Shown here in pieces: positions 1 to 64,000 of a DNA stretch of 64,000 bases. Below the pieces are notes generated by a model. It ran no database searches. It was given only the letters and a program-made list of their open reading frames with translations, and was not told where the DNA came from. Source of the stretch: Candidatus Obscuribacteraceae bacterium (GTDB lineage: Bacteria > Cyanobacteriota > Vampirovibrionia > Obscuribacterales > Obscuribacteraceae); NCBI GenBank assembly GCA_044226015.1, contig JBGAHS010000002.1, positions 787,435 to 851,434 on the forward strand, given 5' to 3'. The translations under genes and the position numbers were made by a program. How positions within the stretch are numbered: the first letter of the stretch is position 1; the number at the start of each line of letters is the position of its first letter.

Positions 1-3000
1 TGAATGACTTGAGCTCCGCCATCAATTCAGCCATGGCTGCATCGCAACTAGCTTGTCCCTTTTCTTGCCACTGCTGTATCGTTATCTCTGAGTTCTTCTT
101 ACTATCGCTGTCGAAATTATTTACTGAAGTCTCAATAGTTTGCATACAGTTCTTTCTCATTGTCTCTGCACGCTTGACTAAACGCGTTTCCAATGATTCC
201 TTGTTTTCATCAGCATCATCTGACTTGAATGATTCCTTGAACTCTTCTAAGGTCTTGTCCAAGCGCTCAGACAGGTTTGCAAGCAATGAATCAACCTTAG
301 CCTTGCCCTCACTCTCCACAGAAGAATTCAAGTCAGCAACGGTCTTATTAATACTGGTAAGAGCGGCTTTTCCGTCAGTGACATTCTTGTCGAACTCAGC
401 AACGAATTCCTTTGCACTCTTGTCCAGTTGCTGAACATAAGCGACCTTCAAGCGCTCAGCATATCTTCCCACCTGCGATTTCAATTCAACAAGCTTCGGC
501 AAAACCACGTCAGCTAAAGCCTTGTCACAAAGCTGCGTGACTCGCAAATCTGCGTTTCGAACTGCTTTGTTCAGTGCATCTTCAAGCTGTGCTTTGCGCA
601 GTGCAATGCTTTCAACATCGATGTCTCTGATGCGTCTAAATTCCAACAACATTGATTTGGAAACAACATCAAGATCAGCCATTGCTGAATGCTGATTCTC
701 TTCAACTTGTTTCAACGCCAGCTCATAAGCTATCTCATAGCGATCTAATGTGTCGGCGCGCCATGCCTTAATCTTCGTACGCTCTTCTTCAACCAACGCA
801 CTTAGTGTGACTTCAACATCTCGCTCCACAATACGACCCAATTTCGCACTGTACTTCGAAGTGAAGTCCTCTGCAGCATGCTTCATTCTTGTCAAAGCAA
901 CATCAATTTCGTTTTGATCTTTTGCTCTTGCGAGATCCTCTAAGGCCGGCTCAACGGCTGCTTCAAGCTTGGTTCTTCCATCTTCTGCAATCGAACTCAA
1001 CTTTTGGTCAGCGTCAATGGAAAGTCGGCGCAATTTACTGAGAACTGTCTTGCGCAAATCTCTCAGCCGCTCATTGTAATCGTGCTCGAATTTAGCGCTG
1101 TATTGCTTCAAATCAGCGACCCCTTGAGCACAAGATGATTCGTGATTGGTCTTGAACTCTTCGAGCTTCGCGTAAGCTTTCTGCTTTTGCTCTTCTAGCT
1201 TATCGAGGGTATCTTGCAATGACATTGTCTTGCGCTCGCGCGGACCGGCTGATTCCTCTTCCTTCTCGGGATCCGCATCTGCGACTGGAGCTTCTGCAAC
1301 TGGTGCTGGCGCCTCGGCAACCGGTGCTGGTGCTTCTGCGACTGGTGCTGGCGTTTCGGCTACTGGCGCTGGCGCTTCGGCAGCTGGTGCTGGCGTTTCG
1401 GCTACTGGCGCTGGCGCTTCGGCAGCTGGTGCTGGCGCTTCCGCGACTGGCGCTGGCGTTTCTGCCACTGGCGATGGTGTCTCGGCGACTAGTGCGGGCG
1501 CTTCTGCAGCTGGTGCTGGCGTTTCGGCGACTAGTGCGGGCGCTTCTGCAGCTGGTGCTGGCGTTTCGGCGACTGGCGTTTCCGCGACTGGCGCTGGCGT
1601 TTCTGCCACTGGCGCTGGCGTTTCTGCCACTGGCGATGGTGTCTCGGCAACTGCTGGTGTCTCGGCAACTGGTGCTGCTGTTTCTGTGACTGGCGCTGGC
1701 GTTTCGGCAACTGGCGCTGGTGTCTCGGCGACTGGTGCGGGCGCTTCGGCAACTGGTGCTGGTGCTTCGGCAACTGGTGCTGGTGTCTCTGCAACTGGCG
1801 CTGGTGTTTCTGCGACTGGCGCTGGTGTCTCTGCGACTGGCGCTGGAGTCTCAGCAACTGGTGCTGGTGTCTCTGCAACTGGCGCTGGTGTTTCTGCGAC
1901 TGGCGCTGGTGTTTCTGCGACTGGCGCTGGTGTTTCTGCGACTGGCGCTGGTGCTTCTGCAACTGGTGCTGGTGTTTCCGCAACCGGTGCTGGAGTCTCT
2001 GCAACTGGTGCTGGAGTCTCTGCAACCGGTGCCGGTGCTTCTGCTGCCGGTGCTGGCGCTAGAGCTTCCGCGACTGGCGCAGGGGCTTCTGCTGCCGGTG
2101 CTGGAGTCTCTGCAACTGGTGCTGGAGTCTCTGCAACCGGTGCTGGAGTCTCTGCAACTGGTGCTGGAGTCTCTGCAACCGGTGCCGGTGCTTCTGCTGC
2201 CGGTGCTGACGCTTCCGCGACTGGCGCCGGGTCCTCTGCAACTGGTGTTGGAGCTTCCGCAACCGGTGCTGGTGTTTCCGCAACCGGTGCTGACGCTTCC
2301 GCGACTGGCGCCGGGTCCTCTGCAACTGGTGTTGGAGTGTCTGCAACTGCTGCTGATGCTTCTGCAACTGGTGCTGGTGTTTCTGCGACTGGCACTGGCG
2401 CTTCTGCGACTGGCACTGGCGCTTCTGCAACTGGTGCTGGTGTTTCTGCAACTGCTGCTGATGCTTCTGCGACTGGCGCTGGCGCTTCGACAACTGGTGT
2501 TGGAGCTTCTGCAACTGGTGCTGGTGTTTCTGCGACTGGCACTGGCGCTTCGGCAACTGGTGCTGGTGCTTCCTCTTTCTTTCCTAACAACATCTCTTCC
2601 AGCGATTCAGCTGGCTTCTTAGCAGAAAGCAAGTCATTTAAAGAATCATCCAAGCTTGAAGGTGTTTCTACAACCGCAGCCGCTTCCGGTTTCGTTCCCA
2701 ATAACATTTCTTCCAAGGAACCTGACCCAGACTTGGATCCCAACAAATCATCGATTGCCGCCGGCTCGGCTGCAGGCTCTGGCTTCTTACCTAATAACAT
2801 TTCTTCGAGCGATCCGCTAGCGGGCTCTGGCTTCTTGCCCAACAACATCTCTTCGAGCGAACCACTGGTCGGCGCTGGTGCTGGCGTTTCGGCAACCGGT
2901 GCTGGCGCAGGGACTTCGGCAACTGGTGCTGGTGTTTCGGCAACTGGTGCTGGTGCTTCGGCAACCGTTGCTGGTGTTTCGGCAACCGGTGCTGGCTTGC

Positions 3001-5167
3001 CCAGAAGCAGTTCTTCCAATGAACCACCACTACTAGGTTCTGGCTTCTTAGGCAGAAGTAGGTCTTCGAGATTGCTTGCAGCTGCTGGCGCGGGTGCTAC
3101 TTCCGCAGATGGCGCCTCCGCAGATTCTGTTTTCTTGCCCAGTAAAAGTTCTTCAAGTGAGCCGCCAGACGAAGCTGGTGCTGGCGCTGGCGCTTCTACA
3201 ACCGGTGCCGGTGCCGCCACTTCTGGTGCCGACTCAGCTTTCTTGCCGAGCAGAAGCTCTTCTAGCGAGCCGCCTGACGAAGCTGGAGCTGGTGCCGCCT
3301 CCGCAACCGGGGATGGAGCTGTCTCCGCTACCGCTGCTGGTGTCGCATCCGCGACCGGAGATGCCGCCTCCACTTCGGATTTCTTACCTAGTAACATTTC
3401 CTCAAGCGAGCCTGGGGCTGGTGCTGGTTCATTTTTCTTCCCAAGCAGTAACTCTTCAAGCGAGCCACTAGATGTTGGTGCTGGCGCCGCGGCTTCCGGT
3501 TTCTTACCCAGGAGCATTTCCTCGAGAGAGCCACCACTGGCGGCTGCTGGAGCTAGAGCTGTTTCCGCTGCTGGTGCTAGACCTGTTTCCGCAACTTGTG
3601 CCAGAGCTGCTTCCGCAGCCGGTGCCAGAGCTGTTTCCGCTACTTGTGCCAGAGCTGTTTCCGCTGCTGGTGCTAGACCTGTTTCCGCAACTTGTGCCAG
3701 AGCTGCTTCCGCAGCCGGTGCCAGAGCTGTTTCCGCTGCTGGTGCTAGAGCTGTTTCCGCTGCTGGTGCTAGAGCCGTTTCCGCTGCTGGTGCTAGAGCT
3801 GTTTCCGCTACTTGTGCCAGAGCTGCTTCCGCAGCCGGTGCCAGAGCTGCTTCCGCAGCCGGTGCCAGAGCTGTTTCCGCTGCTGGTGCTAGAGCTGTTT
3901 CCGCTAGCGCAGGTTCAGGCTGCTCAGTTTTCTTCTTAAATAGGAATGCGGGAGGTCCACCCAGTTCGGTTGCCGGGGCTGGTTCCTTTTTACCGAGAAG
4001 AATATCCTCAAGACTGACAGATTGCATTCCACCAGCTGGTGCTGCGGGCTCAGGTTTCTTAGCAGATAGTAAATCAGCAACAGAAGGGTCAACGGCAGAG
4101 GGCACCGCCGGTGATGCATCCCCACCTTGCTGTGCCTTTGCGGCCTGAATTGAGGGGTCTGACAACATCGCCTTCAAAGTTTCGATTGCATGCGCATGCT
4201 CGGGTCTGTTGCTAGCTAGCAGCCCTTCAAGCAATTGGGCACTGGAGTCAGCCCCACCATTCTGAGGAGGCACCGCAGGCGGTACCGGAGAATCAGACAA
4301 CAAACTTTCGAGCGAACTAGATGCAGGTGCGGGGGCCGGCGCGGGTGGAGTACCTTGCTTGTTAGATTCAACCAACTTCTCCGAAAGCGCAGCCTCAAGA
4401 GCAGCTCCAAATGAGTCATTAGAAGCAGCGCCCTTTGCAGCTTTGGGCGACCCAAACAAATCATCAGCGCCGCCAAATAAATCGTCTGCGATCGATTTAC
4501 CTATATTGCCACCAACAGCTTTGGTGTCAGATGACGCAGGCAAAACATTCTCGACTGACTTTTTCGGAGCCTTGAGCATATCCCAAACTTCTTCAGAATC
4601 TTCCTTTTTGAATACGGTGTCAGAAGATCCACTAGCTGCGGCTGGAGCTGGTGTAGGCGCTGGAGCAGCCGCGACTGGCTCTTCTGCCTTCTTCTCTGGT
4701 TCTGGGTCGCCAGCCGCTTCCCAGCTTGTGTATATCGGAAACATGCTAGGCGCGCGACTACCGGCTGGAAGCTCTTTGGGAGCAAACAGCGAAAGTGCAA
4801 GTTCCATCATTGAAAGCGGGTCTGATGCAATAGCAGCATCAGGTTCAACGCCAAGTGTCTCAAGGAAGAAATATAATGGGTCTTCCTGACCATCTTTCTT
4901 GCGCTCACCCGAACCGCCGTACTTTTTCTCCATGCCAGCGAGAGCTTTGATAAGGTCCTTGCTGAGCGGTTGCAACACATTCGAACGTGAACAAAAGAAA
5001 GCCTGGTTATTTTCTTTAGCTTCCGACGCTTTTGTCGAAAGAACACCTTCCATGAAACTCATCTCGTAAGCGCTTTCATCGACCAGGTAATTCATCGGAA
5101 AGAAAGCATCTTCGCGAAATACTAGAGCGACACCAGCTATTTCCAACTCAGCATTGTCGTTTGACAA
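1..5167 (-). CDS. Giant (>1720 aa, 3'-partial) Ala/Glu/Pro-rich repeat protein with C-terminal coiled coil
   Basis: Not in the ORF track because its stop lies outside the window. Reads from TTG at 5167 (MSNDNAELEIAGVALVFREDAFFPMNYLVDE...). The segments translated by hand stay open in one frame to the window edge (...ELMAELKSF). The + ORFs 9..434, 1230..4148 and 4359..4889 are its antisense shadows. Start codon is tentative. Confidence 0.85.
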   Translation of the reverse strand, partial: MSNDNAELEIAGVALVFREDAFFPMNYLVDESAYEMSFMEGVLSTKASEAKENNQAFFCSRSNVLQPLSKDLIKALAGMEKKYGGSGERKKDGQEDPLYFFLETLGVEPDAAIASDPLSMMELALSLFAPKELPAGSRAPSMFPIYTSWEAAGDPEPEKKAEEPVAAAPAPTPAPAAASGSSDTVFKKEDSEEVWDMLKAPKKSVENVLPASSDTKAVGGNIGKSIADDLFGGADDLFGSPKAAKGAASNDSFGAALEAALSEKLVESNKQGTPPAPAPAPASSSLESLLSDSPVPPAVPPQNGGADSSAQLLEGLLASNRPEHAHAIETLKAMLSDPSIQAAKAQQGGDASPAVPSAVDPSVADLLSAKKPEPAAPAGGMQSVSLEDILLGKKEPAPATELGGPPAFLFKKKTEQPEPALAETALAPAAETALAPAAEAALAPAAEAALAQVAETALAPAAETALAPAAETALAPAAETALAPAAEAALAQVAETGLAPAAETALAQVAETALAPAAEAALAQVAETGLAPAAETALAPAAASGGSLEEMLLGKKPEAAAPAPTSSGSLEELLLGKKNEPAPAPGSLEEMLLGKKSEVEAASPVADATPAAVAETAPSPVAEAAPAPASSGGSLEELLLGKKAESAPEVAAPAPVVEAPAPAPASSGGSLEELLLGKKTESAEAPSAEVAPAPAAASNLEDLLLPKKPEPSSGGSLEELLLGKPAPVAETPATVAEAPAPVAETPAPVAEVPAPAPVAETPAPAPTSGSLEEMLLGKKPEPASGSLEEMLLGKKPEPAAEPAAIDDLLGSKSGSGSLEEMLLGTKPEAAAVVETPSSLDDSLNDLLSAKKPAESLEEMLLGKKEEAPAPVAEAPVPVAETPAPVAEAPTPVVEAPAPVAEASAAVAETPAPVAEAPVPVAEAPVPVAETPAPVAEASAAVADTPTPVAEDPAPVAEASAPVAETPAPVAEAPTPVAEDPAPVAEASAPAAEAPAPVAETPAPVAETPAPVAETPAPVAETPAPAAEAPAPVAEALAPAPAAEAPAPVAETPAPVAETPAPVAETPAPVAEAPAPVAETPAPVAETPAPVAETPAPVAETPAPVAETPAPVAETPAPVAETPAPVAETPAPVAEAPAPVAEAPAPVAETPAPVAETPAPVTETAAPVAETPAVAETPSPVAETPAPVAETPAPVAETPVAETPAPAAEAPALVAETPAPAAEAPALVAETPSPVAETPAPVAEAPAPAAEAPAPVAETPAPAAEAPAPVAETPAPVAEAPAPVAEAPAPVAEAPVADADPEKEEESAGPRERKTMSLQDTLDKLEEQKQKAYAKLEEFKTNHESSCAQGVADLKQYSAKFEHDYNERLRDLRKTVLSKLRRLSIDADQKLSSIAEDGRTKLEAAVEPALEDLARAKDQNEIDVALTRMKHAAEDFTSKYSAKLGRIVERDVEVTLSALVEEERTKIKAWRADTLDRYEIAYELALKQVEENQHSAMADLDVVSKSMLLEFRRIRDIDVESIALRKAQLEDALNKAVRNADLRVTQLCDKALADVVLPKLVELKSQVGRYAERLKVAYVQQLDKSAKEFVAEFDKNVTDGKAALTSINKTVADLNSSVESEGKAKVDSLLANLSERLDKTLEEFKESFKSDDADENKESLETRLVKRAETMRKNCMQTIETSVNNFDSDSKKNSEITIQQWQEKGQASCDAAMAELMAELKSF
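1276..2570 (-). repeat. In-frame 21-nt tandem repeat array encoding AE(T/A)PAPV, roughly 60 units
   Basis: Repeated units such as actggcgctggtgtttctgcg, degenerate at synonymous positions. Confidence 0.9.
3546..3907 (-). repeat. In-frame 24-nt tandem repeat array encoding AE(T/A)ALAP(A)/AQV, about 15 units
   Basis: Repeated units such as agagctgtttccgctgctggtgct. Confidence 0.85.
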
Positions 5168-5331
5168 TGCCTCTTCCGGCGCAGGTTGAAACAGAATAAA
5201 AATGTCACCAACTTTGGTGTTACCGGTTTCACTGCCAGCCCATGCATCAGGATAAACACCCGACGAGGGAAGGTAGCTCAGCAGCTGCTTCCTTACGTTC
5301 TTTATTTTCAATTTGGTCTTAGTTACACTGC

Positions 5332-6645
5332 TCATTTCTTGCTACCACCAGCCCCTTCAAGCTGCGATGATGTCTCATCGATTTGTTTTTCCAATTTTTC
5401 CAAATGACGATGCAAATCTTCTTCTTTCTGTGCGAAGAGCTGATCTTGCATTTTGACCATTTCGCAAAGCTGCACCTTATAGTTTGAAAACAGGTCTGAA
5501 AACGATTTTTCAGATGCCACCCCAAGCTTTTCCATTCCATCTGCATGCTTCTTGAGCAGCTCCTTCAATTTCTGGCTCAGGTCCTTGCCCAGTTCATCGA
5601 ACTCTTCATTCATTTCCTTGAAAGTGTCCTCGATAGCATTCGCACCATCATTGAAAGAATTACCAGAGAAGCTTTTTAACTCTGAGCATATTGTCGAGGA
5701 ACTATTCATAGTATTCTCGCCAATCTCATCAATAGAATGTTGTTCCTGTTCCAACAGCTTTGCACTGAGTTCCTTCAATTCAGAGAGTCTCTGCTCTAAC
5801 TCAGTTTTGCTGTACTCGCAAGAATCTTCAAGTTCGGAAAGCGAGTCTTTACTCAAATTCTTCAACTCTTCAATTTTTTCAGCAAGCGTCTTGTCCTTAG
5901 TCTCTTCAAGAGACTTCTCCAGCTTCTTGCAAAAATCTTTGAGATCGTCGAGAGATGATAAAGCCACCTTTGCTACGATGCCATCAAGCTTCTTGTTTGC
6001 TTTATCAATATCATCAGCCTGATCATCAAACAGCCGATCAACAGTTTTGCCGGCCTTCAAACGGCTTGCTTCTGCCTTCTTAAGTATGGCTGCCAGAGTT
6101 TCACCAAAACCAGTTTTGTATTCATTTTTTGCTTGCGACAATTTTCCGAAAGCATCAGATTGAATCTGATTTAAGCTAGCCTGACTGCGGCGGCAGAGCC
6201 GATCCATATCGAGAAGCAGCTTTTCAGCCTCATAGCTAAATTCTTGCTTGTCTACTGCAAACCCTTTTTCGACTTTCAAAAGCTGAGTATCTAGCCGCTC
6301 TGAAGCTGCCTTGATTGCGTGGTCTCTAGACTGTTCTGCGTTTTGAAGTATGGCGGAAACTTCAAGGCGCAACGTTTCTTTTACACTTGTTTGAAAAATC
6401 TCTTTGTTTTCACCAACCTGCACAAGAGTTTGGCGCAAGTCTTCAAGCAACTGATCAACCTGCTTATTGATTTCGCTTACATAGCTAACTTCAGAGGTCT
6501 TCAACTTCTGTTCGAAGGCTTCGCTCTGCGGTCCTGATGATGTAGCGATGGCTTCAGAACGAGCAAGTATTTCCTTGCGTTTTTGAGCAAGCTCAGCCAG
6601 CCTCGTGAAGCCTTCGTCAACTATATCCTTTAAGTTCTTTGCCAT
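5332..6645 (-). CDS. Coiled-coil/all-helical hypothetical protein
   Basis: 437 aa, E/K/L-rich with heptad character; ATG preceded by GGAG. Confidence 0.75.
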   Translation of the reverse strand: MAKNLKDIVDEGFTRLAELAQKRKEILARSEAIATSSGPQSEAFEQKLKTSEVSYVSEINKQVDQLLEDLRQTLVQVGENKEIFQTSVKETLRLEVSAILQNAEQSRDHAIKAASERLDTQLLKVEKGFAVDKQEFSYEAEKLLLDMDRLCRRSQASLNQIQSDAFGKLSQAKNEYKTGFGETLAAILKKAEASRLKAGKTVDRLFDDQADDIDKANKKLDGIVAKVALSSLDDLKDFCKKLEKSLEETKDKTLAEKIEELKNLSKDSLSELEDSCEYSKTELEQRLSELKELSAKLLEQEQHSIDEIGENTMNSSSTICSELKSFSGNSFNDGANAIEDTFKEMNEEFDELGKDLSQKLKELLKKHADGMEKLGVASEKSFSDLFSNYKVQLCEMVKMQDQLFAQKEEDLHRHLEKLEKQIDETSSQLEGAGGSKK

Positions 6646-6669
6646 AACTCCGTTCCCTGTTCAATAAAA

Positions 6670-8043
6670 TTAGTCGAGCGCACTCAGTAGGTCTCTAGCA
6701 TCTGTAACCAGCTGCTCGAGTGCGTCTGATTTGTGAGTCATTTCTTCGATTTTCTCTTTGTTGGATTCAGTCAGCTCTGAGATTTCTTTACGCGCTTCGT
6801 TGAAACTCTTTTCAATAGAATTTGCGTAATTCAAGCTGGACACATTCAGCTTGCTACGAAACTCATCAAGCGAATCTTCCATTATCGTTTTGGCTGCAGA
6901 AACATTTTCTTTCACGTTAGATTTCAGCTCAGCTTTCATCTTCGAAATGAACTCAACTACAGCTTCCGGCACGCCTTCAGATTCAGGACTCTTTGCTTTA
7001 GTAGCATCGATAGCAGGCATAGCCTCACGGGCACTCTTTTCAAATTTCTGCAAAAGCTTGGCTGCTTGCTCATTGAAATTGTCCTGATAGTTATGCAACA
7101 GCGTCTGCAAATGAGAACGAATAATCATCATCTGGTCTTCGCTTTGTTTAGCGATAGAGACGATTTCTGTGCGATAAACAAGAGCTAGATTGTTAGTTTG
7201 AGTCGAATGTAGGTCGAGCTTCATCGTGGTGAGATTTCGGCAAGACTCTGCGAACTTCTCTGGCATGCTATCAAGATAATCACGATCAATTGCAACACCC
7301 AACTTGACTCGCTCTTGAACTTCAGAAAGAGCGTCAATTCTCTCTTTCAACTTAGCCTGGTGTTCAGACACAAGCTTTTCCATCACACTATCGAGTGTGC
7401 TGACATATGCCGCGCCTTCTTCATCGAGCGAGGTTTTCAGCAAGGTAAAATGCTCAGAAAGTTTGATTAGCCCATCTGCTGACTTTTCACGCAGCTGTTC
7501 GTGTTGTTTGTTGTGGCTTGATTCAATTGTGTCGCGCTCGGACTCGCGCTCTTTCTTAAGTTTGGCGAGCTGCTCTGGAAGACCTTTTGTCAGAGACGAA
7601 CTCACTTTTGTAAGCTCATCAGATACGGTTGTTTCAGAACTCTCGAGCTGTTCCAGAAATGCAGCAACACTGGCTTTCATTTCAGCTTCAACACCGCTTA
7701 TTTGTTCTTTCAGCTTGCTCAGCAATGCTTCGCGCATGTTCTGACCGATGGACTGGAGAACCTTCAATTCTTCACGGCGCAATTCTGTAAGCTCAGCCAG
7801 AATTGCATCTTTCTCAGCAATCAAGCCTTCAAGCTGACTTCTAACTATCAGCTCTGAATGTTCACTAAGTTCTGCCAGTCGCTCGTTGACCTTGTTTTCA
7901 AGCGTAGCATTCAGTCTGCTTACCTGCTCGCAACTGTCATTGAATTTTCTTGTCATTTCCTGCGAAGCACGAGTCAGCGCGGCAAGCATTTGTTTTGCCG
8001 CGCTTGTTCCTGATTGTGTTTCGCCCGTTGAAGTTTCCGCCAT
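6670..8043 (-). CDS. Coiled-coil/all-helical hypothetical protein
   Basis: 457 aa, E/K/L/S-rich; 24 nt upstream of the previous gene and co-oriented. Confidence 0.75.
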   Translation of the reverse strand: MAETSTGETQSGTSAAKQMLAALTRASQEMTRKFNDSCEQVSRLNATLENKVNERLAELSEHSELIVRSQLEGLIAEKDAILAELTELRREELKVLQSIGQNMREALLSKLKEQISGVEAEMKASVAAFLEQLESSETTVSDELTKVSSSLTKGLPEQLAKLKKERESERDTIESSHNKQHEQLREKSADGLIKLSEHFTLLKTSLDEEGAAYVSTLDSVMEKLVSEHQAKLKERIDALSEVQERVKLGVAIDRDYLDSMPEKFAESCRNLTTMKLDLHSTQTNNLALVYRTEIVSIAKQSEDQMMIIRSHLQTLLHNYQDNFNEQAAKLLQKFEKSAREAMPAIDATKAKSPESEGVPEAVVEFISKMKAELKSNVKENVSAAKTIMEDSLDEFRSKLNVSSLNYANSIEKSFNEARKEISELTESNKEKIEEMTHKSDALEQLVTDARDLLSALD

Positions 8044-8158
8044 TTTCCGCTTTCGGGGTTAATGCCCCTACCTTAATTGATATGCCACACCACAGAAATC
8101 TTATGCCCAACGGCAGGGCAAAAACATATCTTTTGATCTCTTTGTCTAGCAAACTTTT

Positions 8159-8518
8159 CTAAACAGCGGTTGCCAAATAGTTCTGCACAAAATCTAAGAC
8201 ACGCTGATATTCGCTGGCAAATTCTTCAAGCATCTGCCGAGCTGCCTGCAAATCTGATTTATCAGCCGCCTGCTCGATGCGCTTGGCGAGCGCCGCAGCA
8301 TTGTGTGCACGCAATGTCGTGCAACAGCCCTTAACTTTGTGCGCACACTTGCGCAATAAATCTGCTTGTCCGGCTTCCAGATTGCCTCGCAAAGTCTCCA
8401 TGATATTTTTTGTGTCATCGAGAAACGATTCAAACACAACTGGAACCATGTCCGCATCAATTTCATCAATGAGTTCTGCCATATCCAGAGGCGGAGATGC
8501 AGAATCTAGATTCGTCAT
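8159..8518 (-). CDS. Stand-alone Hpt (histidine phosphotransfer) protein
   Basis: AHKVKG Hpt motif; ATG at 8518 follows AAGGAG. Confidence 0.85.
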   Translation of the reverse strand: MTNLDSASPPLDMAELIDEIDADMVPVVFESFLDDTKNIMETLRGNLEAGQADLLRKCAHKVKGCCTTLRAHNAAALAKRIEQAADKSDLQAARQMLEEFASEYQRVLDFVQNYLATAV

Positions 8519-8519
8519 C

Positions 8520-10052
8520 TCAGTGCTCCTTCTGCGACAAATGCTTGCCACCGCTTCCACTACTTGCAGGAGTCGACTTCCACTGTTCCCACTGTTGAAT
8601 TATTCGTTTTGACTGACTTTCGATAATCACCATTGCCTGCTCAGCGCGTTCCCAATTGGCATTGTCAGCATCTTTTATCATGCCAGCAGTGAGTGCCACC
8701 ATTGCTTCGAGTCCAAGTGTCGCGCACGGACCCTTGAAGGAATATGCAAAATGATTGACGCTCTTTCGATCTCTCTCATCGAGAGCGAAGCGTAAACAAC
8801 CAGTTAGCGTCTTCATCGTGTTGATGAAGAGGTCCATTATTTCTTCTGTTTCGATGGCACCATAAGTCTCTTGTAAAAGATGGAAGTCAATCGTAATTGG
8901 AGTATCTTCGGGCGGTGGTTCAACGTCAACAACTTGAGGCTGAATTGACTTCCGTGTGCGAATGCAACGCTGAATGACTTCTTGCAACCTTTTCTTTGTC
9001 ACACCTTTGGACAGGTAATCATCCATTCCGGTCGACAAACATTTTTCCTTGTCACCTTCGCGATCATAAGACGTCATCGCAACAATCGGAGTGTGCTGCT
9101 TCGTGTCGAGGTCGTGCCGACGAATCATCGCGGTTGCCTGAAAACCGTCCATTCCCGGCATATCCAGGTCCATGAATATAAGCCCGTAAATTTTGCTCTT
9201 TGCCATTTCAACAGCGGGCAATCCATCTTCCGCTTGATCGACTTCAAAACCTAACTTCTGCAGTTGAATCGCAATGAGCTTTCGATTTACTTGCAAATCG
9301 TCTACAACCAGAACGGTTTTGATGATGTCATCGTCATCGAGATCAACTTCTTTTTTGCTCGAACTTTCTTCACCCGGCTTTTCACTCACAGGCTTCCATT
9401 GAGGAGTTCCGAGCCTGCTTGCCAGTTGGTCCAGATCAGTTTTTGCAGTTTCTATTACTTCGATTTGTGTTTCAAGAGAATCACAAATTTCTTGCAGCTC
9501 GCGCTCAACCCGCACTTGTTCAGAGATATCGCTTATCACCAGAACGGCACCAGCTCTGACATTTGAATCATCAGTCAGAGGTACACAATGCGCTTGAATC
9601 CATGCTCCGCTGTCATTCTTAGAGCGATGCTTCACCAGGAGTTTCTTACAACTGGCTTCCTTGCTCTGCTCCCATGGAAGCGCTCCTGCAGGAACTGCAG
9701 TCGATTTCTCATCAAGGAAAAAGTCTATGCCTGCCTTCTGTCTATCAAACGAAGTTTCACCCGGCTTCAAACCTAGAAGACTTTGAATGGCCGGATTGAA
9801 CAATAGAATTTTTCCATCAGCACCAAGCACCATGACACCGAAATTCTTATCGTTCATGACAGTCTGCAGTATTCTCGGGAGTTGCCCAAGAGTATGCGAA
9901 GAACTCTCGTTGAGTTTGCGCAATTTGTCCGCAAGGCTGTTCAGCTCTTGCATTCGCTCTTCAGCCAATTGCTGAGTCAACCTCTTGGCATCCTCCGCCG
10001 AGGCAAACTCTTTCTTTAGCTCGTTTACATGTTGATCATCTAAGTCAGTCAT
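8520..10052 (-). CDS. PAS-receiver-Hpt-like phosphorelay protein without kinase domain
   Basis: PAS-like region (GKILLFNPA...SDISE), receiver domain (VLVVDD...FMDLDMPGMDG...MTS...DYLSK) and C-terminal Hpt-like AYSFKG. Start may be 10052 or 10085. Confidence 0.85.
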   Translation of the reverse strand: MTDLDDQHVNELKKEFASAEDAKRLTQQLAEERMQELNSLADKLRKLNESSSHTLGQLPRILQTVMNDKNFGVMVLGADGKILLFNPAIQSLLGLKPGETSFDRQKAGIDFFLDEKSTAVPAGALPWEQSKEASCKKLLVKHRSKNDSGAWIQAHCVPLTDDSNVRAGAVLVISDISEQVRVERELQEICDSLETQIEVIETAKTDLDQLASRLGTPQWKPVSEKPGEESSSKKEVDLDDDDIIKTVLVVDDLQVNRKLIAIQLQKLGFEVDQAEDGLPAVEMAKSKIYGLIFMDLDMPGMDGFQATAMIRRHDLDTKQHTPIVAMTSYDREGDKEKCLSTGMDDYLSKGVTKKRLQEVIQRCIRTRKSIQPQVVDVEPPPEDTPITIDFHLLQETYGAIETEEIMDLFINTMKTLTGCLRFALDERDRKSVNHFAYSFKGPCATLGLEAMVALTAGMIKDADNANWERAEQAMVIIESQSKRIIQQWEQWKSTPASSGSGGKHLSQKEH

Positions 10053-10096
10053 ACTCTGAGCATGCCCGACTCGAACCGCACTCAAACGAGATCATG

Positions 10097-10879
10097 CTAT
10101 TTTTTTGCAGAGTCTTCTTCTGAATATTTCTTCTTCAACTCAATTAAGCTCGGGTCGTCCGACTTTTTCTTTAACAACTCATCAATTTCGGCACTGGCCG
10201 CTGCTTTGTCATTTAGAGCAAGAATTTCTGCGTACACTTTTCCTGCCTCGATATTGTCGGGCTTGAGCTCAAGTGCGCGTTTCAATTCAGGAACCGCAGC
10301 ATCATCGTCGCCAGACTTGTGCAAAGCTTCTCCGAGAAACTGATGCGCCTGGTCGTCATCTGCATCTGTCTTTGTTATGTAGCGATATTCATCAATCGCG
10401 GTAGGCAGTTGCCCTCCAGCCAGACTCGCTTCTGCCAGAGCGCGATGTGCCGCCAATTCTTCAGGTCCTAAATCAACAGCCTTAGTAGCATTTGCTATAG
10501 CTTTGTCAAACTGCTTAAGATGCGTCTGGGCACGCGCCAGAGCGTAAAGTGCGATTTGGTTTTTGGGATCTTGCTGAAGCGCTTTTTCGAGAACCTCCGC
10601 GGCCTCTTGATGCTTGCCAAGCTCATTTAGCACAACACCGAGATTATTGAGAGCCGTAGAATTTTCCGGCTCCATTTTCAGCGCCAGTCGATATTCAGAG
10701 GCAGCACGCTCATACTCTTTAGACGCGAAATACTCGTTTCCGGAAATCAGACATTCTCGAGCAGTCCTGATATCACTGCAAGAGCTGAGAATCAGGACAA
10801 GGCAAATGCAAACAAGTGGCGTAGTAAGCCACAAGGCACCATTTGGATATTTGTCTGCTAATCGGAATGCAATCCGCAT
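10097..10879 (-). CDS. TPR-repeat (lipo)protein
   Basis: Hydrophobic N-terminus with LSSC lipobox-like motif; TPR motifs (ALNNLGVVL, AHQFLGEAL). Confidence 0.8.
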   Translation of the reverse strand: MRIAFRLADKYPNGALWLTTPLVCICLVLILSSCSDIRTARECLISGNEYFASKEYERAASEYRLALKMEPENSTALNNLGVVLNELGKHQEAAEVLEKALQQDPKNQIALYALARAQTHLKQFDKAIANATKAVDLGPEELAAHRALAEASLAGGQLPTAIDEYRYITKTDADDDQAHQFLGEALHKSGDDDAAVPELKRALELKPDNIEAGKVYAEILALNDKAAASAEIDELLKKKSDDPSLIELKKKYSEEDSAKK

Positions 10880-10918
10880 CAGGGAAATCCCCTTTAGAGC
10901 TAAGGCTCTGACCGCATT

Positions 10919-12736
10919 CTAACACGTGCCGGGAGCTGAGACCACTTCCTGTTTCCCAGAAGGCTTTGCGGGTTTGAACTCGACTTGCAGTTCCTTCAAT
11001 TGCTCTGGTGACGCCGCAGATGGTGCAGAAGTCATAAGACACGTTCCAGATTGCGTTTTCGGAAACGCGATAACGTCTCTTATTGATTTACAGCCCGCCA
11101 GAAGCATGACCAGACGGTCTAAACCTAATGCGAGCCCGCCATGCGGCGGTGCGCCAGATTCCAGAGCATCCAGGAGGAACCCAAACTTGTCTCTAGCCCC
11201 TTCTGCTGTCAATCCAATCACTTTGAAAGCTTTTTCCTGAACTTCTTTTGAGTGAATTCTTATCGAGCCACCACCAATTTCAACACCGTTATAAATGATG
11301 TCGTAGGCTCGGGCTTTGCATGCCAATGGGTCTGTCTCCAGAAGCTCGATGTGCTCAAGCTTTGGACTCGTAAACGGATGATTTACCGCAACAAGGCGAC
11401 CCTCAGTTTCATCGTATTCGAAAGCAGGGAAATCAGTAAGCCAGTGCAGCTTGTGCTGAGATTCATCAATCAGGTTGAGCTCTTCAGCAACCTTCAAACG
11501 CAAGCGCCCCAGGACGTTTGCAACATTCTTGGGCTTGTCGCCAACAATCAAGAGCATATCGCCATCGCTGGCTTCCGCCAGTTGTTTCATTGCGTTTAGC
11601 TCGTCAGCACTGAGGTCTTTATGAATTCCAGAACTTCTCAACTCAGGTCCGAGCGCCAACCAGGCCATTCCTTTGCCACCGCTAGACTTAACAAAAGCAG
11701 TCCAGAGGTCTATTTGCTTTCTAGAGATGCTTGTGGCACCACCCTTAATAGCAATGGACTTTACTTGTCCACCGGCTTCAACAGCCTGTTTAAAGAAATT
11801 GACTCCACAGGTCTTAGCCACAGTGCTGAGGTCATGAATCTCCATTTCGAAGCGCAAATCTGGTTTATCAGAGCCAAATCTAGCCATTGCATCATCGTAG
11901 GTCATGCGCATGAACGGTGGCTTTACCGCTATGTTGGCACATTTGAAAGCAGCTTCAATAATGCCTTCCGTGACATTCATAACATCTTCTTCGTCAGGAA
12001 AAGACAGCTCAAGGTCAACCTGAGTAAACTCTGGTTGCCTGTCAGCGCGGAGGTCTTCATCTCTAAAGCATCTGGCTATCTGGTAATAGCGATCAATACC
12101 ACTTATCATTAATGTTTGCTTGAAAAGCTGTGGTGACTGAGGTAGAGCGTACCAATCGCCTGGGTTCAATCTCGACGGAACGAGGAAATCACGAGCGCCT
12201 TCAGGCGTTGCTCTGGTCAGAATGGGCGTTTCCACTTCGATGAAGCCCTGCCCGTTCAAAAAATTCCTGATTGCAAAAGCAATGTCATGGCGCAAAACCA
12301 GGTTGTTATGCATCTCTGGGCGACGCAAATCAAGATAGCGATGCTTCAAGCGAAGAGACTCATCAACCTTGGCGCCTTCTCCCAGCTGAAATGGCAAGGG
12401 ACGAGCAGTGTTGAGAAGTTCCATTCTGTCAGGATAAATCTCCAGCATTCCCGTAGCATTTTCGTTTTTTTCACTGCCAGTCGGGCGTTTACCAACCTTG
12501 CCAGAAATGATAATTACATACTCAGAGCGAAGCGTAGAAAACTTTTCGTGAACTTCTTTATTCTTGTTTGGGTCTGATACGAGCTGCACTTTGCCGCTTG
12601 GGTCTCTCAGTTCGATGAAGACTAAACCACCAAGATCTCGCCTCACATCAACCCATCCAGCCAGACAGACTTCCTTGTCTACGTCCGAGAGAGTCAACTT
12701 TCCTGCGTAGTGAGTGCGTTTCAATTTGTTGCCCAC
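10919..12736 (-). CDS. aspS: Aspartyl-tRNA synthetase
   Basis: [69 protein letters not shown]. Confidence 0.98.
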
Positions 12737-13009
12737 GGCTAACTCCTGATCAAAATTTCTGCCAGAGCCCTGAATTACTTGGACCCATGGTCTTTCGTTG
12801 CGAATTCAATATTGTAGCCTTGCGCAAGTGCAATTTCCAAGCCAATCGAACATGTAAGATTAATTCAGCTTGCCCCCAGACTTTTTTTTCCTGCAATACT
12901 AATGATGCGCCACTATCTTGGGAATAAGCGTTGTAAACTGGTAGTCAATGAGTCTTAATCATTAGTGCTATCTATTTACTAAGTACAAAAAAATAAACGG
13001 ACGTTTAGC

Positions 13010-13636
13010 ATGCCAACAAATGGTTTACCTCCCGAGTTCATACCAGCCTGCCAAATGGTTGGCGGGTTCTTGTTGTTTCTCCTGGGGGTCTCATACGGGT
13101 ATAAGTTCTTTCAAGCATCCATCATGGGCAAAATGACCTACTGGGCAGGTCTTGAGACATTTGGTTTCTGGTTTATTCCAGTAACATTGTTGGTCACACC
13201 CCTGTTGGTGCATACACCACCAAAAGACAAAAACCTTATCAGAACTAAAACAGCCGGCTGGATACATCTAATTTGGGGTCCAGTGTTCTTCCTGCTGAGC
13301 CTGATGATGATGGTTGCCGGAGCTGATTTTATGAAGCTTCCAGGAACCAAAGTCATGAACTTTGTCCTGACCGCTGGGCAACCAGGAGTTCCACAGGCGA
13401 TTGTTTATCAGCCACCTTTTACATACAAGTTTCCGCTTTTGAAAAAAGCCAGACGCAAGCTGTTCAGACTCCTGACAACAGAAATCGCAGTCGACAAGAA
13501 GAAGGTTCTCAACCAATTCGAGAAAGAAGGTCGAGATGTCAAAGGATACAAGCGAGAAACAGAGGAAGAAGAAGAAGCCAGAGAGGAAGAAGAAGAAAGA
13601 CTTCAGGCACAACAACAAGCACAGCAAGCACACTGA
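13010..13636 (+). CDS. Hypothetical membrane protein with acidic tail
   Basis: Three hydrophobic segments and an E/Q-rich C-terminus; followed by a hairpin. Confidence 0.7.
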   Translation: MPTNGLPPEFIPACQMVGGFLLFLLGVSYGYKFFQASIMGKMTYWAGLETFGFWFIPVTLLVTPLLVHTPPKDKNLIRTKTAGWIHLIWGPVFFLLSLMMMVAGADFMKLPGTKVMNFVLTAGQPGVPQAIVYQPPFTYKFPLLKKARRKLFRLLTTEIAVDKKKVLNQFEKEGRDVKGYKRETEEEEEAREEEEERLQAQQQAQQAH

Positions 13637-13659
13637 GTTTGTTTGATTTGAGAATTACA

Positions 13660-13690
13660 AAGGGGTAGCGTAGACAGTACGCTACCCCTT
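13660..13690 (+). terminator. Intrinsic terminator-like hairpin
   Basis: AAGGGGTAGCGTA-gacag-TACGCTACCCCTT, a perfect 13-bp stem. Confidence 0.75.
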
Positions 13691-13933
13691 CTATTTGAAT
13701 GCCATTGCTCGATTCAGCGAAAACAGCAGCAGATCAAGCAGAAGCTCAGTCGACGACCATTTTCCTCAGGTATTCATGAACTATAAGCATGAAGAATGCT
13801 TGAAGATTGTTTCAAGCCATTAAGCGCATAGACAAAAGCTAGCAAAAGATCTTTGGCATTTAACCCCTTCTATGAGATGATAGCCTATCCACAGAGATTA
13901 CTTTACTGATTGTGACCCGAGGAGGGGATAGAC

Positions 13934-14107
13934 TTGTCCGAGGTTAGAGTAGCGGAAGGCGAAAGCATCGAAGCGGCATTGAAGCGTTTCAAAAAGAAGA
14001 TACAGAAAGCAGGAATACTTTCTGAAATCAAGAGACGTGAGCGCTATGAAAAGCCCAGCGTAAAGCGTAAACGCAAAGCTGAAGCAGCACGCAAGAGAAG
14101 ATCCTAG
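13934..14107 (+). CDS. rpsU: 30S ribosomal protein S21
   Basis: Not in the track (57 aa). TTG start after [64 protein letters not shown]. Confidence 0.97.
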
Positions 14108-14255
14108 TCCTCAAAATTGGTCTTCAAAATCAGTCAGGCGCCTGGAGTACAAGTACCCAGGTGCTTTATTGTGTTTTCAGGCTTTTATGCCGCAAAATCT
14201 ATAGGTACTTTAATCGAATTGCTTCGTCCGATAAGCTCAGCGAAGACAAGCATTG

Positions 14256-14834
14256 TCAGCGGCTTCCGATTTCTCTCCACGCCAACATGTATTTGCCATT
14301 TTTCGAGTCAAATATCGGCAAGTGATCTGCGCCCGCCCCCCAAATCATGATGGCGTCTAAATGATCATAATAAACTGTTATTGAGCCAGGTTCTGCGCGC
14401 CAATCTGCTGGCGGAGTCTTCACACACTCATTGTATTTTTGAGCATTCAATCCTGCATAGCTTACAAAGTGTAGCTGGCATGGTGTTTTCTTTTCGTCTT
14501 CGGAAGCCACTCCAGTCGCAGTATACGGATTAGGCAATAAAATTCTCTTGCGCAAAGTTTCAAGAGCAGCATCCTGGTCTACTCCAGGTTCAGGAAAGCT
14601 GCCATTGCGAAAACGAAAGTCGGTGAGCCAATCCGCAACGTTTTCCATGATATCGAGCAACTTTTTGTCAGCTTTGAGTCGCTTTTCCTGCGCCTGATTG
14701 AATGCAGAAACAAAATGAAGCGGAATTTGCTGAGCCTTTGCTGGGGGAAGAGATACAAGCAGCAGCAATGAAACTGCAAACAAAGTTGGCGCCTTTTTCA
14801 CAGAAGAACTCCTCAAAAGTTTCAAAAAAAACAC
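14256..14834 (-). CDS. Exported hypothetical protein
   Basis: Signal-peptide-like N-terminus ending AKA; no recognised motif. Confidence 0.65.
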   Translation of the reverse strand: MFFLKLLRSSSVKKAPTLFAVSLLLLVSLPPAKAQQIPLHFVSAFNQAQEKRLKADKKLLDIMENVADWLTDFRFRNGSFPEPGVDQDAALETLRKRILLPNPYTATGVASEDEKKTPCQLHFVSYAGLNAQKYNECVKTPPADWRAEPGSITVYYDHLDAIMIWGAGADHLPIFDSKNGKYMLAWREIGSR

Positions 14835-14968
14835 TGCACTTCCCTTGCTGCGAACAAGCCCATTTTATCAATTCTCGATAAACGAAGAAATGGTTCTCAT
14901 GCAAATAATGGAAAATTCCACCTTCACCCCAAAGCAGGCTGGAAACCTGCACTCACAGGCTTCGGCAT

Positions 14969-17551
14969 TTAGCGCAATAATTGAGCGGCGTGAGCATTGT
15001 CCTCTTGCGCGCGACGCTCGTCCTTCATGTCTAAAAACAGCTTCGCTCTTTGTTGAAAAACGAAAGCGTCTGTAGAGTCATATTTAATGGCGTTACTAAA
15101 ATCTTCCATGGCTTCTTGGAACGTGCCTGAATCTCGATGAAGCATTCCCTGCAAGCAGTAGAACTCACCCCTGGCAATGACTCTGTATGGTTCTGCTGGA
15201 ATCATCTTTTTTGCTTTATCTAAAAAGCTTGCAGCAGACTTTAGATCTTTTTGCTGCAATGCAGCAAGAGCTTTAGCGTAACAATATTCAAACTCCTCCG
15301 CACCATGCGCGTATTTCCGCGCTCTTTCGGCCAGTTCATTTGCTTGAGTAAAATCACTAGTCATTGCGCAAACGCAGGAAAGATTGAAAAGCGCCGTTCG
15401 GTAATCAGGAAAGATTGACACTGTTTTTTCAAACGCTTTCTTCGCCTCGGCATAACGTTGCAACTTGAATAAACCATGCCCCAAGTAATTCAAAGCTTGA
15501 GTTGAGTCAGGACGAGTCTTAAGCTCTTGCTCAGTGTCGAACACTTCATTTTTCCAATCTCCCTTACAGCCATATAGAAACCCGCGCTGCTCATGGGCAA
15601 ACAAGAGTCCTTTGCAAAGGGACAGAGCCTGTGTTTCCAATTTTATGCCATCTTCAATACGACCCAGCCTTCCAAAAGCGAGCCCCTTGAAGTTGTATGC
15701 CAATGGATTTCTTGGATTTAGCGCGATTGCTTTCTCGCAATCGGAAAGACACTTCTTATAATCCTCCTTGCTGAAGTAAAACCAAGCACGTCCGCTATAA
15801 ACAGATGATTTATCCGCAACAACGTCCAGGGCTTTCTTGTATACAAGCAAACTCTCATTGCTTGCGCCCATCGCTTCATAAGCTCGCGCCATTATCACGT
15901 ATGCATCTGAATTTTTCGGAGCAAAAGTAAGTGCTTTCCTTGCACTTTCTATTCCAGATTTGTAGTCCCTGGCATTGATATAGTCATCCGCAATACCCAA
16001 ATAAACTGTAGCAATTCGATCTGAAGTACGCCCCTCAGACGCCTCCAACTCTGTACTGGAATCCATCCACAAATCAATTGTCTTCTCGCGATGCCTGATA
16101 GCAGTTTGCCAGTCTTTTCTCGATTCGCAAATCGCCGCCTTCATCAGAGTTGCAGAAGGCCAGGTATCTAGTATTTTCTTAGACTCAAGAAAATGCATAG
16201 CGAGATCATAGTTACGCTGGTCGTATGCAACCATTGCTTTTAAATACCAGATTTCATCCGACGCTGGCGGATGAACAAAAATTCTCTCTGCAGTTTTCAG
16301 AATTTCGCTCGCCTCTTCATAGCGTTCAGCTTCAACCAAACACACAACTTGAATTCTGAAAGCCTCGTAATAGTCAGCAGCATTTATTTGCGGGGTGTTC
16401 AGGACCGTGTCGGTGACCTTTGAAGCTTCAGCTAAAGCTTCGGAGTATTGATGACTAGCCAAATTCTTGACCGCATGATTCATCAAAATCTTCAGATTGC
16501 TTCTGGACAAGTAGGCATTGTCTTCACGCTGAGTTTCAGCATCCGTTTTTCCCTTGTAGCACAAGTAGTCGACAGCCTTAATAGACAGCGCAAATAGTGC
16601 CCATCCTCCAAATGGAAGACCTATGCAAAATAGCAGTGCGACAGCCATCTGAGAACCAAACTTGCGTGCAAGCCTGGTCCCCTTTGAGTTCTGAACGGTC
16701 TTACCTTCCGCAGCCAATTCGAGAGCTGCAATGAGTTCCGGCATGTTTTGAAAACGATCTTCCGGTTTCTTCGCAAGTGCTTTTCTCAACACATCAATGA
16801 TGCCGTTTGGAACCGCTGAAGGAAGCTTAGCAAGACGTTGCTCTGGAGATTCATTACTGTGTTTGTAAATCAACCCAATAGAATTGTCCGCATCGAACAG
16901 CTTCGCACCCATCAGCATTTCAAAAATGATGCAACCCAATGCATAAATGTCGCATCGATAGTCAACCGGCTTACCTGCAATAAGCTCGGGAGACATGTAG
17001 CCAGCCGTTCCCAAAAGTAAACCGGTTTTGGTAAGCTTCTGCGATTGCTTCAGGTCGATAAACATTTTCGACAAACCGAAGTCGATGACCTTAACGTAAT
17101 CTGGTTCAGGCTTGTCTAACAGAAATACATTTTCCGGTTTCAAATCGCGATGCACAACACCCTGCGCATGGGCATCTTTCAAACCAATACTAACCTGCAA
17201 GGTGATTTTCACAACCTTTTGCCAGTCCATAGGACCGTCACACATTACACTGCGAAGAGTCTTTCCTTCCATGTACTCGCAAACAGCATACGGAACATCA
17301 TCTACGGTTTTGCCAATGCTATAAATGGTCATGATATGCGGACTGCTTAGTTTTGCCAGTATCTTTGATTCACGAAAAAACCGTTCAAGATCATCAGCAT
17401 TTTCTTGAGCATCAAGATGTGGAATCTTGATTGCCACAGACCTTGAAGCATCCAGCTGGCGAGCATGAAATACCGAAGCCATTCCACCCATTCCGAGAAG
17501 AGAGATGATCTCGAAGCGCTCTTCAAAAATATCGCCAGGATTCAATTTCAT
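14969..17551 (-). CDS. Membrane Ser/Thr protein kinase with TPR sensor region
   Basis: GMGGMA, VAIK, HRDLKPEN, DFG, YMSPE; transmembrane segment; TPRs. ATG at 17551 chosen by alignment with the paralog. Confidence 0.92.
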   Translation of the reverse strand: MKLNPGDIFEERFEIISLLGMGGMASVFHARQLDASRSVAIKIPHLDAQENADDLERFFRESKILAKLSSPHIMTIYSIGKTVDDVPYAVCEYMEGKTLRSVMCDGPMDWQKVVKITLQVSIGLKDAHAQGVVHRDLKPENVFLLDKPEPDYVKVIDFGLSKMFIDLKQSQKLTKTGLLLGTAGYMSPELIAGKPVDYRCDIYALGCIIFEMLMGAKLFDADNSIGLIYKHSNESPEQRLAKLPSAVPNGIIDVLRKALAKKPEDRFQNMPELIAALELAAEGKTVQNSKGTRLARKFGSQMAVALLFCIGLPFGGWALFALSIKAVDYLCYKGKTDAETQREDNAYLSRSNLKILMNHAVKNLASHQYSEALAEASKVTDTVLNTPQINAADYYEAFRIQVVCLVEAERYEEASEILKTAERIFVHPPASDEIWYLKAMVAYDQRNYDLAMHFLESKKILDTWPSATLMKAAICESRKDWQTAIRHREKTIDLWMDSSTELEASEGRTSDRIATVYLGIADDYINARDYKSGIESARKALTFAPKNSDAYVIMARAYEAMGASNESLLVYKKALDVVADKSSVYSGRAWFYFSKEDYKKCLSDCEKAIALNPRNPLAYNFKGLAFGRLGRIEDGIKLETQALSLCKGLLFAHEQRGFLYGCKGDWKNEVFDTEQELKTRPDSTQALNYLGHGLFKLQRYAEAKKAFEKTVSIFPDYRTALFNLSCVCAMTSDFTQANELAERARKYAHGAEEFEYCYAKALAALQQKDLKSAASFLDKAKKMIPAEPYRVIARGEFYCLQGMLHRDSGTFQEAMEDFSNAIKYDSTDAFVFQQRAKLFLDMKDERRAQEDNAHAAQLLR

Positions 17552-17686
17552 TTTGATACTTTGCAGAGAGGGAAGAAGAAAGACCAATGGTGCTGAAAGT
17601 GCGGTGCAAATTGACCATGAAGGATGTGGTCAATTTATGAACCTACCTCTCATATACCGCGCATTAGGGAATAAACTACTACCAAA

Positions 17687-20236
17687 CTAACGCAACAATT
17701 GTGAAGCACGTTCATCGTCTTCTCGCGCACGCGCTTCGTCCTTCATTTGAAGAAACAACTTTGCTCTCTGCTGATAAATGAACGCATCATTGGGCGAGAT
17801 TTCGATTGCCTTACTGAAATCATCCAGTGCTTCAGCAAATTTCCCAGAATCACGATGCAACATTCCTTGCAGGTAATAAAAATCAGCCTTCGTAATGCTG
17901 AGGTATGACTCAATGGGAATTTTCTCTTTTGCCTTAGCAAGGAACGAAGCAGCAGATTTAAGATCCTTTCGCTGTAAACTAGCAAGAGCCTTTGCGCAAA
18001 AATATGGGTACCCCTTATCCTTTGCTGGCACACGCTCAGCAAAGCGATCAGCTTGATCAGGATCATTGGTAAGACTGCAAAGCCAAGACATATTCAGGAG
18101 TGCTGTCCCATACTCAGGAGAGCGAGAAACACACTCCTCCAGAGCCTTTCTAGCCTCTGCGTAGCGCTGCAATTTGTACAAGGAAAATCCCTTATTGTTC
18201 AATGAGATTATTTCACCTGGTCGCAGCTTAAGTTCTGCTTCGCTGTCCTCAAGCTCTTTCCGCCACTCACCCAGACAACCGTACAAATAACCACGGTCCT
18301 CATGAAAGAACCAGGACCTTGGTCCAACAGAGACCGCTTTCTCGTAAAGCTGGATTGCTTCGTTTATGTGACCTTTACGGCTGACTCCAAGCGCCCTCTG
18401 TCCATATCCATAGCTATTCTTAGGGTCTAGCTCGATAGCGCGATCAGCATCTGAGATACACTTCTCATAATCACGCTTAACAAAATGGTACCAGGCACGG
18501 TTACTATAGGCTGATGATACTTCGGGATTTGCTTTAACAGCATCGTCTGAAACCTGCAATGCTTTATCAATGTTTCCCTGGGCCTCGTATACCCGACCCA
18601 GTTGTTGAGACACGAACAGAGAGCTCGGTGAAAGCTCAAGAGCTTTGAGGCAATTTCTTTCGGCTGACTTGTAGTCTTTGGCTTTGCAATAGGCGGCTCC
18701 GATACGCGCATAAAGCGAGGCAATAGAATCAGGGAGAGAATCGTTAACATTGGTAGCCCTGGGCACCCCCGACAAATAACCAATGCTGTTCTGGTATTGG
18801 CAAATCGCTTTAGCCCAGTCTTCGCGGCTCTCATAGACCGATGCTTTAAACCCATAGACTAAGGTTGGTCTCAAAGTTTTGCACTGACCAATGGTCTGCA
18901 AGGCAAAATCATATTTACACTCACGCTGCGCAATTTGGGCCTTGAAATACAAAAGCTCTTCAGACTCTGGTGGCGAAGGAAAATTAGCTTCACTGACTTT
19001 CAAAAAACGCTTCGCCTCTTCCAATCGATCAAGAATAATCAAGCAATCTAGGCGCATGCTAAATGCAGAAAAATACTCACTCTTTTTCAACCGATTTGAT
19101 TTCAGCACTGCGTCTGTAACAGTGCTTACTGCCTTCAGCGCATCCACTAATCTTCCGTTGGTGAAATCACTCTCGGCTCGATTTAGAAGAAGTTTCGCCT
19201 GGCTTCTCGACAAACTGCGGACATCCATCAATTGCCCCTGAGCTTTCTCAATTCCGGCAGGATTCTTGCGCGCTGAACGCTCAGCAGACGTGGACATCCA
19301 GTACAGAATAGGAATTAGAGCAATAACCAGAGCAGCCAGACATATTTGCAAAGAAAGCCCTGTTTTTTGTGATTTCGTAGATTTCTTGTTTTCTGCTGCC
19401 GCTTCAATTGCAACAATAAACTCAGACATGTTTTGAAATCGGTCTTCAGGTTTTTTAGCAAGGGATTTGCGCAAGACTTCTATAAAACCAGCTGGCACTT
19501 TCGAAGAAAGTTTAGCAAGCTGCGGCTCTGGAGATTCATTAGTATGTTTGTAAATCAAACCTATGGAATTATCAGCATCGAATAGTTTTTCACCCATCAG
19601 CATCTCAAAAATGATGCATCCCAGTGCGTAGATATCGCAACGATGATCTACTGGCTTGCCAGCAATGAGCTCAGGAGAAATGTATCCAGCCGTTCCCAGA
19701 AGAAAACCAGTCTTTGTAAGTTTCTGCGACTGCGTGAGGTCGATAAACATCTTCGACAAACCGAAGTCAATGACCTTAACGAAGTCTGGCTCCGGTTTCT
19801 CTAACAAAAAAATATTTTCGGGTTTCAAATCGCGATGCACAATTCCCTGAGAATGCGCATCTTTCAAACCGATACAAATCTGCAAAACAATTCTTGAAAC
19901 ACGTTGCCATGGCATTGGTCCATCATTGATGAGTTTGCGAAGAGTCTGTCCTTCCATGTATTCACAAACAGCGTAAGGAACATCAGCAGCGGTTCTACCA
20001 ATGCTATAGATGGTCATAACGTGGGGACTGTTTAATTTTGCCAGAATTTTTGATTCACGAAAAAATCGCTCCATGTCTTCAGCATTACTCTGTGCATCGA
20101 TGTGTGGGATCTTTATCGCAACATCCCTTGACGCATCTAACTGGCGAGCACGGAAGACTGAACCCATGCCACCAACTCCAAGTAGAGAGATGATCTCAAA
20201 GCGCTCTTCAAAATTATCGCCAGGATTCAGATTCAT
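17687..20236 (-). CDS. Membrane Ser/Thr protein kinase with TPR region (tandem paralog)
   Basis: GVGGMG, HRDLKPEN, DFG; kinase domain and C-terminus closely resemble 14969..17551. Confidence 0.92.
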   Translation of the reverse strand: MNLNPGDNFEERFEIISLLGVGGMGSVFRARQLDASRDVAIKIPHIDAQSNAEDMERFFRESKILAKLNSPHVMTIYSIGRTAADVPYAVCEYMEGQTLRKLINDGPMPWQRVSRIVLQICIGLKDAHSQGIVHRDLKPENIFLLEKPEPDFVKVIDFGLSKMFIDLTQSQKLTKTGFLLGTAGYISPELIAGKPVDHRCDIYALGCIIFEMLMGEKLFDADNSIGLIYKHTNESPEPQLAKLSSKVPAGFIEVLRKSLAKKPEDRFQNMSEFIVAIEAAAENKKSTKSQKTGLSLQICLAALVIALIPILYWMSTSAERSARKNPAGIEKAQGQLMDVRSLSRSQAKLLLNRAESDFTNGRLVDALKAVSTVTDAVLKSNRLKKSEYFSAFSMRLDCLIILDRLEEAKRFLKVSEANFPSPPESEELLYFKAQIAQRECKYDFALQTIGQCKTLRPTLVYGFKASVYESREDWAKAICQYQNSIGYLSGVPRATNVNDSLPDSIASLYARIGAAYCKAKDYKSAERNCLKALELSPSSLFVSQQLGRVYEAQGNIDKALQVSDDAVKANPEVSSAYSNRAWYHFVKRDYEKCISDADRAIELDPKNSYGYGQRALGVSRKGHINEAIQLYEKAVSVGPRSWFFHEDRGYLYGCLGEWRKELEDSEAELKLRPGEIISLNNKGFSLYKLQRYAEARKALEECVSRSPEYGTALLNMSWLCSLTNDPDQADRFAERVPAKDKGYPYFCAKALASLQRKDLKSAASFLAKAKEKIPIESYLSITKADFYYLQGMLHRDSGKFAEALDDFSKAIEISPNDAFIYQQRAKLFLQMKDEARAREDDERASQLLR

Positions 20237-20637
20237 TTGGCTACATCGCGAAATTGAATAACAGCATGGCATTTTTCAGCAGTTCGAAATAGAGGTTTCC
20301 CTCAGACTCTTTTTCAAGCTGAAAACTATCATTGATCATATACCGCGCTTGAAGAAGAAATAAATTGAGAGTTGTGCACAGCAAGCGAGATAAACGGTAA
20401 GTCTTGGGTTGGATACTACCCAGAGAAAGATTCCAAACTCTAGCGCGTTAACAGAAAGAATCGCAGTTCTGAATGTTAGTGCAAGCGCGCAATACAATCA
20501 GCGAAGAACCCTGATGCTGAATTGTGCATTCTTGCAATGCCAGTGCCCGCACACTTTTGCAATGCCAGTCAAATAAAGCAAGCTCAACAGCAACCTCGCG
20601 CATTCAGACCAGGAAACTTAAAAACATAAATTCAAAA

Positions 20638-20708
20638 AGCGACCAGTGGGAATCGAACCCATATCTTCGTCCTGGCAAGGCGGAGTTTTACCATTAAACT
20701 ATGGCCGC
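20638..20708 (-). tRNA. tRNA-Gly(GCC), atypical with three C-A mismatches
   Basis: GCGGCCA TA GTTT AATGGTA AAAC T CCGCC TTGCCAG GACGA AGAT ATGGG TTCGATT CCCAC TGGTCGC T; no encoded CCA. Confidence 0.8.
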
Positions 20709-20713
20709 GTAAA

Positions 20714-20785
20714 AGCCGACAAGAGGATTTGAACCTCCAACAAACTGCTTACGAAGCAGCTGCTCTACCGTTGAGCTATGTCGGC
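20714..20785 (-). tRNA. tRNA-Thr(CGT)
   Basis: GCCGACA TA GCTC AACGGTA GAGC A GCTGC TTCGTAA GCAGT TTGTT GGAGG TTCAAAT CCTCT TGTCGGC T; full cloverleaf. Confidence 0.93.
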
Positions 20786-20787
20786 AA

Positions 20788-20858
20788 AGCCCACAATCAG
20801 AATCGAACTGATGTTTCTTCCTTACCATGGAAGTGTTCTACCATTGAACTATGCGGGC
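20788..20858 (-). tRNA. tRNA-Thr(GGT)
   Basis: GCCCGCA TA GTTC AATGGTA GAAC A CTTCC ATGGTAA GGAAG AAAC ATCAG TTCGATT CTGAT TGTGGGC T; full cloverleaf. Confidence 0.93.
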
Positions 20859-20907
20859 GCAGAACCGCATGACACCATATGCGATGCCATTGCAGGTATA
20901 AAACGAG

Positions 20908-20940
20908 AAATAAAAAAGCCTTCCAGATTACAGGAAGGCT
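20908..20940 (-). terminator. Attenuator terminator upstream of the tRNA cluster
   Basis: Minus strand reads AGCCTTCC-tgtaatct-GGAAGGCT-TTTTTATTT, located between the leader ORF and the tRNAs. Confidence 0.85.
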
Positions 20941-20972
20941 ATCTCAACGAATGCTGATAAACTTCCCCGAAC

Positions 20973-21038
20973 TCAATCAAAGCCTGTACCGGTACCGGTC
21001 GGCGTGAATGTGCTCAAGGTTGTGAAAACAAATTGCAT
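20973..21038 (-). CDS. Putative Thr/Gly-rich leader peptide MQFVFTTLSTFTPTGTGTGFD
   Basis: 21 codons with 7 Thr and 3 Gly; sits between a promoter and an antiterminator/terminator pair. Confidence 0.75.
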   Translation of the reverse strand: MQFVFTTLSTFTPTGTGTGFD

Positions 21039-21063
21039 CGTTGCACCATTTCTAAGTAAAACC

Positions 21064-21093
21064 ATCGTATAACGCAAAGAGGAAATTTGTCAA
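21064..21093 (-). promoter_or_regulatory. Sigma70-like promoter of the leader-tRNA unit
   Basis: TTGACA-N18-TACGAT on the minus strand; the -35 lies inside the inverted repeat at 21078..21107. Confidence 0.6.
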
Positions 21094-21134
21094 TGCAAAT
21101 TTCCTCTCCTTAATTGATTAAGAACACAAGAAAA

Positions 21135-22973
21135 TCATTTGGGTTCTTGCGCTGGCGCTGGCTCATCTGTCGTTTTCGCAGCAGGCGCGCCCAGGCTCTT
21201 GAAGCGCATCGGGAAATTCAAACTCTTATTGCTGCTCACATATGAACGAAACATAGACTTCCCTTCTGGCGACCACAAGGTAAGTTGATTTGGCACATCG
21301 ACAAAGACAGCAAGAATATTGGGAAAGGTTAACGGTACAACCTTATTGAACATAGTACTCACCCAGGCGGCTTCATCAAGCGGGTTTCTATTCCTGAAAG
21401 GAGCCGCCTTAACCAACATTACTGGAGTCGTGAGCCAGCTTGAAGTACGCAGCTCTGCCATAAATGGCTCAATTGACTCCATGATGTTGGGACCTTTCGG
21501 ATCATGCCCCGGATCAGTACCAATCGCATTTATGCCCAACCAATCCATCACGCCGGCACCAGGCCAATAGTACTCCAGCTTGTTCCAGCTTTGATTGCCC
21601 GCATCTGATTCATCGGGAAACTTCCCGGCGTTTTTATTGCCATGAAAAGCTCCTGCAGAGCTGAACATCACGATAGAGCTTGCGTTGCTCTCAGTTAAAA
21701 CTTTGCTCAATCGCTTCCACGCATCCCGAACCCTCTCGGGTCCATCAGGAATGTTAGCGTCCCCGTACTGATTGCTCAATTCAGCACTGCTTCCTTTTGG
21801 TCCAGAATAAACACCCTTCTCTAATCGTTTTTTGATTTCATCATTTCTCTTGGACTCAGGCATGTCTTTCAGCTTCGGGTCAAGAATTGAATAATATGGC
21901 GTATGACCATCAGCACCGAATGCGGTGGCAGCAGCTTCGCGATCGAATTCTGAAAACAACCCGAGCATGACCGGCGACTTCTCAGGTGCCAGCTCTTTTA
22001 CATTCGCCTTGAAGTAATCGTCCATCTTGCCAGAAGCCACGTCTGCGACAGTCATAAACTCGCCCTTAGCACTAGCATAATTGGGATCTTTCGACCTAGC
22101 ATCACTGTCTACGAGCTTCAGAAGTATAACTGGCAAGCGCCCCTCAAGAATTCGCGTCTTAGCCCATAGGCTCAGCGGCGGGCTAAATGGAATTCCCAGA
22201 GAAGGGTTATTTGCCTCCGCAAAATTAGCAGGCTTCCCATCAGGCGCCTGCATGTAGTGCTCAGCCATCTCCATCTGCAGCGGCTTACCGCAGCCCTCGT
22301 CGATTAGTGCGACAGAGGGACGATCGCCTGTAAGATACATTTGCTCATTTGGCGTATCGCCCATGTAAACCAATTTAGGCAATGAGACCAGTCGCTTGTT
22401 TTTGCATGTATCAAAAAGTTGGGTCTTACCGAAATCAGCATCTGGGGCTCGTTCAATCAAACCTTCAATTCGCTCAAGCTCCGAAGCAATCTTATCCTTA
22501 TCCCAAAGCCCCAGCGAAGTATACCGAACCAGCTTGTCACTAATATGAAACGCGCGGTCAAAATCTTTGTTCAAAATCAAATCATCAAACTGAGCGCATG
22601 CTTTTTTGTAGCGCTCTTGCAGGGGAGCCAACTCATCTGCTGTCGGTTCTTTATGATCTTTCGCTATTGCATCTAGAAATTCCATGTCGGCCTTGACCCG
22701 AGCATCGCTCGCCCCTGAACCAACGAAAGCAATCTGGTCAATAGCCTTTTGCATTCGCGCACCTAGCGCCGGGTTCGACTGTTTAATCGAATCGCACTTT
22801 GCCTGAGCCTTCTTGACCAGCTCTTCTGCGCGAGCATCTCTCTTGGCTAAATTTTTCACCTTCTCAACACGCAATTCTTCAATAGTAGTTGGCGCACTGC
22901 TGACCGCGGCGAAAGCAGTGCCGGCTCCCAGCAATAGCGACAAACTCAAAGTAATTACGGCGCTTCGCTTCAT
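21135..22973 (-). CDS. Exported protein with GH26-like C-terminal domain
   Basis: Signal peptide ending AFA; YWPGAGVMDWLGIN resembles the GH26 YYPGDxxVDWxGxD motif. Confidence 0.65.
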   Translation of the reverse strand: MKRSAVITLSLSLLLGAGTAFAAVSSAPTTIEELRVEKVKNLAKRDARAEELVKKAQAKCDSIKQSNPALGARMQKAIDQIAFVGSGASDARVKADMEFLDAIAKDHKEPTADELAPLQERYKKACAQFDDLILNKDFDRAFHISDKLVRYTSLGLWDKDKIASELERIEGLIERAPDADFGKTQLFDTCKNKRLVSLPKLVYMGDTPNEQMYLTGDRPSVALIDEGCGKPLQMEMAEHYMQAPDGKPANFAEANNPSLGIPFSPPLSLWAKTRILEGRLPVILLKLVDSDARSKDPNYASAKGEFMTVADVASGKMDDYFKANVKELAPEKSPVMLGLFSEFDREAAATAFGADGHTPYYSILDPKLKDMPESKRNDEIKKRLEKGVYSGPKGSSAELSNQYGDANIPDGPERVRDAWKRLSKVLTESNASSIVMFSSAGAFHGNKNAGKFPDESDAGNQSWNKLEYYWPGAGVMDWLGINAIGTDPGHDPKGPNIMESIEPFMAELRTSSWLTTPVMLVKAAPFRNRNPLDEAAWVSTMFNKVVPLTFPNILAVFVDVPNQLTLWSPEGKSMFRSYVSSNKSLNFPMRFKSLGAPAAKTTDEPAPAQEPK

Positions 22974-23093
22974 TATGCATCCCCCAATGAACGACAGTAA
23001 TTCCTTGCGCTGATACGAGAAGACGCAGGATCTCTCCTGCGTCATTCCCAGATCTCGAACTTTCAATTCAAACAAAAGCCAAGGCTGTCAGAT

Positions 23094-23351
23094 TTAGTGA
23101 CCGCGCATACCGCTTTGCTGATTAATGCCTTTCTCAATTTCCTCAAGCCAGGTTTCAGGAATATCAACTGTTTGACGACCTTCCATCAAAGCAAGTTCCT
23201 TCAAATCCCAGAGATAATCGAAACGGCTGAGGTCGGCGCGACCGCTGGCTCTGAGACCAGTGTACATTTTATTGAGCCGAGACTTGAGGTCTGCGGTGTT
23301 TACACTGATAAGCTTTTCGTTTTGGTTAACACGAACCTGCTTACTTCCCAT
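23094..23351 (-). CDS. Small hypothetical protein
   Basis: 85 aa; ATG after GAGGGGA; co-oriented with the downstream gene. Confidence 0.65.
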   Translation of the reverse strand: MGSKQVRVNQNEKLISVNTADLKSRLNKMYTGLRASGRADLSRFDYLWDLKELALMEGRQTVDIPETWLEEIEKGINQQSGMRGH

Positions 23352-23666
23352 GATAAAGTCCCCTCTTAATCGAATAGCGCCTGACCCTTTTTATATTCCA
23401 CACATATGCAAGTTCAAACCTGTTGAACCCTCTTGACGTCGCTCACGCAAGTCTTCTCGGTCAAAATCGCTGAAACCACCATATTTGGGAACTGAGATGC
23501 GCAGCGGAAAAATAAGTTCCCCCAGTCCATTATTTCTCCACACTCTTCATTCTCATTCCATCACCCTTTCCTAGGATAGTCATGGAAGGACAAGAGAAGG
23601 AACGCGCTCCGAACCGATTTTGGATGGGTCGGTTCGGAGCACCCAAATCATGGAGGAGAGTGGAGG

Positions 23667-24428
23667 ATGAGGATTTGGATTTGCAGCGTCCTGGCTGCAT
23701 TGATCCTCTGTTTCTTCAGCTTAGCTACTAAAGCGGAAGAAACAGGAGATGAAGCGGATCCCGCAGCTAGTAAGTACGCGAATATGAGCAAAGAGCAGTA
23801 CGAATCGGAGGTGATAAAACTCGAAACTTGGAAAGCGAATGTGCAGCACACACAAATGGGAAAGGCACTCATGAAGCATCTGACTCAATTGGATGCAAAC
23901 ATTGTATTGAATAACAGAGACACAAATTCGTTGTACAAGAGAGCCTATTTGTATGGAACGATTGGTTGCACTCGCGCAGCATTGGTAGATTTAATCAAAG
24001 CACTTAAAATTGACCCAATCAACCCGAGCTTTCATTGCGAGCGAGCACTCTGTTACATGGACATGGGCGAATACTCGAAAGCAGAAAGCGACCTCAATAC
24101 AGCAATTGAACAAAACCCAAATTCTGGAGATGCATTACTTGCTAGAGGAAGATTGTACCTACTGCTGAATAAACCAGACCTTGCTTTGAAGGATCTTCTT
24201 GCAAGCAAGAACCCTCACTCAACTTTTAACCCAGCGCTGCCCGATGAAGTGCCAGCGAACTTTTACAACGCTCCAGATTACTATCTCGGTGTTTGTTATG
24301 ACCAACTGGGTCAGCATGACAAAGCGCTTTCACACTATAACGAATCAGCAAAAGATGTAACCGGTGCAGATAGCGGATATTTACACCGCTATGCTGATCG
24401 CCCACAAGCGCTGAACAGTGCAATTTAA
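23667..24428 (+). CDS. Exported TPR protein
   Basis: Signal peptide, TPR motifs, GGAGG upstream. Confidence 0.8.
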   Translation: MRIWICSVLAALILCFFSLATKAEETGDEADPAASKYANMSKEQYESEVIKLETWKANVQHTQMGKALMKHLTQLDANIVLNNRDTNSLYKRAYLYGTIGCTRAALVDLIKALKIDPINPSFHCERALCYMDMGEYSKAESDLNTAIEQNPNSGDALLARGRLYLLLNKPDLALKDLLASKNPHSTFNPALPDEVPANFYNAPDYYLGVCYDQLGQHDKALSHYNESAKDVTGADSGYLHRYADRPQALNSAI

Positions 24429-24455
24429 TTTTACCTGGAACTAAAGATGCAGCCT

Positions 24456-24503
24456 AACTGGTAGCGCACGGATTCCCCTTCTGTGCGTTACCAGTTTTTT
24501 TTT
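24456..24503 (+). terminator. Intrinsic terminator
   Basis: AACTGGTAGCGCACGGA...TCTGTGCGTTACCAG followed by a run of 9 T. Confidence 0.85.
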
Positions 24504-24640
24504 GCTATCTACAATTAAGCAACTTGTACTTTGGAGAAAGCGCCTGAACTAAAATAGAAACAAAAGTAGAAATACGATTGCGATCAAATCGCCAGCGATG
24601 ATAGGATGGTTCTACGACCCTTCAGAAGGGAGGAATTATC

Positions 24641-24901
24641 ATGACTGAAGAAGCAAAAAAACTCTATGAAATCGCCAGCAACACCGCCGTTAAATCCGCA
24701 GTGATGCACGTCCGAGTTAACGGACGAAGCAGAGACATAGCATTAGATCTTCTAGATATTTCCCCAAGCTCACCTGATGAATACATCAGAGAGAAGGTCG
24801 CTGCTTTTGTGGAATTGTCTCCGAAAGATCTTGAGTTCACAGTCGTAGAACGCCATGAAAATGGAAACATGACTGTGCGCCCAGAAGCGGTGTTCGGATG
24901 A
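24641..24901 (+). CDS. Small protein ending in Gly (RPEAVFG), candidate ubiquitin-like modifier
   Basis: 86 aa with strong RBS GGGAGG; beta-beta-alpha-beta-beta-like pattern; ATGA overlap with the next gene; same operon as ThiF. The Ubl identity is inferred. Confidence 0.65.
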   Translation: MTEEAKKLYEIASNTAVKSAVMHVRVNGRSRDIALDLLDISPSSPDEYIREKVAAFVELSPKDLEFTVVERHENGNMTVRPEAVFG

Positions 24902-25764
24902 AAAAGAGAGACGGATTCGATCCGCTCTCTCTTGTATCCAAAATTGCTGACAAAGAAAAGCAGCTAATCGGCTCAAAGTTTCTTGCGCCAAAATTAGGAA
25001 CAGGAAAAATTCGCCTGAAACTATCGGGAATCGCCTATCAGGTTGACGCCCCTGATAGCCCTGACGGTTGGGGAATATTCGAGCTAAAGGAAAATTCGAG
25101 GGCGACATATCTCGAAGCCGCACCACTAAACATGGTGCGGAACTATCTGCTTCTTTTGACGCAGGTCAGACTTGTTATTCTCGACAAATTCGAGAACGAT
25201 AACTGGTGGGCAATAGTCGCCGACCAGCAAGGACAAAAGCTACAGATTAACGGACCAGTGCCCGTACATTTAATTACACGCACAGCGCCATTCGAAACGG
25301 TTTACAGCCGCTTCGATGGAGCACAATTTTGGTTTGAATCAACAGACCGAAAGCGCGACCCGATGGTAGCAAACGAGTTACGAAAGTCACTTGAGAAAAA
25401 TACCGACCCGGCAGAACTTCAGTGCAAAGGCGCCGTGCCACAAGAGCGGCTCGCTTACAAGATCTTACATATGCGAAAAAATAAGGAGCGCGAAACTCCT
25501 GAGCCTCAAGACAACCGCAGTCGTATAAGTCGTGCGCTCGCTCACTCCGGCGCCGAACTTGATTCATTCTGGCAAGAACGCGATAGTAGTGTGACTACAG
25601 TTCGTTTTCGCATGGGAGATCAAGTGCGCGCTGTGAGTGTAAACACCGACAATCTTTCCGTTATAAGTTCGGGAATTTGTTTATCAGGAAGAGACAGCGA
25701 TTTCGACCTGAGCAGCCTTGTTGGGGTATTAAAAGAAGCAGAAGAAGATTACGACTACTACTAA
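24898..25764 (+). CDS. Hypothetical protein with C-terminal SGICLSGxD Cys motif
   Basis: 288 aa, translationally coupled to the upstream gene. Confidence 0.75.
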   Translation: MKKRDGFDPLSLVSKIADKEKQLIGSKFLAPKLGTGKIRLKLSGIAYQVDAPDSPDGWGIFELKENSRATYLEAAPLNMVRNYLLLLTQVRLVILDKFENDNWWAIVADQQGQKLQINGPVPVHLITRTAPFETVYSRFDGAQFWFESTDRKRDPMVANELRKSLEKNTDPAELQCKGAVPQERLAYKILHMRKNKERETPEPQDNRSRISRALAHSGAELDSFWQERDSSVTTVRFRMGDQVRAVSVNTDNLSVISSGICLSGRDSDFDLSSLVGVLKEAEEDYDYY

Positions 25765-25783
25765 GTCCGGCAATAGCTTATGG

Positions 25784-26455
25784 ATGAGTCCAACAAAAAA
25801 AATCGAGCGAGCAAGAATGAGCAAACTTCATCACGAGAACATACACCGCGGCAGCGAAGCAATGAAAATGATTGCAAACCAACGACTCCATATTTGCGGA
25901 GCAGGCGCGATCGGCTCAAACCTGGCAATGAACTTAGTTAGAAGCGGATTCAAAAACCTGGTAATTATCGACAAAGACCGCGTTGAAGAAAAGAATCTGA
26001 GCACCCAGGCATATGGGCTTGACGATGTCGGCGGCAAGAAAGCAGACCTTCTAAGAAATTTGATCTTTCGCGACCTGGCCGAGAGTATAGACGCCCGCGC
26101 CGAAGAGCTGACCCACAATAATGTGAGCAAACTCCTAAAAGGAGCAAGCCTCGTGCTTGATGCTTTCGACAACGCCGCCTCGCGAAAGATTGTCTACGAA
26201 TTCTGCAAAGAAAATAGAATTGATTGCCTTCATGCTGGCGTGAATGGAGATTTTGCCGAGGTACGCTGGAACGAAAGCTACATCGTTCCACAAGAAAATG
26301 GACAAGACATCTGCGATTACCCGCTGGCGAGAAACTTGATCTTATTAACAGTTTCTGTGTGCAGCGAAACCCTTGTAAATTTTGTTCTCAAAACAAAGAA
26401 AGACAGTTTTTCAATCACACTGGGCGACATGTCCATAAATCACGAAACAGATTAG
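25784..26455 (+). CDS. ThiF/MoeB/E1-family adenylyltransferase
   Basis: GAGAIGS, DKDRVEEKNLSTQ, KK, DAFDN motifs; no CxxC zinc pairs. Confidence 0.9.
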   Translation: MSPTKKIERARMSKLHHENIHRGSEAMKMIANQRLHICGAGAIGSNLAMNLVRSGFKNLVIIDKDRVEEKNLSTQAYGLDDVGGKKADLLRNLIFRDLAESIDARAEELTHNNVSKLLKGASLVLDAFDNAASRKIVYEFCKENRIDCLHAGVNGDFAEVRWNESYIVPQENGQDICDYPLARNLILLTVSVCSETLVNFVLKTKKDSFSITLGDMSINHETD

Positions 26456-26475
26456 ACCAAGTGACCTCAGTAATA

Positions 26476-26504
26476 TTGACACACACACTTGCCTCTAATA
26501 AGAT
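26476..26504 (+). promoter_or_regulatory. Sigma70-like promoter P1 of the ncRNA array
   Basis: TTGACA-N17-TAAGAT. Confidence 0.7.
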
Positions 26505-26555
26505 GCCATAAGTGGTTGAGGTCATTTTCTGAGACCTCTCCGATAAGAGGAAAAA

Positions 26556-26640
26556 GCGTGAACGAAGACGGTCCGAGTTTTACAGCTTCAACTCGCCAGC
26601 AGGCGCTCGGCTAATAGCCGCTGCGTCCGTTTCAGCACGC
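26556..26640 (+). ncRNA. Y-RNA-like structured RNA A (family II)
   Basis: Closing stem GCGTG/CACGC; GAAGACGGTCCGAG...CAACTCGC...CTCGGCTAATAGCCG, shared with RNA C. Confidence 0.6.
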
Positions 26641-26673
26641 CTCGACACGCCACCACATTCGATACCAAACAAT

Positions 26674-26702
26674 TTGACAAAGCTTCTCTTACCTTGTAGG
26701 GT
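26674..26702 (+). promoter_or_regulatory. Sigma70-like promoter P2
   Basis: TTGACA-N17-TAGGGT, just upstream of RNA B. Confidence 0.55.
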
Positions 26703-26710
26703 AGTGATTA

Positions 26711-26805
26711 CCGCGTGTGTTCCGACACGTGGAGCCTTACAATCAGGTACTCACTGAGCTGAATCTTTACGCAGCGCGACAAGCTCCACGAACTTACACA
26801 GGCGG
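26711..26805 (+). ncRNA. Structured RNA B (divergent family I)
   Basis: CCGCGTGTG...CGTGGAGCcTTACAAT...GCTCCACGAACTTACACAGGCGG, nested stems. Confidence 0.6.
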
Positions 26806-26824
26806 CACTAAAAGGATGGTCATT

Positions 26825-26900
26825 GTGGCAGAAGACGGCCCGACACCGACAACTCGCTCTCACCTGGCACTCGGCTAATGCCGTTGTGCTGCTTTGCCAC
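26825..26900 (+). ncRNA. Y-RNA-like structured RNA C (family II)
   Basis: Closing stem GTGGCA/TGCCAC; GAAGACGGCCCGA...CAACTCGC...CTCGGCTAATGCCG. Confidence 0.6.
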
Positions 26901-26937
26901 GCGCAAAATGCGCCACCATATTTAGTATCATTTTCTG

Positions 26938-26966
26938 TTGACAGATTTGCAATTTCGATCTATTAT
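26938..26966 (+). promoter_or_regulatory. Sigma70-like promoter P3
   Basis: TTGACA-N17-TATTAT, about 8 nt before RNA D. Confidence 0.8.
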
Positions 26967-26974
26967 CAAAATTA

Positions 26975-27110
26975 CCAACTGTACTCAAACATTTGGAGCA
27001 TACAATCGCTTAGAACGAAAAGGTCGTGGGTTCGAATCCCACCGGGGCAGATGGCCCCGTAGCTCAGTGGATAGAGCGTTAAACTCTGCTCCCACAACTC
27101 GTACAGATGG
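26975..27110 (+). ncRNA. YrlA-like Y RNA D with circularly permuted tRNA module
   Basis: CTGTAC/GTACAG and GGAGC/GCTCC stems enclose a T arm (GTGGG TTCGAAT CCCAC), a loop-closed acceptor stem (CGGGGC agatg GCCCCG) and a D arm (TA GCTC AGTGGATA GAGC). Confidence 0.85.
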
Positions 27111-27233
27111 CATCGTTTAAGTAAGAGGAGGTCGCCAGTCGTTATAGTGGACACGGGTGACATAACATGGATCGATCCGAAACACGCGCCCGGTAGTGAC
27201 TGGAGCGCGTGCTCCTCGTTTAAATCGCATGCC
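27109..27233 (+). ncRNA. Long-hairpin structured RNA E
   Basis: Nested pairs GGCAT/ATGCC, GAGGAG/CTCCTC, CCAGTCGTTAT/GTAGTGACTGG. Confidence 0.55.
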
Positions 27234-27256
27234 ACTACATATGGTGCAACATTTAT

Positions 27257-27285
27257 TTGACAAACACCATTCGGCGATCTAAATT
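27257..27285 (+). promoter_or_regulatory. Sigma70-like promoter P4
   Basis: TTGACA-N17-TAAATT, just before RNA F. Confidence 0.7.
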
Positions 27286-27291
27286 AGTATT

Positions 27292-27423
27292 ACTGCCTGT
27301 ACTCAAACAGACTGAGCTTACAATCTGGTACATTTTCCGTAACTGGAGAATGAGGTTCGAATCCTCCCCTGGGCGGGGTTCCGTCCATCAAAACAAACAG
27401 CTCTTTCAACTCGTACAGGCAGT
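27292..27423 (+). ncRNA. Y-RNA-like RNA F (family I) with T-arm module
   Basis: ACTGCCTGTAC/GTACAGGCAGT 11-bp stem, GAGC/GCTC stem, internal GAGG TTCGAAT CCTC. Confidence 0.75.
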
Positions 27424-27432
27424 GAATTTTAC

Positions 27433-27570
27433 ACCAATGACTCGATGCACCAGCGAACGCGCATTGTTCCAACATTGACTCATAGGTGAGCTACTGGACC
27501 CAGGGCACCGTCCCGAGGGTCCCCGTAGACTTGGAAGAGTCGTCAGGTTTGCTTCTGCTCGAATTGTGGT
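27433..27570 (+). ncRNA. Possible long-hairpin RNA G
   Basis: Nested pairs ACCA/TGGT, AGCGAAC/GTTTGCT, TTCCAA/TTGGAA. Confidence 0.4.
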
Positions 27571-27583
27571 AATCTGGTTATAC

Positions 27584-27660
27584 GCCTGTACTCACTGCTC
27601 GAGCTTACAAACCTTTTCAAGTTAGAAACAGCTCTGGCGACTCGTACAGGCCCTTTTTTT
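27584..27660 (+). ncRNA. Minimal family I RNA H followed by a U-tract
   Basis: GCCTGTACTCA...GAGCTTACAA...AACAGCTC...ACTCGTACAGGC, then cc and a T run. Confidence 0.7.
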
Positions 27661-27668
27661 GCAAATTT

Positions 27669-29426
27669 TTGGTGAACACAATGAACAACGAGATCATTAA
27701 ATCTCTAGTAGATCTGGCCGTGCAGTCATTGCGCTCAATTGAGAATGAGCTGTTTGGCTCAAGACCCAACACGGCGCAGACACCACAGAGCCAATATCAG
27801 ACCACGTTCAACAGAAGCAATGGACGGGCACAAAGCAATAGGCGCACTAACAGCCGAAGAAGAACAGCACTCAATAGCAGCATTAGCAAAAGCAATGAAG
27901 AGGTAAGCAGCATGTTTGAATCACTAATAAATCAAACAGCTAATTCAAGTGAACAAGATTTCCGTCTGGCGATTCTCAACTCGTTGCTGCGCACACCACA
28001 CAGAGAGATCGAACCCTACATCCCTCTCTTTCGCTATGTGCATGACAGAGACCCTCTCTTCTTCGCGCACCTGGCTGTGTGGTACTTCGAAAACGGCACA
28101 GTGAGAGACTTGAAGCAACTTTTCGTCGCTTTTCTAGCTGTTTCAAAATTCTCAGACGAATTTCGCAGCGCCGGTGCAGCAATGCTACAAAAGATGGCAC
28201 CTTTCGAAGTAGAAAGAGTTCTTTCAATTATCAAAGGTCGCAAAACAAATGACGGAAAGAATGTCTCAGGTATTGTCGATACCGTACCACGTTCAGTGAA
28301 AACTACTATCGAACATTACTTGCGTGAACGCGAAAGCAATCGCGAAAATTTCGACCGTGTAGTTTTGCATGCACGCAAACCACTGAAAACACTTTATGCC
28401 TCACTGCGCATAAAGCCTGGTGAACACGCGCAGAAGGTGCTTTTCGACAATACTCCACCAGAGGACAGCAAACTATTTGCCCTCAAACTTATCGCAAAGA
28501 CTGATGACCCAACAGAGCAAGCAAAACTCATCGTTGAGCATGAGATTCCATACCGAGTGGCAATCTCAGGTTTGAAAAACGTGACACCTTCGGTTCTTAC
28601 AGCGCTTGTTTGCGCTATGACACCACAGGAGGTCATCAACAACCTTTCAAGCTTGCAAAAACGCGGGGCTATGCAAAACGAAGACTTGCGAAAAGTGATT
28701 GAATCAAAACTTGCCGATGCACAATCGGACAAGCGTGTTTCAGCTTTGAAAACCAGACAGGCACTTAAATCTGCAAATATCGATGAAAGCCTCGCTAAGA
28801 AAGTTGAGGCAGTCGGCGATAAGCAGATCAAAAACAAAGCCAAGATCAAAAAATCTACAGCATTATTGATCGATAAGTCTGGCTCGATGGAGATTGCAAT
28901 TGAAGTCGGTAAACAAACTGCGGCAATCATTGCACCAATTTGTGAAGCCGGTCTCTCTGTTTATGCTTTCGACACCATGTCTTACAAGATTGAACCTAAA
29001 ACAGGAAACAACTTATCTGATTGGGAGAAAGCATTCAAAGGCATCGCCGCTGGCGGTGGTACTTCGTGTGGTGTCTCAATCGAGGCGATGAGAAAACAAA
29101 AAGTAATTGCAGAGCAAATCATCATGGTCACCGACCAGGAAGAAAACAACCAGCCATACATGGCTACGGCTCTGCAAGCTTATGCAAATGAGTTCGGAGC
29201 AACTCCGGACATCATCATCGTGAACGTGGGACGCCACTCTCAGAGATTGGAGAAATCTCTAAGGCATGAGAACATCGCGGTCGACACCTTTGATTTCAAC
29301 GGCGACTACTACAGCTTGCCTAGCTTGCTGCCAATGCTTGCCGGTGGAACAAGGCTAGACTTGTTGATGGAAATCATGGATGTTCCATTGCCAGAACGCA
29401 GATTGCGCACACCTGCGATTGTGTGA
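27669..29426 (+). CDS. Ro60/TROVE-like helical domain plus vWA protein
   Basis: vWA MIDAS residues DKSGS...GGT...TD. The helical region has TROVE-like segments DPLFFAHLAVWY and MTPQEVINNL. Lies next to Y-like RNAs. Start may be 27669, 27681 or 27912. Confidence 0.78.
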   Translation: MVNTMNNEIIKSLVDLAVQSLRSIENELFGSRPNTAQTPQSQYQTTFNRSNGRAQSNRRTNSRRRTALNSSISKSNEEVSSMFESLINQTANSSEQDFRLAILNSLLRTPHREIEPYIPLFRYVHDRDPLFFAHLAVWYFENGTVRDLKQLFVAFLAVSKFSDEFRSAGAAMLQKMAPFEVERVLSIIKGRKTNDGKNVSGIVDTVPRSVKTTIEHYLRERESNRENFDRVVLHARKPLKTLYASLRIKPGEHAQKVLFDNTPPEDSKLFALKLIAKTDDPTEQAKLIVEHEIPYRVAISGLKNVTPSVLTALVCAMTPQEVINNLSSLQKRGAMQNEDLRKVIESKLADAQSDKRVSALKTRQALKSANIDESLAKKVEAVGDKQIKNKAKIKKSTALLIDKSGSMEIAIEVGKQTAAIIAPICEAGLSVYAFDTMSYKIEPKTGNNLSDWEKAFKGIAAGGGTSCGVSIEAMRKQKVIAEQIIMVTDQEENNQPYMATALQAYANEFGATPDIIIVNVGRHSQRLEKSLRHENIAVDTFDFNGDYYSLPSLLPMLAGGTRLDLLMEIMDVPLPERRLRTPAIV

Positions 29427-29535
29427 GCACGCCAACCAAGCGAACCAAAAGCGCTGCTCTTGCAAATAGCGAGAACAGCGCTGCGCTTGCTTCTGGTGCT
29501 CACCTGGTGGCGCCATCAGGCTTCTAGTTCCCTCC

Positions 29536-29563
29536 CACCTGGGAGCGCCTGCTTCAAGCAGGC
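29536..29563 (+). repeat. REP-like palindromic element
   Basis: CACCTGGGAGCGCCTGCTTCAAGCAGGC; related copies in reverse orientation at 49498..49525 and 49546..49573. Confidence 0.6.
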
Positions 29564-29570
29564 TTCTGAG

Positions 29571-30341
29571 CTAGAATTTTATTTCTTTCGGCTCTTGGTT
29601 GACTTTGACTTTGCGATCGGAACTGCCATCGCCTCTCCTTCCCGCAAACTTATCCATCAGCAGCGCCTTCTCGTCCGACGTTAGTTCTGGTCCAACTTTT
29701 TTCTGAAAATTGAGGTCTTTCTCCCAAAGCTTGCGGGCTTGCTCATCGTGAGGGAAGGCTAGCTTACTACTCAAGCGAGACGCTTCCTGCGGAGAAAGTG
29801 GCTCGCCTTTGCCGTACTGAGCTTTCAGGTCGCGCTCATGCAAAATACGGTAGGAGTCATCTTTGCTGTCAGGAAACGCCAGCTTACTGAAGAGTTTTGC
29901 GCGTTCTTCGCCCGTTAACTCAGGACCTTTCGCATCTGGGGGCTGAGACAACAAATCCTTCTCATGGAGCTTTCTATATGAAGCATCCTTCTCATCCGGA
30001 AACGCAAGCTTTCCATTTAATTTGGCATTATCCTCTTTACTGAGAGGTTCGCCAATGCCTCGATCAGCTTTCAATCTCCGCTCTGCAAGATCCCGAAATT
30101 CTCCATCCGCAGGGTTCGGGAAAGTCCTCCACCCATATAATTTCGCCGTCTCCTCATTGCTGAGCTTAGGACCTTGCCCAAGGTCTGAAAACCTCTCTTT
30201 ATCCGCAAGTTTGCTTATGTCCTCGGGTGGCGGATAAGTCTGCCGCTCGTTGTCCCTGAAAGCCGAACTTTCGCTTTGTTTTGGAGCATCGCTTCTTTCA
30301 GCTCCCGCGCTAGGCGCTGGATTTTCAACCCTATCTGCCAT
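29571..30341 (-). CDS. Hypothetical protein with about 4.5 copies of a 40-aa repeat
   Basis: Repeats of G(E/P)xL(S/T)xE(E/D)xAKLxxKLAFP...YRxLHE(K/R)DL; ATG at 30341 after GAGGA. Confidence 0.75.
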   Translation of the reverse strand: MADRVENPAPSAGAERSDAPKQSESSAFRDNERQTYPPPEDISKLADKERFSDLGQGPKLSNEETAKLYGWRTFPNPADGEFRDLAERRLKADRGIGEPLSKEDNAKLNGKLAFPDEKDASYRKLHEKDLLSQPPDAKGPELTGEERAKLFSKLAFPDSKDDSYRILHERDLKAQYGKGEPLSPQEASRLSSKLAFPHDEQARKLWEKDLNFQKKVGPELTSDEKALLMDKFAGRRGDGSSDRKVKVNQEPKEIKF

Positions 30342-30556
30342 AAGAACATCCTCAAGTCTGCTAAGGCTATTATCGACAAAAAAGCGCAAACCCAAACCTG
30401 GATCCGCCTTTTGCCCTTCTCCCATATATTTTCGGGATCGCGAAACTTTCCTGTCCCGTTCGTGTCTCTGTACCAAAGCCTCGTATGGCTATTCCGATCA
30501 TATGGCGCTAACGCTTAAAACGACACGGATATGGCATAATCCCGATAGGTGGCAGC

Positions 30557-32857
30557 TTGGAGAATCTACTCTCTTTGACAGACGCTCAAGAAATTAGAGC
30601 AGATAACGGTGAAGTCCAGGTTGGACAAATATTCGAAGGTCGCTTCGAAATTTTGTCTGTGTTGGGTCAGGGCGGCATGGGCATGGTCTATCGAGCCCGC
30701 CACACACACATGGACAAAATCGTTGCCATGAAAACTCTTGTGCAAGGCGCCGTCTATGATGACATCAGTTTCCTGCGCTTTGAACAAGAAGCACGCACCG
30801 CGGCATCATTAGAGCACCCAAACATCATCACGATTTACGATTTCGGGCGAACGAAACAGGGGCTCGCCTACCTTGTGATGGAATACATCAACGGTCCTAC
30901 ATTAGAAGATGTAATCGTCGAAATCGACAGCCTGCCGCTGCCTCGGTTCATGCGCATTTTCGGACAAGCTTGCGAAGGCATGCAGCATGCGCACAAAAAA
31001 GGAATCATTCATAGAGACTTGAAACCCAGCAATCTTATGCTCTACGACGCAGAAGATTTTGTTGATAAGGTGAAAATAGTAGACTTCGGACTTGCAAAGC
31101 TAGCTCAAGACGACACACAGAAGTTGACGCAGTCCGGCATGGTTATGGGAAGTCCGCTCTACATGAGCCCTGAACAGGGGCGGGGTGACGAACTCGATAC
31201 TCGATCTGACATTTACTCACTGGGATGCGTGATGTATGTTGCCTTGTCCGGTCATGTTCCGCTAAAAGGCAACAATTCAATGGCAACAATTTATAAGCAC
31301 ATCTCTGATGTGCCACCATTGATGTCACAGGTTGCACCAGACATTCACATTCCTCGGCGCTTAGAGCAGCTCGTGATGCGCACACTGGAAAAAGACCCTG
31401 CATTGCGGCCTCAAAGCATGGCTGAATTGCATTATGAAATGAACGAGGCGATAACATCTACCGACTCTACAAAACCAGTCGTGATGCCAACTGTACCGGC
31501 AGATTTGGGCAAGACGGTTCCAAGCGGGCATGGCATAAATGCTGCAAACATGGCGCACTTAGATTCGAAAGGGTCCGCGGGTGCTGGAGCTCAAGCGGGC
31601 GCTCAGACTGGAGGCGATCAAGCAAAGCCTCAATCATCGCATCAGCCGCCTCAGGCTAACGGACAGCCAACAAACAATTTCAAAATTATTCTTGGTGCAG
31701 CCGCAGTGGTGCTCCTTGGTTTTGCATTTATGCAGATGTCGTCCCACAACGGATCAGCCCCGCAATCTCAACCATCTAAAGCAATCGATTCCGCGACACA
31801 AAGCACGAATAATTCCAGTGCAAAGCAGAATGGCGAAACGAAATCTTCTGCACAAATTTCTGCTTCAACGAACAATACTTCGAACAACGATAGCTCCGGG
31901 AAAAACGCAACAGCAAGCTCCGGTCCTAGCCAGATCAAACCTGGCGACATGAACGCGACTCAAATAAGTTCCACATCTAAACCTGGAAACACAAAGCCAG
32001 AAAATTCTAAGCAATCATCAAGCAGCTCATCCACCTCAGCAACAGATTCCGCGAATAGTGCAGATTCAGTCGCGGCAGCTAAGGGGTCATCAGCAAATAG
32101 CTCAAAAGCTTCAGCTCCGACAAACGGCACACCGACACCAAAGGTGGTGCCAATAGCTTCAGCCAGCATTCCGTCTCAAATAAAGGGCGAACTTTCGACT
32201 GAAAAGTCCATGGCTCATAAGTTGGTGGCACAGTATGGCGCACAAGCAACTGCTGCACTAAAAGCAGGCGACCTCGATGAAGCACTTCCCTGGTTAGAAA
32301 AGCAACTGCAGCAAGAGCGCATTATATACGCAAGCGAAATCGACCCTCACATGATTGTCACGTTCGCTCAATTGATTCATGCCACACGTGGAGATCAGTT
32401 CGCTGAAGGCACAAAGCAAGCGCAATACCTCGAGCTGGCGCTCAAAGCCTTCGCGAAGGATAAGCAGACCGCCATCGCTTTTGTTGACTCAAAATCACAT
32501 TCATGGAAAATTTGGAAATCACTTGCTGATGCATGTTTTACAAAAGCAAATTTGCTGCCCGGACCATTCAAGCTAGCCTACCAAGAATGGGCAACGGTAT
32601 TTTACTCACTGGCAGAGTCCAAATATAACGGCGCTAAAGATCGCAATTATTTTGAAATGCTATCGAAGACTTACATTTGCGCGAAGAAAAGTGGCAATCT
32701 GGAACTTTGCGGAAAGGTAGGAGCAATTCTAAGCGCAAATGGACAACAGGTGCCCAGCGCACCAGACGAGATGCAGCGACGCTTGTTAAATCGACAGGGA
32801 CCGCTCAGAGAATTTGGCCGACGTTTCCGCAGACCAAATCTTGAGCGCCAGCAATAA
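30557..32857 (+). CDS. Membrane Ser/Thr protein kinase with Ser/Asn-rich linker
   Basis: GQGGMG, HRDLKPSN, DFG, YMSPE; transmembrane segment; low-complexity linker. Confidence 0.92.
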   Translation: MENLLSLTDAQEIRADNGEVQVGQIFEGRFEILSVLGQGGMGMVYRARHTHMDKIVAMKTLVQGAVYDDISFLRFEQEARTAASLEHPNIITIYDFGRTKQGLAYLVMEYINGPTLEDVIVEIDSLPLPRFMRIFGQACEGMQHAHKKGIIHRDLKPSNLMLYDAEDFVDKVKIVDFGLAKLAQDDTQKLTQSGMVMGSPLYMSPEQGRGDELDTRSDIYSLGCVMYVALSGHVPLKGNNSMATIYKHISDVPPLMSQVAPDIHIPRRLEQLVMRTLEKDPALRPQSMAELHYEMNEAITSTDSTKPVVMPTVPADLGKTVPSGHGINAANMAHLDSKGSAGAGAQAGAQTGGDQAKPQSSHQPPQANGQPTNNFKIILGAAAVVLLGFAFMQMSSHNGSAPQSQPSKAIDSATQSTNNSSAKQNGETKSSAQISASTNNTSNNDSSGKNATASSGPSQIKPGDMNATQISSTSKPGNTKPENSKQSSSSSSTSATDSANSADSVAAAKGSSANSSKASAPTNGTPTPKVVPIASASIPSQIKGELSTEKSMAHKLVAQYGAQATAALKAGDLDEALPWLEKQLQQERIIYASEIDPHMIVTFAQLIHATRGDQFAEGTKQAQYLELALKAFAKDKQTAIAFVDSKSHSWKIWKSLADACFTKANLLPGPFKLAYQEWATVFYSLAESKYNGAKDRNYFEMLSKTYICAKKSGNLELCGKVGAILSANGQQVPSAPDEMQRRLLNRQGPLREFGRRFRRPNLERQQ

Positions 32858-32996
32858 TCGCGGCTCGCTCAACGCCAGGGCGGCGCGCCAGCAAGGTTAT
32901 GTGGGATGATTTCGTAAAATTTCCTGCCGCCCAATTGCAAAGAGGCGCCTTTTTGGCGTACAATGGGTAAAGCACAGTAAGGCAAGCAGGTGCGCA

Positions 32997-33290
32997 ATGG
33001 CAGTCAAGAAAAAAGCGAAGAAAGAGGCAATAGAGCGGCTTGCTATGCGAGTCCCCTCCGCTCTCAAGGAAAAATACACGCGTGCAGCCGAGCTGCGCGG
33101 GGAGACTTTTAGCGGCTGGGCCAAGCATGTGCTTGACGAGGCAGCCGAAAAACAGCTCCGCGAGCATGAGTTTACAGATATGGCGCTTGCTGATCGTATT
33201 GCCTTCATGGAGAGTGTACTCTCGCCGCCTAAGCCAGCACAAGCAGCGGTACAGGCGGCAAAGCGGTACAAGAAAGTATTCGGTCTCTAG
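32997..33290 (+). CDS. DUF1778/TacA-type RHH antitoxin
   Basis: ERLAMRVPSALKEKYTRAAELRGET...FMESVLSPPKP; abuts a GNAT gene. Confidence 0.85.
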   Translation: MAVKKKAKKEAIERLAMRVPSALKEKYTRAAELRGETFSGWAKHVLDEAAEKQLREHEFTDMALADRIAFMESVLSPPKPAQAAVQAAKRYKKVFGL

Positions 33291-33851
33291 TTGCAAACTG
33301 AGCTTACTTTTAACCCAATTGAGGCGCTTGACCCCAAACGCCACAACCGGAACGCATTTACTTGTGGAGTAAAGCAGCTTGATGTTTTCATCCAGCAGAA
33401 AGCGCGTAAGGAAGCGCCCGATCTTTCGCTGACTTTTGTGCTTACCTGCCGCGAGGAGCCTGGAGAAATCCTGGGCTTCTACAGCTTGAGCGCGACTAAA
33501 CTCAAGGCGGATGATTTGTCTGCGGAGTTGAAAAAAAAGATCGCGCAGTACGGTTGTGTACCAGCAACCCTGCTCGGCCGGCTCGCTACTGCGATCAAAT
33601 ACCAGCGGAACAAGCAGCTGCGTATCGGCGAAATGCTCCTCATTGATGCCATGTTAAGAACCCATCTCGCTGCCCGTCAGGTCGCATCTTTTGGATTGAT
33701 CGTCGACGTGTTGAAGACGGAAGCATCCGACCCGACCGGATTCTACCGCCGTTACGGATTCATTGATTGCCAACAGTCTACCGATCGAATGTACATGCCA
33801 ATGAAAACAATTGAAGATACCCTGCGCGAAGCCGCTATTACTGGCGGTTAG
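33291..33851 (+). CDS. GNAT acetyltransferase toxin (AtaT/TacT-like)
   Basis: HNRNAFTCGVKQLD, ILGFYSL, VPATLLGRLA, IGEMLLIDA, FYRRYGF. Confidence 0.88.
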   Translation: MQTELTFNPIEALDPKRHNRNAFTCGVKQLDVFIQQKARKEAPDLSLTFVLTCREEPGEILGFYSLSATKLKADDLSAELKKKIAQYGCVPATLLGRLATAIKYQRNKQLRIGEMLLIDAMLRTHLAARQVASFGLIVDVLKTEASDPTGFYRRYGFIDCQQSTDRMYMPMKTIEDTLREAAITGG

Positions 33852-34136
33852 TCGTAGCCCGAGTCGTTTTCATCCGATTCGTTTTCATCCGATTCGTCTT
33901 CATCTGGTGATTCAAGCGGCGGGAGATTGTTGAGCGGCGGACCGCCAAGCGACTCGCGAACATCTTTTGAAAATCCTACCTCCAACGAACAGGACAATCG
34001 GATTCAGCTATCAAAACCTTTATTGACGAAACAAGAAAAATACTTGAATAGGTGACGGAAAGAGGAAGCATAAGCTCCCTCTTTCCTTGATCTAGTGACA
34101 ATGATTAGTGCGTCGTGAATTTGAGAAACACTAGAA

Positions 34137-34769
34137 TTAGCGTTTTTTGCGGAAATCATCCATGCTTATTTTCGTTCCTTCGAACTTCGGTACCGTGTAT
34201 ACAGCAGTGCCCTTATCGACGAGTGGATAAATTTTCAAAATGTCTGTGTTGTTGTGTCGCATGCAGCCATGGCTGACACTTCTGCCGATCTGATCTGGAC
34301 GATTGGTTCCATGCAAACCAAAATTGGTGCCATCGAGGCGAATAAATGCAAGACCGATAGGATTGCGCGGGTTCTCTTTGAACGGTGCGACAGGCTTGCC
34401 ACCAATGCTCTTTGGAGGATACCAAATGGGGTCGAGGCGCTTGTCAGAGACTTCCCAGCGTTGGAATGGTGTTGGTGTCGATGATTTGCCAACTGCATTG
34501 GAGACTGTAAGAACATCTTCAATCTGCCCGTTCTTCAGTTGCAGAACATGCGTTTTGTGAGCGCTCTGATCAACTATAACGACCGAGGGGAGCGAACGAT
34601 CAGCTTCGCCTTTTGGAACAGCGTTCGACAAAGTGACTTTCTCTGCCGGTGGCGCAGATTGTGCGGCTCTCGCCACAGTGGTAGTCCAGTCTGATTTATC
34701 CAAAGATTGAATTAACGCGCCGATAGCGTCATTGTTAGACGCCTGCGCTTTTACCGCAGCCTTTTCCAT
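34137..34769 (-). CDS. L,D-transpeptidase (YkuD family)
   Basis: GLHGT...SHGCMR catalytic motif. Confidence 0.9.
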   Translation of the reverse strand: MEKAAVKAQASNNDAIGALIQSLDKSDWTTTVARAAQSAPPAEKVTLSNAVPKGEADRSLPSVVIVDQSAHKTHVLQLKNGQIEDVLTVSNAVGKSSTPTPFQRWEVSDKRLDPIWYPPKSIGGKPVAPFKENPRNPIGLAFIRLDGTNFGLHGTNRPDQIGRSVSHGCMRHNNTDILKIYPLVDKGTAVYTVPKFEGTKISMDDFRKKR

Positions 34770-34967
34770 TTTGCAACCTTCCCTTAAACACCGCGCTGCC
34801 ACGCGGGATCCTGCCAGATGAGATTACTATAAGCTTCGTCGCCAACGTTGTCATTGGGGAAATTCCCATGGTCCCCGAGGCGACCCGGGGCGCTGATCCC
34901 TCCGTCCTCTGGGAGCCCGCCATCTGTTATAGGTGAGGCATTACAACTACCTGATCTCAAAATGAAC

Positions 34968-35005
34968 CTTGTGGGATTTTCCCACTTGTTTTTCATTCCC
35001 ACAAG
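34968..35005. promoter_or_regulatory. Inverted-repeat operator candidate for the TA pair
   Basis: CTTGTGGGA...TCCCACAAG plus an internal GTGGGA-ttt-TCCCAC, directly upstream of the antitoxin. Confidence 0.5.
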
Positions 35006-35038
35006 AGTTAGAGTGAAAATAGTGCGCGGGAAAGAAAA

Positions 35039-35308
35039 ATGGATTGGATTGACACCGGCAGAGAATCTGAACCAGATAGCAAAAAACGAGTTTGCTTAGG
35101 GTCGGCTGTGTCAGAAAACAAGGTCAGGTACAGGATCATGAAAAACAAGTTGGGACAGATTCTGCTAGACCCCGTTAAATCCGTTCCCGCCTACGAAGCG
35201 TGGGTTTGGGAAAATCCGGAAATAATCGCAGCCTTTAACCGCAGCGTTTTACAAGCTGAAAAAGGAGAGACCACTGAAATTGATCTTTCAGAATTCGAGG
35301 ATGATTAG
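35039..35308 (+). CDS. Putative antitoxin (AbrB/MazE-like N-terminus)
   Basis: DSKKRVCL motif, WVWENPE...AEKG region and acidic tail; 3 nt upstream of the toxin. Confidence 0.65.
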   Translation: MDWIDTGRESEPDSKKRVCLGSAVSENKVRYRIMKNKLGQILLDPVKSVPAYEAWVWENPEIIAAFNRSVLQAEKGETTEIDLSEFEDD

Positions 35309-35311
35309 AGA

Positions 35312-35674
35312 GTGCAGTTTCGACTCGCCTACACCCAAGAGGCTATGCGCCAATTCAGAGAGCTTCAGCAAGATAAGAATCAAGAGAAGAGATTCAAAGC
35401 TGTCGTAAAAGCTTTGCGTTTTCTGACAGAAAACCCCAAGCATCCATCACTAAATACTCACAAGTTCGAATCGCTAATAGGTCCAGCTGGAGTAGAGGTG
35501 TTTGAGGCTTACGCCGAAGATAAGACAGCAGGCGCTTATAGAATATTTTGGTGCTATTATCCGCCGCGGAAAGCAAAAACATCTAAGAGCCAATCTCGAA
35601 AAACGGGTTTGGATAAGCAGGCAGAAGATAGACCCACAATAACAATCTTAGCAATCACCGCGCATCCAGATTAG
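35312..35674 (+). CDS. RelE/ParE-superfamily toxin
   Basis: NPKHPSLNTH, AYRIFW, ITILAITAH. Confidence 0.75.
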   Translation: MQFRLAYTQEAMRQFRELQQDKNQEKRFKAVVKALRFLTENPKHPSLNTHKFESLIGPAGVEVFEAYAEDKTAGAYRIFWCYYPPRKAKTSKSQSRKTGLDKQAEDRPTITILAITAHPD

Positions 35675-35783
35675 ACCTCGAATCACGAATGCTCAATTCG
35701 AACAAGGTAAGATGCCTCCTGATGATCGCCACAAACCGCGACTCACATAATTGGTATGATCATTACTCTTCTGAGGAAACTGT

Positions 35784-36449
35784 ATGCCAGCAGCCAGACC
35801 TGACGGAAAAATACTTTCCATATGCGTGAGCAAGCCCAAGACGGTCTTGTTCGATGGAGAGTATGTAAGCACTGGAATTTTCAAAGAGCCTGTTGAAGGC
35901 AAAATTGAGCTACGAAAGCTCAACCTCGAAGGCGATGAACAGGCGGACCTCACAGTGCATGGCGGACCAGACAAAGCAGTCTACGCCTACCCCTCCGAGC
36001 ACTACCCATGGTGGCAGCAAAAGTTACCAGAGTTCGATTTTCCCTTTGGCAAATTTGGCGAGAATTTCACAACCGAAGGACTTCTCGAAAAAGATGTCTG
36101 CATAGGCGACGAGTTTCAGGTCGGAACCGCGACAATAAAAGTCTCGCAACCACGATTGCCCTGCTACAAACTTGGTGTTAGATTCGGACGCAACGATATA
36201 ATCAAGACATTCTTGCAGAGCGGTTTTAGCGGCATATACTTCTCAGTGATAAAAGAAGGACAGGTTTCCGCCGGAGACAACATCATATTCTTGCGTGATG
36301 ACGGACTTGAAATACGCGTTCAGGATGTAGCAAATTTATTCAACGGAAAGAAAGCTCGCGAACCAGAATACATTCAACGATGCTTAAGTTCGCAGCTTGC
36401 GGAACAAATGAAGATGTTCATCAGATCAAGCGTAGCAAGGCATTCCTAA
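35784..36449 (+). CDS. MOSC-domain protein (YiiM-like)
   Basis: GDEQADLTVHGGPDKAV, FGEN, QPRLPCYK. Confidence 0.9.
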   Translation: MPAARPDGKILSICVSKPKTVLFDGEYVSTGIFKEPVEGKIELRKLNLEGDEQADLTVHGGPDKAVYAYPSEHYPWWQQKLPEFDFPFGKFGENFTTEGLLEKDVCIGDEFQVGTATIKVSQPRLPCYKLGVRFGRNDIIKTFLQSGFSGIYFSVIKEGQVSAGDNIIFLRDDGLEIRVQDVANLFNGKKAREPEYIQRCLSSQLAEQMKMFIRSSVARHS

Positions 36450-36473
36450 CAACTAAAAACCAGAAGATACAGC

Positions 36474-36950
36474 ATGACGAATAGTCCTCAAAAAATCATC
36501 CCGCCGTTCACCCTGGAAAGCGCCAAACAGAAAGTGCGCGCGGCAGAAAATGCCTGGAACTCGTGCGACCCCGATAGAGTGAGCCACGCTTACACAGAAG
36601 ATTGCAAATGGAGAAACCGTGCAGAATTTTTTCAAGGGCGCACAGCAATCGTAGAATTCCTGAAGCGAAAATGGGCGCGAGAACTCGATTATCGCCTGAT
36701 TAAAGAGCTGTGGGCACATGATGGCAATCGCATCGCAGTTCGCTTTGCCTATGAGTGGCATGATGATTCTGGAAATTGGTTCCGCTCGTATGGAAATGAG
36801 AATTGGGAATTCAACGATGAAGGAATAATGACTCATCGACATGCATCCATCAATGATGTGCCTATCAAAGAATCAGAACGCCAATTCTTGTGGGATCGCT
36901 CAGCACCACGCCCACAAGAGCATCCAGAACTTAGTGAACTTGGCTTGTGA
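36474..36950 (+). CDS. DUF1348 NTF2/SnoaL-like protein
   Basis: [34 protein letters not shown]. Confidence 0.9.
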
Positions 36951-37016
36951 TGCTTGGTTCATAATTTCCGCGCCGCAGGCAACGTATGCGCACGGTACGC
37001 GGTAGAATGTGTCCAG

Positions 37017-37829
37017 ATGAACGAAGCAATAATACTTCTTGCAACGGCAGCTACTCTCGGATTCAGACACGGGTTCGACTGGGACCACATCGCCGCGATA
37101 CTCGACCTTGTGAGCAGCACGACATCAAGCAGAGCCGAGACAAGTGCAGTCAGGTTTCGCGCACTCTGCCTTTCCTTCATGTATGCATTGGGTCACGCAC
37201 TATTGGTTTTGGTCCTTGGTTCATGCGCACTCATTTTTGCCGCAATATTACCAACATGGGTAGACGCATGCATGGAGAGAATCGTTGGCAACACACTTTT
37301 GCTACTGGGAATCTGGGTTTCAGTAGCATTGTTTGAACATCTTAGAGGCAGAAGTGACTTTCAATTGAAAAGTCGTTGGATGCTCATGTTTGAATTAGCA
37401 GAGCGAATGCAAAATAAATTGAGCAGATCGACAGCTGATGATTATCATGCTGATGCTGCGCAAGCAGAGCAAGAGCAAGCTGAGCAAGAGCGAAAGCGAA
37501 CATACGGAGCAGGCTCATCATTTTTCATTGGCATGCTTCATGGTATTGGCGCGGAGACTGGGACACAAGTCTTGCTAATAAGCGCAATCGGAGGCGCAGC
37601 CAGTCGAGGACTCGGAATGGCTATGCTTGTCTCTTTTGTTCTGGGACTTCTCGCATCAAACACACTGGTTGCTATTGCAAGCATCACAGGATTTGCAACA
37701 TCAGCGAAAGCAAAACCAATTTACTTAACCGCAGGATTACTAACCTGCGTGTTCAGCCTGGTAGTTGGAACTTACTTCGTCACCGGACAAGTCGACGCCT
37801 TGCCCGACCTCCAACGCATCATGGGTTGA
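37017..37829 (+). CDS. NiCoT/HoxN-like nickel/cobalt transporter
   Basis: RHGFDWDHIAAI, GHA and HG motifs; multiple transmembrane segments. Confidence 0.8.
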   Translation: MNEAIILLATAATLGFRHGFDWDHIAAILDLVSSTTSSRAETSAVRFRALCLSFMYALGHALLVLVLGSCALIFAAILPTWVDACMERIVGNTLLLLGIWVSVALFEHLRGRSDFQLKSRWMLMFELAERMQNKLSRSTADDYHADAAQAEQEQAEQERKRTYGAGSSFFIGMLHGIGAETGTQVLLISAIGGAASRGLGMAMLVSFVLGLLASNTLVAIASITGFATSAKAKPIYLTAGLLTCVFSLVVGTYFVTGQVDALPDLQRIMG

Positions 37830-38185
37830 TTTGCAGAATGCAGCACGAAACTTAATCAAGCTGCAAAGTGACAGTAGCCTAGAGTTCATGCACATATGCA
37901 AGAGGCGCACTTTCAATCTGGAAAAACAAAAGCAGAAAGCAGCCCTAATCTGTGTGATAATGATGAACGAATATAGTCAGGCTTTCTTACTCAACCTCGA
38001 GTGATTAGCGAAGGTTGATAATTGTAGAGCCCAATCCAAGAAGTTTGCCAATCCACATCAGAACTGTTCCAGCATTTCGTCTGCCGGAATTTTCTCGTCG
38101 TTTTCAATGACTTTCAATGCTCTCATGCCGACTATTACGCTGTTCATACTGAACAGTGTTCTAAATAACACAAAGGCTAAAACAC

Positions 38186-38461
38186 ATGCAAAATAAACTA
38201 TTCGTCCGCAATTTGTCTTTCAACACAGAAGACAGCGATCTCAACAATCTTTTTTCTCGCTTCGGAACTGTGCACTCAGCGAAGGTAGCAACCCATAGAG
38301 ATACAGGCAAAAAACGCGGTTTCGGATTTGTAGAAATGGGCTCAGAGCAATCAGCTAATGATGCAATCAGAGCACTTGAAGGCTCGAGCCTCGATGGCAG
38401 AACCATTTATGTCGCACACTCTGAACAACGCAGCGCCAGAACCACCTCTTCGAACTGGTAG
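38186..38461 (+). CDS. RRM RNA-binding protein (Rbp type)
   Basis: RNP2 LFVRNL and RNP1 RGFGFVEM. Confidence 0.93.
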   Translation: MQNKLFVRNLSFNTEDSDLNNLFSRFGTVHSAKVATHRDTGKKRGFGFVEMGSEQSANDAIRALEGSSLDGRTIYVAHSEQRSARTTSSNW

Positions 38462-38617
38462 TGGACTGCGAGCCAGCCAAATCTGCTGTGCTCGCCTGAA
38501 CTAACACGTTTTCAATCGACCTACAAAAGCACTCGACTTTCGGCACCGGCAATGGTGTCTGCAGGGCGAGTGCTTACGTACTTTTACCCGGTTTTCCAAC
38601 TCACAAACAGAGGCAGC

Positions 38618-39101
38618 ATGCAAAACACTAACAACAAAGGACAGCCGGAAAAGAAGGCAGCAGGGGACCTGACGTACCTATATGACTTTATTTGCCAATG
38701 CCCTAACCCAAAAATCACCGAAGCGATAAAAAAGCTTGTTGACGGCTGGCTAGAGCAGACGAATGAAATTCCCAGCTTCTCCGAAGAACTGAAAAAACAA
38801 CTGCACATGACAGATGATGAAATCATCGAGATATGCTGGCTACTCGCGATAAATCCGAAGACGCCTCCTTCCGTACTGAACGACCTGTGCGCAGGCGCCT
38901 CAGACGGACTAATGGAGAGAATTGCCGAGAATAGCAATACCGGCGCAAGTACGCTAGCTCAACTTTCATATCAGGCAGAACACAAATGTACCAACGGAAG
39001 CGCTGGAGATTCTAGCTGCAGATGACAATCCATATGTAAAAATGCGCGCCGCAATGACATTGATGCGCGCCGAAATACAACGTGACGTCTTTGGCAAATA
39101 G
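38618..39101 (+). pseudogene. Frameshifted LRV/HEAT-like repeat protein
   Basis: The repeat pattern (NPKTP..L..L, NSNT..L.QL) resumes in another frame after about 38978 as NTNVPTEALEILAADDNPYVKMRAAMTL..., ending at TAG 39101. Confidence 0.6.
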
Positions 39102-39128
39102 TCAGCTCATTTCCACGCGAAGAGCTCA

Positions 39129-39836
39129 TCAATCCTCGAACTCAACCCCATCTATTTCGGCTTCCAGGCGCTCGTATTCCGCAGAGCCAATCACCCAGAG
39201 AAAGGTTTGAATGTCGTGAAAGTTTTTCGGCTTTAGATCTGCAATTCCCGCTTTGGTTTGTTCAGCGAGATCCATCAGCAACTCATAGGTTCGGAAATTT
39301 GGTTTGGAAGAATACTCCAGATCAAACCCCAATTCTTCCGACGCGACACGCATCGCGGTGGGCTTCATTATCATGAATTTGTTCGGCTGTGCAATATAAG
39401 GAAAGAAGGTCAGAACGGGCCAGGACAACACGCGCGACTTCTTTCGTGGAAGCTCTGAAACGGCGACAATCCATGCGACAAATCTTTCCCTAAACGGGTC
39501 TTTTCCGTGCAGAAGATTATAGAGCCCTTCAGCGAAGGTTCGCGCACCATCGCCCATATTCAGAGCGTCGCGCAGAGCCATCTTTTCAAACGAAAACAGA
39601 AATGTGCATCGAGACTCAACTTGAAGTGCGCGAGATGCAATCGTTGAATAATCACGTTTTTTCAAAAGTGAAAGGAATTCCTCCTGTCCGAGAAGTTTCT
39701 TCCACAGGAGGTGCGCCTCCCACTTATAGGTGCGCTCCCACTCTATGTAACGCTGGTCATTGAATCCTTTAGGGAAAATCTTCAAAAACCGTTTCTTGTG
39801 CTTAAGCAGCGCTCGTTGATTTATTTTCTTTGACAC
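39129..39836 (-). CDS. Hypothetical protein
   Basis: 235-aa ORF with globular composition; no family recognised. Confidence 0.7.
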   Translation of the reverse strand: MSKKINQRALLKHKKRFLKIFPKGFNDQRYIEWERTYKWEAHLLWKKLLGQEEFLSLLKKRDYSTIASRALQVESRCTFLFSFEKMALRDALNMGDGARTFAEGLYNLLHGKDPFRERFVAWIVAVSELPRKKSRVLSWPVLTFFPYIAQPNKFMIMKPTAMRVASEELGFDLEYSSKPNFRTYELLMDLAEQTKAGIADLKPKNFHDIQTFLWVIGSAEYERLEAEIDGVEFED

Positions 39837-39944
39837 GAATACATCCCAAACTCAGCACCCAATTCTAACACTGATTTGCCCATGACCACCAAAGACGAAG
39901 CAGAGGCGCAAAGCCTCTGCTCACTGTCTCGCAGAATGGTCTCC

Positions 39945-40898
39945 TTAGTTCTGCCAAATCTGAGGTGCGTGATCGTCAACCTTTTGGTAGACACCAGATG
40001 CGGTGACACCTATACCGCCGAATCCTTCACCGACCTGATCAACATAAACGTACTTTCCATCAAATCGCATAATCAATCGATAACCAGAATCGCTGCCGTA
40101 CTCGCAATCATAAACAGCTGTGTTGTTTTTGATTGGAACAACACCAGAGGCTTCTCCTGTGTGGCTGCCGTTCAAAGCCTGGCAGCAGAAGTTAATCTTG
40201 TTGCCGGGCAAACTCACCACGCGAAAATCAGCACCTTCAAATTTTGGTTCGGTGTCTACACGTGAGTAGGAACCGGTCAGCTGCGAAAGATTCAAGTTTT
40301 TCTTTGCCGCGTGCACTGCGACCAGCTTACTCGAATCTTCTCTCTTTGGCCTTGCGAAGCAAATTTGTGGAAGCGCTACACTGCTCACCATTGCCTCTTT
40401 CCCATGCAATCTGCTTCTCACGTCATCGATGTATTCTTTGACTGGCTCTGGCAGTTTGCTCATCGAATCAACACCGTAAATGGACAATTTGTTTTCGGCA
40501 AGAACACAAACACAAACTTTCTTGGTATTCATGTTCAAATCAAAAAAGCTCTCTGAGATAGTGAACAGACCACGCACGCCACCTGCCGCATAAAGGTCAG
40601 CACCTTTCACATCAGGCAATTCTGTAATTTGTGTTGCATCAAAATACTTGTCGAGGTCGGCTCCCATTGTGCTTTTCATCAAAGACTTAACGTCTTCGTC
40701 TTCAAGCACGGTCCACAAGCTCTCCGATTTCTTCAATCGAATCAAACTTGTTTCTTGCGCAAGCACTTGATTCAAACTTGCACTGCTTTGTTTTTCGAAA
40801 TTTTTTCCAGCGGCGTTCGGCGAGAACGACAGCGCCTGAACTGTGACTGCTAGTGCCACCAAACCCGCTGCTGAAAATGCTTTTTTCAAGCTCAACAT
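39945..40898 (-). CDS. Exported hypothetical protein
   Basis: Signal-peptide-like N-terminus (MLSLKK...), GGGAG upstream. Confidence 0.7.
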   Translation of the reverse strand: MLSLKKAFSAAGLVALAVTVQALSFSPNAAGKNFEKQSSASLNQVLAQETSLIRLKKSESLWTVLEDEDVKSLMKSTMGADLDKYFDATQITELPDVKGADLYAAGGVRGLFTISESFFDLNMNTKKVCVCVLAENKLSIYGVDSMSKLPEPVKEYIDDVRSRLHGKEAMVSSVALPQICFARPKREDSSKLVAVHAAKKNLNLSQLTGSYSRVDTEPKFEGADFRVVSLPGNKINFCCQALNGSHTGEASGVVPIKNNTAVYDCEYGSDSGYRLIMRFDGKYVYVDQVGEGFGGIGVTASGVYQKVDDHAPQIWQN

Positions 40899-41038
40899 TG
40901 TCGTACTCCCTTCTAGTTGCATTTGAGTTTCCTCAATTGCAATCCTCTCATAAGGAGCACTCGCTGAAAAGCCCTATTGACGGGGTTTTACGGAGTTATC
41001 ACTTCTGCTTAGCTTTGCTTTTGCACAGCCTTTACAAA

Positions 41039-41749
41039 CTACTTTGTAGCTGCGCTTTTTCCAGATTTTTTGGAATCTGCAGAACCTTTCGCTGCAGCAC
41101 TCTTCGGATCTGCTGGCGGGTTCGGATCACCCTTCTCTAGCTTATCGAGCAGAGCTAGCACTCTGTCATCGTTAGGGTCTAACTCAAGAGCCTTCGCCAG
41201 AGTCAGTTTCGCTTCACTAACATCACCGTTTTCATTTTGGACGCGACCGAGGTTGTACATCGCGTTCTCGTAATCTGGTTTTAACTGAATTGCAATTTTG
41301 TATTCTTGCGCGGCACCCTTAAGGTCGCCTGACTTAGATTTTGCATTGCCGAGCACTACGCGGAAGATGGCGTTATCTTTGTCGATTTTTACCGCCTTAT
41401 TCGCTTCCTCTAATGCCTCATTGTATTTTTTCAAATCGAAATAGTTAACGCTGAGATTTGCGTGAGCAGCACCCATATCAGGTTTGATTTCAATTGCTTG
41501 CTTTAGATACTTTTCGGCTTCTGCGTTCTTGCCATTCTGGCGCAGAGCGAAGCCCAGATCATTCAATGCTTCAGGGTCTTTCGGGTTCTTATCAACCTTA
41601 GCTTGAGCAGCCTTCAAATCAGGCGCCCCCTGTGTGCCCTTTCTCCAGGACCCAGCGCGCCCATCCTTATCTGCGGCAAAACTCACAGTAGATGTTGCAA
41701 GTGCAACACAAGCGCTCAATACGATACTGGGCAATAGCAAAGATCTCAT
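41039..41749 (-). CDS. Exported TPR protein
   Basis: Signal peptide ending SFA; TPRs (ALNDLGFAL, AMYNLGRV). Confidence 0.85.
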   Translation of the reverse strand: MRSLLLPSIVLSACVALATSTVSFAADKDGRAGSWRKGTQGAPDLKAAQAKVDKNPKDPEALNDLGFALRQNGKNAEAEKYLKQAIEIKPDMGAAHANLSVNYFDLKKYNEALEEANKAVKIDKDNAIFRVVLGNAKSKSGDLKGAAQEYKIAIQLKPDYENAMYNLGRVQNENGDVSEAKLTLAKALELDPNDDRVLALLDKLEKGDPNPPADPKSAAAKGSADSKKSGKSAATK

Positions 41750-42007
41750 GATGACCCTCCGAAGTCGTGCTGAAATCATAGCAACCGACCATCTAGCAGA
41801 CCTTAAGGGAGAATCAGACGAGACCGCTTACCAACGGCGACAAGCGCCAGAGCATCGCTATGGCAGCGTTTAGGGCGCTTTACTGCAAGTGAAGATTTTC
41901 CCAGAAGTCCCTCCGTATTGGGACTATAACGTACTGACCGACTCTTCGCACACGCCGGGTATAGCGGAAAGCCAGCGCCCCCAGGCGAGCAGATTTAGCC
42001 GTAGACC

Positions 42008-42205
42008 CTACGGCGTACCTGGTCCACTTGGCGCCCCGAAGAACACCACAATAATCAAAAACAATCCGACAGAAACGCCCAACAATCCGAACAAGGCAGA
42101 CTCAATCATATTCTTAGCGTCAAGCGAACTCTTAGCGATGAATCCACCGCCCAGCACAAAAACGATGCCTACGATAAATTGCAAAATTTTCTCGACGAAT
42201 TCCAC
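42008..42205 (-). CDS. Small two-TM membrane protein
   Basis: GTG at 42205, 10 nt after the amrS stop; two hydrophobic helices. Confidence 0.5.
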   Translation of the reverse strand: MEFVEKILQFIVGIVFVLGGGFIAKSSLDAKNMIESALFGLLGVSVGLFLIIVVFFGAPSGPGTP

Positions 42206-42215
42206 TGAGTCTCGC

Positions 42216-43304
42216 TTAGTCGCCAAAATGCACTGACATTCGTTTCCGCCCCCAGACGCCATCGAGTTTGTCGAAGTGTCCTGGAATGGTCTCCCCACAG
42301 TGCTGGCAACAACTGCCATTCATGTAATACTTCCCTATGTTAAACCAATCGCGCTCGATTACAAGCTTTTTGCACGCGTGACAATACGTACTCTGCGTAT
42401 TTTTGTCATTAATATTGCCGGTATAAACATACCGAATTCCCGCGTCCATTGCTATTTGACGAGCACGCAGCAATGTGGCGGGCGGAGTTGCTGGAGTGTC
42501 CTTCATGCGGAAATCAGGATGGAAGGCAGTGAAATGCACAGGCACATCAGTACCGAGATTTTGCACAATCCAGTCACACATGCGCTTAGTCTCGTCTTCG
42601 GAATCATTTTCGTTGGGAATCATCAAATTTGTGATTTCAAACCAGACAGTGCTTTCGTGTTTAAGCCATTTCAGCGTGTCCAATACTGGCTCAAGCGCAG
42701 CCAGGCTGAGCCGCTGATAGAACTTCTCGGTGAACGCTTTCAAATCAACATTAGCTGCATCAATCACTGAATAGAATTCTGCGCGAGCCTCAGGACTAAT
42801 ATAACCAGCAGTAACCGCGACAGCCTTCACGCCCCTCTCATGGCAGGCTTTGGCAGTGTCGATTGCATATTCGGCCCAAATAACCGGATCATTATATGTA
42901 AAGGCCACGCTCTTGCAATTCAGCCTAACGGCCGCAGCAGCAATTTGTTCAGGGCTAGCAGATTCACTGAGCAACTCGATTTCTCGAGCCTTACTGATAG
43001 ACCAGTTCTGGCAGAACTTGCAACCGAGATTGCAACCAGCAGTTCCAAACGACAAAATGCTGGAACCGGGAAGGAATTGATTCAAAGGCTTCTTCTCAAT
43101 TGGGTCGACACAAAACCCCGTGCTTTTGCCGTACGTGGTCAAAACCATTTTGTCGCCAACATTTGCCCGAACAAAACAAAAGCCCCGATCGCCCTCTTTT
43201 AAAACGCAAGCGCGGGGGCATAATTCACAAAGAATCTTGCCGCCCTCAACAGGCTTCCACCAGCGCCCAGCGTGAGTTTCGCCGTATTGTTCTTTTGTTT
43301 CCAT
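42216..43304 (-). CDS. amrS: AmmeMemoRadiSam system radical SAM enzyme
   Basis: CELCPRAC, DPIEKKPL, GCNLGCKFCQNW, FTYNDP, HFTAFHP, YVYTGN, CxxC pairs. Confidence 0.9.
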   Translation of the reverse strand: METKEQYGETHAGRWWKPVEGGKILCELCPRACVLKEGDRGFCFVRANVGDKMVLTTYGKSTGFCVDPIEKKPLNQFLPGSSILSFGTAGCNLGCKFCQNWSISKAREIELLSESASPEQIAAAAVRLNCKSVAFTYNDPVIWAEYAIDTAKACHERGVKAVAVTAGYISPEARAEFYSVIDAANVDLKAFTEKFYQRLSLAALEPVLDTLKWLKHESTVWFEITNLMIPNENDSEDETKRMCDWIVQNLGTDVPVHFTAFHPDFRMKDTPATPPATLLRARQIAMDAGIRYVYTGNINDKNTQSTYCHACKKLVIERDWFNIGKYYMNGSCCQHCGETIPGHFDKLDGVWGRKRMSVHFGD

Positions 43305-43641
43305 ACAAACCTTTTCCCAATACCATACATAAATATCATAGCTGGAAGCAGAGCCAATCACCACTTCAGGCTTGGAACACTATTGCATAGAATTCCAATT
43401 GGACCATTAAGCAATGTGAGTGAAACATTAACTGGGCCGCATCTTGCTTGAAACCTGATAGTTCTTGCCACACAAAAGCTTCGGGACACGCCGCCTCTTC
43501 CTGAGAAAGACTTATATACGTAATTCCCCCAATGCACTTGGGCCACAATGATTTAGGGACTTGATTTTATCTAGAAATCTGTCCACACCCACCAGTTTTT
43601 GCGTAGATACGCATGGGTGAGAGAGATGGGTGTTGGGTATC

Positions 43642-45948
43642 ATGGCACTGGATCAAGTCAAAGATTCTAAAAAGCCTGAAGAGTCAGCAAGTGAAGCTGC
43701 GGCAAAACTCTTCAAAGATGCAATCGGCAATCTGGGTGAAAAATCTCCAGTTGAAAACAAGACCGACGCAGCCAAACCGGCAGCGCAAAACGCAAAGCAA
43801 GATGCTACTGCGAACGAAAGCTCTATGTTCGACAGCCTTTCAAGCGCGTTTCACAAGACGGCTGACTGGATAACTTCCTCAACGGTTCTGCACTATATCA
43901 ACCCGATCGCCGCGAGCATCGGCGCTGGTATCAGTCTTGGTGGCGAGCTTGTTAAGGTTGCAGAAAACCTTTACCAGTCCGAAGACAAAAAGCTTACAGT
44001 GTCGAAGATCAATAGCCAGGAAGCTACAAAGCTAAAAAATGACTGGGACAAGATGTTCGACAGCGACAAGCCAAGCGTCGCCGCAGGCTCTGCAAAAGGC
44101 AGCATCGAATTCAACGACATTTTCGAAAGCTTGAAAAAGCCAGCCGAAATCAAAGTAGATCGCGTAAGTGATGAAGTAGCTTCCGTTCCTACAAATCAGG
44201 ATGCTACACGCTGGCTCTTCGGTGCAAATGAGAGACTCACCAGTGCTGACTACCTGCATAACTTCAGCAACGAAAAGAAAGAAAAGACAGAAATCAGCAC
44301 AGAAGCTGGACACGTTCATGTTGAAAAATCAGACGCAAATGGCAATGTCAGAACAATTGTAGATAAGACAGACAACAAAACAGTTGTTTTGCGTGACAAT
44401 GAATCGGTCGTCATTGAAAACGGCAAAGAAGTCATCAAAGGTGACGGATACAAAGTTACCTGGGATGAGCAAAACAAGCGCCACGTCACCCTCGACAACG
44501 GCAATGAATTGGTCAGAGATGGCAACAACGTCAAAATGAATCTCGCACAAGACAAGCTCGAGATAACCCCACATGTTTTGAAAAATCAAACAGCAGGCTT
44601 TTCATTTGTTGATACCAAAGACAACCTCGCGGCAAAAACCGAAGAGATCCGCAAAACCCTCGGCGAAGGACAAACCTACTTGCTCGCAATCAAAGGCGTT
44701 GGCACCAGAACAATTTTTCAGGACGGCACAACCTTTGATGTTCAACAACAGAAAGCAAGATTGGAAACAGCCAACCATCAAGTTTTCCATTTCGAAATCA
44801 AAGAAGGACAACTCTACGTTCGCAAGGACGGCGAGCTGCTTCCTATAACCAGCGAAAAATCACCAATCAAAGCAGTAGACGGCAAATTCAAAATCGGTGA
44901 CCTCGTTATTGACCAGCGCGAGTTATGCATCAAAACTGATGGTGACAAGCCAGGACAACACAGAACTCCAGATAGCTGCAAAACAGAAACAAGCTGCAAA
45001 CCAGAACCAGAGCTTGCATGCACAATCGCTAAGCCTGGTGATGCAAACAAAGAAACAGCTCCTGCAGCGGACTCTTGTGCTCCAAAAATATCACCATTCA
45101 ATGTAAACCTACAAACCGGCGAATTCAGCTGGGTCGGAAAAGATGGCAGAGTCTGGCACGGTAACATCAACCCAGATGGCAGCACACAAATAAACGACGG
45201 AAACAAAAAATATGAAAACAACGCTACTGATAGCAAAGTCAAAGTCACAGTTGAACAACCTGCAGCCGTTCCGGCTGCAACTGATGCCAAAGTTCAACCT
45301 GCTCAGCCAGCCAAGCCAGAAGTGACCACAATTGACCTGGCTACTACAACAATCGACACACCAAAGTTAGTGGACACCGTCAAAGATACAACAATCAAAG
45401 ATACTAACACTGTAATTCATAATGACCGTGTAGTTGAATTCAAAGATGGTCCAACCGTAAATCCTGATGGCTCAGTTCGTGTTGACCGCGACACATTCAT
45501 TGCAAAAGACATGCATGTTTACTCCCGTGACTGGGAGTCTAGTGCAGCAGTAAGCAGCGAGCGCAATGCCAATAGCATTTTCGGTTCGAGCAAAGCACCG
45601 CTTACTGAAGCCCAAGCACAAACAGCAGCAATCAACATTGCACAGAAAGCATCAAGCATTCAAAATCTTGCAAAATCAGGTGTTGTTAGATGGACAGAAG
45701 TTGCTTCATTAAACGCAGCTCTGGGCGACGTGCTTTCAATGATGTCCTCTGTGCCAGCAGGAAGCGCAGCACACGCAATGTTAATGCAAAGCTACAGCCT
45801 GATCATCAACGCAATTAACGTGGCTACGCCAAAGGCTCAAGCCGCAGAATCAGCCAATCAGATGGGTAGCGAAAACAAACAGGTCATTAAAGCAATCGAA
45901 AACGGCGCAAGCACAAGCGATTTGAAAAACCTGCATCGCGCTGCATAA
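43642..45948 (+). CDS. Large hypothetical protein
   Basis: About 770 aa, K/D/T-rich beta-like middle and helical C-terminus. Confidence 0.75.
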   Translation: MALDQVKDSKKPEESASEAAAKLFKDAIGNLGEKSPVENKTDAAKPAAQNAKQDATANESSMFDSLSSAFHKTADWITSSTVLHYINPIAASIGAGISLGGELVKVAENLYQSEDKKLTVSKINSQEATKLKNDWDKMFDSDKPSVAAGSAKGSIEFNDIFESLKKPAEIKVDRVSDEVASVPTNQDATRWLFGANERLTSADYLHNFSNEKKEKTEISTEAGHVHVEKSDANGNVRTIVDKTDNKTVVLRDNESVVIENGKEVIKGDGYKVTWDEQNKRHVTLDNGNELVRDGNNVKMNLAQDKLEITPHVLKNQTAGFSFVDTKDNLAAKTEEIRKTLGEGQTYLLAIKGVGTRTIFQDGTTFDVQQQKARLETANHQVFHFEIKEGQLYVRKDGELLPITSEKSPIKAVDGKFKIGDLVIDQRELCIKTDGDKPGQHRTPDSCKTETSCKPEPELACTIAKPGDANKETAPAADSCAPKISPFNVNLQTGEFSWVGKDGRVWHGNINPDGSTQINDGNKKYENNATDSKVKVTVEQPAAVPAATDAKVQPAQPAKPEVTTIDLATTTIDTPKLVDTVKDTTIKDTNTVIHNDRVVEFKDGPTVNPDGSVRVDRDTFIAKDMHVYSRDWESSAAVSSERNANSIFGSSKAPLTEAQAQTAAINIAQKASSIQNLAKSGVVRWTEVASLNAALGDVLSMMSSVPAGSAAHAMLMQSYSLIINAINVATPKAQAAESANQMGSENKQVIKAIENGASTSDLKNLHRAA

Positions 45949-46004
45949 TCAATGCATCACGGTGCCACATAGCAGCACTCAATTCTTGCCACATTAGAGA
46001 GAGA

Positions 46005-49000
46005 TCAACGTTGTGACACGCCCGCCTTTTTCAGGGCTTCTAGTTTCTGCAGTTCAGACTCATCTTTCATTTCTTGTGCACAACTAATTGCAGCGCTGAT
46101 GCTGCCGGTCCACTTATTCAAGCCATTGTTTCCCAGTTTTGCAAACTGTGCGATCGCCTTTTTGTAATAAGCGATTGCTTGCACATTATCTTTTTTAGCG
46201 GCGTAAACATTTCCCATCAGGTGGTCGACGTAACCGATTTTAAGCTCCTTTTGCCATGAATCATGGCTATCAGACTCGACGGCAAATCGTCTGACCTCAT
46301 TCAAACATTGTTTCGCTTCTTCCCACTGCTTGCTGTCAGTGTACGCCACTGCCAACTCAACCTTAACATCATTGTAAAACACCTTCATTCCCAAGCTTTG
46401 TTGCTTGTTCATTGTCAAACATTGCTTCAAAAGAGTAATGCGTTGAGGAAGTTCATTTCCTGCAAGATAAAGCAGTGATTTCCGATATGGACCCAGGCAC
46501 TTTAGGGATTCAGGTGCACTATTTTGAATGATATCAATGCAATAAAGTGCGAGTTCTCGATCTGGCTGTAACAAATAATTAGTCCACACAAAATTGAGGA
46601 TCGCATTTACTGCGCGATCGTCAGCCAGCGGATAATTTCCAATTTCCTTCAAACTTACAAGACACTGCTTGCGCTTATCTGCCTGCTTTGTCTTGCCATA
46701 CACTTCAGCAAGAAGGAGATAAAATCTGAATTGCAGCCATCTCTGTTCAGGTTCTCTAGTTCGCAAGTCTTCAATACTAGCTAAAGAAGCATGCTGGGCT
46801 TCCTCATAGTTCTGAACAGAAATCTGGTACAAGACAAAATTCGAAGACTTTTCTATCCACTCGGATAAATTCGACATTTTGACATTCATCATCAGCGAAG
46901 AGTTGGCATTCAAAAATGTCTTCAACTCCGCATATTGCTTCAACTCAAGCAAAGCAGAACAATACACATATGCTTGTTCGACCAAATATGGCTCAGCTCG
47001 AATGTCGTTTCGATACTCGTCGAAGAACGATTTGGCGACGGCACCTAACATTTTCACATCATTCTGAAGCCTGAAGAGCAGTTCTCTTAATCGAGCGATT
47101 TCGGCTTTACCTTCCAAAATATATGAATTCTGCTTACTTGAAATGGGTTGTTCTTGCATTTCCTTGAGGAGCTCTTCAATTCCCTTCACATGCTCCGAAA
47201 GCAAGTCTGCATTAGTGAACCCCAAAACATTCGTCAAGTCCAATTTTTTCCGGTAAAGAAACAAGCCTATTTCAGGAAATTGCTTTCCATACAATTTAAG
47301 TCCATCTTCCGCGGTATCAAGGGCTTGCATGTATTGCAAGTCTTCAGAGTACATATCAATCACACGCGAAATAGCAGATTGGTAAGCATCCTCGCAATCA
47401 AACTTGCTCTGGCTCTTATCTCCCGAAGAGAATTTGTCGAGAGCCTTCTTTGCCAGGTCGAAAGCCTTCGCAATATATTTTGATTCCGCCGCTTTATCAC
47501 CTCGCTGCAGAGCATTCACTGAAAGCATTGTAAGAGCCATAACCTTGCCTTTCACACTGGGCGCTATCGAGAAAAACTCTTCCTCCAACTTTTGCGCTTC
47601 TGCATATTTCTTTGCGGCAAGGAACTGATTTGCAAGATAACGGTCAGCTTCTTGGAGTTGAGTTTTCATAGCATTTTTCTTGAAGACAGTCCGCGCTCTT
47701 TGAGCATGATTAATCAACCGTTCTGTATAACCATAAACAGCAAACAATCTCGTCAATGCCAGATCAGCCTTTGCTTTCCCAACTTCATTATTCTCGAAAA
47801 ACCTATCGACTGATGCAACACATTCGTTGATACCTCGTTCATCCCGCAAAGCAAAACACGCAGTTAACATTCGGCTGGCTCCCGCTATTTCGTCATCATT
47901 AGCTATGTAAGCGTCCCCCGAAACTTGCGCGACCTTCCAGGACTTGCTGTACTCAAGCTTGGCACTTTTATAATCACCCAGGCCCATGTAACAATCACCT
48001 AGAAGCCTCAGGAATATGACTTGCTGCATCTTCTCTCTGTGAATTTCGGGGAATTTTTTCTCAAATTCTCCGTAGATGACTATCGCCTCACGAAATTGTC
48101 TCAGCTCTACAAGTCGGCTCATGTAGGCATAAAGCGCTGCTGAAGCTCTTGGAAAAAAACTAGTCGCAAACAAAGATTCGACTATCACCTTCGCTTCGTC
48201 CATCCGATCTAATTTACACAACTGTTGTACTCGCAGAGCTTTAACAGCGTCACTTGTAGTAGCATCGAACTGCTTAGCGTAACGCTTTTCCCAGTTATCT
48301 ATATATTCTAAAGCCTGGTCGGCATCCTGATTAGCCTTCGTAGATTTAGTATTTATATCTCCAATCTTTTTAGTCAACTCCTCAATTCGAATTGGCAACC
48401 TGCTATTAACTTTTTGGATTCCACGGTTTGGCAAAACATCCGCCAAATCTGGCGACTTTGATCTAGCTTTCTTAGTGCTCGAAATGTAATAGAAAAAACC
48501 GGCACAGCAAATGAGCAACGCGAGCACAGCTATGCTTCGTTTATGATCTTGGTGAGCGTCGCTAATCGATTTTTTCAGACAATCCTTGCTGACTTTGCAT
48601 TGTTCAAAGTCGTGTTTTAGCTCAGCCAAATTTTGATAACGATCTTGCGCATCACGCTCAAGACATTTCTTGATCAACTTTGCTAAAGACGGCGGAAGTT
48701 TCTTCAAAAAGCCGAGTCTCTTTTGCGTAATCTCAAGGTGTCGAGACATGACTTCCAGGTCAGTGCCACCACTAAATGGTGCAGTGCCTATCAATGCTTC
48801 TGACATAACACAGCCGATAGAATAAATATCGCTGCGCTGGTCGATTGATTTCTCTCCCCGGCATTGCTCTGGGCTCATATACCCAGCGCTACCTAACAGC
48901 AGCCCGGTATTGGTAGATGACTGAGCCTCTGCTTCGATTGATTTGGCAAGTCCAAAATCAATCAAAACAGCATTCAAGACACCGTTCTCGCGCTTTACTA

Positions 49001-49448
49001 TGATGTTTGAAGGTTTTATATCTCGATGAACAATCTTCTTCTCGTGGGCATGTTCGACTCCACTCAGCAAATCGGAGAAGAAAGAAAAAAAGTCGGGTAG
49101 GGAAAGCTTTGATTCGTCAGCAAGAATTTCAGCCAGCGTTCTACCTTCAATATAATCCATAACCAGGTATAGTCGACCATCTGCTGTTACTCCGCTGTTA
49201 TACACGCGTGCTATTGCAGGATGCGACAAAGAAGAACATAGTGCAGCCTCCGTCTTAAACCGCTGAATAGCTAACTCACTCGTCAAAAGATGAGGGTGAA
49301 TAACTTTTACCACTATGTCACGCTCAAGAAGTAAATCTCGCGCTTTGTATGCACTGGAAGAAGCGCCTTTCCCGAGAAGCTCGCCTAAGATGTAGCGCTT
49401 ATCAAAAGACTTTTCTTGAATTTCGTCATTTTCACCTGGAGAAGACAC
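46005..49448 (-). CDS. Membrane Ser/Thr kinase with long helical/TPR-like region
   Basis: HRDIKPSN, DFG, YMSPE; transmembrane segment. Confidence 0.9.
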   Translation of the reverse strand: MSSPGENDEIQEKSFDKRYILGELLGKGASSSAYKARDLLLERDIVVKVIHPHLLTSELAIQRFKTEAALCSSLSHPAIARVYNSGVTADGRLYLVMDYIEGRTLAEILADESKLSLPDFFSFFSDLLSGVEHAHEKKIVHRDIKPSNIIVKRENGVLNAVLIDFGLAKSIEAEAQSSTNTGLLLGSAGYMSPEQCRGEKSIDQRSDIYSIGCVMSEALIGTAPFSGGTDLEVMSRHLEITQKRLGFLKKLPPSLAKLIKKCLERDAQDRYQNLAELKHDFEQCKVSKDCLKKSISDAHQDHKRSIAVLALLICCAGFFYYISSTKKARSKSPDLADVLPNRGIQKVNSRLPIRIEELTKKIGDINTKSTKANQDADQALEYIDNWEKRYAKQFDATTSDAVKALRVQQLCKLDRMDEAKVIVESLFATSFFPRASAALYAYMSRLVELRQFREAIVIYGEFEKKFPEIHREKMQQVIFLRLLGDCYMGLGDYKSAKLEYSKSWKVAQVSGDAYIANDDEIAGASRMLTACFALRDERGINECVASVDRFFENNEVGKAKADLALTRLFAVYGYTERLINHAQRARTVFKKNAMKTQLQEADRYLANQFLAAKKYAEAQKLEEEFFSIAPSVKGKVMALTMLSVNALQRGDKAAESKYIAKAFDLAKKALDKFSSGDKSQSKFDCEDAYQSAISRVIDMYSEDLQYMQALDTAEDGLKLYGKQFPEIGLFLYRKKLDLTNVLGFTNADLLSEHVKGIEELLKEMQEQPISSKQNSYILEGKAEIARLRELLFRLQNDVKMLGAVAKSFFDEYRNDIRAEPYLVEQAYVYCSALLELKQYAELKTFLNANSSLMMNVKMSNLSEWIEKSSNFVLYQISVQNYEEAQHASLASIEDLRTREPEQRWLQFRFYLLLAEVYGKTKQADKRKQCLVSLKEIGNYPLADDRAVNAILNFVWTNYLLQPDRELALYCIDIIQNSAPESLKCLGPYRKSLLYLAGNELPQRITLLKQCLTMNKQQSLGMKVFYNDVKVELAVAYTDSKQWEEAKQCLNEVRRFAVESDSHDSWQKELKIGYVDHLMGNVYAAKKDNVQAIAYYKKAIAQFAKLGNNGLNKWTGSISAAISCAQEMKDESELQKLEALKKAGVSQR

Positions 49449-52400
49449 TTAAACGATTCTCCTTTTTAATTGAAGAAGTGTTCCGAAGCTTCCCGATGTC
49501 GGCTGGAAGTCGGCGCTCCCAGGTGCGAGGACTGCGCTTGCAGATGCCGGCTGGAAGCTGGCGCTCACAGGTGTGAGGACTGCCCCAGACAGGTTCGTTT
49601 TCTTAGCGTATTTCTTGAGCGATTTTCGCAGATGCTGAAGAAGTTCAAGCGTCCGATCTTTTCCGCGAAATTCTCCAGATTTCTTAGCTAGTTCATCAGC
49701 AAGATCTAACTGTTCTTTTGCCTTTTCCACATCACCAACTTCCATAAGACTTTGAGCGAGCACCGAATAGGCACTTATCTTTATTTCACCAGGGGCAGCA
49801 GCCAGAGCCAATTTTGATTCCTCAACTGCTTGCTCAAAATTTCTTTGAGCACGAGCAATTCTTACCAACGTAGTGTGAATTCGGTATTTCCAAACATCAG
49901 CCAGAACTGGGTCTTTTTGCTTGAGTCTGTTGTTCAAAACATTTTCGGCATCGGCATAGCGCCCCATCTGAAGCAAAACTAGAGCCTGGTCAATTTCAAG
50001 ATTAGTAGGAACAGGCGTGCCATCTCTTTTGGCTTGCGTTAAAGATTTGTCCAGGCTGTTCAACGCGTCAGGCAATTTTTTCTCATATACTTTTAATTGC
50101 GAATATCGCCGCTTGCCTTCTAGAAGCAACTTTTGCCAGATGTCGGGACGTTCCGCAATTGTCTTTTCAATTTCGGCGATCAAGTCTTTAGCTTTCTCAC
50201 CGTGATTGCTTTCAAAATACGAAGTTGCGAGAACTAACTCGTCAAACAACAGTGCAGCTTCATCGATCTTTGATTGCTTCCTGAAATATAACGCTTGCTC
50301 TTCAGCTTTTATCGCCTGTTCTGGCAAACCAGCACTCGTATATACTTGAAATTCGATTTCTCGATTAATTCCAAGGAGAGTTGGTCGATCAATACCATAC
50401 CTAGCCAATTCAATGTCATCGATACTCTTCAGCATCTGTTCTGCTTCTTTTAGTAAGGCTAACCCTCGATTTGTATCAGCGTATTCTAACGCCATCTTGG
50501 ACCTTAGCGAAACGTAAATCAACTTCCTGAATGTTGTCTTAGTTCCAACAAAAGAAGACCAATCATCGAGAAATTTTATTGCCGCATTGGCACCATGTTC
50601 TACTCTTATATTTGCGGCACAAGAACCAAGGCTTTGATCTAAGAGAACAATGTCTGCGCCGGTCAATTGAACAGGACCTCTCAAAAGTGCCCGCCACTCG
50701 TTTACTATGGCCCTGTCAAAGTCCGCAACATCCTTATTCAATTTTAGAATAGTAGCATCGGCTTTCATTGCAATTAGTATCTGAATTTTCAAGTTCCTGT
50801 CAGTCACGTGGTTAAACAAGCCTCTTTCCAATTCAAGTGCTCGCCTGTTCTCATTAATTGAACGAAGCAGACTGCAATAGGGCATTACTATGGTCGCGCG
50901 TTCACCTGGAGGACATCGAGACAAAGCCATTTCGTACAAGCTCAACGAAGTCTTGGGGTCATCCTTTTGAATCTCCTGCGCCATTTCAGCAAAGGCTATG
51001 TGCTTTCCTCTCTCTTGAAATTGGTCAATCTGACTCAAATAATTTTCGAGCAGAATGTTCGCCTTTTTCTTGTCACCAGCACGTAGCAATGCAACAACAT
51101 ACCTTTTTCTCGAATCAGTACCGGTATGACCAAATTCGGTAAATTTCGAACTCATGATCTTTTCATTTTCTTCGCCCAGCCGAACAGCCTTTTGCGCATC
51201 ACCTAACTCCAGGTAACACGCGATCTCATCAGCCTTAGCTTGAACCGCGAGCTTGGGGAGTTGCGCAAATCTTTCGTCATGAACAAACTGCTCTAATTTC
51301 TTGATTCCACCGGAAAAATCACGCTTCGCTTTAAAGTAAATAAAATAGGAATCCACTACCGTCGGTGCAATTTCATTAGCGAACGAACTGGAAAGTACTC
51401 TCTTCGAATATGTTTCCATCGAGTCATAATCAAGAACCATAGCAAATTGGACAATCGCACTGGTCCACAAACTCACAGATTCTCGGTCAGCGTGCCTGCG
51501 AGAATGCTTTTCGTCCCAGCGCCGATATAGAATTCGCAACTGCTTTCCAGTTGGGTCAAGGTTCATATATTTATTGCCGAGCGCTGAAACTTTATCGGGG
51601 TCGGCCGGCAGCTCGACAAGATTTGAATCTGCAACCTCAGAGTTCTTACCCTTTTTGTCCTCTATAGCATTATCGAGAACAGCAGCCTCTTTAGCGCGGC
51701 TATTTGTTATTGCAAGGTAAGCAACAAATCCAGACAATAGCAATAAGCACAAAGCACCAACCACAATAAGTGGCGGTTTCCAGTTACGTATTTCGGTTTT
51801 GCGAGTGCAAGCAAGAAAGCTCTGCCGCAACTGAGAAATATTTTGGAATCTATCACTTCGATTTTTCTGCAGCCCCTTACGAAACAAAGGCACCATATTC
51901 GATGGCACATTTTTCAAAATATCAGAACCATCTACGGAAGCATTAACATGCTTGTACATAACGTCCAGCGATGAATCTCCTGTAAAAGGAGGTTTCCCGG
52001 TTAGCGCCTCGAACATTACGCAGGTCAACGAATAAACATCGCTCCTTTCGTCAATCTCTCTTTCGCCACGGCATTGTTCTGGACTCATATAGGCGCTTGT
52101 GCCCATAATCGCCCCTGTTGCGGTGAGGTGCTGATTCTGATTCTCAACCCATTTCACCAGCCCAAAATCAACTAACACAGCTTGCTCTTGCCCGTCTCTA
52201 GACGAAATCATGATATTACTTGGTTTGAGATCACGATGAACAACTCCAAGTTCATGAGCGTAGATCAAAGCATCGGTGAGTTGGTCGAAAATATTCAAAA
52301 ATTGTGTTGCAGATAACGTTCCTTGTTCCGCCAAAACAGAAGCCAGAGAACGCCCCGAGATGAAGTCCATTACCATGAACAAGCGACCTGCAGGAGTTGC

Positions 52401-52700
52401 TTTCAGTGCATACGATCTGCAAATACCAGCATGTTCAAGTTTTGTGGTAACGAGAGCCTCCGTTTTGAACCGCTCTATTGTTTCTTCATTTTGGCTTGCA
52501 GTTTCACCCAGAAATTTGATTGCAACTGTCCTACTCAGCAATATATCGTGTGCTTTATAAGTTTCGCCAACAGCACCTGCACCCAGAAATTCTAGAAGCT
52601 CAAATCGGCTTTCCAAAACTGTGCCAATGCCAAACTCACCCGAAGCAATTTGCGGGGAGATCGCTGCGTTTTCTTGTGCGGATGAATTGGCCTCACTCAT
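49449..52700 (-). CDS. Membrane Ser/Thr kinase with long helical/TPR-like region
   Basis: GAGAVG, HRDLKPSN, DFG, YMSPE; ATG at 52700 chosen. Confidence 0.9.
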   Translation of the reverse strand: MSEANSSAQENAAISPQIASGEFGIGTVLESRFELLEFLGAGAVGETYKAHDILLSRTVAIKFLGETASQNEETIERFKTEALVTTKLEHAGICRSYALKATPAGRLFMVMDFISGRSLASVLAEQGTLSATQFLNIFDQLTDALIYAHELGVVHRDLKPSNIMISSRDGQEQAVLVDFGLVKWVENQNQHLTATGAIMGTSAYMSPEQCRGEREIDERSDVYSLTCVMFEALTGKPPFTGDSSLDVMYKHVNASVDGSDILKNVPSNMVPLFRKGLQKNRSDRFQNISQLRQSFLACTRKTEIRNWKPPLIVVGALCLLLLSGFVAYLAITNSRAKEAAVLDNAIEDKKGKNSEVADSNLVELPADPDKVSALGNKYMNLDPTGKQLRILYRRWDEKHSRRHADRESVSLWTSAIVQFAMVLDYDSMETYSKRVLSSSFANEIAPTVVDSYFIYFKAKRDFSGGIKKLEQFVHDERFAQLPKLAVQAKADEIACYLELGDAQKAVRLGEENEKIMSSKFTEFGHTGTDSRKRYVVALLRAGDKKKANILLENYLSQIDQFQERGKHIAFAEMAQEIQKDDPKTSLSLYEMALSRCPPGERATIVMPYCSLLRSINENRRALELERGLFNHVTDRNLKIQILIAMKADATILKLNKDVADFDRAIVNEWRALLRGPVQLTGADIVLLDQSLGSCAANIRVEHGANAAIKFLDDWSSFVGTKTTFRKLIYVSLRSKMALEYADTNRGLALLKEAEQMLKSIDDIELARYGIDRPTLLGINREIEFQVYTSAGLPEQAIKAEEQALYFRKQSKIDEAALLFDELVLATSYFESNHGEKAKDLIAEIEKTIAERPDIWQKLLLEGKRRYSQLKVYEKKLPDALNSLDKSLTQAKRDGTPVPTNLEIDQALVLLQMGRYADAENVLNNRLKQKDPVLADVWKYRIHTTLVRIARAQRNFEQAVEESKLALAAAPGEIKISAYSVLAQSLMEVGDVEKAKEQLDLADELAKKSGEFRGKDRTLELLQHLRKSLKKYAKKTNLSGAVLTPVSASFQPASASAVLAPGSADFQPTSGSFGTLLQLKRRIV
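49495..49583 (-). repeat. Two REP-like direct repeats, 48-nt period, inside a kinase 3' end
   Basis: gatgtcggctggaagtcggcgctcccaggtgcgaggactgc and gatgccggctggaagctggcgctcacaggtgtgaggactgc. Confidence 0.65.
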
Positions 52701-53148
52701 ATTGCCAGGTCCTTGGGGCTCCACCCTATGTACCCAGGACTGCAGCAGGATCACCACAGAGACGACCACCCGCACCGATGAGCGCCGTAGGCGGCAGCAG
52801 CGCTGCAGCTGATAAAGAAGTCCGATAAATCTCGCGATTTCCACAAAACTCATACAGGGGAACAACCGAGTTGTCTAAATTGCGATTGTGGCTGCTAGTT
52901 GCATGATGAAGAAAGAGCTAGCATTAATCGCAATTTTGCTCCCTTTGAGCCTGCCACCCAATTTGGCTCAGGGCTTCGGCGAAATGCCAAAAGAAATTTT
53001 CGGAAGAACAGAACGCACACACGAAGAGATCAAAGCTTTCAACAGAGAATTTGAGTTGAGACAGGCACTCATGGCGAGCATGTCGATACTGATCCCGCTA
53101 AAAGGCTTTGTTATCTGGCAACGGCGCAAACAAAGGATATCGAGCTAA

Positions 53149-53517
53149 ATGAACAAAATTGTGTCACTCTTCGTTTTCGTTTGGCTGGGGCTACAAATTG
53201 CCTCTGCTCAAGGCTTGCAGGACACGAAACTGAGTCCAGATGAGATCGCAGGACGTAATCCTGTTCCCAAGCTCTTGCCTGGAAAAACAGACCAAGAGCG
53301 GTGGGACCTGGTATCGAAGAATGCGTCTAAGCTAATTGGAATGAAGCAATCGCAGTTAACAGCGTTGTTTGGGAATGGAGTCTTGACTAGAACAAACGAA
53401 ATTGCCTATCAAATCACCAAGCCTCAAAAGAGTGGAAAGTTAGCATTCATCGAGCTTAGAATTAAGCTTATCAGTGGTTCCGTATCGGAATACTCTGTAA
53501 TTGGAATTTGGCATTGA
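53149..53517 (+). CDS. Small exported hypothetical protein
   Basis: Signal peptide ending ASA; AAGGA upstream. Confidence 0.65.
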   Translation: MNKIVSLFVFVWLGLQIASAQGLQDTKLSPDEIAGRNPVPKLLPGKTDQERWDLVSKNASKLIGMKQSQLTALFGNGVLTRTNEIAYQITKPQKSGKLAFIELRIKLISGSVSEYSVIGIWH

Positions 53518-53636
53518 ATCAAAATCCGCCTGCCTCTATCGCCTTCTTTAATGTCGGATCGAGGTTCATGCGTTTGTTCAATTCGTCATGGGCCGGTCTC
53601 CAAAGAGCTGCATACTTCGGCTGAGCAAACCAAACA

Positions 53637-55697
53637 CTAGCACCTGCCGATAAATTTCGCACTCGTGGCAAGAGGGTAAAGAAGTGCTGCAAACTCGCGC
53701 CGACTGACGGCAGCAGCATCGGAAAGCGCTTGCGCAGGTTGAAACCCTAACTCCGAAAGCGTCATATGCAGCTCAGGCGCAGTAACGGGCAGATTGCCCT
53801 CCAACTCATTTTTAGCGCAGTTAAGCAACGCCTCAACAGCAGCGGTTCGTTCTGATTCTTTTCGATCCAGTTTCATCAGCCGAGAGATAGCCGTCGCAAG
53901 CTCTAACCTGCTTAGAGAATCGTCAGGGCGAAAGGATAGTGACTCAAGGTCAACAGGCATAATCTTGCAAATCGCAAGGAATTGAATTGCTGCAAAATTC
54001 TCGTCTTCAGGAGAAACATCATTAAACCAGACAATGGGCGAACCATACTCCAGCACTCGTTTCTGCAGACGGCGCATTGCAACTTTTGATTGATGCAAAC
54101 GGCGCGAATCAGTTTTTGCTGCCAACACCTCCACAGCGAACATGGCCGCAGCTTCGCCAATCGCCCACTCGATGGGATGCAGACGGTAGGCTCCGTTAGT
54201 GACATGCGTACAAGAAATATTTTTGCAAGCAGGCAAGAGATTGCGCAAATCACTTGAGACAAACGCGAATGCAGGCACCTGAAATGGCGCAGTAGACTGT
54301 GCTGCACCGGGCACATCTTGCTTTCCGTGAATATCAACCGGATAGAGACCTATACCAAGAGAGTCACTGAACCAACGCGCTCGTGCGCCAGGATTTGAAG
54401 CCTTTGTGATATCACTTTCTAGTACGAACCGCCCGGTTGAAAGTCGGCGTGATTCTCGAATGTATGGATATTTAGAGATACCATCGGCGGTGCCCATAAC
54501 ATCGCAACGAAGTTTGAACTCGGGGTAACCCCTACCACCATCATCGCGCTCCATTTCGGTCTGCATCCAATAAAGGAAGCCCAGGCTCAGGCATTTAGCG
54601 CGTGCCAGACGCTCGCACATAAGGGCTGGCTCAACATCGATTATGCTTTCCAGGCGTAAATCATTACTCTCCCAATTTATCATTGCGATATCTCGGGGGA
54701 ATTGCTTCGATGAAAACGTAGCAGCGTCGATTAAGCGACGGTACTCCCAGAAAGGCAGGTACTCAACTTCCTTGCCTTTCTCATTGATACATTTTCTGTT
54801 TTTGAACACCGCATAGCCGAGCAGGGAGAACTTGCCCTTATCTCTGAACTCCTCATAATGTGGGGGCTTGGCAATGGTGTGATTTTCGCCAGGACAAAGC
54901 TCTATCGCAAATGGGTAGGTAAAGTCCTGAACATTATCAGGGTCTGCAAATGCTGGCGCATGCTCTTCGCGGGTGGCAAAGCGCGACTCTACGCCACTAA
55001 AATAAGGAACTTCCAGCAGTGGAAAAAGGTCACCAAGTTCGGTGGCATCGAGACAAAACTTGCATCGCAACTCGGTGATTTTTCCAGTTTCAAAATTACC
55101 AAATTGAACTGCACGAATTTTGTCACCCTGAATTCGCCCAGAAAGAGCCACAGTGCGCTTAAACACTCTAAGTCTCCCAGTTCGCAAATGCGGTGCAAGC
55201 AACTCATCCAATATCTGCACAGCCACCTTAGGCTCAAACGCAAGCCGGCTTACCCAGCAATTACCCGGGTCAAGAAATTTCTCAAAGCGTGCTAATCCAT
55301 CTTTAGCACCAAGTGCCCTGTAGTGCTCGCGAATCTTGTTGCGAACTAATTTATAGGTGCGCGATGCTCCAGAAGTTTCCACAAGATAATTCTCATCCAG
55401 CGCTGAGACACCCTGGGCTGTCATCTGCCCGCCCAACCAAGATGTTTCCTCTGTCAGACACACAGTTAAACCAGCTGAGCAAGCAGCCAGAGCCGCCGCG
55501 ACACCACCCGTGCCACCACCCACAATTAGCAAATCGCATGAAACTACGCGAGGCTTGCGGCTTATTACAAACCTTTTTATGGCGTTCGCAGGTTGGTCGA
55601 TTGATACAGATTCAACGTCAACCTTCAGGAAAACTTTCCCTTGTTGGACTGCCTCAGTGGAAGAACTTTCAAGTTTTTGCATTGCTTCGACCCGCAA
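53637..55697 (-). CDS. FAD-dependent oxidoreductase with C-terminal SLH-like domain
   Basis: GGGTGG, WLGGQMT, DATELGD, YIRESRR, GAYRLHPIEW; FNDV...FRPDDSLSR. Confidence 0.88.
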   Translation of the reverse strand: MRVEAMQKLESSSTEAVQQGKVFLKVDVESVSIDQPANAIKRFVISRKPRVVSCDLLIVGGGTGGVAAALAACSAGLTVCLTEETSWLGGQMTAQGVSALDENYLVETSGASRTYKLVRNKIREHYRALGAKDGLARFEKFLDPGNCWVSRLAFEPKVAVQILDELLAPHLRTGRLRVFKRTVALSGRIQGDKIRAVQFGNFETGKITELRCKFCLDATELGDLFPLLEVPYFSGVESRFATREEHAPAFADPDNVQDFTYPFAIELCPGENHTIAKPPHYEEFRDKGKFSLLGYAVFKNRKCINEKGKEVEYLPFWEYRRLIDAATFSSKQFPRDIAMINWESNDLRLESIIDVEPALMCERLARAKCLSLGFLYWMQTEMERDDGGRGYPEFKLRCDVMGTADGISKYPYIRESRRLSTGRFVLESDITKASNPGARARWFSDSLGIGLYPVDIHGKQDVPGAAQSTAPFQVPAFAFVSSDLRNLLPACKNISCTHVTNGAYRLHPIEWAIGEAAAMFAVEVLAAKTDSRRLHQSKVAMRRLQKRVLEYGSPIVWFNDVSPEDENFAAIQFLAICKIMPVDLESLSFRPDDSLSRLELATAISRLMKLDRKESERTAAVEALLNCAKNELEGNLPVTAPELHMTLSELGFQPAQALSDAAAVSRREFAALLYPLATSAKFIGRC

Positions 55698-55862
55698 ATT
55701 GATGCCTGCAAAAGCATATCAGGGCTTCAAACAGAGGTCCACGGGGAAAGCGACTTTACACTAGAGAATTCAAATGTGTATAGATTCCAAGCTCGTGCTT
55801 TACTGTATGCATCATCGGTAAGCGTTAATGACAACCGCAGGAGCAAACCGCAGGAGTAAGCC

Positions 55863-56441
55863 ATGTCTAGCAACTATTCAGAAGAACAAATCAAAAGAGC
55901 CGCCAAAATAAAGCTCATTCTTATGGATGTTGATGGGGTGCTCACTGACGGAAAACTTTATTACTTCCCGAACTCTCAGGGCGAAATGACTGAGTTCAAG
56001 GGGTTCAACTCACATGATGGACTGGGACTGCATCTTTGCAGTTTCGCAGGCATCGGCACCGGTGTTATCAGCGGACGTAACTCTCCATCAGTGGTCGAAC
56101 GCGCGAAGATGCTAAAGATGAAATATGTCTATCAAGGGCATCTTCACAAGGTCGAGTCTTGGAACGAAATACTCGCCGATGCAAAAGTTGAAGCTGATGA
56201 AGTGGCTTACATAGGTGACGACTTCCCGGATATTCCACTCCTCCGCAAAGCAGGTCTGGCAGTGGCAGTAGCAAACGCCCGCCCCGAAGTGAAAGCTGTC
56301 TCCCATTTTGTGACAGAGCATGATGGCGGCGAGGGAGCCGTCAGAGACGCGGTGGAACTTGTGCTCAAGTCCACTGGAAACTGGGAAAATGCGATTAAAC
56401 AGTACGAAGTTCAGAAGCCTGAAGCTGTCACAGCTGTCTAA
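55863..56441 (+). CDS. kdsC: KDO 8-phosphate phosphatase (HAD family)
   Basis: MDVDGVLTDG, FNSHDG, ISGR, YIGDD, GGEGAVRD. Confidence 0.9.
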   Translation: MSSNYSEEQIKRAAKIKLILMDVDGVLTDGKLYYFPNSQGEMTEFKGFNSHDGLGLHLCSFAGIGTGVISGRNSPSVVERAKMLKMKYVYQGHLHKVESWNEILADAKVEADEVAYIGDDFPDIPLLRKAGLAVAVANARPEVKAVSHFVTEHDGGEGAVRDAVELVLKSTGNWENAIKQYEVQKPEAVTAV

Positions 56442-56533
56442 TCCTGACCCAAATGCTCCAAAAAAAGTGATGAATCAGCCCGAATTGGGAATATTGGTTG
56501 TGCAATAAACCGTTCTCATTGGGAGCCTGAACT

Positions 56534-57190
56534 ATGGGCAGACAAGAAAGGCGCGAGCGAACAGCTCTGGATGAAGCTTTTAAGTACTTCCGGGAGCTGG
56601 ACAGCGGCGCACAAGAACCTGACATTTTTCGTCTAAACAAGGCAGTCAAAACTCTATCATTCGCTCTTGCAATATCAGATGTGAGCGAGTTCAAGCTGAC
56701 AAAGCAATTGTGGAAACGTCTACATCAGGCACTTTTTGACAAATTAATCAGTAATTTCAATGGGCGCGTCGAGATTTACAACGATGACCGCTTGCCTCTC
56801 GAAATTAGAAATAAAGTCCCAGAGTCGGGTTTTCTGGTGTTCTTTCCAGAAAAATGCAAAAGAACTGACGACTTTAATGAAATCGAACTGCAGAAGCTAT
56901 ATCCAAAGACTTTTGCTGTGGTTAAGCATGTTTGGGAAGAGCGAGGCGCATTCATCAAGCCTGCAGACTTCGAAGGAGGCGATTGTAGCGGTGGTGTCTG
57001 CTATATGAAGCCGATGGTTCCGGGTCAGGAAGTTCTGACTGAGGAATCAGCAAAAGGAAGGGCGGAAGCACACAACAAATGGTGGGAGCTGTATTGGCAG
57101 GCCTATTGCTCGGGAAGCAAGAGAGACCAGGACCATCTCGCAAAACAAATGAACGAACTGGAGTCAATCTGGGGAAATCTATACTACTAA
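56534..57190 (+). CDS. Hypothetical protein
   Basis: 218 aa, GGGAG upstream, followed by a hairpin. Confidence 0.7.
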   Translation: MGRQERRERTALDEAFKYFRELDSGAQEPDIFRLNKAVKTLSFALAISDVSEFKLTKQLWKRLHQALFDKLISNFNGRVEIYNDDRLPLEIRNKVPESGFLVFFPEKCKRTDDFNEIELQKLYPKTFAVVKHVWEERGAFIKPADFEGGDCSGGVCYMKPMVPGQEVLTEESAKGRAEAHNKWWELYWQAYCSGSKRDQDHLAKQMNELESIWGNLYY

Positions 57191-57192
57191 AC

Positions 57193-57228
57193 CAAGAACC
57201 TGCAAGCTAACTTGCAGGTTCTTGTTTC
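57193..57228 (+). terminator. Intrinsic terminator
   Basis: CAAGAACCTGCAAG-ctaa-CTTGCAGGTTCTTG then TTTC. Confidence 0.75.
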
Positions 57229-57248
57229 TGCGCGAACCCAACGTGAAC

Positions 57249-58733
57249 ATGAAAGACTGGCTTAAAACAATCTGGTCCACGATGACGGGCAAAGATGCCT
57301 GGCGAGACAAATTCGAAGAAGCTTGCCGAGTCTTTCAAGAAGGTGACCCAAATACTGCAGAATCACAATTCAAAGATGCTCTAACAATTCTTGCAAACGC
57401 AAAAAAAGGCGACCCGAGGGTTTTCTCCACACTCGTCTGCCTCGGGGCTTGTTATCGGGCACTTGAGCGATATGAAGAAGCTGAAAAAGTTTTGCGCGAA
57501 GCAATTGATGCAAAAGCAAGCAACAAGAACATGAACACCAATGATAGCGCTTTTGCATACAAAGAGCTGGCATCTTGCCTTTATGAGGCTGGCAAATGCA
57601 CAGAAGTAGAAATTGAAATAAGAAAGGCGCTCGATCTTTACAAACAAGACGGCGATAAGTCTCTAGAGGAAAAAGCAGAATGCTCCCTCATTTTAGCTAG
57701 AACGCTAATAATGCAATGCAGTTACTCCGAGGCAGAACCATTTCTAGAAGAAGCGCTTGCCGTCTTCGAGAAAAGTTCTGTGGACAGAACTTTTGAAATT
57801 GCAGATTCTCTAACGTGCCAGGCAATTGCATGGAATAGACGAGCCGCGTTTCAAAATGCTGAGGAAAACTTGAGAAAAGTAATTCCAATGCATGCAAAAT
57901 TGACAGGAGAAGAGAGTCTTGAGGTTGCGCGCTGCAACACCGAGTTAGCAGCATCACTTTTGGCGCAAACAAGATTTGATGATGCAGAAAAGTGCTTTCA
58001 TGCGGCATTGAAGACAATGAAGAAGTTGGGCGCGCATACAAGCATCGATTACGCAGATGCGCTTGCGGGGCTCGCTACAGGGCTGCGCTCTCAAAGAAAA
58101 TTTGATGCCGCGATTTCATTTTATTTGCAAGCGCTCGGCATTTATGAGGAAACTTATAAACACGAGCATGATGATATTGCGACTGTCTTGACGCAGTTGG
58201 CAGTCTGCCAAAGCGAACAAGAGCAATACAAAGATGCAGAGAAATCTTTCACAAGAGCTCTGGCGATAAGTGAGCAAACTTTGGGAAAAGAGCACTCTGC
58301 AGTCGCAGACAATTTGTTCAATCTAGCAAATTGCTATAGCTTTCAAAAGCGCTATGAAGAAGCCATTCCACTCTACAAGAAAGCTCTGGACATCACAGAA
58401 AAATGCACCGGTATAGAACACCCCGACTTTGCGTCTAAGCTCACAGGGCTTGCTTACTGTTTTCAGCTTCAAGACAAATTTAGCGATGCAAAACCACTCT
58501 ACACACGCGCCCTGGAAATATGCGAGCGACTACCCGACTGCACTGAAGATGAATTGTCAGACAACCTCATTGGGTTAGCAAACTGCCACCTTGAGACTGG
58601 TGATTTCGCTGCCGCAAAACCTCTCTACCAGCGGGCACTCGAGTTCAAGCAGAACAAATTCGACCCTCGTGATCAAGAACTGGCAACTCGAATTGAATCA
58701 CTTCTGAAGAGAATGGAGCACAGCGTTGCCTAG
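57249..58733 (+). CDS. TPR protein (kinesin-light-chain-like 42-aa repeats)
   Basis: Repeats of the form AxxLxxLA...AEPLYxRALxI...GxEHP. Confidence 0.88.
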   Translation: MKDWLKTIWSTMTGKDAWRDKFEEACRVFQEGDPNTAESQFKDALTILANAKKGDPRVFSTLVCLGACYRALERYEEAEKVLREAIDAKASNKNMNTNDSAFAYKELASCLYEAGKCTEVEIEIRKALDLYKQDGDKSLEEKAECSLILARTLIMQCSYSEAEPFLEEALAVFEKSSVDRTFEIADSLTCQAIAWNRRAAFQNAEENLRKVIPMHAKLTGEESLEVARCNTELAASLLAQTRFDDAEKCFHAALKTMKKLGAHTSIDYADALAGLATGLRSQRKFDAAISFYLQALGIYEETYKHEHDDIATVLTQLAVCQSEQEQYKDAEKSFTRALAISEQTLGKEHSAVADNLFNLANCYSFQKRYEEAIPLYKKALDITEKCTGIEHPDFASKLTGLAYCFQLQDKFSDAKPLYTRALEICERLPDCTEDELSDNLIGLANCHLETGDFAAAKPLYQRALEFKQNKFDPRDQELATRIESLLKRMEHSVA

Positions 58734-58794
58734 CGCCTCAACCACGGATTTTCATGGCGGCGGTGCCAGGATCCGAACCCGTCCTCTGTATTCT

Positions 58795-61632
58795 TTAGTG
58801 AATCGGGTTGGCCTCTGCATTCAATTCTTGAATTGGTCCAAGATTGAGTTTCTCCAACTCCGGCATAATCTTCGCCTTATCACCAACTGTGACCACAACC
58901 ATCTTGTTAGGATCAAGATATTTTTTCACCATCGACTCGGCTTCCGCAGGCGTAACTGCATACACTTTATCTGGCAAATTTTTGTAGTAGTCCACAGGCA
59001 AGTTGTACACAAACAAGTTGCTGAATTGATTCACCACATTCAATGATGTTTCAAAATCGCCTGGCAATGACAGCGCGTAGGAGTCTTTCGCCATTTTCAC
59101 CTCTTCTGCACTCGGCGGATTGCTGCGCATTCCATCAAATTCCTTGAAGTACTCTGAAATTGCAGGACCAGTAACATTGGTTCTAATTCCTGCACTAGCA
59201 GAGAATGGTCCGGCAGCTCGTCGTGCAGAGAAGCGAGAGTAGGTACCATAGGTGTAACCATGCTTCTCTCTCAAATTCATATTCAATCGACTCGAAAACA
59301 TTCCGCCGAGCACATTGTTCATCACCAGAACTGGCACATAGTCAGGGTTTGAACGTGCCAACCCGATTGACGCAATAATGACTGCTGTTTGCGGTGCCGC
59401 ATCCTTATTTACTACAAATATTTGTCGCTTGGTATTGTTTTCTACAACTGGTGGCACATGACTAGTACCTGCACCAGTCCAAGAACCCAGATATTTTTCC
59501 GCAATTGTTTTCGCCTGCTCTTTGGTCAAATCACCTGCAATAACTAGCGCAGCATTTGATGGGGTGTATTCAGTTTTCCAGAACTTCACTAAATCATCTC
59601 TACTGATGTTCTTCAGCGAAAAGACAGTTCCGTCGTCCTCGTATCCATACGGGCTATTAGCGCCGTACAATTTGCGATAAACGACTCGACGAGCAAGAGC
59701 ATTTGCATCATCTTTCTCTTGCTCAAGAGATGTAATTCTCATGCTACGAACACGGTCAATCTCCTTCTGCTCAAAAGCAGAATTCAATAGCAAATCAGAA
59801 AAAATTTCAAACGCTGGCTCAGCAGTCTTGCTGAGTGTGCGCATCGCCATTCTGGAGGAATCTACCCCAGACATTGTTACCAGAAATGTCCCCAACTGCT
59901 CAAGATCGTCAGCTATTTGAAGCGTAGAGCGCTTCTTCGTGCCCTCATCAAGCATACTCGCAGTAAAAGCTGCAAGACCCGGCTTATCGACAGGGTTACG
60001 TTCTGTTCCACTCAATGTGCTGAGCTGCGCAGAGATAATGGGAAGGTTGTGCCTTTCAAGTAGGTAAACCGTTAGACCATTTGAGAGTTTGAAGCTTTCT
60101 GGAACCGGCAGATTTAGTTTCACTTCTCCTGAAGGTTTTGGGGCTTCTTTTCTCCAGGCTTCATCAGGCGACTCTGCTACTGCATCGACCTTCTCTGCGT
60201 CTTTGCTTTCCTCTTTTGCTTGAGGAACATCTTCTAAAACTTTCTTGCCAGGCACGCCAAAAACCACGACGCGTGAGTTATTCTGCAAATAGGAATCGGT
60301 GACCTTTTTCAAGTCTGCAAGAGTCGCAGTGTCATAGCGCTGAAGATCTTTAGACAAATAATCAGGGTCACCAATGAAGTGATTGTAATTGTTGAGCCTA
60401 TCTGCGACCCCGCCAAATCCACCAAGGTTTTCCAGGTCGCCGACTATTTTTGCTTCAATAGTATTGCGAGCACCATCAAGTTCACGTTGCGTCGCACCAT
60501 CTTGCCTGAACTTCTGCAATTCGGCATCGATTTCCTTCTGCAAGTCTTCCGGTTTCACTCCAGGCTTAGCAGTCGCTTTAATGGTGAAAACAGAGCCTAG
60601 CAGCAGAGGGTAATTTTCAACCGTCACATCTTGTGCAATTTGCTTCTCATACACAAGCTTCTTGAACAAGCGACCAGATTTGCCACCACCAAGAATTCGT
60701 GCGATAAGGTCAGCCTCAGCACTTCCTGACTTATAAATCGGTGCAGTAATCCAGGACATATATACACGAGGAAGCTCAACCTGATCTGCTACAGTCACCT
60801 TTTTTTCCGCGGTGATTGGCGGAGTCTGTATAGTGATTTTCGGCACCGGCGGACCAGCCTGCAGTGTGCCAAAATACTTCTCTACGAGAGCCTTTGCTTT
60901 TGCCTTATCGAAGTCGCCTACGATTGCAAGACTTGCATTGCTGGGTGAGTAATACTGTTTGAAGAAGTCACGCAAATGGTCGAGGCGTGCGGCTTCAATG
61001 TCGGCATGCGATCCGATAACACTTGCATAGTATGGATGCCCTTTTGGAAACAATTGATGGAACATCTCCTCTTCAACTATTCCATAGGGATGATTCTCTA
61101 CGCTCTGACGGCGCTCATTGCGCACGACGTCTCGTTGGTTGGCAAGCTTCTCCTTATCGAGAGTGTCACGCAAGAAGCCCATGCGATCGCTCTCTAACCA
61201 GAGTGCAAGCTCCAGTTGATTTGATGGCAAAGTTTCAAAATAGTTTGTTCTGTCAAAATCAGTGGTGCCGTTAATATCACTTGCACCAGCAGACTCAAGA
61301 TATTTGAAGTGAGCTTTGGCACCAACGTGTCGAGAGCCTTCAAACATCATGTGCTCAAACAAATGAGCGAACCCAGTCAGTCCCTCGCGCTCATTGGCGG
61401 GACCCACGTGATACCACAAATTCACCGACACCAGCGGAAGCTTATGGTCTTCAGAAAGAATGACCTCGAGCCCATTTTTCAATTTGTATTTTTCAAATGG
61501 AATTGAAGGCAAGGTATGCTCAGATTTTGCTGGCACGCTGACTGACGGTTGCGCAGCAGCTTGAACTGCAGCCATGCTAGTTAGATATGAAAACGCGAGA
61601 AAAGGGGACAAAACTTTCTGCCAATTGAGCAT
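58795..61632 (-). CDS. M16 family zinc peptidase (PqqL-like, two fused halves)
   Basis: HLFEH inverted zinc motif, NGTTDFDRTNY, LREKHGYTYG. Confidence 0.93.
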   Translation of the reverse strand: MLNWQKVLSPFLAFSYLTSMAAVQAAAQPSVSVPAKSEHTLPSIPFEKYKLKNGLEVILSEDHKLPLVSVNLWYHVGPANEREGLTGFAHLFEHMMFEGSRHVGAKAHFKYLESAGASDINGTTDFDRTNYFETLPSNQLELALWLESDRMGFLRDTLDKEKLANQRDVVRNERRQSVENHPYGIVEEEMFHQLFPKGHPYYASVIGSHADIEAARLDHLRDFFKQYYSPSNASLAIVGDFDKAKAKALVEKYFGTLQAGPPVPKITIQTPPITAEKKVTVADQVELPRVYMSWITAPIYKSGSAEADLIARILGGGKSGRLFKKLVYEKQIAQDVTVENYPLLLGSVFTIKATAKPGVKPEDLQKEIDAELQKFRQDGATQRELDGARNTIEAKIVGDLENLGGFGGVADRLNNYNHFIGDPDYLSKDLQRYDTATLADLKKVTDSYLQNNSRVVVFGVPGKKVLEDVPQAKEESKDAEKVDAVAESPDEAWRKEAPKPSGEVKLNLPVPESFKLSNGLTVYLLERHNLPIISAQLSTLSGTERNPVDKPGLAAFTASMLDEGTKKRSTLQIADDLEQLGTFLVTMSGVDSSRMAMRTLSKTAEPAFEIFSDLLLNSAFEQKEIDRVRSMRITSLEQEKDDANALARRVVYRKLYGANSPYGYEDDGTVFSLKNISRDDLVKFWKTEYTPSNAALVIAGDLTKEQAKTIAEKYLGSWTGAGTSHVPPVVENNTKRQIFVVNKDAAPQTAVIIASIGLARSNPDYVPVLVMNNVLGGMFSSRLNMNLREKHGYTYGTYSRFSARRAAGPFSASAGIRTNVTGPAISEYFKEFDGMRSNPPSAEEVKMAKDSYALSLPGDFETSLNVVNQFSNLFVYNLPVDYYKNLPDKVYAVTPAEAESMVKKYLDPNKMVVVTVGDKAKIMPELEKLNLGPIQELNAEANPIH

Positions 61633-61704
61633 TACGGGGCTCCTTGCAACTCCACTGTCTATGCGGTTGCGATAATAGCATATATAGGGTTAGCGTTTGG
61701 GTAA

Positions 61705-62307
61705 CTAAGGGCGCTCAATTATGAACGGATCGTCGGCAATAGAATAAAATTCCCCGCCCAATCTGGCTACTGGCTGCAGCTTTCCGACATCAATCTGCCC
61801 ATCGGTCAAAACTGAGTTATCAATGTGAATACAAACAATCTGCCCGAGAACGAGATTGCTTGTACCAATTTCCACAATCTTGAAAAGCTTGCATTCAAGA
61901 TTGATCGGTGACTCCTGAACGCGCGGAGCAGAAACATAGAGAGAGTCAGCACAAGTCAGACCAACAGCATCAAACTCGCTAATATCAGAACTGAAGTTAG
62001 CGCTAGTCTTGACCATCTGCTCGGCTAGTGGAGCACTGACAATATTAACAACAAACTCCTCAGTATCACGCACATTTTGTAACGTGTCTTTCGGCACCAC
62101 GTGCCCATCGGAGGCTCTTTTCAGTCCTGGTGAAAATCCTAAAACAGGAGGGTTCGCGCTGAACACATTGAAGAAGGAAAACGGTGCAAGGTTATTGACT
62201 CCGTTTTTGCCTCTGGTAGAAACCCAGGCAATCGGGCGAGGAACAACAGCGTTAACGAGCAATTCGTAAACCTGCTTCGGCGCAGTCTTTTCACAGTCGA
62301 TAAACAT
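61705..62307 (-). CDS. Flavin reductase-like (DIM6/NTAB) protein
   Basis: PRPIAWVST, NLAPFSFF, KDTLQN, RLGG. Confidence 0.9.
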   Translation of the reverse strand: MFIDCEKTAPKQVYELLVNAVVPRPIAWVSTRGKNGVNNLAPFSFFNVFSANPPVLGFSPGLKRASDGHVVPKDTLQNVRDTEEFVVNIVSAPLAEQMVKTSANFSSDISEFDAVGLTCADSLYVSAPRVQESPINLECKLFKIVEIGTSNLVLGQIVCIHIDNSVLTDGQIDVGKLQPVARLGGEFYSIADDPFIIERP

Positions 62308-62400
62308 AAATTCTGATCCAACAACGAACTAAAGTTAGCATAAATCGAGCCAAAATTCAGCGGCATACGTTATCTTAATAGCCCTAATGCGAGGTGAGTG

Positions 62401-63042
62401 ATGGCTTCAATCGAGGAAATAAAATTCGATTGCTCAAAAATGGAGCAATCCCGTGATGAACAGTACGAAAAATACTGGCTAGATTACAACACAAAAACGG
62501 AGATTACCCTCCATTTCTTCGACAAAGAGCCAGACATCCCCTGCAAACTATCTGATATTGAGTCACTTAGAAACTCCTTTAGAGACGGCATAACGCAGTG
62601 CGGTGGCGGTCTAATTAGTTTGGACCCGATTCAACTTGATAGCGTCGATGGAATTGAATGCATCTTCAAAGTGCCTCAACAGCCCCATGGAATGACATAT
62701 ATTTGCGCGCTGACACTGCCTTTCTCTCGTTTCAGTTATGTTATAAAAGTGCTTGCCGCAGAGCTGGGCACCACAGGACTACGCGACAACATCGTGATCG
62801 GGGCGCTGCTTCAGGAAGGCAAGATTCAAATAGAAACAGACGGTCAAATACGTGGATGGGCGAGAGATCCCTACATGGAGCAGTGGCAGGCAGCCTGCCT
62901 GAGAAATGAATCTGACGACGAGAAATACGATGAGCAATTCCCAGACCACCCACTTTCAAGATTGCGCAAAATCATTGCGCACATAAAAAATACAATCAGC
63001 TTTCAAGCCAATGTGAAATCTGAACCCCGCTTTGCAAAATAG
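62401..63042 (+). CDS. Hypothetical protein
   Basis: About 213 aa, GAGGTG upstream; no family recognised. Confidence 0.7.
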   Translation: MASIEEIKFDCSKMEQSRDEQYEKYWLDYNTKTEITLHFFDKEPDIPCKLSDIESLRNSFRDGITQCGGGLISLDPIQLDSVDGIECIFKVPQQPHGMTYICALTLPFSRFSYVIKVLAAELGTTGLRDNIVIGALLQEGKIQIETDGQIRGWARDPYMEQWQAACLRNESDDEKYDEQFPDHPLSRLRKIIAHIKNTISFQANVKSEPRFAK

Positions 63043-63050
63043 TCAGAACC

Positions 63051-63089
63051 TAACTGAGCACTTCAATCTACTAGCGAAGTGCTCAGTTA
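63051..63089. terminator. Hairpin between convergent genes
   Basis: TAACTGAGCACTTC...GAAGTGCTCAGTTA, a 14-bp stem. Confidence 0.6.
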
Positions 63090-63105
63090 CGTACATCGGT
63101 TCGCA

Positions 63106-64000
63106 TTAACCAGAGCTGCGCGAAGAATCGGGCAATTCATCTTCCAGCAAAAGGGGGAGTTGAATCAAGAAAGCACGACTGTTTTCCCTAAGCTCAAATT
63201 CGATGCTTCCCCTCAACAATCCAAAGATTGTTTTGCAAAGTGCGAGAGTCAGTGAAGAACCTCGAAGATCACCTTCTGAAGAACCAGTAGCAAGAAATTG
63301 AAACTTGTCGAATAGGTGGGAAGCACTCGTCTGATCAAGCTGCGAACCAGCAAAGGGAACACGAATCGTGAGCAGCGAAGCGTTTTCTGAAATCACAATA
63401 GGTTCAGCCGTTTTGCCAGCAACCTGTTGACAAAAAAGCACTAAGCGGCCAAAGGCTTTTGTGCATAGGGCCGGGTCTGCGCTGACCGCCGGAGCAGCCT
63501 TTGTTTTGTTGAGTACTACAAATTCCACTTCGGGATTTGTTTCTTTCGCCGATGCTAAAGCAGTCTCCAATGCATGAGCAGGGTCTATATCTTGCAGTTC
63601 TAGCGGAAACTTTCCGGCTTCCAATCTTTCAAGATCAAGAAGGTCGTTCACAAGCAAAATTACCTGTAAGACATTATCGTAAGCACGTTCAACAGTACTG
63701 GCATTTTCGACACTAAGCCTGCCGTAAACACCTTGTTGCAGCATTGTTAGAAATCCAAAAACACTGGTTAGTGGTGTGCGCAGCTCGTGCGACACCACAG
63801 CTAACATGTGCTGTTTGAACTCTTGATTTTCCTCCAGTCGTTGCACCATACTTTTGAAATTCGCGTGGAACGACTGCAACTCATCGTGCCCGTGCAAGAG
63901 AGGCAAAAGCGGCTTACCATCCGTAAACCGAACCGTATCATCAATTAAAATCTTGACTCTCTTACTTATGCTGGTACTAAAAAACGCTCCTAACAAAACA
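63106..64000 (-). CDS. Sensor histidine kinase-like protein (5'-partial) with degenerate ATPase domain
   Basis: HAMP-like segment and H-box VSHELRTPL are present; N and G boxes are not recognisable. Confidence 0.8.
   Translation of the reverse strand, partial: VLLGAFFSTSISKRVKILIDDTVRFTDGKPLLPLLHGHDELQSFHANFKSMVQRLEENQEFKQHMLAVVSHELRTPLTSVFGFLTMLQQGVYGRLSVENASTVERAYDNVLQVILLVNDLLDLERLEAGKFPLELQDIDPAHALETALASAKETNPEVEFVVLNKTKAAPAVSADPALCTKAFGRLVLFCQQVAGKTAEPIVISENASLLTIRVPFAGSQLDQTSASHLFDKFQFLATGSSEGDLRGSSLTLALCKTIFGLLRGSIEFELRENSRAFLIQLPLLLEDELPDSSRSSG

Follow-up and report, generated by a model that had tools for sequence, protein, structure and literature searches.

A putative leader-peptide transcription attenuator ahead of supernumerary tRNA genes in Obscuribacteraceae

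The minus strand of the window (the whole 64,000-nucleotide stretch of DNA analysed) carries three tRNA genes that follow a short open reading frame (ORF) and a terminator. We consider it rather probable that these elements form a ribosome-mediated (leader-peptide) transcription attenuator that gates an operon of supernumerary tRNA genes. In silico we observed the required parts in their order, their conservation, the codon bias of the leader, competing RNA folds and the spare status of the tRNAs. Ribosome-mediated attenuation is the textbook coupling of amino-acid supply to enzyme synthesis, and leader-peptide attenuators are found at amino-acid operons and pheST (trpL, hisL, thrL, pheL, leuL, ilvL and pheM). 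A form of control long known for amino-acid synthesis genes is thus probably placed here ahead of spare tRNAs. No published description of leader-peptide attenuation gating tRNA genes was found in the literature searched.

Organization of the locus

The elements lie on the minus strand in the order promoter-like site, 21-codon ORF, antiterminator/terminator pair and three tRNA genes. The promoter-like site (21064-21093, minus strand) is of the sigma-70 type and matches 10 of 12 consensus positions (-35, 6/6; -10, 4/6; 18-nt spacer), which puts the predicted transcript start near 21056-21058. Its -35 and -10 columns are kept in an alignment of four genomes (alignment A1). A perfect inverted repeat (21078-21107) with 12-nt arms (21078-21089 and 21096-21107, 6 nt apart and 100% complementary) overlaps the -35 hexamer and could be either the terminator of the upstream 646-residue ORF or an operator; the repeat is not conserved in the relatives of alignment A1. 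Pfam gave no family for the 646-residue ORF and no mobile-element family in the three window ORFs that flank the cassette.

The leader ORF (20973-21038, minus strand) consists of 21 codons plus a stop, and no strong Shine-Dalgarno sequence was found for it. Within it lie region 1 (codons 7-9; 21012-21019, minus strand), a predicted anti-antiterminator, and a small hairpin in the 3' half (codons 12-19; 20982-21003, minus strand) that is kept in relatives and is possibly a pause element. In the alignment fold (A3) this hairpin has eight pairs, of which five are invariant across the four sequences. Region 2, the antiterminator 5' strand (20956-20972, minus strand), begins directly after the stop codon, inside the footprint of a terminating ribosome, whereas region 3, the antiterminator 3' strand (20931-20943, minus strand), comprises the terminator 5' arm plus 3 nt upstream. 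The intrinsic terminator (20911-20940, minus strand) has an 8-bp stem (five G-C pairs), an 8-nt loop and a six-T run; the hairpin proper, to which the stability of -13.6 kcal/mol applies, spans 20940-20917 and the T run follows it.

The spacer between the terminator and the first tRNA (20859-20906, minus strand) aligns weakly, with an internal gap of about 30 nt, with the tRNA-Phe(GAA) of relatives and is possibly a decayed Phe tRNA, an assignment we make with low confidence; neither ARAGORN nor Rfam called a tRNA in it. A consensus scan of the window's 55-nt gap between terminator and tRNAs gave no promoter-like site. In three relatives the distance from the T run to the first tRNA is only about 10-25 nt, which is too short to leave room for a separate promoter. 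An independent promoter for the tRNAs, which the earlier sequence-only reading had named as a point that would speak against attenuation, was thus not found.

Beyond the spacer are the genes for tRNA-Thr(GGT) (20788-20858, minus strand; 71 nt; Rfam tRNA model score 66.9 bits), tRNA-Thr(CGT) (20714-20785, minus strand; 72 nt; 70.8 bits) and tRNA-Gly(GCC) (20638-20708, minus strand; 71 nt; 50.8 bits). ARAGORN and Rfam (gathering score 29) agree on all three, none of which has an encoded CCA. They are the sole genes downstream before the next unit and the only Rfam matches in the window.

These results confirm what the sequence-only reading had observed in the letters, and each in-silico check that it had named turned out in its favor. 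The tRNAs lie where it had placed them, the leader translates as it had been written, and the consensus scan found the promoter and the U-tailed terminator at their assigned sites. Note that such scans by themselves find no more than chance would give: over 3 kb they returned 3 promoter-like sites, where shuffled sequence gave 4.1 +/- 2.0, and 3 terminator-like sites, where it gave 2.9 +/- 1.7. The attenuator geometry that it had recognized is likewise borne out by a promoter with an ORF, codon enrichment, a terminator and an antiterminator whose predicted formation depends on ribosome position.

Spare status of the tRNAs

The window's genome (G000) has 72 tRNA genes, including second copies of Thr-GGT, Thr-CGT and Gly-GCC elsewhere, in agreement with the backup role that had been suggested for the cluster. 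The housekeeping copies are 95-100% identical between G000 and its relatives G002, G003 or G005, wherever a copy was found, whereas the cluster tRNAs are just 74-93% identical between G000 and the same three genomes. The cluster tRNAs are divergent in sequence and have anticodon arms unlike those of the housekeeping tRNAs. The anticodon stem of the window tRNA-Gly(GCC) is weak (3 of 5 pairs); weak anticodon stems recur in the Gly(GCC) tRNAs of the clusters, and in three of six position 33 is not T. A distant blastn search of the 1-kb region against phage records returned 29 matches, all to single tRNAs and none covering more than 15% of the query.

Conservation of the cassette

When 104 family genomes were searched at the DNA level with the tRNA cluster as query, clusters of this type turned up in six: G000, G002, G003 and G005 of genus g1, and G084 and G085 of genus g43. 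The five genomes other than that of the window are Candidatus Obscuribacterales MAGs. Note that this sample of six genomes amounts to about four to five independent lineages within one bacterial family. The leader, whose absence from homologous loci had been set down as grounds for rejection, was retained in all five loci from the two genera, as was the unit as a whole (5/5). In all six genomes an upstream ORF of 21-22 codons is followed, 0-6 nt past its stop codon, by a mimic of a terminator arm and then by a strong terminator. The mimic copies the 3' arm of the terminator and is within reach of a terminating ribosome in each case (6/6). The terminator helix is kept in the four-genome alignment and also in G084 and G085.

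The reading frame, the start codon and the position of the stop codon relative to the antiterminator are kept in all six leaders while their 5' halves diverge. The C-terminal residues of the encoded peptides are conserved; the N-terminal halves are kept as composition only. In the closest pair (G005 and G003) the ORFs are told apart by an inserted Thr codon, a synonymous substitution and a substitution of Ser by Pro. A clear Shine-Dalgarno sequence is absent from the four genus-g1 leaders.

Clusters contain three tRNA genes in the window and three or four in relatives. Three of the relatives have a Phe(GAA) tRNA gene in the cluster which, together with the four Phe codons of the window leader, indicates that Phe is part of the ancestral set. 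In one relative (G002) Thr-CGT has been remoulded to Lys-CTT and the leader has two Lys codons. Among the genus-g1 genomes the cassette is all that is shared with the window and the flanking genes differ; the cassette moves as a unit between unrelated contexts with the tRNAs as the only conserved cargo. Pfam detected no mobile-element family in 14 ORFs flanking the cassettes of relatives.

The cassette was also sought in broader collections. With the leader motif allowed two mismatches, matches in the 104 family genomes were about as numerous as those to a reversed-pattern control, and only exact matches adjoined tRNAs. The exact motif gave 65 loci in 185,579 species genomes, of which three carry the cassette (Candidatus Obscuribacterales or Obscuribacteraceae MAGs), 61 lack any tRNA and the remaining one has a single tRNA-Gln at a distance of about 760 nt; note that this motif misses the genus-g43 leaders, which were found by the tRNA-cluster search. 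In viral contigs it gave one match, with no tRNA. A metagenome scan with a T-arm/acceptor pattern from Thr(GGT), which was poorly chosen, returned at least 104 stretches, and the 80 examined were ordinary Thr tRNAs of other organisms, none of the cluster type. In an independent metagenome run from another study, a contig spans all 801 nt with nine differences, two of which affect the ORF, where one replaces Phe with Leu and the other is synonymous at a Gly codon. Three more runs gave contigs that contain parts of the tRNAs only. One of these contigs keeps the flanks and has an unaligned stretch where the leader would be. No RNA sequencing run containing the window stretch was listed.

Codon content of the leader

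The window leader has seven Thr codons (ACC x3, ACG x1 and ACA x3), three Gly codons (GGT x2 and GGC x1) and four Phe codons (TTT x2 and TTC x2). The Thr and Gly counts agree with those given in the sequence-only reading, which had laid no stress on Phe. Together these make up 14 of the 20 codons after Met, where 3.4 are expected (binomial p = 2.7e-7). The six leaders have 14/20, 12/20, 13/21, 16/21, 11/21 and 16/20 codons of their own set, defined as Phe, Gly and Thr plus, in G002, Lys; the p values range from 2.5e-4 to 1.4e-9. The bias holds in the poorly conserved 5' halves (6-9 of 11-12 codons). Part of it could stem from RNA structure, because the Thr/Gly-rich 3' half coincides with the conserved hairpin.

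The expectation that leader codons would match the downstream anticodons stood in part: composition tracks the tRNA set by amino acid, but the match is not strictly by anticodon. ACA accounts for 7 of the 25 Thr codons in the four genus-g1 leaders, a share close to the genome's own usage (30%), and no tRNA of the genus-g1 clusters can read this codon. Phe codons are kept in those three of the six leaders whose cluster has no Phe tRNA, the window leader with its four Phe codons among them. The G005 and G003 leaders have three Ser codons and one Lys codon with no matching tRNAs, and two ACG codons remain in the G002 leader although Thr(CGT) is gone.

G000 has two more spare clusters that lie behind leaders rich in the amino acids of the cluster concerned. 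A Glu/Asp/His cluster (contig C9) is preceded by a leader in which 14 of 40 codons belong to its own set, and a Leu/Leu/Tyr cluster (contig C12) by a seven-codon ORF in which all six codons after Met specify Leu or Tyr. Both have homologues in relatives. Over the three types, the best upstream ORF had its lowest score for the amino-acid set of its own type at every locus (15/15). The margins are 1 to 5 orders of magnitude, near 100-fold for L071 and L073, with the single exception of L089, where the own-type set (6.9e-3) and the FTGK set (1.9e-2) differ just about 3-fold. In three unrelated cluster types, then, the make-up of the leader follows that of the tRNA set behind it. The same genome also has an array of 22 supernumerary tRNA genes (contig C10).

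Competing folds of the leader RNA

The antiterminator pairing claimed by the earlier reading, 20967-20956 with 20943-20932, is present on the letters at 11 of 12 positions, two of the 11 being G-U pairs. In the ribosome-free minimum free energy fold region 1 pairs with 20972-20965 and would thereby hold the antiterminator strand. The switch was assayed by folding RNA cut before the terminator 3' arm with a 28-nt ribosome mask applied. In the window the antiterminator had a probability of 0.05 when no ribosome was present and of 0.12-0.14 while the A site was at codons 1-4; the values were 0.45-0.81 for codons 5-19 and 0.07-0.19 for codon 20, codon 21 and the stop. Competing folds that depend on ribosome position are therefore predicted, as that reading had anticipated. 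The other five leaders gave 0.00-0.23 at their last codons and stop, and in G005 and G085 the antiterminator formed even without a ribosome (0.88 and 0.83). Note that the assay itself accounts for part of the fall at the stop codon, since the mask covers the strand adjoining the stop. When the intervening segment was shuffled, pairing of the terminator 5' arm with the 28 nt from the stop codon reached that of the real sequence in 0, 0, 0, 3, 3 and 0 of 100 shuffles. The leader RNA as a whole folds better than its shuffles (z = -3.3).

Full-length equilibrium folds flip in G003, where a ribosome at codons 8-15 brings the terminator probability to 0.00-0.01, against 0.80-0.94 when the ribosome is absent, stands at codons 1-3 or has reached codon 17 or any later position up to the stop. 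In the window the terminator probability is 0.95-0.97 in every ribosome state. Any switch in the window would have to be kinetic, for the antiterminator there (-12.4 kcal/mol) falls a little short of the terminator (-13.6 kcal/mol) in stability.

Alternative explanations

Chance was rejected as an explanation owing to the conservation together with the composition. A general translation-stress sensor, in which any slowing of ribosomes (by antibiotics, ribosome damage or cold) would switch on the tRNAs and the codon bias would be historical or tune sensitivity, seems unlikely to us. It is consistent with the mask model, where stalling almost anywhere between codons 5 and 19 releases the antiterminator, with a leader match that is imperfect and at the amino-acid level only, and with the long spare tRNA operon of Anabaena, for which induction under translational stress has been reported (PMC8421152, PMC10272220). 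However, such a sensor would not need three unrelated leader types to carry the amino acids of their own clusters at 15 of 15 loci, and the bias is kept even in the fast-changing 5' halves. That recurrence in two other leader families with different structures also argues against an untranslated structured leader whose hairpins serve as binding sites for a protein, small molecule or tRNA and whose open frame is a by-product. The conserved hairpin in the ORF 3' half, the genus-g1 leaders with no clear ribosome-binding site and the z score of the leader RNA fit such an element, but it would not call for a frame, start and stop position kept in 6/6 leaders despite 5' divergence, nor for the sole indel of the closest pair to be one whole codon. 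Rfam gave no T-box or other match to the leader (best score 21 bits against a gathering score of 43), and we regard this explanation as improbable.

Two further readings both strike us as very improbable. The ORF might be a separate gene for a functional 21-residue peptide with its own terminator, the tRNAs being independent or transcribed by constitutive leak-through. Conservation of the C-terminal residues in six leaders and the strength of the terminator would suit such a gene; the N-terminal halves conserved in composition rather than sequence, the short stretch between T run and first tRNA in three relatives and the travel of the cassette as a unit between unrelated contexts would not. 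Alternatively, the leader could be a classical sensor of Thr, Gly or Phe starvation with the tRNAs as passengers or put to a non-translational use, as the amino-acid-level match (ACA codons included) and the odd Gly(GCC) tRNAs might suggest. Against this, none of the four contexts examined has a gene for a biosynthetic or tRNA-using enzyme linked to the cassette, and nothing but the tRNAs is conserved as cargo.

We also rejected a role for the peptide as the substrate of a tRNA-dependent peptide-modifying enzyme, because the cassette lies in differing genomic contexts and has no gene of that kind linked to it.

Discussion

In the attenuation model that we favor, transcription would start near 21057 and a ribosome would translate the 21-codon leader. 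When Thr, Phe and Gly are decoded fast, the ribosome would stand at the last codons or the stop and cover the strand after the stop codon, the terminator (20940-20917) would form and transcription would end ahead of the tRNAs. Were the ribosome to lag at any position between about codons 5 and 19, this strand would be free to pair with the terminator 5' arm, RNA polymerase would read through, and the Thr(GGT), Thr(CGT) and Gly(GCC) tRNAs would be made and processed from the transcript. Leader translation, the sign and magnitude of the response and its natural trigger are the inferred parts of this model. The sensed quantity would be the functional aminoacyl-tRNA supply for Thr, Gly and Phe and the output more such tRNA, which would make the unit a homeostat of the tRNA pool. 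As more tRNA would not relieve plain amino-acid starvation, the benefit rests on a hypothetical trigger, and tRNA depletion or damage may, as the sequence-only reading had supposed, be the signal.

The locus resembles trpL-type attenuators in its promoter, its short ORF rich in regulatory codons and its mutually exclusive antiterminator and terminator hairpins read by ribosome position, and resembles thrL or ilvL in being multivalent, with several amino acids per leader. It differs from trpL-type attenuators in that the cargo is three tRNA genes in place of genes for amino-acid biosynthesis enzymes or aminoacyl-tRNA synthetases, the regulatory codons do not form tandem runs but are scattered, and the host is a non-photosynthetic relative of cyanobacteria. 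No Rfam leader family reached its gathering score in the window, and a permissive Rfam scan of 20850-21110 gave Phe_leader at 17.1 bits (against 55), with Thr_leader not listed. As in T-box riboswitches, a terminator/antiterminator leader would report the state of tRNA species. T-boxes bind uncharged tRNA directly and translation is not required, whereas the frame is conserved here, and the Rfam scans gave no match to a T-box model (specifier loop and T-box sequence). The cluster shares with long tRNA arrays (L-arrays) its supernumerary status, but has three genes rather than tens.

The trn operon of Anabaena PCC 7120 likewise consists of supernumerary tRNA genes apart from the housekeeping set and is reported to be switched on when translation is impaired (PMC8421152, PMC10272220). 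The operons described here are smaller (three or four genes) and grouped by amino acid, and their proposed control is a cis-acting leader peptide rather than the TrcR repressor; word searches of both reports gave no mention of a leader, attenuation or a terminator. Phage-encoded tRNAs are reported to take the place of host tRNAs cleaved by anticodon nucleases (PMC10264068, PMC11555353, PMC11464382). The cluster tRNAs resemble these phage-encoded tRNAs in being extra and divergent with distinct anticodon arms, and would fit a back-up role for a damaged pool; unlike them, they are chromosomal, bacterial and probably leader-gated.

A broader proposal, which we offer as a tentative possibility, is that Obscuribacteraceae maintain a second, fast-evolving tRNA set in amino-acid-themed operons (Phe/Thr/Gly, Glu/Asp/His/Gln and Leu/Tyr), each with a codon-matched leader. 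Such a set might provide per-codon surveillance that detects loss or damage of particular housekeeping tRNAs, for example by tRNA-cutting toxins of competitors or phages, and replaces them with sequence-divergent back-ups.

If leader-peptide attenuation of these operons is correct, the locus is a compact natural sensor of codon-specific translation speed and ties in with current work on tRNA-targeting toxins and back-up tRNAs, and a feedback loop on the translation machinery for which the literature searched gave no precedent would operate in these bacteria. The cells would gauge how fast chosen codons are decoded and adjust their tRNA pool accordingly, which would explain how supernumerary tRNA genes stay silent yet useful.

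Organization of the leader and tRNA genes

The sequence-only reading had placed three tRNA genes under leader-peptide attenuation, and the order of elements it gave (promoter, 21-codon ORF, terminator, and three tRNA genes) was found as described on the minus strand of the window. A sigma-70-type promoter-like site matching 10 of 12 consensus positions (21093-21064) is followed by the leader ORF of 21 codons (21038-20973), an intrinsic terminator with its T run (20940-20917), and the genes for tRNA-Thr(GGT) (20858-20788), tRNA-Thr(CGT) (20785-20714), and tRNA-Gly(GCC) (20708-20638), each called by ARAGORN and Rfam. The leader contains seven Thr, four Phe, and three Gly codons. The antiterminator proposed earlier (20967-20956 with 20943-20932) indeed pairs at 11 of 12 positions, two of them G-U. 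Taken by themselves, the consensus scans for promoters and terminators gave no excess over shuffled sequences; the case was built on composition and conservation.

A perfect inverted repeat with 12-nt arms and a 6-nt spacer (21078-21107) overlaps the -35 element of the leader promoter. It is not kept in relatives and could be an operator or the terminator of the upstream 646-aa ORF (21135-23075), which matched no Pfam family. Directly downstream of the tRNA cluster are two tandem paralogous Ser/Thr protein kinases having long TPR tails (14969-17587 and 17687-20272, minus strand).

The genome assembly (8.19 Mb in 13 contigs) has 72 tRNA genes, among them another gene outside the cluster for each of the three anticodons, as the view of the window tRNAs as back-up copies had held. 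Between this genome and three genomes of the same genus, the dispersed second copies are 95-100% identical wherever a copy was found (those for Thr(GGT) and Gly(GCC) were not found in G005, a 70% complete genome) and the cluster tRNAs are 74-93% identical. The latter are only 61-76% identical to their own housekeeping counterparts, have no encoded CCA end, and are higher in A+T content. Anticodon stems are weak in the cluster Gly(GCC) genes, where position 33 is T, C, C, A, T, and T across the six genomes; U33 is, to our knowledge, almost universal in tRNAs. In G002, a same-genus genome, the Thr(CGT) slot is occupied by Lys(CTT) (locus L006, 1578-1651). As this gene shares 78-80% identity with the Thr(CGT) genes of other genomes and has an altered discriminator base, it seems to be a remoulded Thr tRNA, an apparent switch of both anticodon and identity within one tRNA gene.

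Conservation of the cassette

A DNA search of 41 relatives detected the tRNA cluster in three same-genus genomes, each with a homologous leader ORF, a terminator, and an extra Phe(GAA) tRNA as the first gene. When all 104 family genomes were searched (E <= 1e-12), nine matched, six of which have this cluster type: four in the window genus (g1) and the two genomes of genus g43. The remaining three contain long arrays, which matched through single tRNAs. In both g43 genomes a leader and terminator lie upstream of the cluster, at a distance of about 150 nt in one and about 700 nt in the other (G085). These clusters encode Thr(GGT), Thr(TGT), and Gly(GCC), plus Thr(CGT) in G085. Leader conservation had been proposed as a test, and leader plus terminator were found at all five homologous loci outside the window. 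The genes flanking the window unit differ from those of its genus-g1 relatives, the cassette of leader, terminator, and tRNAs being the sole common part; the cassette is conserved and moves as one unit.

The named records that contain the exact leader motif and cassette bear titles of MAGs of Candidatus Obscuribacterales or Obscuribacteraceae. In a run from an independent study, one contig covers the whole 801-nt query stretch with nine differences, two of which fall inside the ORF (codon 11, Phe to Leu; codon 15, GGT to GGC).

A contig of sequencing run X8 (window 20861-21195) still has the tRNA genes, a 32-nt piece at the promoter, and the terminal part of the upstream ORF, with the place of the leader taken by a stretch not alignable at 80% identity; it may come from a closer relative having the same context and a diverged leader. 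In G085 about 400 nt of tandem repeats of about 60-nt units (locus L277, about 640-1290) lie between the conserved leader-terminator and the Thr/Gly tRNAs, about 210-860 nt upstream of the first tRNA (1500 in L277), and are reminiscent of repeats at a cluster on contig C12 of the window genome. About 1 kb downstream of the cassette of G003, a genus-g1 genome, is a 460-aa ORF (L064, 7314-8696, minus strand) with WHH and colicin-like DNase/tRNase domains (Pfam E = 6.9e-16 and 1.6e-11), which is absent from the other loci.

Composition and frame of the leaders

Codons of the amino-acid set assigned to this cluster type (Phe, Gly, and Thr, plus Lys in G002) make up 14/20, 12/20, 13/21, and 16/21 of the genus g1 leaders and 11/21 and 16/20 of those of g43. 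The 5' halves have little common sequence, yet 6-9 of their 11-12 codons belong to this set. All six leaders have the start codon and frame in common, run to 21-22 codons, and stop at a conserved place with respect to the helix that follows. Between the closest pair the differences are the insertion of one whole Thr codon, a synonymous substitution, and an amino-acid replacement. The G002 leader has two Lys codons versus none or one in the others. Judged by these patterns, the leader looks translated and codon-tuned. Against this, a clear Shine-Dalgarno sequence was not seen in the genus g1 leaders.

The proposed match between leader codons and cluster tRNAs held as a bias present in all six leaders but not codon by codon, as ACA, a codon that no tRNA of the genus g1 clusters reads, accounts for seven of the 25 Thr codons in the four leaders of that genus. 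Every one of the 12 Gly codons is GGT or GGC, a uniformity of little weight because it concerns three aligned positions within a conserved hairpin. Phe codons are retained even where the cluster has no Phe tRNA, and the 48-nt spacer of the window unit aligns weakly to the Phe tRNA gene of the relatives.

Alternative RNA structures

The RNA was cut before the 3' arm of the terminator, the ribosome was represented by a 28-nt mask, and the probability of the antiterminator was computed. In these folds, where antiterminator loss at the stop is in part a built-in effect of the mask, the window value was 0.05 with no ribosome, 0.12-0.14 at codons 1-4, 0.45-0.81 at codons 5-19, and 0.19, 0.07, and 0.10 at codons 20, 21, and the stop. 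G003 gave 0.00 with no ribosome, 0.84-0.90 at codons 3-16, and 0.00-0.01 at the last codons and stop, and G002 gave 0.31, 0.69-0.92 (codons 1-19), and 0.51 and 0.37 at codons 20-21, then 0.00. Values with no ribosome were high in G005 (0.88), G085 (0.83), and G084, the second g43 genome (0.74). G005 remained at 0.83-0.90 to codon 18, followed by 0.59 at codon 19, then 0.15, 0.00, and 0.00; G085 gave 0.56-0.92 over the ORF body and 0.00 at the last codons and stop; and G084 gave 0.68-0.92 at codons 1-16 and 18-20, 0.08 at codon 17, and 0.51, 0.23, and 0.19 at the end. The alternative structures envisaged earlier thus depend in silico on ribosome position.

The non-trivial point is that the pairing partner of the terminator 5' arm always starts 0-6 nt past the stop codon. 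When the stop-to-terminator segment was shuffled, the real pairing was reached in 0, 0, 0, 3, 3, and 0 per 100 trials for the six leaders. The terminator sequence varies by lineage, and the upstream mimic varies along with it. Full-length equilibrium folds gave a clean flip in G003 and partial flips in G005 and G002. The window showed no flip at equilibrium (terminator probability 0.95-0.97 in every state), so the mechanism there would have to be kinetic.

Other spare tRNA clusters

On contig C9 of the window genome (547013-547500; L070, 1570-2047), a spare Glu(TTC)-Asp(GTC)-His(GTG) cluster follows an ORF of 41 codons that has a good Shine-Dalgarno sequence and 14/40 codons for His, Asp, or Glu. 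Homologues of this leader precede Glu/Asp/His/Gln-type clusters in five relatives, and in the one relative whose cluster also includes Asn and Tyr tRNAs the leader has four Asn and two Tyr codons. An obvious terminator after the ORF was not seen at the Glu/Asp/His leaders; the C9 ORF contains a conserved G+C-rich hairpin, and the read-out of these leaders may differ from that of the Thr/Gly cassette. On C12 (542805-543730; L068 and L259), two ORFs lie upstream of a third spare cluster, Leu(TAA)-Leu(AAG)-Tyr(GTA): one is Leu/Tyr-rich and about 21 codons long, and the other has 7 codons, all six after Met being Leu or Tyr. About 300 nt of 33-nt tandem repeats separate these leaders from the tRNAs. 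Leu/Tyr-rich leaders, with terminators, also precede four or five Leu tRNAs in four relatives, three of which have a Tyr tRNA as well.

Every ORF with 6-60 codons after the start codon in 650 nt of upstream sequence was scored for three amino-acid sets. The lowest p value was that of the locus's own type in 15 of 15 loci, which, as the genomes are kin, amount to no more than perhaps a dozen independent cases. At L089 the margin over the Phe/Thr/Gly/Lys set was about threefold; all other margins spanned 1 to 5 orders of magnitude. The same leader logic is thus apparently present, as read from codon content, at other spare clusters of the genome.

The window genome also has a long tRNA array, 22 genes within 2.25 kb (C10 356333-358584; L069), whose first gene is immediately preceded by a promoter-like site; no codon-matched leader was found in the 330 nt ahead of the array. 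When this array and the three small clusters are combined, nearly all amino acids have a second tRNA. Spare-cluster Leu tRNA genes (C12 and C10; L260-L264) are 74-78 nt and have no long variable arm; dispersed Leu genes are 80-88 nt, the exception being Leu(GAG) on contig C2, called at 67 nt. In another relative, G013, the Glu/Asn/Asp/His/Tyr/Gln cluster ends with a tRNA to which ARAGORN assigned a four-base anticodon ('???', ccga; L073, 2124-2199).

Discussion

We take the architecture of the window unit to be that of a classical leader-peptide attenuator, from which it differs in that its cargo is tRNA genes. Neither the Rfam leader models nor the T-box model matched at the unit. Searches of the open full-text literature turned up no account of tRNA genes controlled by a leader peptide (the match found concerned pheL), and the main text of the two papers on the Anabaena spare trn operon (PMC8421152, PMC10272220) does not contain 'leader', 'attenuat', or 'terminator'. 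Composition, conservation, and competing folds, all in silico, support the attenuation proposed in the sequence-only reading. The unit is probably a variant of ribosome-mediated attenuation in which a putatively translated leader would gate supernumerary tRNA genes.

Follow-up and report, generated by a model that had tools for sequence, protein, structure and literature searches.

Both Ro60 and ubiquitin-like conjugation are of ancient origin, and the literature that we searched, in which key reviews are only partly covered, contains no system joining the two. The accessible text on Ro60/Rsr and its YrlA Y RNAs (Chen et al. 2014, PMC4201824; phage Ro60, PMC12135203) describes features that the locus presented here shares: a TROVE+vWA protein with a MIDAS site, small RNA genes lying upstream in the same orientation, a permuted T-arm/acceptor/D-arm module in one RNA class and at least one RNA without a tRNA module. 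The locus differs in that its Ro family does not reach the threshold of either Pfam TROVE or NCBIfam Rsr and that the GNCGAAN0-1G Ro-binding motif occurs in only 1/364 scaffold RNAs. Loci of this type hold as many as seven RNAs, permuted in several ways and equipped with anticodon arms, and are tied to a ubiquitin-like (Ubl) cascade.

Bacterial Ubl operons provide a further comparison. As described in the available portions of the reports on Bil, Bub (6E), CBASS Cap2/Cap3 and the operons of Iyer et al. 2006 (PMC1779556; 10.1101/2024.11.21.623953), they resemble the present system in combining a Ubl, an E1, an E2-like protein and a JAB peptidase with no E3, and in having precursor tails where JAB occurs. 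Here, the E2-like domain is fused to two OB folds and lies outside the Prok-E2 and UQ_con models, and Ro60 and noncoding RNAs are partners. The minimal E1 has a cysteine, whereas Bub has Tyr/Ser (10.1101/2024.11.21.623953, accessible text). Identity with a Bub (6E) operon was rejected because cysteines take the place of Tyr/Ser and no BubE/DUF6527 occurs among the named neighbours. TROVE goes unmentioned in the accessible text of PMC1779556, as does RNA in that of 10.1101/2024.11.21.623953. One group of Nidhogg viruses of Helarchaeota encodes Ro60 (TROVE+vWA), an RNA ligase and a ThiF/E1-like protein; in the portion available, the authors treat these separately and propose the use of host ubiquitin (10.1101/2021.07.29.454249). 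This likeness is one of gene types alone, by description, and the same text links no viral Ubl, E2 or RNA array to them.

Layout of the locus and its RNA array

The window, a stretch of 64,000 nucleotides from a Candidatus Obscuribacteraceae bacterium, contains the following features.

24456..24504, +, intrinsic terminator of the upstream TPR gene, 17-pair stem and T tract; left boundary
24641..24901, +, ubiquitin-like candidate, 86 aa, ending ...AVFG; single C-terminal Gly behind a conserved RP(E)A(V)(F/Y) tail
24898..25764, +, putative E2-like protein, 288 aa, overlapping the small-protein gene by 4 nt; OB folds at about residues 23-77 and 88-152, helical linker, C-terminal domain
25784..26455, +, ThiF/E1 enzyme, likely start ATG 25817; adenylation motifs intact; Pfam ThiF E 1.3e-29
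26476..26504, +, sigma70-type promoter opening the array, 10/12 consensus matches
26649..26702, +, palindromic operator GRYACYA-N4-TRGTRYC and promoter of RNA 2; -10 box weak, judged from sequence
26711..26805, +, scaffold RNA 2, two-stem scaffold whose variable domain forms two hairpins; z -3.4
26912..26966, +, operator and strong promoter of RNA 4, 11/12 promoter matches
26975..27110, +, scaffold RNA 4, YrlA-like permuted tRNA module
27125..27217, +, structured element of another type; z -3.9; one homolog, at the same place in locus L106 (E 3.7e-7)
27231..27285, +, operator and promoter of RNA 6
27291..27424, +, scaffold RNA 6, D-loop remnant, anticodon-like arm, T arm and hairpin; z -4.5
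27460..27550, +, probable degenerate scaffold copy, scaffold-like ends by eye; z -1.1; no homolog
27584..27651, +, scaffold RNA 8, short form that lacks a tRNA module; z -3.7
27681..29426, +, divergent Ro60 (TROVE + vWA), ORF open from 27669; core from ATG 27912, 504 aa
29503..29520, +, hairpin 3' of the Ro gene, weaker than the left terminator; right boundary

A preliminary description had proposed four ORFs on the + strand, bounded by a terminator near 24456 and a hairpin beyond 29426, and all of these were located, with the terminator placed at 24456-24496. Its 585-aa vWA protein corresponds to a real gene, but the conserved core is the 504 aa given above; likewise, in its RNA array of about 1.2 kb four scaffold RNAs are solid, not eight. 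It also stated correctly that rtcB is absent from the window (two rtcB loci lie elsewhere in the same genome). While the gene set was right, the description missed the putative E2-like domain, the JAB peptidase of relatives, the tRNA modules with their variable anticodons and the operator linked to translation stress.

The four well-supported scaffold RNAs of the 1.2-kb gap have z-scores of -2.9 to -4.5 relative to shuffles. RNA 2 and RNA 6 have the motif UUACAAUC in common, and homologs of RNA 6 are found in many loci. RNA 4 consists of a short anticodon-like arm (loop CUUAGAA), followed by the T arm, closed acceptor hairpin and D arm that make up the module of YrlA. It matches positions 24-84 of the Rfam YrlA model (RF02553) with E 5.3e-7 and 42.9 bits, short of the gathering threshold of 69, and its T and acceptor stems covary in an alignment of 52 homologs. 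When the genome was scanned with a matrix derived solely from relatives, the operator of RNA 4 scored highest. RNA 8, for which an alignment of 50 shows covariation, is followed by a T tract and then directly by the Ro gene. Within the window, a 7-nt anticodon-like loop is present in only one RNA. The segment behind the first promoter of the array (26511-26645) has z -1.0 and no homolog. Segments 26555-26640 and 26822-26895 fold no better than shuffles (z -1.0 and 0.0) and have no homolog among the loci retrieved; their likeness to each other is partly a DNA operator.

In relatives, the scaffold RNAs form a conserved family that adjoins this Ro family and has a covarying scaffold distinct from the YrlA motif, in agreement with the preliminary claim of conserved RNAs beside the Ro gene. 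They carry tRNA modules in several permutations, and none of the 8 loci searched contains YrlA at gathering level. The 75 RNAs with a D-anticodon-T arrangement have a stem of 4-5 pairs (74/75), U33 (68/75) and purine 37 (73/75). They display 29 anticodons, which differ within 22 of the 23 multi-copy loci. Such variety could be the neutral drift of a loop needed for shape alone, which would speak against a role as bait. A 7-pair acceptor stem and CCA are each found in 4/75; the acceptor 5' strand is fixed in 63/75, one strand being common to anticodons for 13 amino acids and stop, and 15/75 have A34 or stop-reading anticodons. Functional tRNAs were rejected as an identity for these RNAs, since the 7-pair stem, CCA and the match between identity and anticodon all fail. 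As CCA can be added after processing, a tRNA-like piece may still be released. These data define a large RNA family that lacks annotation; tRNA scanners miscall many of its members as tRNA genes (ARAGORN labels 70/75 of this class as tRNA).

Proteins of the locus

The Ro protein belongs to a separate subfamily of Ro60/Rsr. In HMMER profile searches it matched the structures 9nen, 9l5y, 1yvp and 2nvo, with E 3e-5 and 4e-5 for human and phage Ro60. HHalign of the Ro family against an alignment of the longest ORFs from 20 PF05731 loci gave 99.0% (E 8.8e-18, 431 columns, residues 23-479), and the Ro60-like assignment proposed earlier thus extends to TROVE+vWA homology along the full length. The protein has no match to the Pfam TROVE model PF05731 and fails the curated cut-offs (vWA_Ro60 19 bits versus 27.7; NCBIfam Rsr 12.3 bits). 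The MIDAS residues D321-S323-S325, T384 and D408 are intact, and are invariant in 41/41 Ro-family sequences. Translation from ATG 27681 gives an N-terminal extension that was also observed in the 11 long relatives inspected.

The small protein ends in an exposed C-terminal Gly, as ubiquitin-like proteins do, and this residue is invariant in 52/52 and 41/41 aligned homologs. Seven viral homologs have 1-4 residues beyond it. Tails extend past the Gly in 5/19 loci with JAB and 0/19 without (p 0.046), although all five extended loci are viral and not independent. Sequence searches returned no match to Pfam, MoaD or solved structures. The alignment, judged by eye, has a strand-strand-helix-strand-strand pattern, and a beta-grasp fold is predicted.

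The AF2 model of the OB-OB-Cys protein has a pLDDT of 88. Both OB folds are supported by structural matches (Z 6-7) to RNase R/II, cold-shock and IF1-type domains, and the OB rings with which proteasomal ATPases bind proteins are about as good a match for the pair. The modelled C-terminal domain runs helix, four strands, Cys261 and helix, an order that agrees with the UBC fold (helix, four-strand sheet, Cys, helix). Cys261 (codon 25678-25680) is the cysteine of a GICL motif; like the catalytic cysteine of E2/UBC proteins it is invariant, in sets of 48, 32 and 41 sequences, and 144/150 distant homologs have a Cys. Matches of this domain to UBC/RWD folds are weak (Z 4.0-5.2) and level with those to unrelated folds, HPF/pY and VirB8 among them, which applies to Cap2 E2 (Z 4.3, rmsd 4.4 over 81), UBE2S (Z 4.1, rmsd 3.7 over 78), FANCL (Z 4.4) and Ctf19-Mcm21 (Z 5.2) alike. 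A profile search found no match among the Prok-E2 or UQ_con models. Judging by its predicted topology, cysteine motif and context, we regard the protein as putatively E2-like.

The adenylation motifs of the E1 (GxGxxG, D..D..E..N..Q, K, D-x-x-D-N, R) are invariant in 31/31 aligned sequences, and Zn-binding CxxC pairs are absent from the same alignment. Cys177 (codon 26312-26314), also invariant in 31/31, is located C-terminal to the adenylation core as in thioester-forming E1s, and its position suggests that it is the equivalent of the crossover-loop cysteine. The best PDB matches are Uba1/UBA6.

Distribution and translation-stress operators

Among 301 genomes, which include kin genomes and are not independent, the Ro family is present in 35, the E2-like protein in 35 (34 in common), and the Ubl and E1 in 31 each, all within the Ro set. 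All four genes occur in 29/301, so that 29/35 Ro-family genomes hold the three enzyme-module genes, sometimes unlinked; in G029, Ro+Ubl and E2+E1 lie far apart on one contig (6.0 and 0.29 Mb). The 266 genomes without the Ro family contain no module gene except a broken E2 remnant in one, and broken or partial copies fall in the same genomes (G143, G243, G297). Canonical TROVE forms a separate set (40/301, 8 in common) that the module does not accompany. The co-occurrence of the ThiF trio and the vWA gene proposed earlier therefore holds genome by genome, in several phyla and in phages.

The 19 viral loci contain the Ubl in 16, the E2-like protein in 16, the E1 in 14 and JAB in 14. Large phages retain the gene set, mostly with the JAB peptidase, and a 595-kb phage record holds all five genes together with scaffold RNAs and tRNAs. 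JAB lies between the E2-like and E1 genes in 7/80 bacterial loci, and is absent from the window and most cyanobacterial loci. Neighbours in the 80 loci include Tpt1/KptA (12 loci) and RNA ligase (6 loci).

TrcR is a translation-stress repressor of rtcB and a spare tRNA operon (PMC10272220, accessible text). As far as the available text describes it, the TrcR regulon of Anabaena (rtcB, trn array; PMC10272220, PMC8421152) resembles the present system in its TGTAGTAT boxes over the -10 element, its tRNA-shaped RNAs in arrays and its RNA-repair context (PMC10272220); it differs from it in that the RNAs here are mimics. The main table of strongly derepressed genes in PMC10272220, which includes several hypothetical proteins, names no Ro-like or ThiF gene. 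TrcR-type tandem boxes in a promoter, the TGTAGTAT box lying over the -10 element, were found at most 3 kb upstream of the Ubl gene in 26/37 oxygenic cyanobacterial loci, compared with 3 in 1.34 Mb elsewhere, using a pattern drawn up after the upstream sequences had been viewed. The plain published 7-mer occurs within 250 nt in 15/37 loci versus a 5.8% background. There are 0 TrcR-type boxes in the window's genome, where the operator is a different palindrome.

Mechanistic readings

Ro60, the RNAs and the Ubl module very probably form one coupled system. The preliminary description had offered two chemistries; thiocarboxylation found no support, and Ubl conjugation is likely because of the E1 and E2-like cysteines, the JAB partner and the lack of a recurring sulfur-transfer gene. 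Urm1/TtuB-type sulfur carriers also combine a Ubl and an E1 in a tRNA-related context, and the ThiF-family enzyme, the C-terminal Gly and a cysteine desulfurase in 2/100 viral and metagenomic loci would suit a relay in which the small protein becomes a thiocarboxylate (ThiS/MoaD/Urm1-like) and thiolates tRNAs or their mimics. We consider this highly unlikely: the tail ends in a single Gly, not Gly-Gly; the top named neighbour clusters of 80 + 100 loci include no rhodanese, TtuA/PP-loop, ThiG or MoaE; and the system has no counterpart of the rhodanese/thiouridylase partner of Urm1/TtuB carriers, but a second invariant-cysteine protein as an obligatory partner and, in some loci, JAB.

The best explanation overall, to which we assign roughly even chances, is a Ro RNP, induced by stress, that recruits tRNA-binding proteins to the Ubl cascade. 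The unit would be switched on under translation stress, and the Ro60 ring would bind the small RNAs via their common two-stem scaffold. The E1 would adenylate the C-terminal Gly of the small protein and hold it as a thioester on Cys177, from which it would move to Cys261 of the OB-OB-E2-like protein and then to a target; JAB, where present, would trim the precursor and remove the tag. These steps we infer from the motifs and from the workings of the Bil, Bub and CBASS cascades. There is no E3 gene, and the Ro RNP would most likely act in this role. The tRNA modules, in which D/T loops and anticodon loops are kept and normal tRNA function is ruled out, would serve as baits that lead tRNA-engaging proteins to the charged E2 for tagging, anticodon nucleases and toxins first and processing enzymes second. 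Such bait-directed tagging of other proteins is a tentative proposal. Rather doubtful is its fullest form, an RNA-baited Ubl ligase in which a Ro60 ring with interchangeable tRNA decoys replaces the E3 and an attacking anticodon nuclease or toxin is covalently tagged and neutralised, protecting bacteria from ribotoxins under translation stress and huge phages from host tRNA-cleaving defences.

Another conceivable target of the cascade is its own Ro RNP, either Ro or a bound partner, for example an exoribonuclease; the tag would then switch RNA loading, localisation or turnover of the RNP, while the tRNA modules would tether partners as in YrlA. We think this unlikely, although the Ubl gene usually adjoins the RNA array and Ro, the E2-like gene often lies directly 3' of Ro, nine lysines are at least 80% conserved across the Ro family and no variable target-recognition gene recurs among the neighbours. 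The lysines may merely bind RNA, and several RNAs with differing anticodons and permutations per locus are left unexplained. RNA could also be the acceptor, with the OB folds holding a damaged or uncharged tRNA, or a mimic from Ro, while the E2 cysteine transfers the Ubl to a 3' end or base amine, marking or shielding the RNA for repair. Eukaryotic DELTEX ligases, which carry out ester-linked ubiquitylation of nucleic acid ends, are a precedent, and the RNase R/II, cold-shock and IF1-type matches, conserved aromatic residues in the tandem OB folds, RNA-repair neighbours and TrcR-type control are consistent with it. However, the OB pair is about equally like the proteasomal rings and the characterised bacterial cascades tag proteins (10.1101/2024.11.21.623953, accessible text), making RNA an improbable acceptor. 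Two independent modules, a Ro RNP and a Ubl cascade travelling together under a common stress regulon, would account for the variable gene order and for halves that are often >10 kb apart. This is very improbable given that the Ubl gene remains with Ro while the E2-like and E1 genes relocate, that presence and absence match near-perfectly even if the genes are unlinked, and that the module is missing beside canonical Ro60.

If the coupling is mechanistic, the system would exemplify the RNA-directed tagging of proteins in bacteria and add a counter-defence candidate in huge phages. It would also give a testable role to tRNA mimicry by Y RNAs and to the Ro60 MIDAS site, whose role is called unclear in the accessible text of PMC12135203. 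The minimal cascade comprises three small proteins that could be rebuilt in vitro, and culturable filamentous cyanobacteria possess the system.

The Ro60-like protein and its unit

All four open reading frames of the unit proposed in the preliminary description were confirmed in place, as were the terminator upstream of them and the hairpin downstream. The GC content of the unit is 0.469, compared with 0.471 for the window. Its features are:

24641-24901 (+): gene for an 86-aa, Gly-ended candidate ubiquitin-like protein (Ubl)
24898-25764 (+): gene for a 288-aa E2-like protein with Cys261
25784-26455 (+): ThiF/E1 gene; the E1 cysteine is Cys177
between the E1 and Ro-like genes (+): RNA array, in which RNA 2, 4, 6 and 8 share a two-stem scaffold (scaffold RNAs)
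27681-29426 (+): Ro-like gene

Sequence comparison identifies the large protein of the unit as a divergent Ro60. Pfam and NCBIfam returned vWA_Ro60 and Rsr, both only below threshold. A 42-sequence Ro profile compared with PDB sequences matched human Ro60 (E 3e-5) and Thermus phage Ro60 (E 4e-5), and Xenopus Ro60 and Deinococcus Rsr were also among the 8 sequences found at E <= 10. With the longest ORFs from 20 canonical TROVE loci as target, HHalign gave 99.0% (E 8.8e-18, 431 columns), and the match spans helical region and vWA domain alike, in keeping with the TROVE-like/vWA architecture first suggested. All five MIDAS residues are invariant in the family (41/41). The family comprises 1,537 proteins at E <= 0.001 from 7,998 candidates, with at least 502 confirmed stretches among the 600 GTDB matches listed, and the closest named relatives are from Obscuribacterales.

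The conserved core begins at ATG 27912. It is preceded by an N-terminal extension (window 27681-27911, from ATG 27681) consisting of an amphipathic helix and then an Arg/Asn-rich stretch, with counterparts in all 11 long relatives inspected. ATG 27912 is a second good start, and two isoforms are possible. An own-genome paralog search showed the Ro-like gene to be single copy, and no canonical TROVE gene was found in the window's genome (G000), which has two rtcB loci outside the window (G000:C11:876859-877995 and G000:C1:643595-644623).

The upstream trio and its linkage to the Ro-like gene

The three genes upstream of the array resemble a conjugation cascade in minimal form. The ThiF/E1 assignment holds: every adenylation residue is kept, an invariant cysteine lies in a DICDYP motif (31/31), and the zinc-binding CxxC pairs are absent. 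The small protein is indeed Gly-terminated, and its C-terminal Gly is invariant among aligned homologs. No sequence search gave a placement for its 86 residues, and in the ESM Atlas it matches solely its own unnamed clusters. A match to uL23 was dismissed as chance.

The 288-aa protein has a confident predicted fold (pLDDT 88) of two OB domains followed by a C-terminal domain composed of a helix, four strands, a GICL cysteine and a helix. This cysteine is present in 144 of the 150 best homologs, and the domain forms 949 clusters at 50% identity. UBC/RWD-type folds, judged from titles, made up about 10 of the 50 best rows of a structural search and included Cap2, FANCL, Ctf19-Mcm21, Knl1 and the Tsg101 UEV, with UBE2S and Ubc1 recognized on a second look; all had Z-scores of 3.5-5.2, level with unrelated folds. 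Sequence searches gave no solved relative of the domain, none of 138 members matched a Pfam E2 family, the ESM Atlas gave nothing usable, and Foldseek at E <= 0.001 returned no match for the model of either the whole protein or its C-terminal domain. HHalign against 15 UQ_con (two out of frame) and two Prok-E2_B sequences gave no signal, a reversed-profile control scoring equally high. Given the Z-score ties with unrelated folds and the negative profile tests, we call the modeled protein E2-like, short of an E2. Three single proteins (P0190, P0220 and P0269) join the E2-like domain to E1, a JAB-like piece or part of Ro; each fusion was seen once and is possibly a frameshift or deletion artefact.

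The proposed co-occurrence of the trio with the Ro-like gene was borne out by a neighborhood survey of bacterial, metagenomic and viral loci. In 80 GTDB loci, many of them truncated by contig ends, we found Ubl in 51, E2-like in 32, E1 in 30 and all three in 24 at no more than 10 kb from the Ro-like gene. The 6-kb flanks of 80 metagenomic loci contained Ubl (57), E2-like (38), E1 (31) and the peptidase gene JAB (9). Record titles of the Ro-like loci name Melainabacteria, oxygenic cyanobacteria, Acidobacteriota, Chloroflexota, Armatimonadota and Planctomycetota. Searches of whole genomes gave a sharper picture. In one sample of 301 genomes, the Ro family and the E2-like gene each occur in 35 and share 34, Ubl and E1 each occur in 31, all within the Ro set, and 29 genomes have all four genes. 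The sole genome with E2-like and without Ro has a broken gene, and in one genome, G029, the two halves of the system lie at 6.0 and 0.29 Mb. Because kin genomes in this sample are non-independent, no p-value is given. Canonical TROVE genes are present in 40 of the 301 genomes, 8 of which also have the Ro-like family; they lie in other places and have no accompanying Ubl/E2-like/E1 module.

A Prok-JAB gene (E 3.3e-8) is part of the module in 7/80 bacterial and 14/19 viral loci; none of this type was found in the window's genome. The gene order Ubl, Ro, E2-like, JAB, E1 is kept in viral contigs of up to 572 kb and in the 595-kb phage record LR756511.

The RNA array and its control

The array RNAs form one family, in which the scaffold stays constant and the tRNA modules are interchangeable. 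A search pattern consisting of an outer stem, an AGC-WUACA motif, an inner stem and an RACUYG motif matched the 80 GTDB loci 225 times on the Ro strand versus 10 on the other, with at least one match in 68 loci and at least two in 55; for comparison, both strands of the 8.19-Mb genome gave 86 matches. Within the 1.5-kb flanks of the domain match, the scaffold accompanies 53/70 genes of the Ro-like family versus 0/20 canonical Ro genes. Two-sided changes occur at 12 of 15 pairs in 50 short forms, whose covariation score was reached by 0/500 shuffles and collapsed in slid controls; the outer stem and GC pairs belonged to the search pattern, whereas the five covarying inner pairs did not. In 52 YrlA-like forms (YrlA is a Y RNA class, RF02553), covariation is seen at 24 of the 28 predicted pairs, the T stem and acceptor hairpin among them.

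The 364 distinct scaffold matches include RNAs with T before D (68), D before T (77), T only (73) and short forms (53). The anticodon region of 75 D-anticodon-T RNAs was read solely by position: 74 have an anticodon stem of 4-5 pairs, 71 a pyrimidine at position 32, 68 a U at position 33 and 73 a purine at position 37. Positions 34-36 take 29 forms, and anticodons vary between copies in 22 of the 23 loci with several copies. In 63/75, regardless of anticodon, the acceptor 5' strand is formed by the scaffold motif UACAUAC. Seven acceptor pairs occur in 4/75, CCA in 4/75, and A34 or a stop-reading anticodon in 15/75. ARAGORN called a tRNA for 70/75, and several score as tRNA in Rfam. These RNAs are best read as tRNA mimics. 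The Ro-binding motif of YrlA, as given by Chen et al. (PMC4201824), was found in 1/364 scaffold RNAs.

The array had been described as about 1.2 kb of structured ncRNAs. Four window members are solid, and one of these matches the tRNA-like part of YrlA; the segments 26555-26640 and 26822-26895 show no folding signal and no homologs in the loci compared, and were rejected as canonical Y RNAs despite a GGUCCGA-like word. Another structured element, with no relation to the scaffold, lies 3' of a YrlA-like RNA both at window 27125-27217 and in a relative's locus (L106:5288-5396). Its stems are kept though the sequences differ, a GUUAU loop and downstream AUAAC make a pseudoknot possible, and Rfam gave no match. 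In viral loci, ARAGORN also predicted tRNAs between the Ubl and Ro genes (L082:8900-8970, L084:9647-9716, L088:9691-9762, L092:9821-9895), with odd anticodons (att, tca, aag); these may be mimics rather than tRNAs, because the L084 call falls inside a scaffold match.

Upstream sequences point to regulation linked to translation stress. Of 37 oxygenic cyanobacterial loci with a Ubl gene, 26 have a TTGAC promoter no more than 3 kb upstream of that gene, with two TGTAGTAT-type boxes of which the second overlaps the -10 element; the pattern was devised post hoc, with the upstream sequences already viewed. The remaining 1.34 Mb of these loci contains 3 such sites, all on the same strand. According to PMC10272220, the tandem-box site is that of TrcR, the Anabaena translation-stress repressor, in the trn operon, and rtcB is also TrcR-repressed. 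The plain 7-mer occurs within 250 nt in 15/37 loci versus a 5.8% background, in one of the 15 only beside the start codon. The tandem-box pattern is absent from the window's lineage. There, a palindromic operator, GRYACYA-N4-TRGTRYC, lies at window 26649, 26912 and 27231, 7-9 nt before the -35 of RNA promoters, a position that suggests an activator. It also occurs at RNA promoters in six relatives' loci (L003, L005, L106, L109, L116 and L117), and a matrix of 13 relatives' sites ranked one window site top genome-wide. In a genome-wide search with the window operator, the top matches outside the array resembled background and no regulon was definable.

Recurrent neighbors in 80 loci include Tpt1/KptA (12), RNA ligase (6), and paralogs of L7/L12 (19) and EF-Ts (8). 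Cyanobacterial arrays often contain within them the L7/L12 and EF-Ts paralogs and two unnamed conserved genes (24/80 and 9/80), for example at L022:8352-8738, L019:11668-12270, L038:9363-9800 and L059:8278-9003.

Possible function and genomic surroundings

The analysis shows homology of the proteins, conservation of catalytic residues, gene linkage, structure in the RNAs and operators. In the scheme we propose, E1 would adenylate the Ubl and form a thioester, the Ubl would pass to Cys261 of the E2-like protein, JAB would process the Ubl, and Ro would bind the scaffold RNAs. The RNA repertoire preserves the features read by tRNA-attacking enzymes, anticodon loop and elbow, rather than the needs of charging. 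Because there is no E3 gene, and because the RNAs keep the loop and elbow while losing charging features, we favor the Ro RNP as a targeting device with tRNA-engaging proteins as its targets.

The same parts could serve other ends. Self-modification of the Ro RNP by the cascade is a live rival, as is attachment of the Ubl to RNA ends. A sulfur relay is unlikely. We also consider it unlikely that Ro RNP and cascade merely co-travel; distances between sequence pairs correlate among Ro, E2-like and Ubl (rho 0.71-0.83), values that kinship alone could yield, and we therefore set this correlation aside as evidence. The system would function as a Ro60-Y RNA particle coupled to a cascade of the Bil/Bub type, but by the features tested it belongs neither to YrlA nor to Bub. 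A full-text literature search, with Ro60 and RNA-repair reviews outside its scope, found no account of a Ro/Ubl-cascade link, in agreement with the preliminary description, and a prior mention is improbable, if well within reach. The nearest work is a virus paper that names a Ro60 and a ThiF/E1 separately (10.1101/2021.07.29.454249). The system is real, widespread and apparently undescribed; its novelty lies in the combination of Ro RNP and Ubl cascade.

The unit lies among the following genes. A 301-aa ORF convergent with the Ro gene has internal repeats with KLAFPD.KD motifs; neither Pfam nor NCBIfam gave a match. Two gene pairs appear toxin-antitoxin-like by eye (DUF1778-type plus GNAT; small antitoxin plus RelE-like protein), and neither putative toxin has a Pfam match at E <= 1e-8. 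The tRNA genes, 3.8 kb upstream of the unit, are ordinary.

14969-20272, 30557-32857 and 46005-52865: five large genes for Ser/Thr kinases, TPR repeats being present in several
20638-20858 (-): Gly, Thr and Thr tRNA genes
29571-30476 (-): 301-aa ORF
32997-33851 (+): toxin-antitoxin-like gene pair
35039-35674 (+): second such pair

Follow-up and report, generated by a model that had tools for sequence, protein, structure and literature searches.

A family of handle RNAs with differing payloads beside a divergent Ro60-fold protein gene in an Obscuribacteraceae bacterium and its relatives

Background

Y RNAs combine a terminal stem that binds Ro60 with an effector module that tethers another protein, as described in the available parts of PMC4201824, bioRxiv 10.1101/312249 and PMC12135203. 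The Ro60-binding motif of these RNAs is given as GNCGAAN0-1G on the 5' strand (available text of PMC4201824), and CGAA matters for Ro60 binding (available text of PMC12135203). In the bacterial YrlA and YrlB RNAs, which are found with Rsr, the terminal stem and its internal loop enclose the effector module, and several RNAs per locus lie on the strand of the Ro60-fold gene (PMC4201824 and bioRxiv 10.1101/312249, as far as available). Two further systems, the Deinococcus Yrn1/Rsr/PNPase complex (RYPER) and Ro60-Yrl1/2 of the Thermus phage phiLo, combine a Ro60 ring with long and minimal RNAs and with phage carriage (available parts of PMC12135203). tRNA-like RNAs also occur beside RNA-repair platform proteins in the b7a-tRNA and Rot/TROVE systems described by Burroughs and Aravind in 2016, to judge from their citation in bioRxiv 10.1101/312249 and PMC7824862. 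Long tRNA arrays are known from cyanobacteria (the trn operon; PMC8421152, PMC10272220) and from phages, and the array of PCC 7120 is induced by translation stress (PMC8421152); the available parts of the two articles on cyanobacterial arrays contain no mention of Ro60 or Y RNA.

The RNAs described here, termed handle RNAs, share with YrlA and YrlB the terminal stem with internal loop, the occurrence of several RNAs per locus and the common strand with a Ro60-fold gene, and one of them shares with YrlA (Rfam RF02553) the T-acceptor-D permutation of its tRNA-like part. The Salmonella and Pseudomonas YrlA rows available in supplementary text 2 of PMC4201824 likewise show a YUAC-like sequence downstream of the inner stem and have AACUYG preceding the 3' stem strand. 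Unlike YrlA, the handle does not contain GNCGAA, its 5' strand reading GYRY-YCNNAY, and its protein partner fails both the TROVE and the Rsr profiles and has Arg in place of a conserved His. The family adds two tRNA topologies and 23S rRNA payloads, and its neighbours include genes for a likely ubiquitin-like protein, E1, JAB, L12 and RRF; RtcB was absent from the 93 bacterial neighbour proteins scanned. RYPER and phiLo differ in having the CGAA motif and in recruiting PNPase (available text of PMC12135203), whereas the handle family lacks CGAA and has no known client. Like the b7a-tRNA and Rot/TROVE systems, it places tRNA-like RNAs beside RNA-repair platform proteins, and some of its members sit within cyanobacterial and phage tRNA arrays. 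Judged from sequence, the handle RNAs appear to work like a Y RNA yet fail the YrlA tests on motif and score. Neither the handle nor its rRNA-fragment payloads were found described in the literature searched, although Burroughs and Aravind 2016 and Sim et al. 2020 may mention the protein subfamily.

Handle RNAs in the window

Four handle RNAs were located in the window, which is the whole 64,000-nt stretch of DNA that was analysed:

26710..26805, + strand: handle RNA B, a diverged copy, supported by covariance model R1 and folding
26743-26782, + strand: payload of RNA B, 40 nt, two small hairpins
26974..27111, + strand: handle RNA D, with outer stem, internal loop, inner stem and permuted tRNA payload
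27006..27087, + strand: payload of RNA D, with anticodon-like arm, variable loop, T arm, closed acceptor stem and D arm
27292..27423, + strand: handle RNA F, payload 27324-27399
27584..27651, + strand: handle RNA H, with a 20-nt payload followed by a T run, directly upstream of the Ro60-like gene

The original prediction was that D, F and H share one motif, and this motif was read in the sequence as claimed. Its 5' half is CTGTACTCA-N8-GAGCATACAA in D (26979) and is spaced by N8 in F (27297) and by N6 in H (27586), and its 3' half, GCTC-N5-ACTCGTACAG, lies at 27088 (D), 27400 (F) and 27631 (H). As in Y RNAs, the two ends of the RNA are complementary and form a stem that contains an internal loop. 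The predicted order of outer stem, internal loop and inner stem was confirmed, although the inner stem is larger than the GAGC/GCTC originally proposed and comprises about 8 bp, four variable pairs plus GAGC/GCUC. The proposal that B is a diverged copy was borne out by R1, which gave 42.3 bits for B, 36.0 for D, 53.0 for F and 60.5 for H (RNA H belonged to the training set of the model), with 18.8 bits for the best other match in the window. Folding z-scores against shuffles were -3.89 (B), -3.26 (D), -4.62 (F) and -3.26 (H), and seven T follow H.

The whole genome (8,189,434 bases) contained three matches to the extended 5' half and three to the extended 3' half, all of them in this cluster. 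A generalised search for the motif with pairing returned five elements: the four RNAs of the window and a fifth element, on contig C3, which on reading lacked the conserved loops. The handle is therefore not scattered genome-wide in the manner of a REP or BIME element, being present in four copies in a single cluster.

Conservation, covariation and association with the Ro60-like gene

Relatives were collected as 80 loci around homologues of the Ro60-like protein (the best 80 of 172), which together with the window made 81 sources. Handle elements numbered 172 in 67 of the 81 sources (best 80 of 172 loci plus the window), 169 of them on the strand of the Ro60-like gene. When 11 of the 14 sources without an element were run with R1, six had a short handle before the gene and five had none; R1 misses long payloads, as in locus L040, where an element visible by eye gave no R1 match. 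In 54 of the 80 loci (best 80 of 172), the start of the Ro60-like gene has a handle no more than 350 nt upstream of it. In the window, the handle RNAs lie 0.3-1.2 kb upstream of the gene and on the same strand, inside the approximately 4 kb expected of a Y RNA.

Because circularity was to be avoided, covariation was assessed on elements found by loop sequence alone, without a pairing filter. This search yielded 239 elements and 189 distinct handles. Pairing at the positions of the outer stem was 73-99%, compared with 40-99% when partners were shuffled, and exceeded the shuffle maximum at seven of eight positions. In the inner core, the first pair was AU in 107 handles and GC in 60, and the fourth variable pair did no better than shuffles among the 189 distinct handles. 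In alignment A2 (32 sequences), 87% of positions were paired, with two-sided changes in 13 of 18 pairs, which was reached by 0 of 500 shuffles, and slid controls gave 24-46%. Alignment A6 was 83% paired with two-sided changes in 14 of 18 pairs; here the number of pairs was reached by 25 of 500 shuffles and the pair types by 212 of 500. The covariation called for by the original prediction was thus strong, both in the 189 unfiltered handles and by pair counts, and it extends across phyla. The consensus comprises an outer stem, a 5' loop YCNNAY, an inner stem of about 8 bp ending in GC/GC, WUACA, the payload and a 3' loop RACUY.

Among 71 genomes of the order, the gene was present in 24 and the 5' handle pattern in 23; both occurred in 22, the gene only in two, the handle only in one and neither in 46. 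The anticipated association with this vWA family was therefore seen, the pattern occurring in 22 of 24 gene-bearing against 1 of 47 gene-free genomes, which are relatives and not independent of one another. The reversed pattern, used as a control, gave five matches against 67. No genome searched held more than 10 matches to the pattern, and some copies were unlinked to the Ro60-like gene. At canonical TROVE loci, the handle was found in 0 of 11 (1.5-kb flanks), and 4 of the 11 had YrlA-like matches below the gathering threshold.

The divergent Ro60-fold protein and neighbouring genes

The following protein-coding genes were considered around the handle RNAs:

24641..24901, + strand: small protein ending RPEAVFG, a candidate ubiquitin-like protein
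24898..25764, + strand: 288-aa conserved protein, beta-rich, with weak likeness to OB folds
25784..26455, + strand: ThiF/E1-like adenylyltransferase (PF00899, 103 bits)
27912..29426, + strand: Ro60-fold protein, 504 aa, conserved start at 27912, frame open from 27669

The 504-aa protein consists of helical repeats (about residues 1-309) and a vWA domain (about 313-480) with a DKSGS MIDAS motif, the combination of helical-repeat ring and MIDAS-bearing vWA domain that characterises Ro60/Rsr. Family profiles placed it at a distance: the Pfam vWA_Ro60 match was weak (19 bits against a cut-off of 27.7), PF05731 (TROVE) gave no match, and the NCBIfam Rsr model NF041674 gave 12.3 bits against a cut-off of 900. 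A profile of 97 homologues nevertheless found the phage, human, Xenopus and Deinococcus Ro60 proteins in the PDB (E 3e-5 to 0.06), and hhalign against 10 canonical TROVE proteins gave 98.5%. The predicted structure (pLDDT 90) was compared using Foldseek, and the top 11 among the matches listed were all Ro60 (E 1.5e-11, TM 0.56-0.65, approximately 500 columns). The earlier description of this neighbour as Ro60-like therefore holds for the fold over the full length of the predicted structure. The His of the canonical RDALRLAHxxP motif contacts Y RNA, and a near-invariant Arg166 aligns with it. The gene is single in the genome (92% complete), in which no canonical TROVE gene was found, and belongs to a large family (2817 of 7999 scored candidates). 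Two Ro60-like paralogues were observed in some genomes (loci L022, L049 and L056; genomes G023, G027, G057 and G067).

The small protein is likely ubiquitin-like on the basis of its sequence, its terminal Gly being invariant in alignment A5; it gave no useful PDB match, and its matches in the Atlas were unnamed clusters only. No E2-like gene was found in the putative ubiquitin-like operon set. The 288-aa protein was considered as an E2 and rejected (no PDB sequence match, no Atlas match, OB-like fold matches with TM up to 0.27). Across the 81 sources (best 80 of 172 loci plus the window), the neighbours included the 288-aa protein (41), ThiF (40), the small Gly-ending protein (37), a 241-aa protein (25) and an L7/L12 paralogue (21). 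JAB, RNA ligase, NADAR and endonuclease V genes were also encountered among 93 bacterial neighbour proteins scanned, which contained no RtcB; JAB occurs in relatives and phages and is absent from the window operon. The 241-aa protein is a conserved basic protein without a Pfam match and lies among cyanobacterial handle RNAs (L045:4357-5085 and 24 other loci).

The Ro60-like gene was present on 12 viral contigs, mostly of 100-570 kb, and R1 matched in 9 of the 11 that were searched. Viral handles are often located in tRNA arrays, beside genes for the small protein, the 288-aa protein, JAB and ThiF. In two phage loci, L100 and L107, the Ro60-like gene is followed by an RRF gene (46 proteins scanned). 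At L107, an element resembling a handle and bearing a helix-70-like motif was recognised by eye and missed by R1. Long tRNA arrays of cyanobacteria likewise contain handle RNAs, and in one case a complete system follows an array of 26 tRNAs. The PCC 7120 trn operon was considered as an expressed example and set aside, as it contains no handle RNA. Within the genome of the window, an array of 18 tRNA genes was noted on another contig (G000:C10:356333-358584), and no handle element was found there. An 84-nt, handle-free RNA resembling the tRNA-like domain of tmRNA, with a CCA end, was seen beside the system at L045:3379-3462 and L047:3027-3110.

Promoter-like sites

Three promoter-like sites precede handle RNAs in the window:

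26674..26702, + strand: promoter-like site that precedes B, with TTGACA, 17 nt and a weak -10, read by eye and not in the promoter scan
26938..26966, + strand: Sigma70-type promoter-like site of D, 11/12 matches, with transcription predicted to begin at base 1 of D
27257..27285, + strand: Sigma70-type promoter-like site of F, 10/12 matches, with transcription predicted to begin at base 1 of F

By position, these sites lend support to the putative discrete transcripts on which the original prediction depends. Handle copies far from the gene also have promoter-like sites of their own. The 61 elements of Obscuribacterales-type loci yielded 42 -10-like boxes at a distance of 10-14 nt upstream of the conserved G, together with 30 -35 boxes at 34-37 nt; the remaining 173 elements, outside such loci, showed no promoter-box peak. 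An imperfect palindrome immediately precedes the -35 box in each of the promoters of B, D and F (26649-26667, 26912-26930 and 27231-27249), and likewise in promoters of relatives. It has 30 copies in the genome, 13 of them inside ORFs, against 0 in the control, and it presumably resembles an NrdR box. The TrcR operator was ruled out as its identity, since the published motif differs.

tRNA-like payloads

The original prediction assigned four different payloads to the handle, and these were largely upheld. The proposed Rfam search returned for RNA D a match to YrlA (RF02553) that was confined to the tRNA-like part (24-84 of the 114 model positions), at 42.9 bits, below the gathering threshold of 69. 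The payload is a T-acceptor-D tRNA-like domain with the YrlA-type permutation, which was not encountered in B, F or H, and after re-circularisation it was called as a tRNA by ARAGORN, most often Leu(UAG); the Rfam and ARAGORN results together support its description as a permuted tRNA. Its anticodon-like arm is short (3 bp, loop CUUAGAA) and its acceptor is closed. The T arm predicted for RNA F is present, but the payload holds more than a T-arm module: UGGU, an anticodon-like hairpin, the T arm with an invariant T-loop and an acceptor-like hairpin, without a D stem. Because these retained modules align with a class of payloads opened in the D-loop, F is likely a degenerate tRNA permutation of that class, although ARAGORN did not call it a tRNA after joining of the payload ends. 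RNA H is, as predicted, a bare handle closed by a 20-nt payload, and the payload of B is indeed unrelated, its two small hairpins giving no tRNA or rRNA match. None of the payloads B, D, F and H matched rRNA above shuffles, and no linear cloverleaf tRNA (ARAGORN, RF00005) was found in the region.

For the family as a whole, once the payload ends had been joined, ARAGORN called a junction-spanning tRNA in 86 of the 108 payloads and in 0 of 108 shuffled ones, and 30 of the 108 were also called as tRNA in linear order. Three tRNA topologies were distinguished, opened near the anticodon arm (36 of 37 in that class, including D), at the acceptor end or in the D-loop (L050, L059 and L052). The regex-based class labels are rough, many 'T-only' payloads being tRNA bodies in normal order. 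Payload anticodons are highly variable and drift freely, stop-reading ones included. The arm named 'V' in YrlA (27006-27018 in the window, and its relatives) carries a loop of 7 nt that has the shape of an anticodon loop, as do several rows of the Chen 2014 alignment. Two more conserved payload classes without an rRNA or tRNA match were noted, one at L025:5785, L080:5727, L076:5691 and L130:6811 and the other at L006:5490, L008:5517 and L009:5538.

23S rRNA payloads in relatives

Payloads resembling 23S rRNA were found in relatives and are absent from the 64-kb window. A 155-nt payload of cyanobacterial relatives scored above gathering against the Rfam LSU rRNA model at the L11-binding domain in four of five loci scanned, and it begins with an exact sarcin-ricin loop (significant in 15 of 16). 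This payload occurred in 21 of the 80 loci (best 80 of 172), with the loop and the 5' handle in 20 and the 3' handle in all 21. The positions matching C1072, C1092 and G1099 are U, U and A in 21 of 21 L11-domain payloads, and C, C and G are retained in 22 true rRNA copies (5/5 genomes). These three bases interact within the 23S fold (available text of PMC2952862). Helices 42-44 of the payload are 98-100% paired, with compensatory changes. Since the three-base compensatory switch is absent from host rRNA and helices 42-44 remain paired, the sequence argues for a folded mimic of the L11 domain; the 21 loci are related to each other. Helix 97 had been seen by eye within this payload and was unsupported on testing. 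No small RNA mimicking the factor-binding centre of the ribosome was found in the literature searched.

A second payload, of 131 nt, resembles helix 69-71 (scores 40-54 against shuffle maxima of 30-35) and occurred in 13 of the 80 loci (best 80 of 172). Circular permutation of helices 67-71 in it is suggestive only, 3 of the 13 reaching 2% of shuffles or better. The L7/L12 paralogue and the L11-domain RNA occurred together in 13 of the 80 loci (best 80 of 172) and singly in eight and eight, with neither in 51, a loose link that is confined to cyanobacteria.

Interpretation

The reading that we favour, at a probability of about 0.55, is that these RNAs form one family, that the handle likely binds the Ro60-fold protein, and that the tRNA- and rRNA-shaped payloads would tether reader proteins to the ring during translation stress. 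A single protein could in this way trap a wide range of factors acting in protein synthesis. Because the CGAA motif is absent, the proposed binding of the handle to Ro60 rests on association and architecture. Transcription would proceed from the adjacent promoters or within tRNA-array transcripts, and the invariant loop bases (5' YCNNAY, 3' RACUY, WUACA) would bind the helix that carries Arg166 at the position of the canonical His. The exposed faces would differ, D offering an elbow and acceptor, F an anticodon-like arm and T arm, and relatives the factor-binding centre or helix 69-71, so that the captured clients may differ from payload to payload and could include repair or decay enzymes, translation factors or ribosomal proteins. 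A bare handle, as in H, might gate or titrate the ring. The weakest step is what the putative ubiquitin-like/E1 set would do to a captured client. The original prediction had also offered the swappable part as a guide, which was unsupported, the payloads that could be identified being structural mimics.

To our knowledge, the client of the tRNA-like module in known bacterial Y RNAs is largely unknown. Because one handle carries several tRNA topologies and 23S pieces, what a Y RNA effector module recruits would become directly testable by payload swaps. The matched change of RNA motif and protein motif may represent a second Ro60 recognition code and offer an orthogonal RNA scaffold, and the family would account for odd stop-anticodon 'tRNA' calls and short 'LSU rRNA' matches in cyanobacterial and phage genomes.

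For H only, and compatibly with tethering, a cis-acting leader element is possible but somewhat doubtful: the protein, once bound, would make the stem that precedes the run of U more stable and so stop its own synthesis. Short handles lie within 350 nt upstream in 41 of the 80 loci (best 80 of 172), many about 36-38 nt from the start, and H is followed by its seven T; however, short handles also occur alone, distant from the gene and with -10 boxes of their own, T runs are about equally frequent after long and short elements, and the terminator scan found none.

Less well supported than tethering, and unlikely on the present evidence, is a decoy, in which RNAs protected by Ro60 would bait ribotoxins (anticodon nucleases and nucleases of the sarcin-ricin loop or helix 69) and the toxin would be titrated or given a ubiquitin-like tag via E1. 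Anticodon loops and the sarcin-ricin loop are common toxin targets, and the payloads offer highly variable anticodon loops together with the exact sarcin-ricin loop (15/16 significant). Genes for the small Gly-ending protein, for E1 and for JAB accompany the system, which resides in tRNA arrays of phages and in the long tRNA arrays of cyanobacteria, the latter induced by translation stress in PCC 7120 (available text of PMC8421152). Against this, no E2-like gene was found, bare handles carry no bait, and the 3-bp anticodon-like arm and closed acceptor make D a poor copy of a toxin substrate; the L12 and RRF paralogues fit partner recruitment equally well. A broader form of this proposal would make the system a second Ro60-Y RNA lineage of bacteria and large phages, in which one handle displays miniature translation parts as bait for ribotoxins or translation factors that are then passed to ubiquitin-like tagging; we regard this, too, as improbable. 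The parts on display would be a tRNA opened at three points, the sarcin-ricin/L11-L10 stalk base with L7/L12, and helix 69-71 with RRF, an assignment that is speculative to a similar degree. If true, this would be an RNA-programmed, shape-guided trap against attackers of the ribosome.

It is decidedly unlikely that the handle is bound by another operon protein instead of the Ro60-like one. The most plausible such binder is the 288-aa beta-rich protein, which is present in 41 of the 81 sources (best 80 of 172 loci plus the window) and has a weak likeness to OB-fold nucleic-acid-binding proteins, and the RNA lacks the canonical Ro60 motif. However, at L011 and L013-L017 the handle directly precedes the Ro60-like gene with no 288-aa gene in the flanks examined, 54 of 80 loci (best 80 of 172) have a handle no more than 350 nt ahead of the Ro60-like start, and the architecture of the handle matches YrlA. 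That the handle is a scaffold on which reserve tRNAs are stored or processed and then released is very improbable: 30 of 108 payloads are tRNAs in linear order and some lie within tRNA arrays, but anticodons drift freely to include stop-reading ones, permuted and rRNA payloads could not be released as tRNAs, and the window has no linear tRNA payload. A REP-like repeat or small mobile element holding decayed tRNA and rRNA fragments, as the copies unlinked to the gene might suggest, is largely refuted by the maximum of 10 pattern matches per genome searched, the 169 of 172 elements on the strand of the gene, the compensatory changes in handle and payload and the three-base switch in 21 of 21 L11-domain copies.

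Other elements between the handle RNAs

Further elements were observed in the intervals between the handle RNAs. Element G (27430-27578), between F and H, forms a long stem (z -2.5), and no conserved relative of it was found. Element C (26812-26925) gave a marginal score against rRNA, 31 against a shuffle maximum of 30. Elements A (26510-26655) and C resemble each other and lack the handle, and a relative of the pair lies in L044 near 5022; A has its own promoter-like site at 26476 and holds GGUCCGAG, which resembles the canonical Ro60 site. Element E (27110-27240), which follows D, folds well (z -3.66), contains the T-loop-like GGAUCGAUCC and is conserved 3' of the D-type RNA in L001, L003 and L044.
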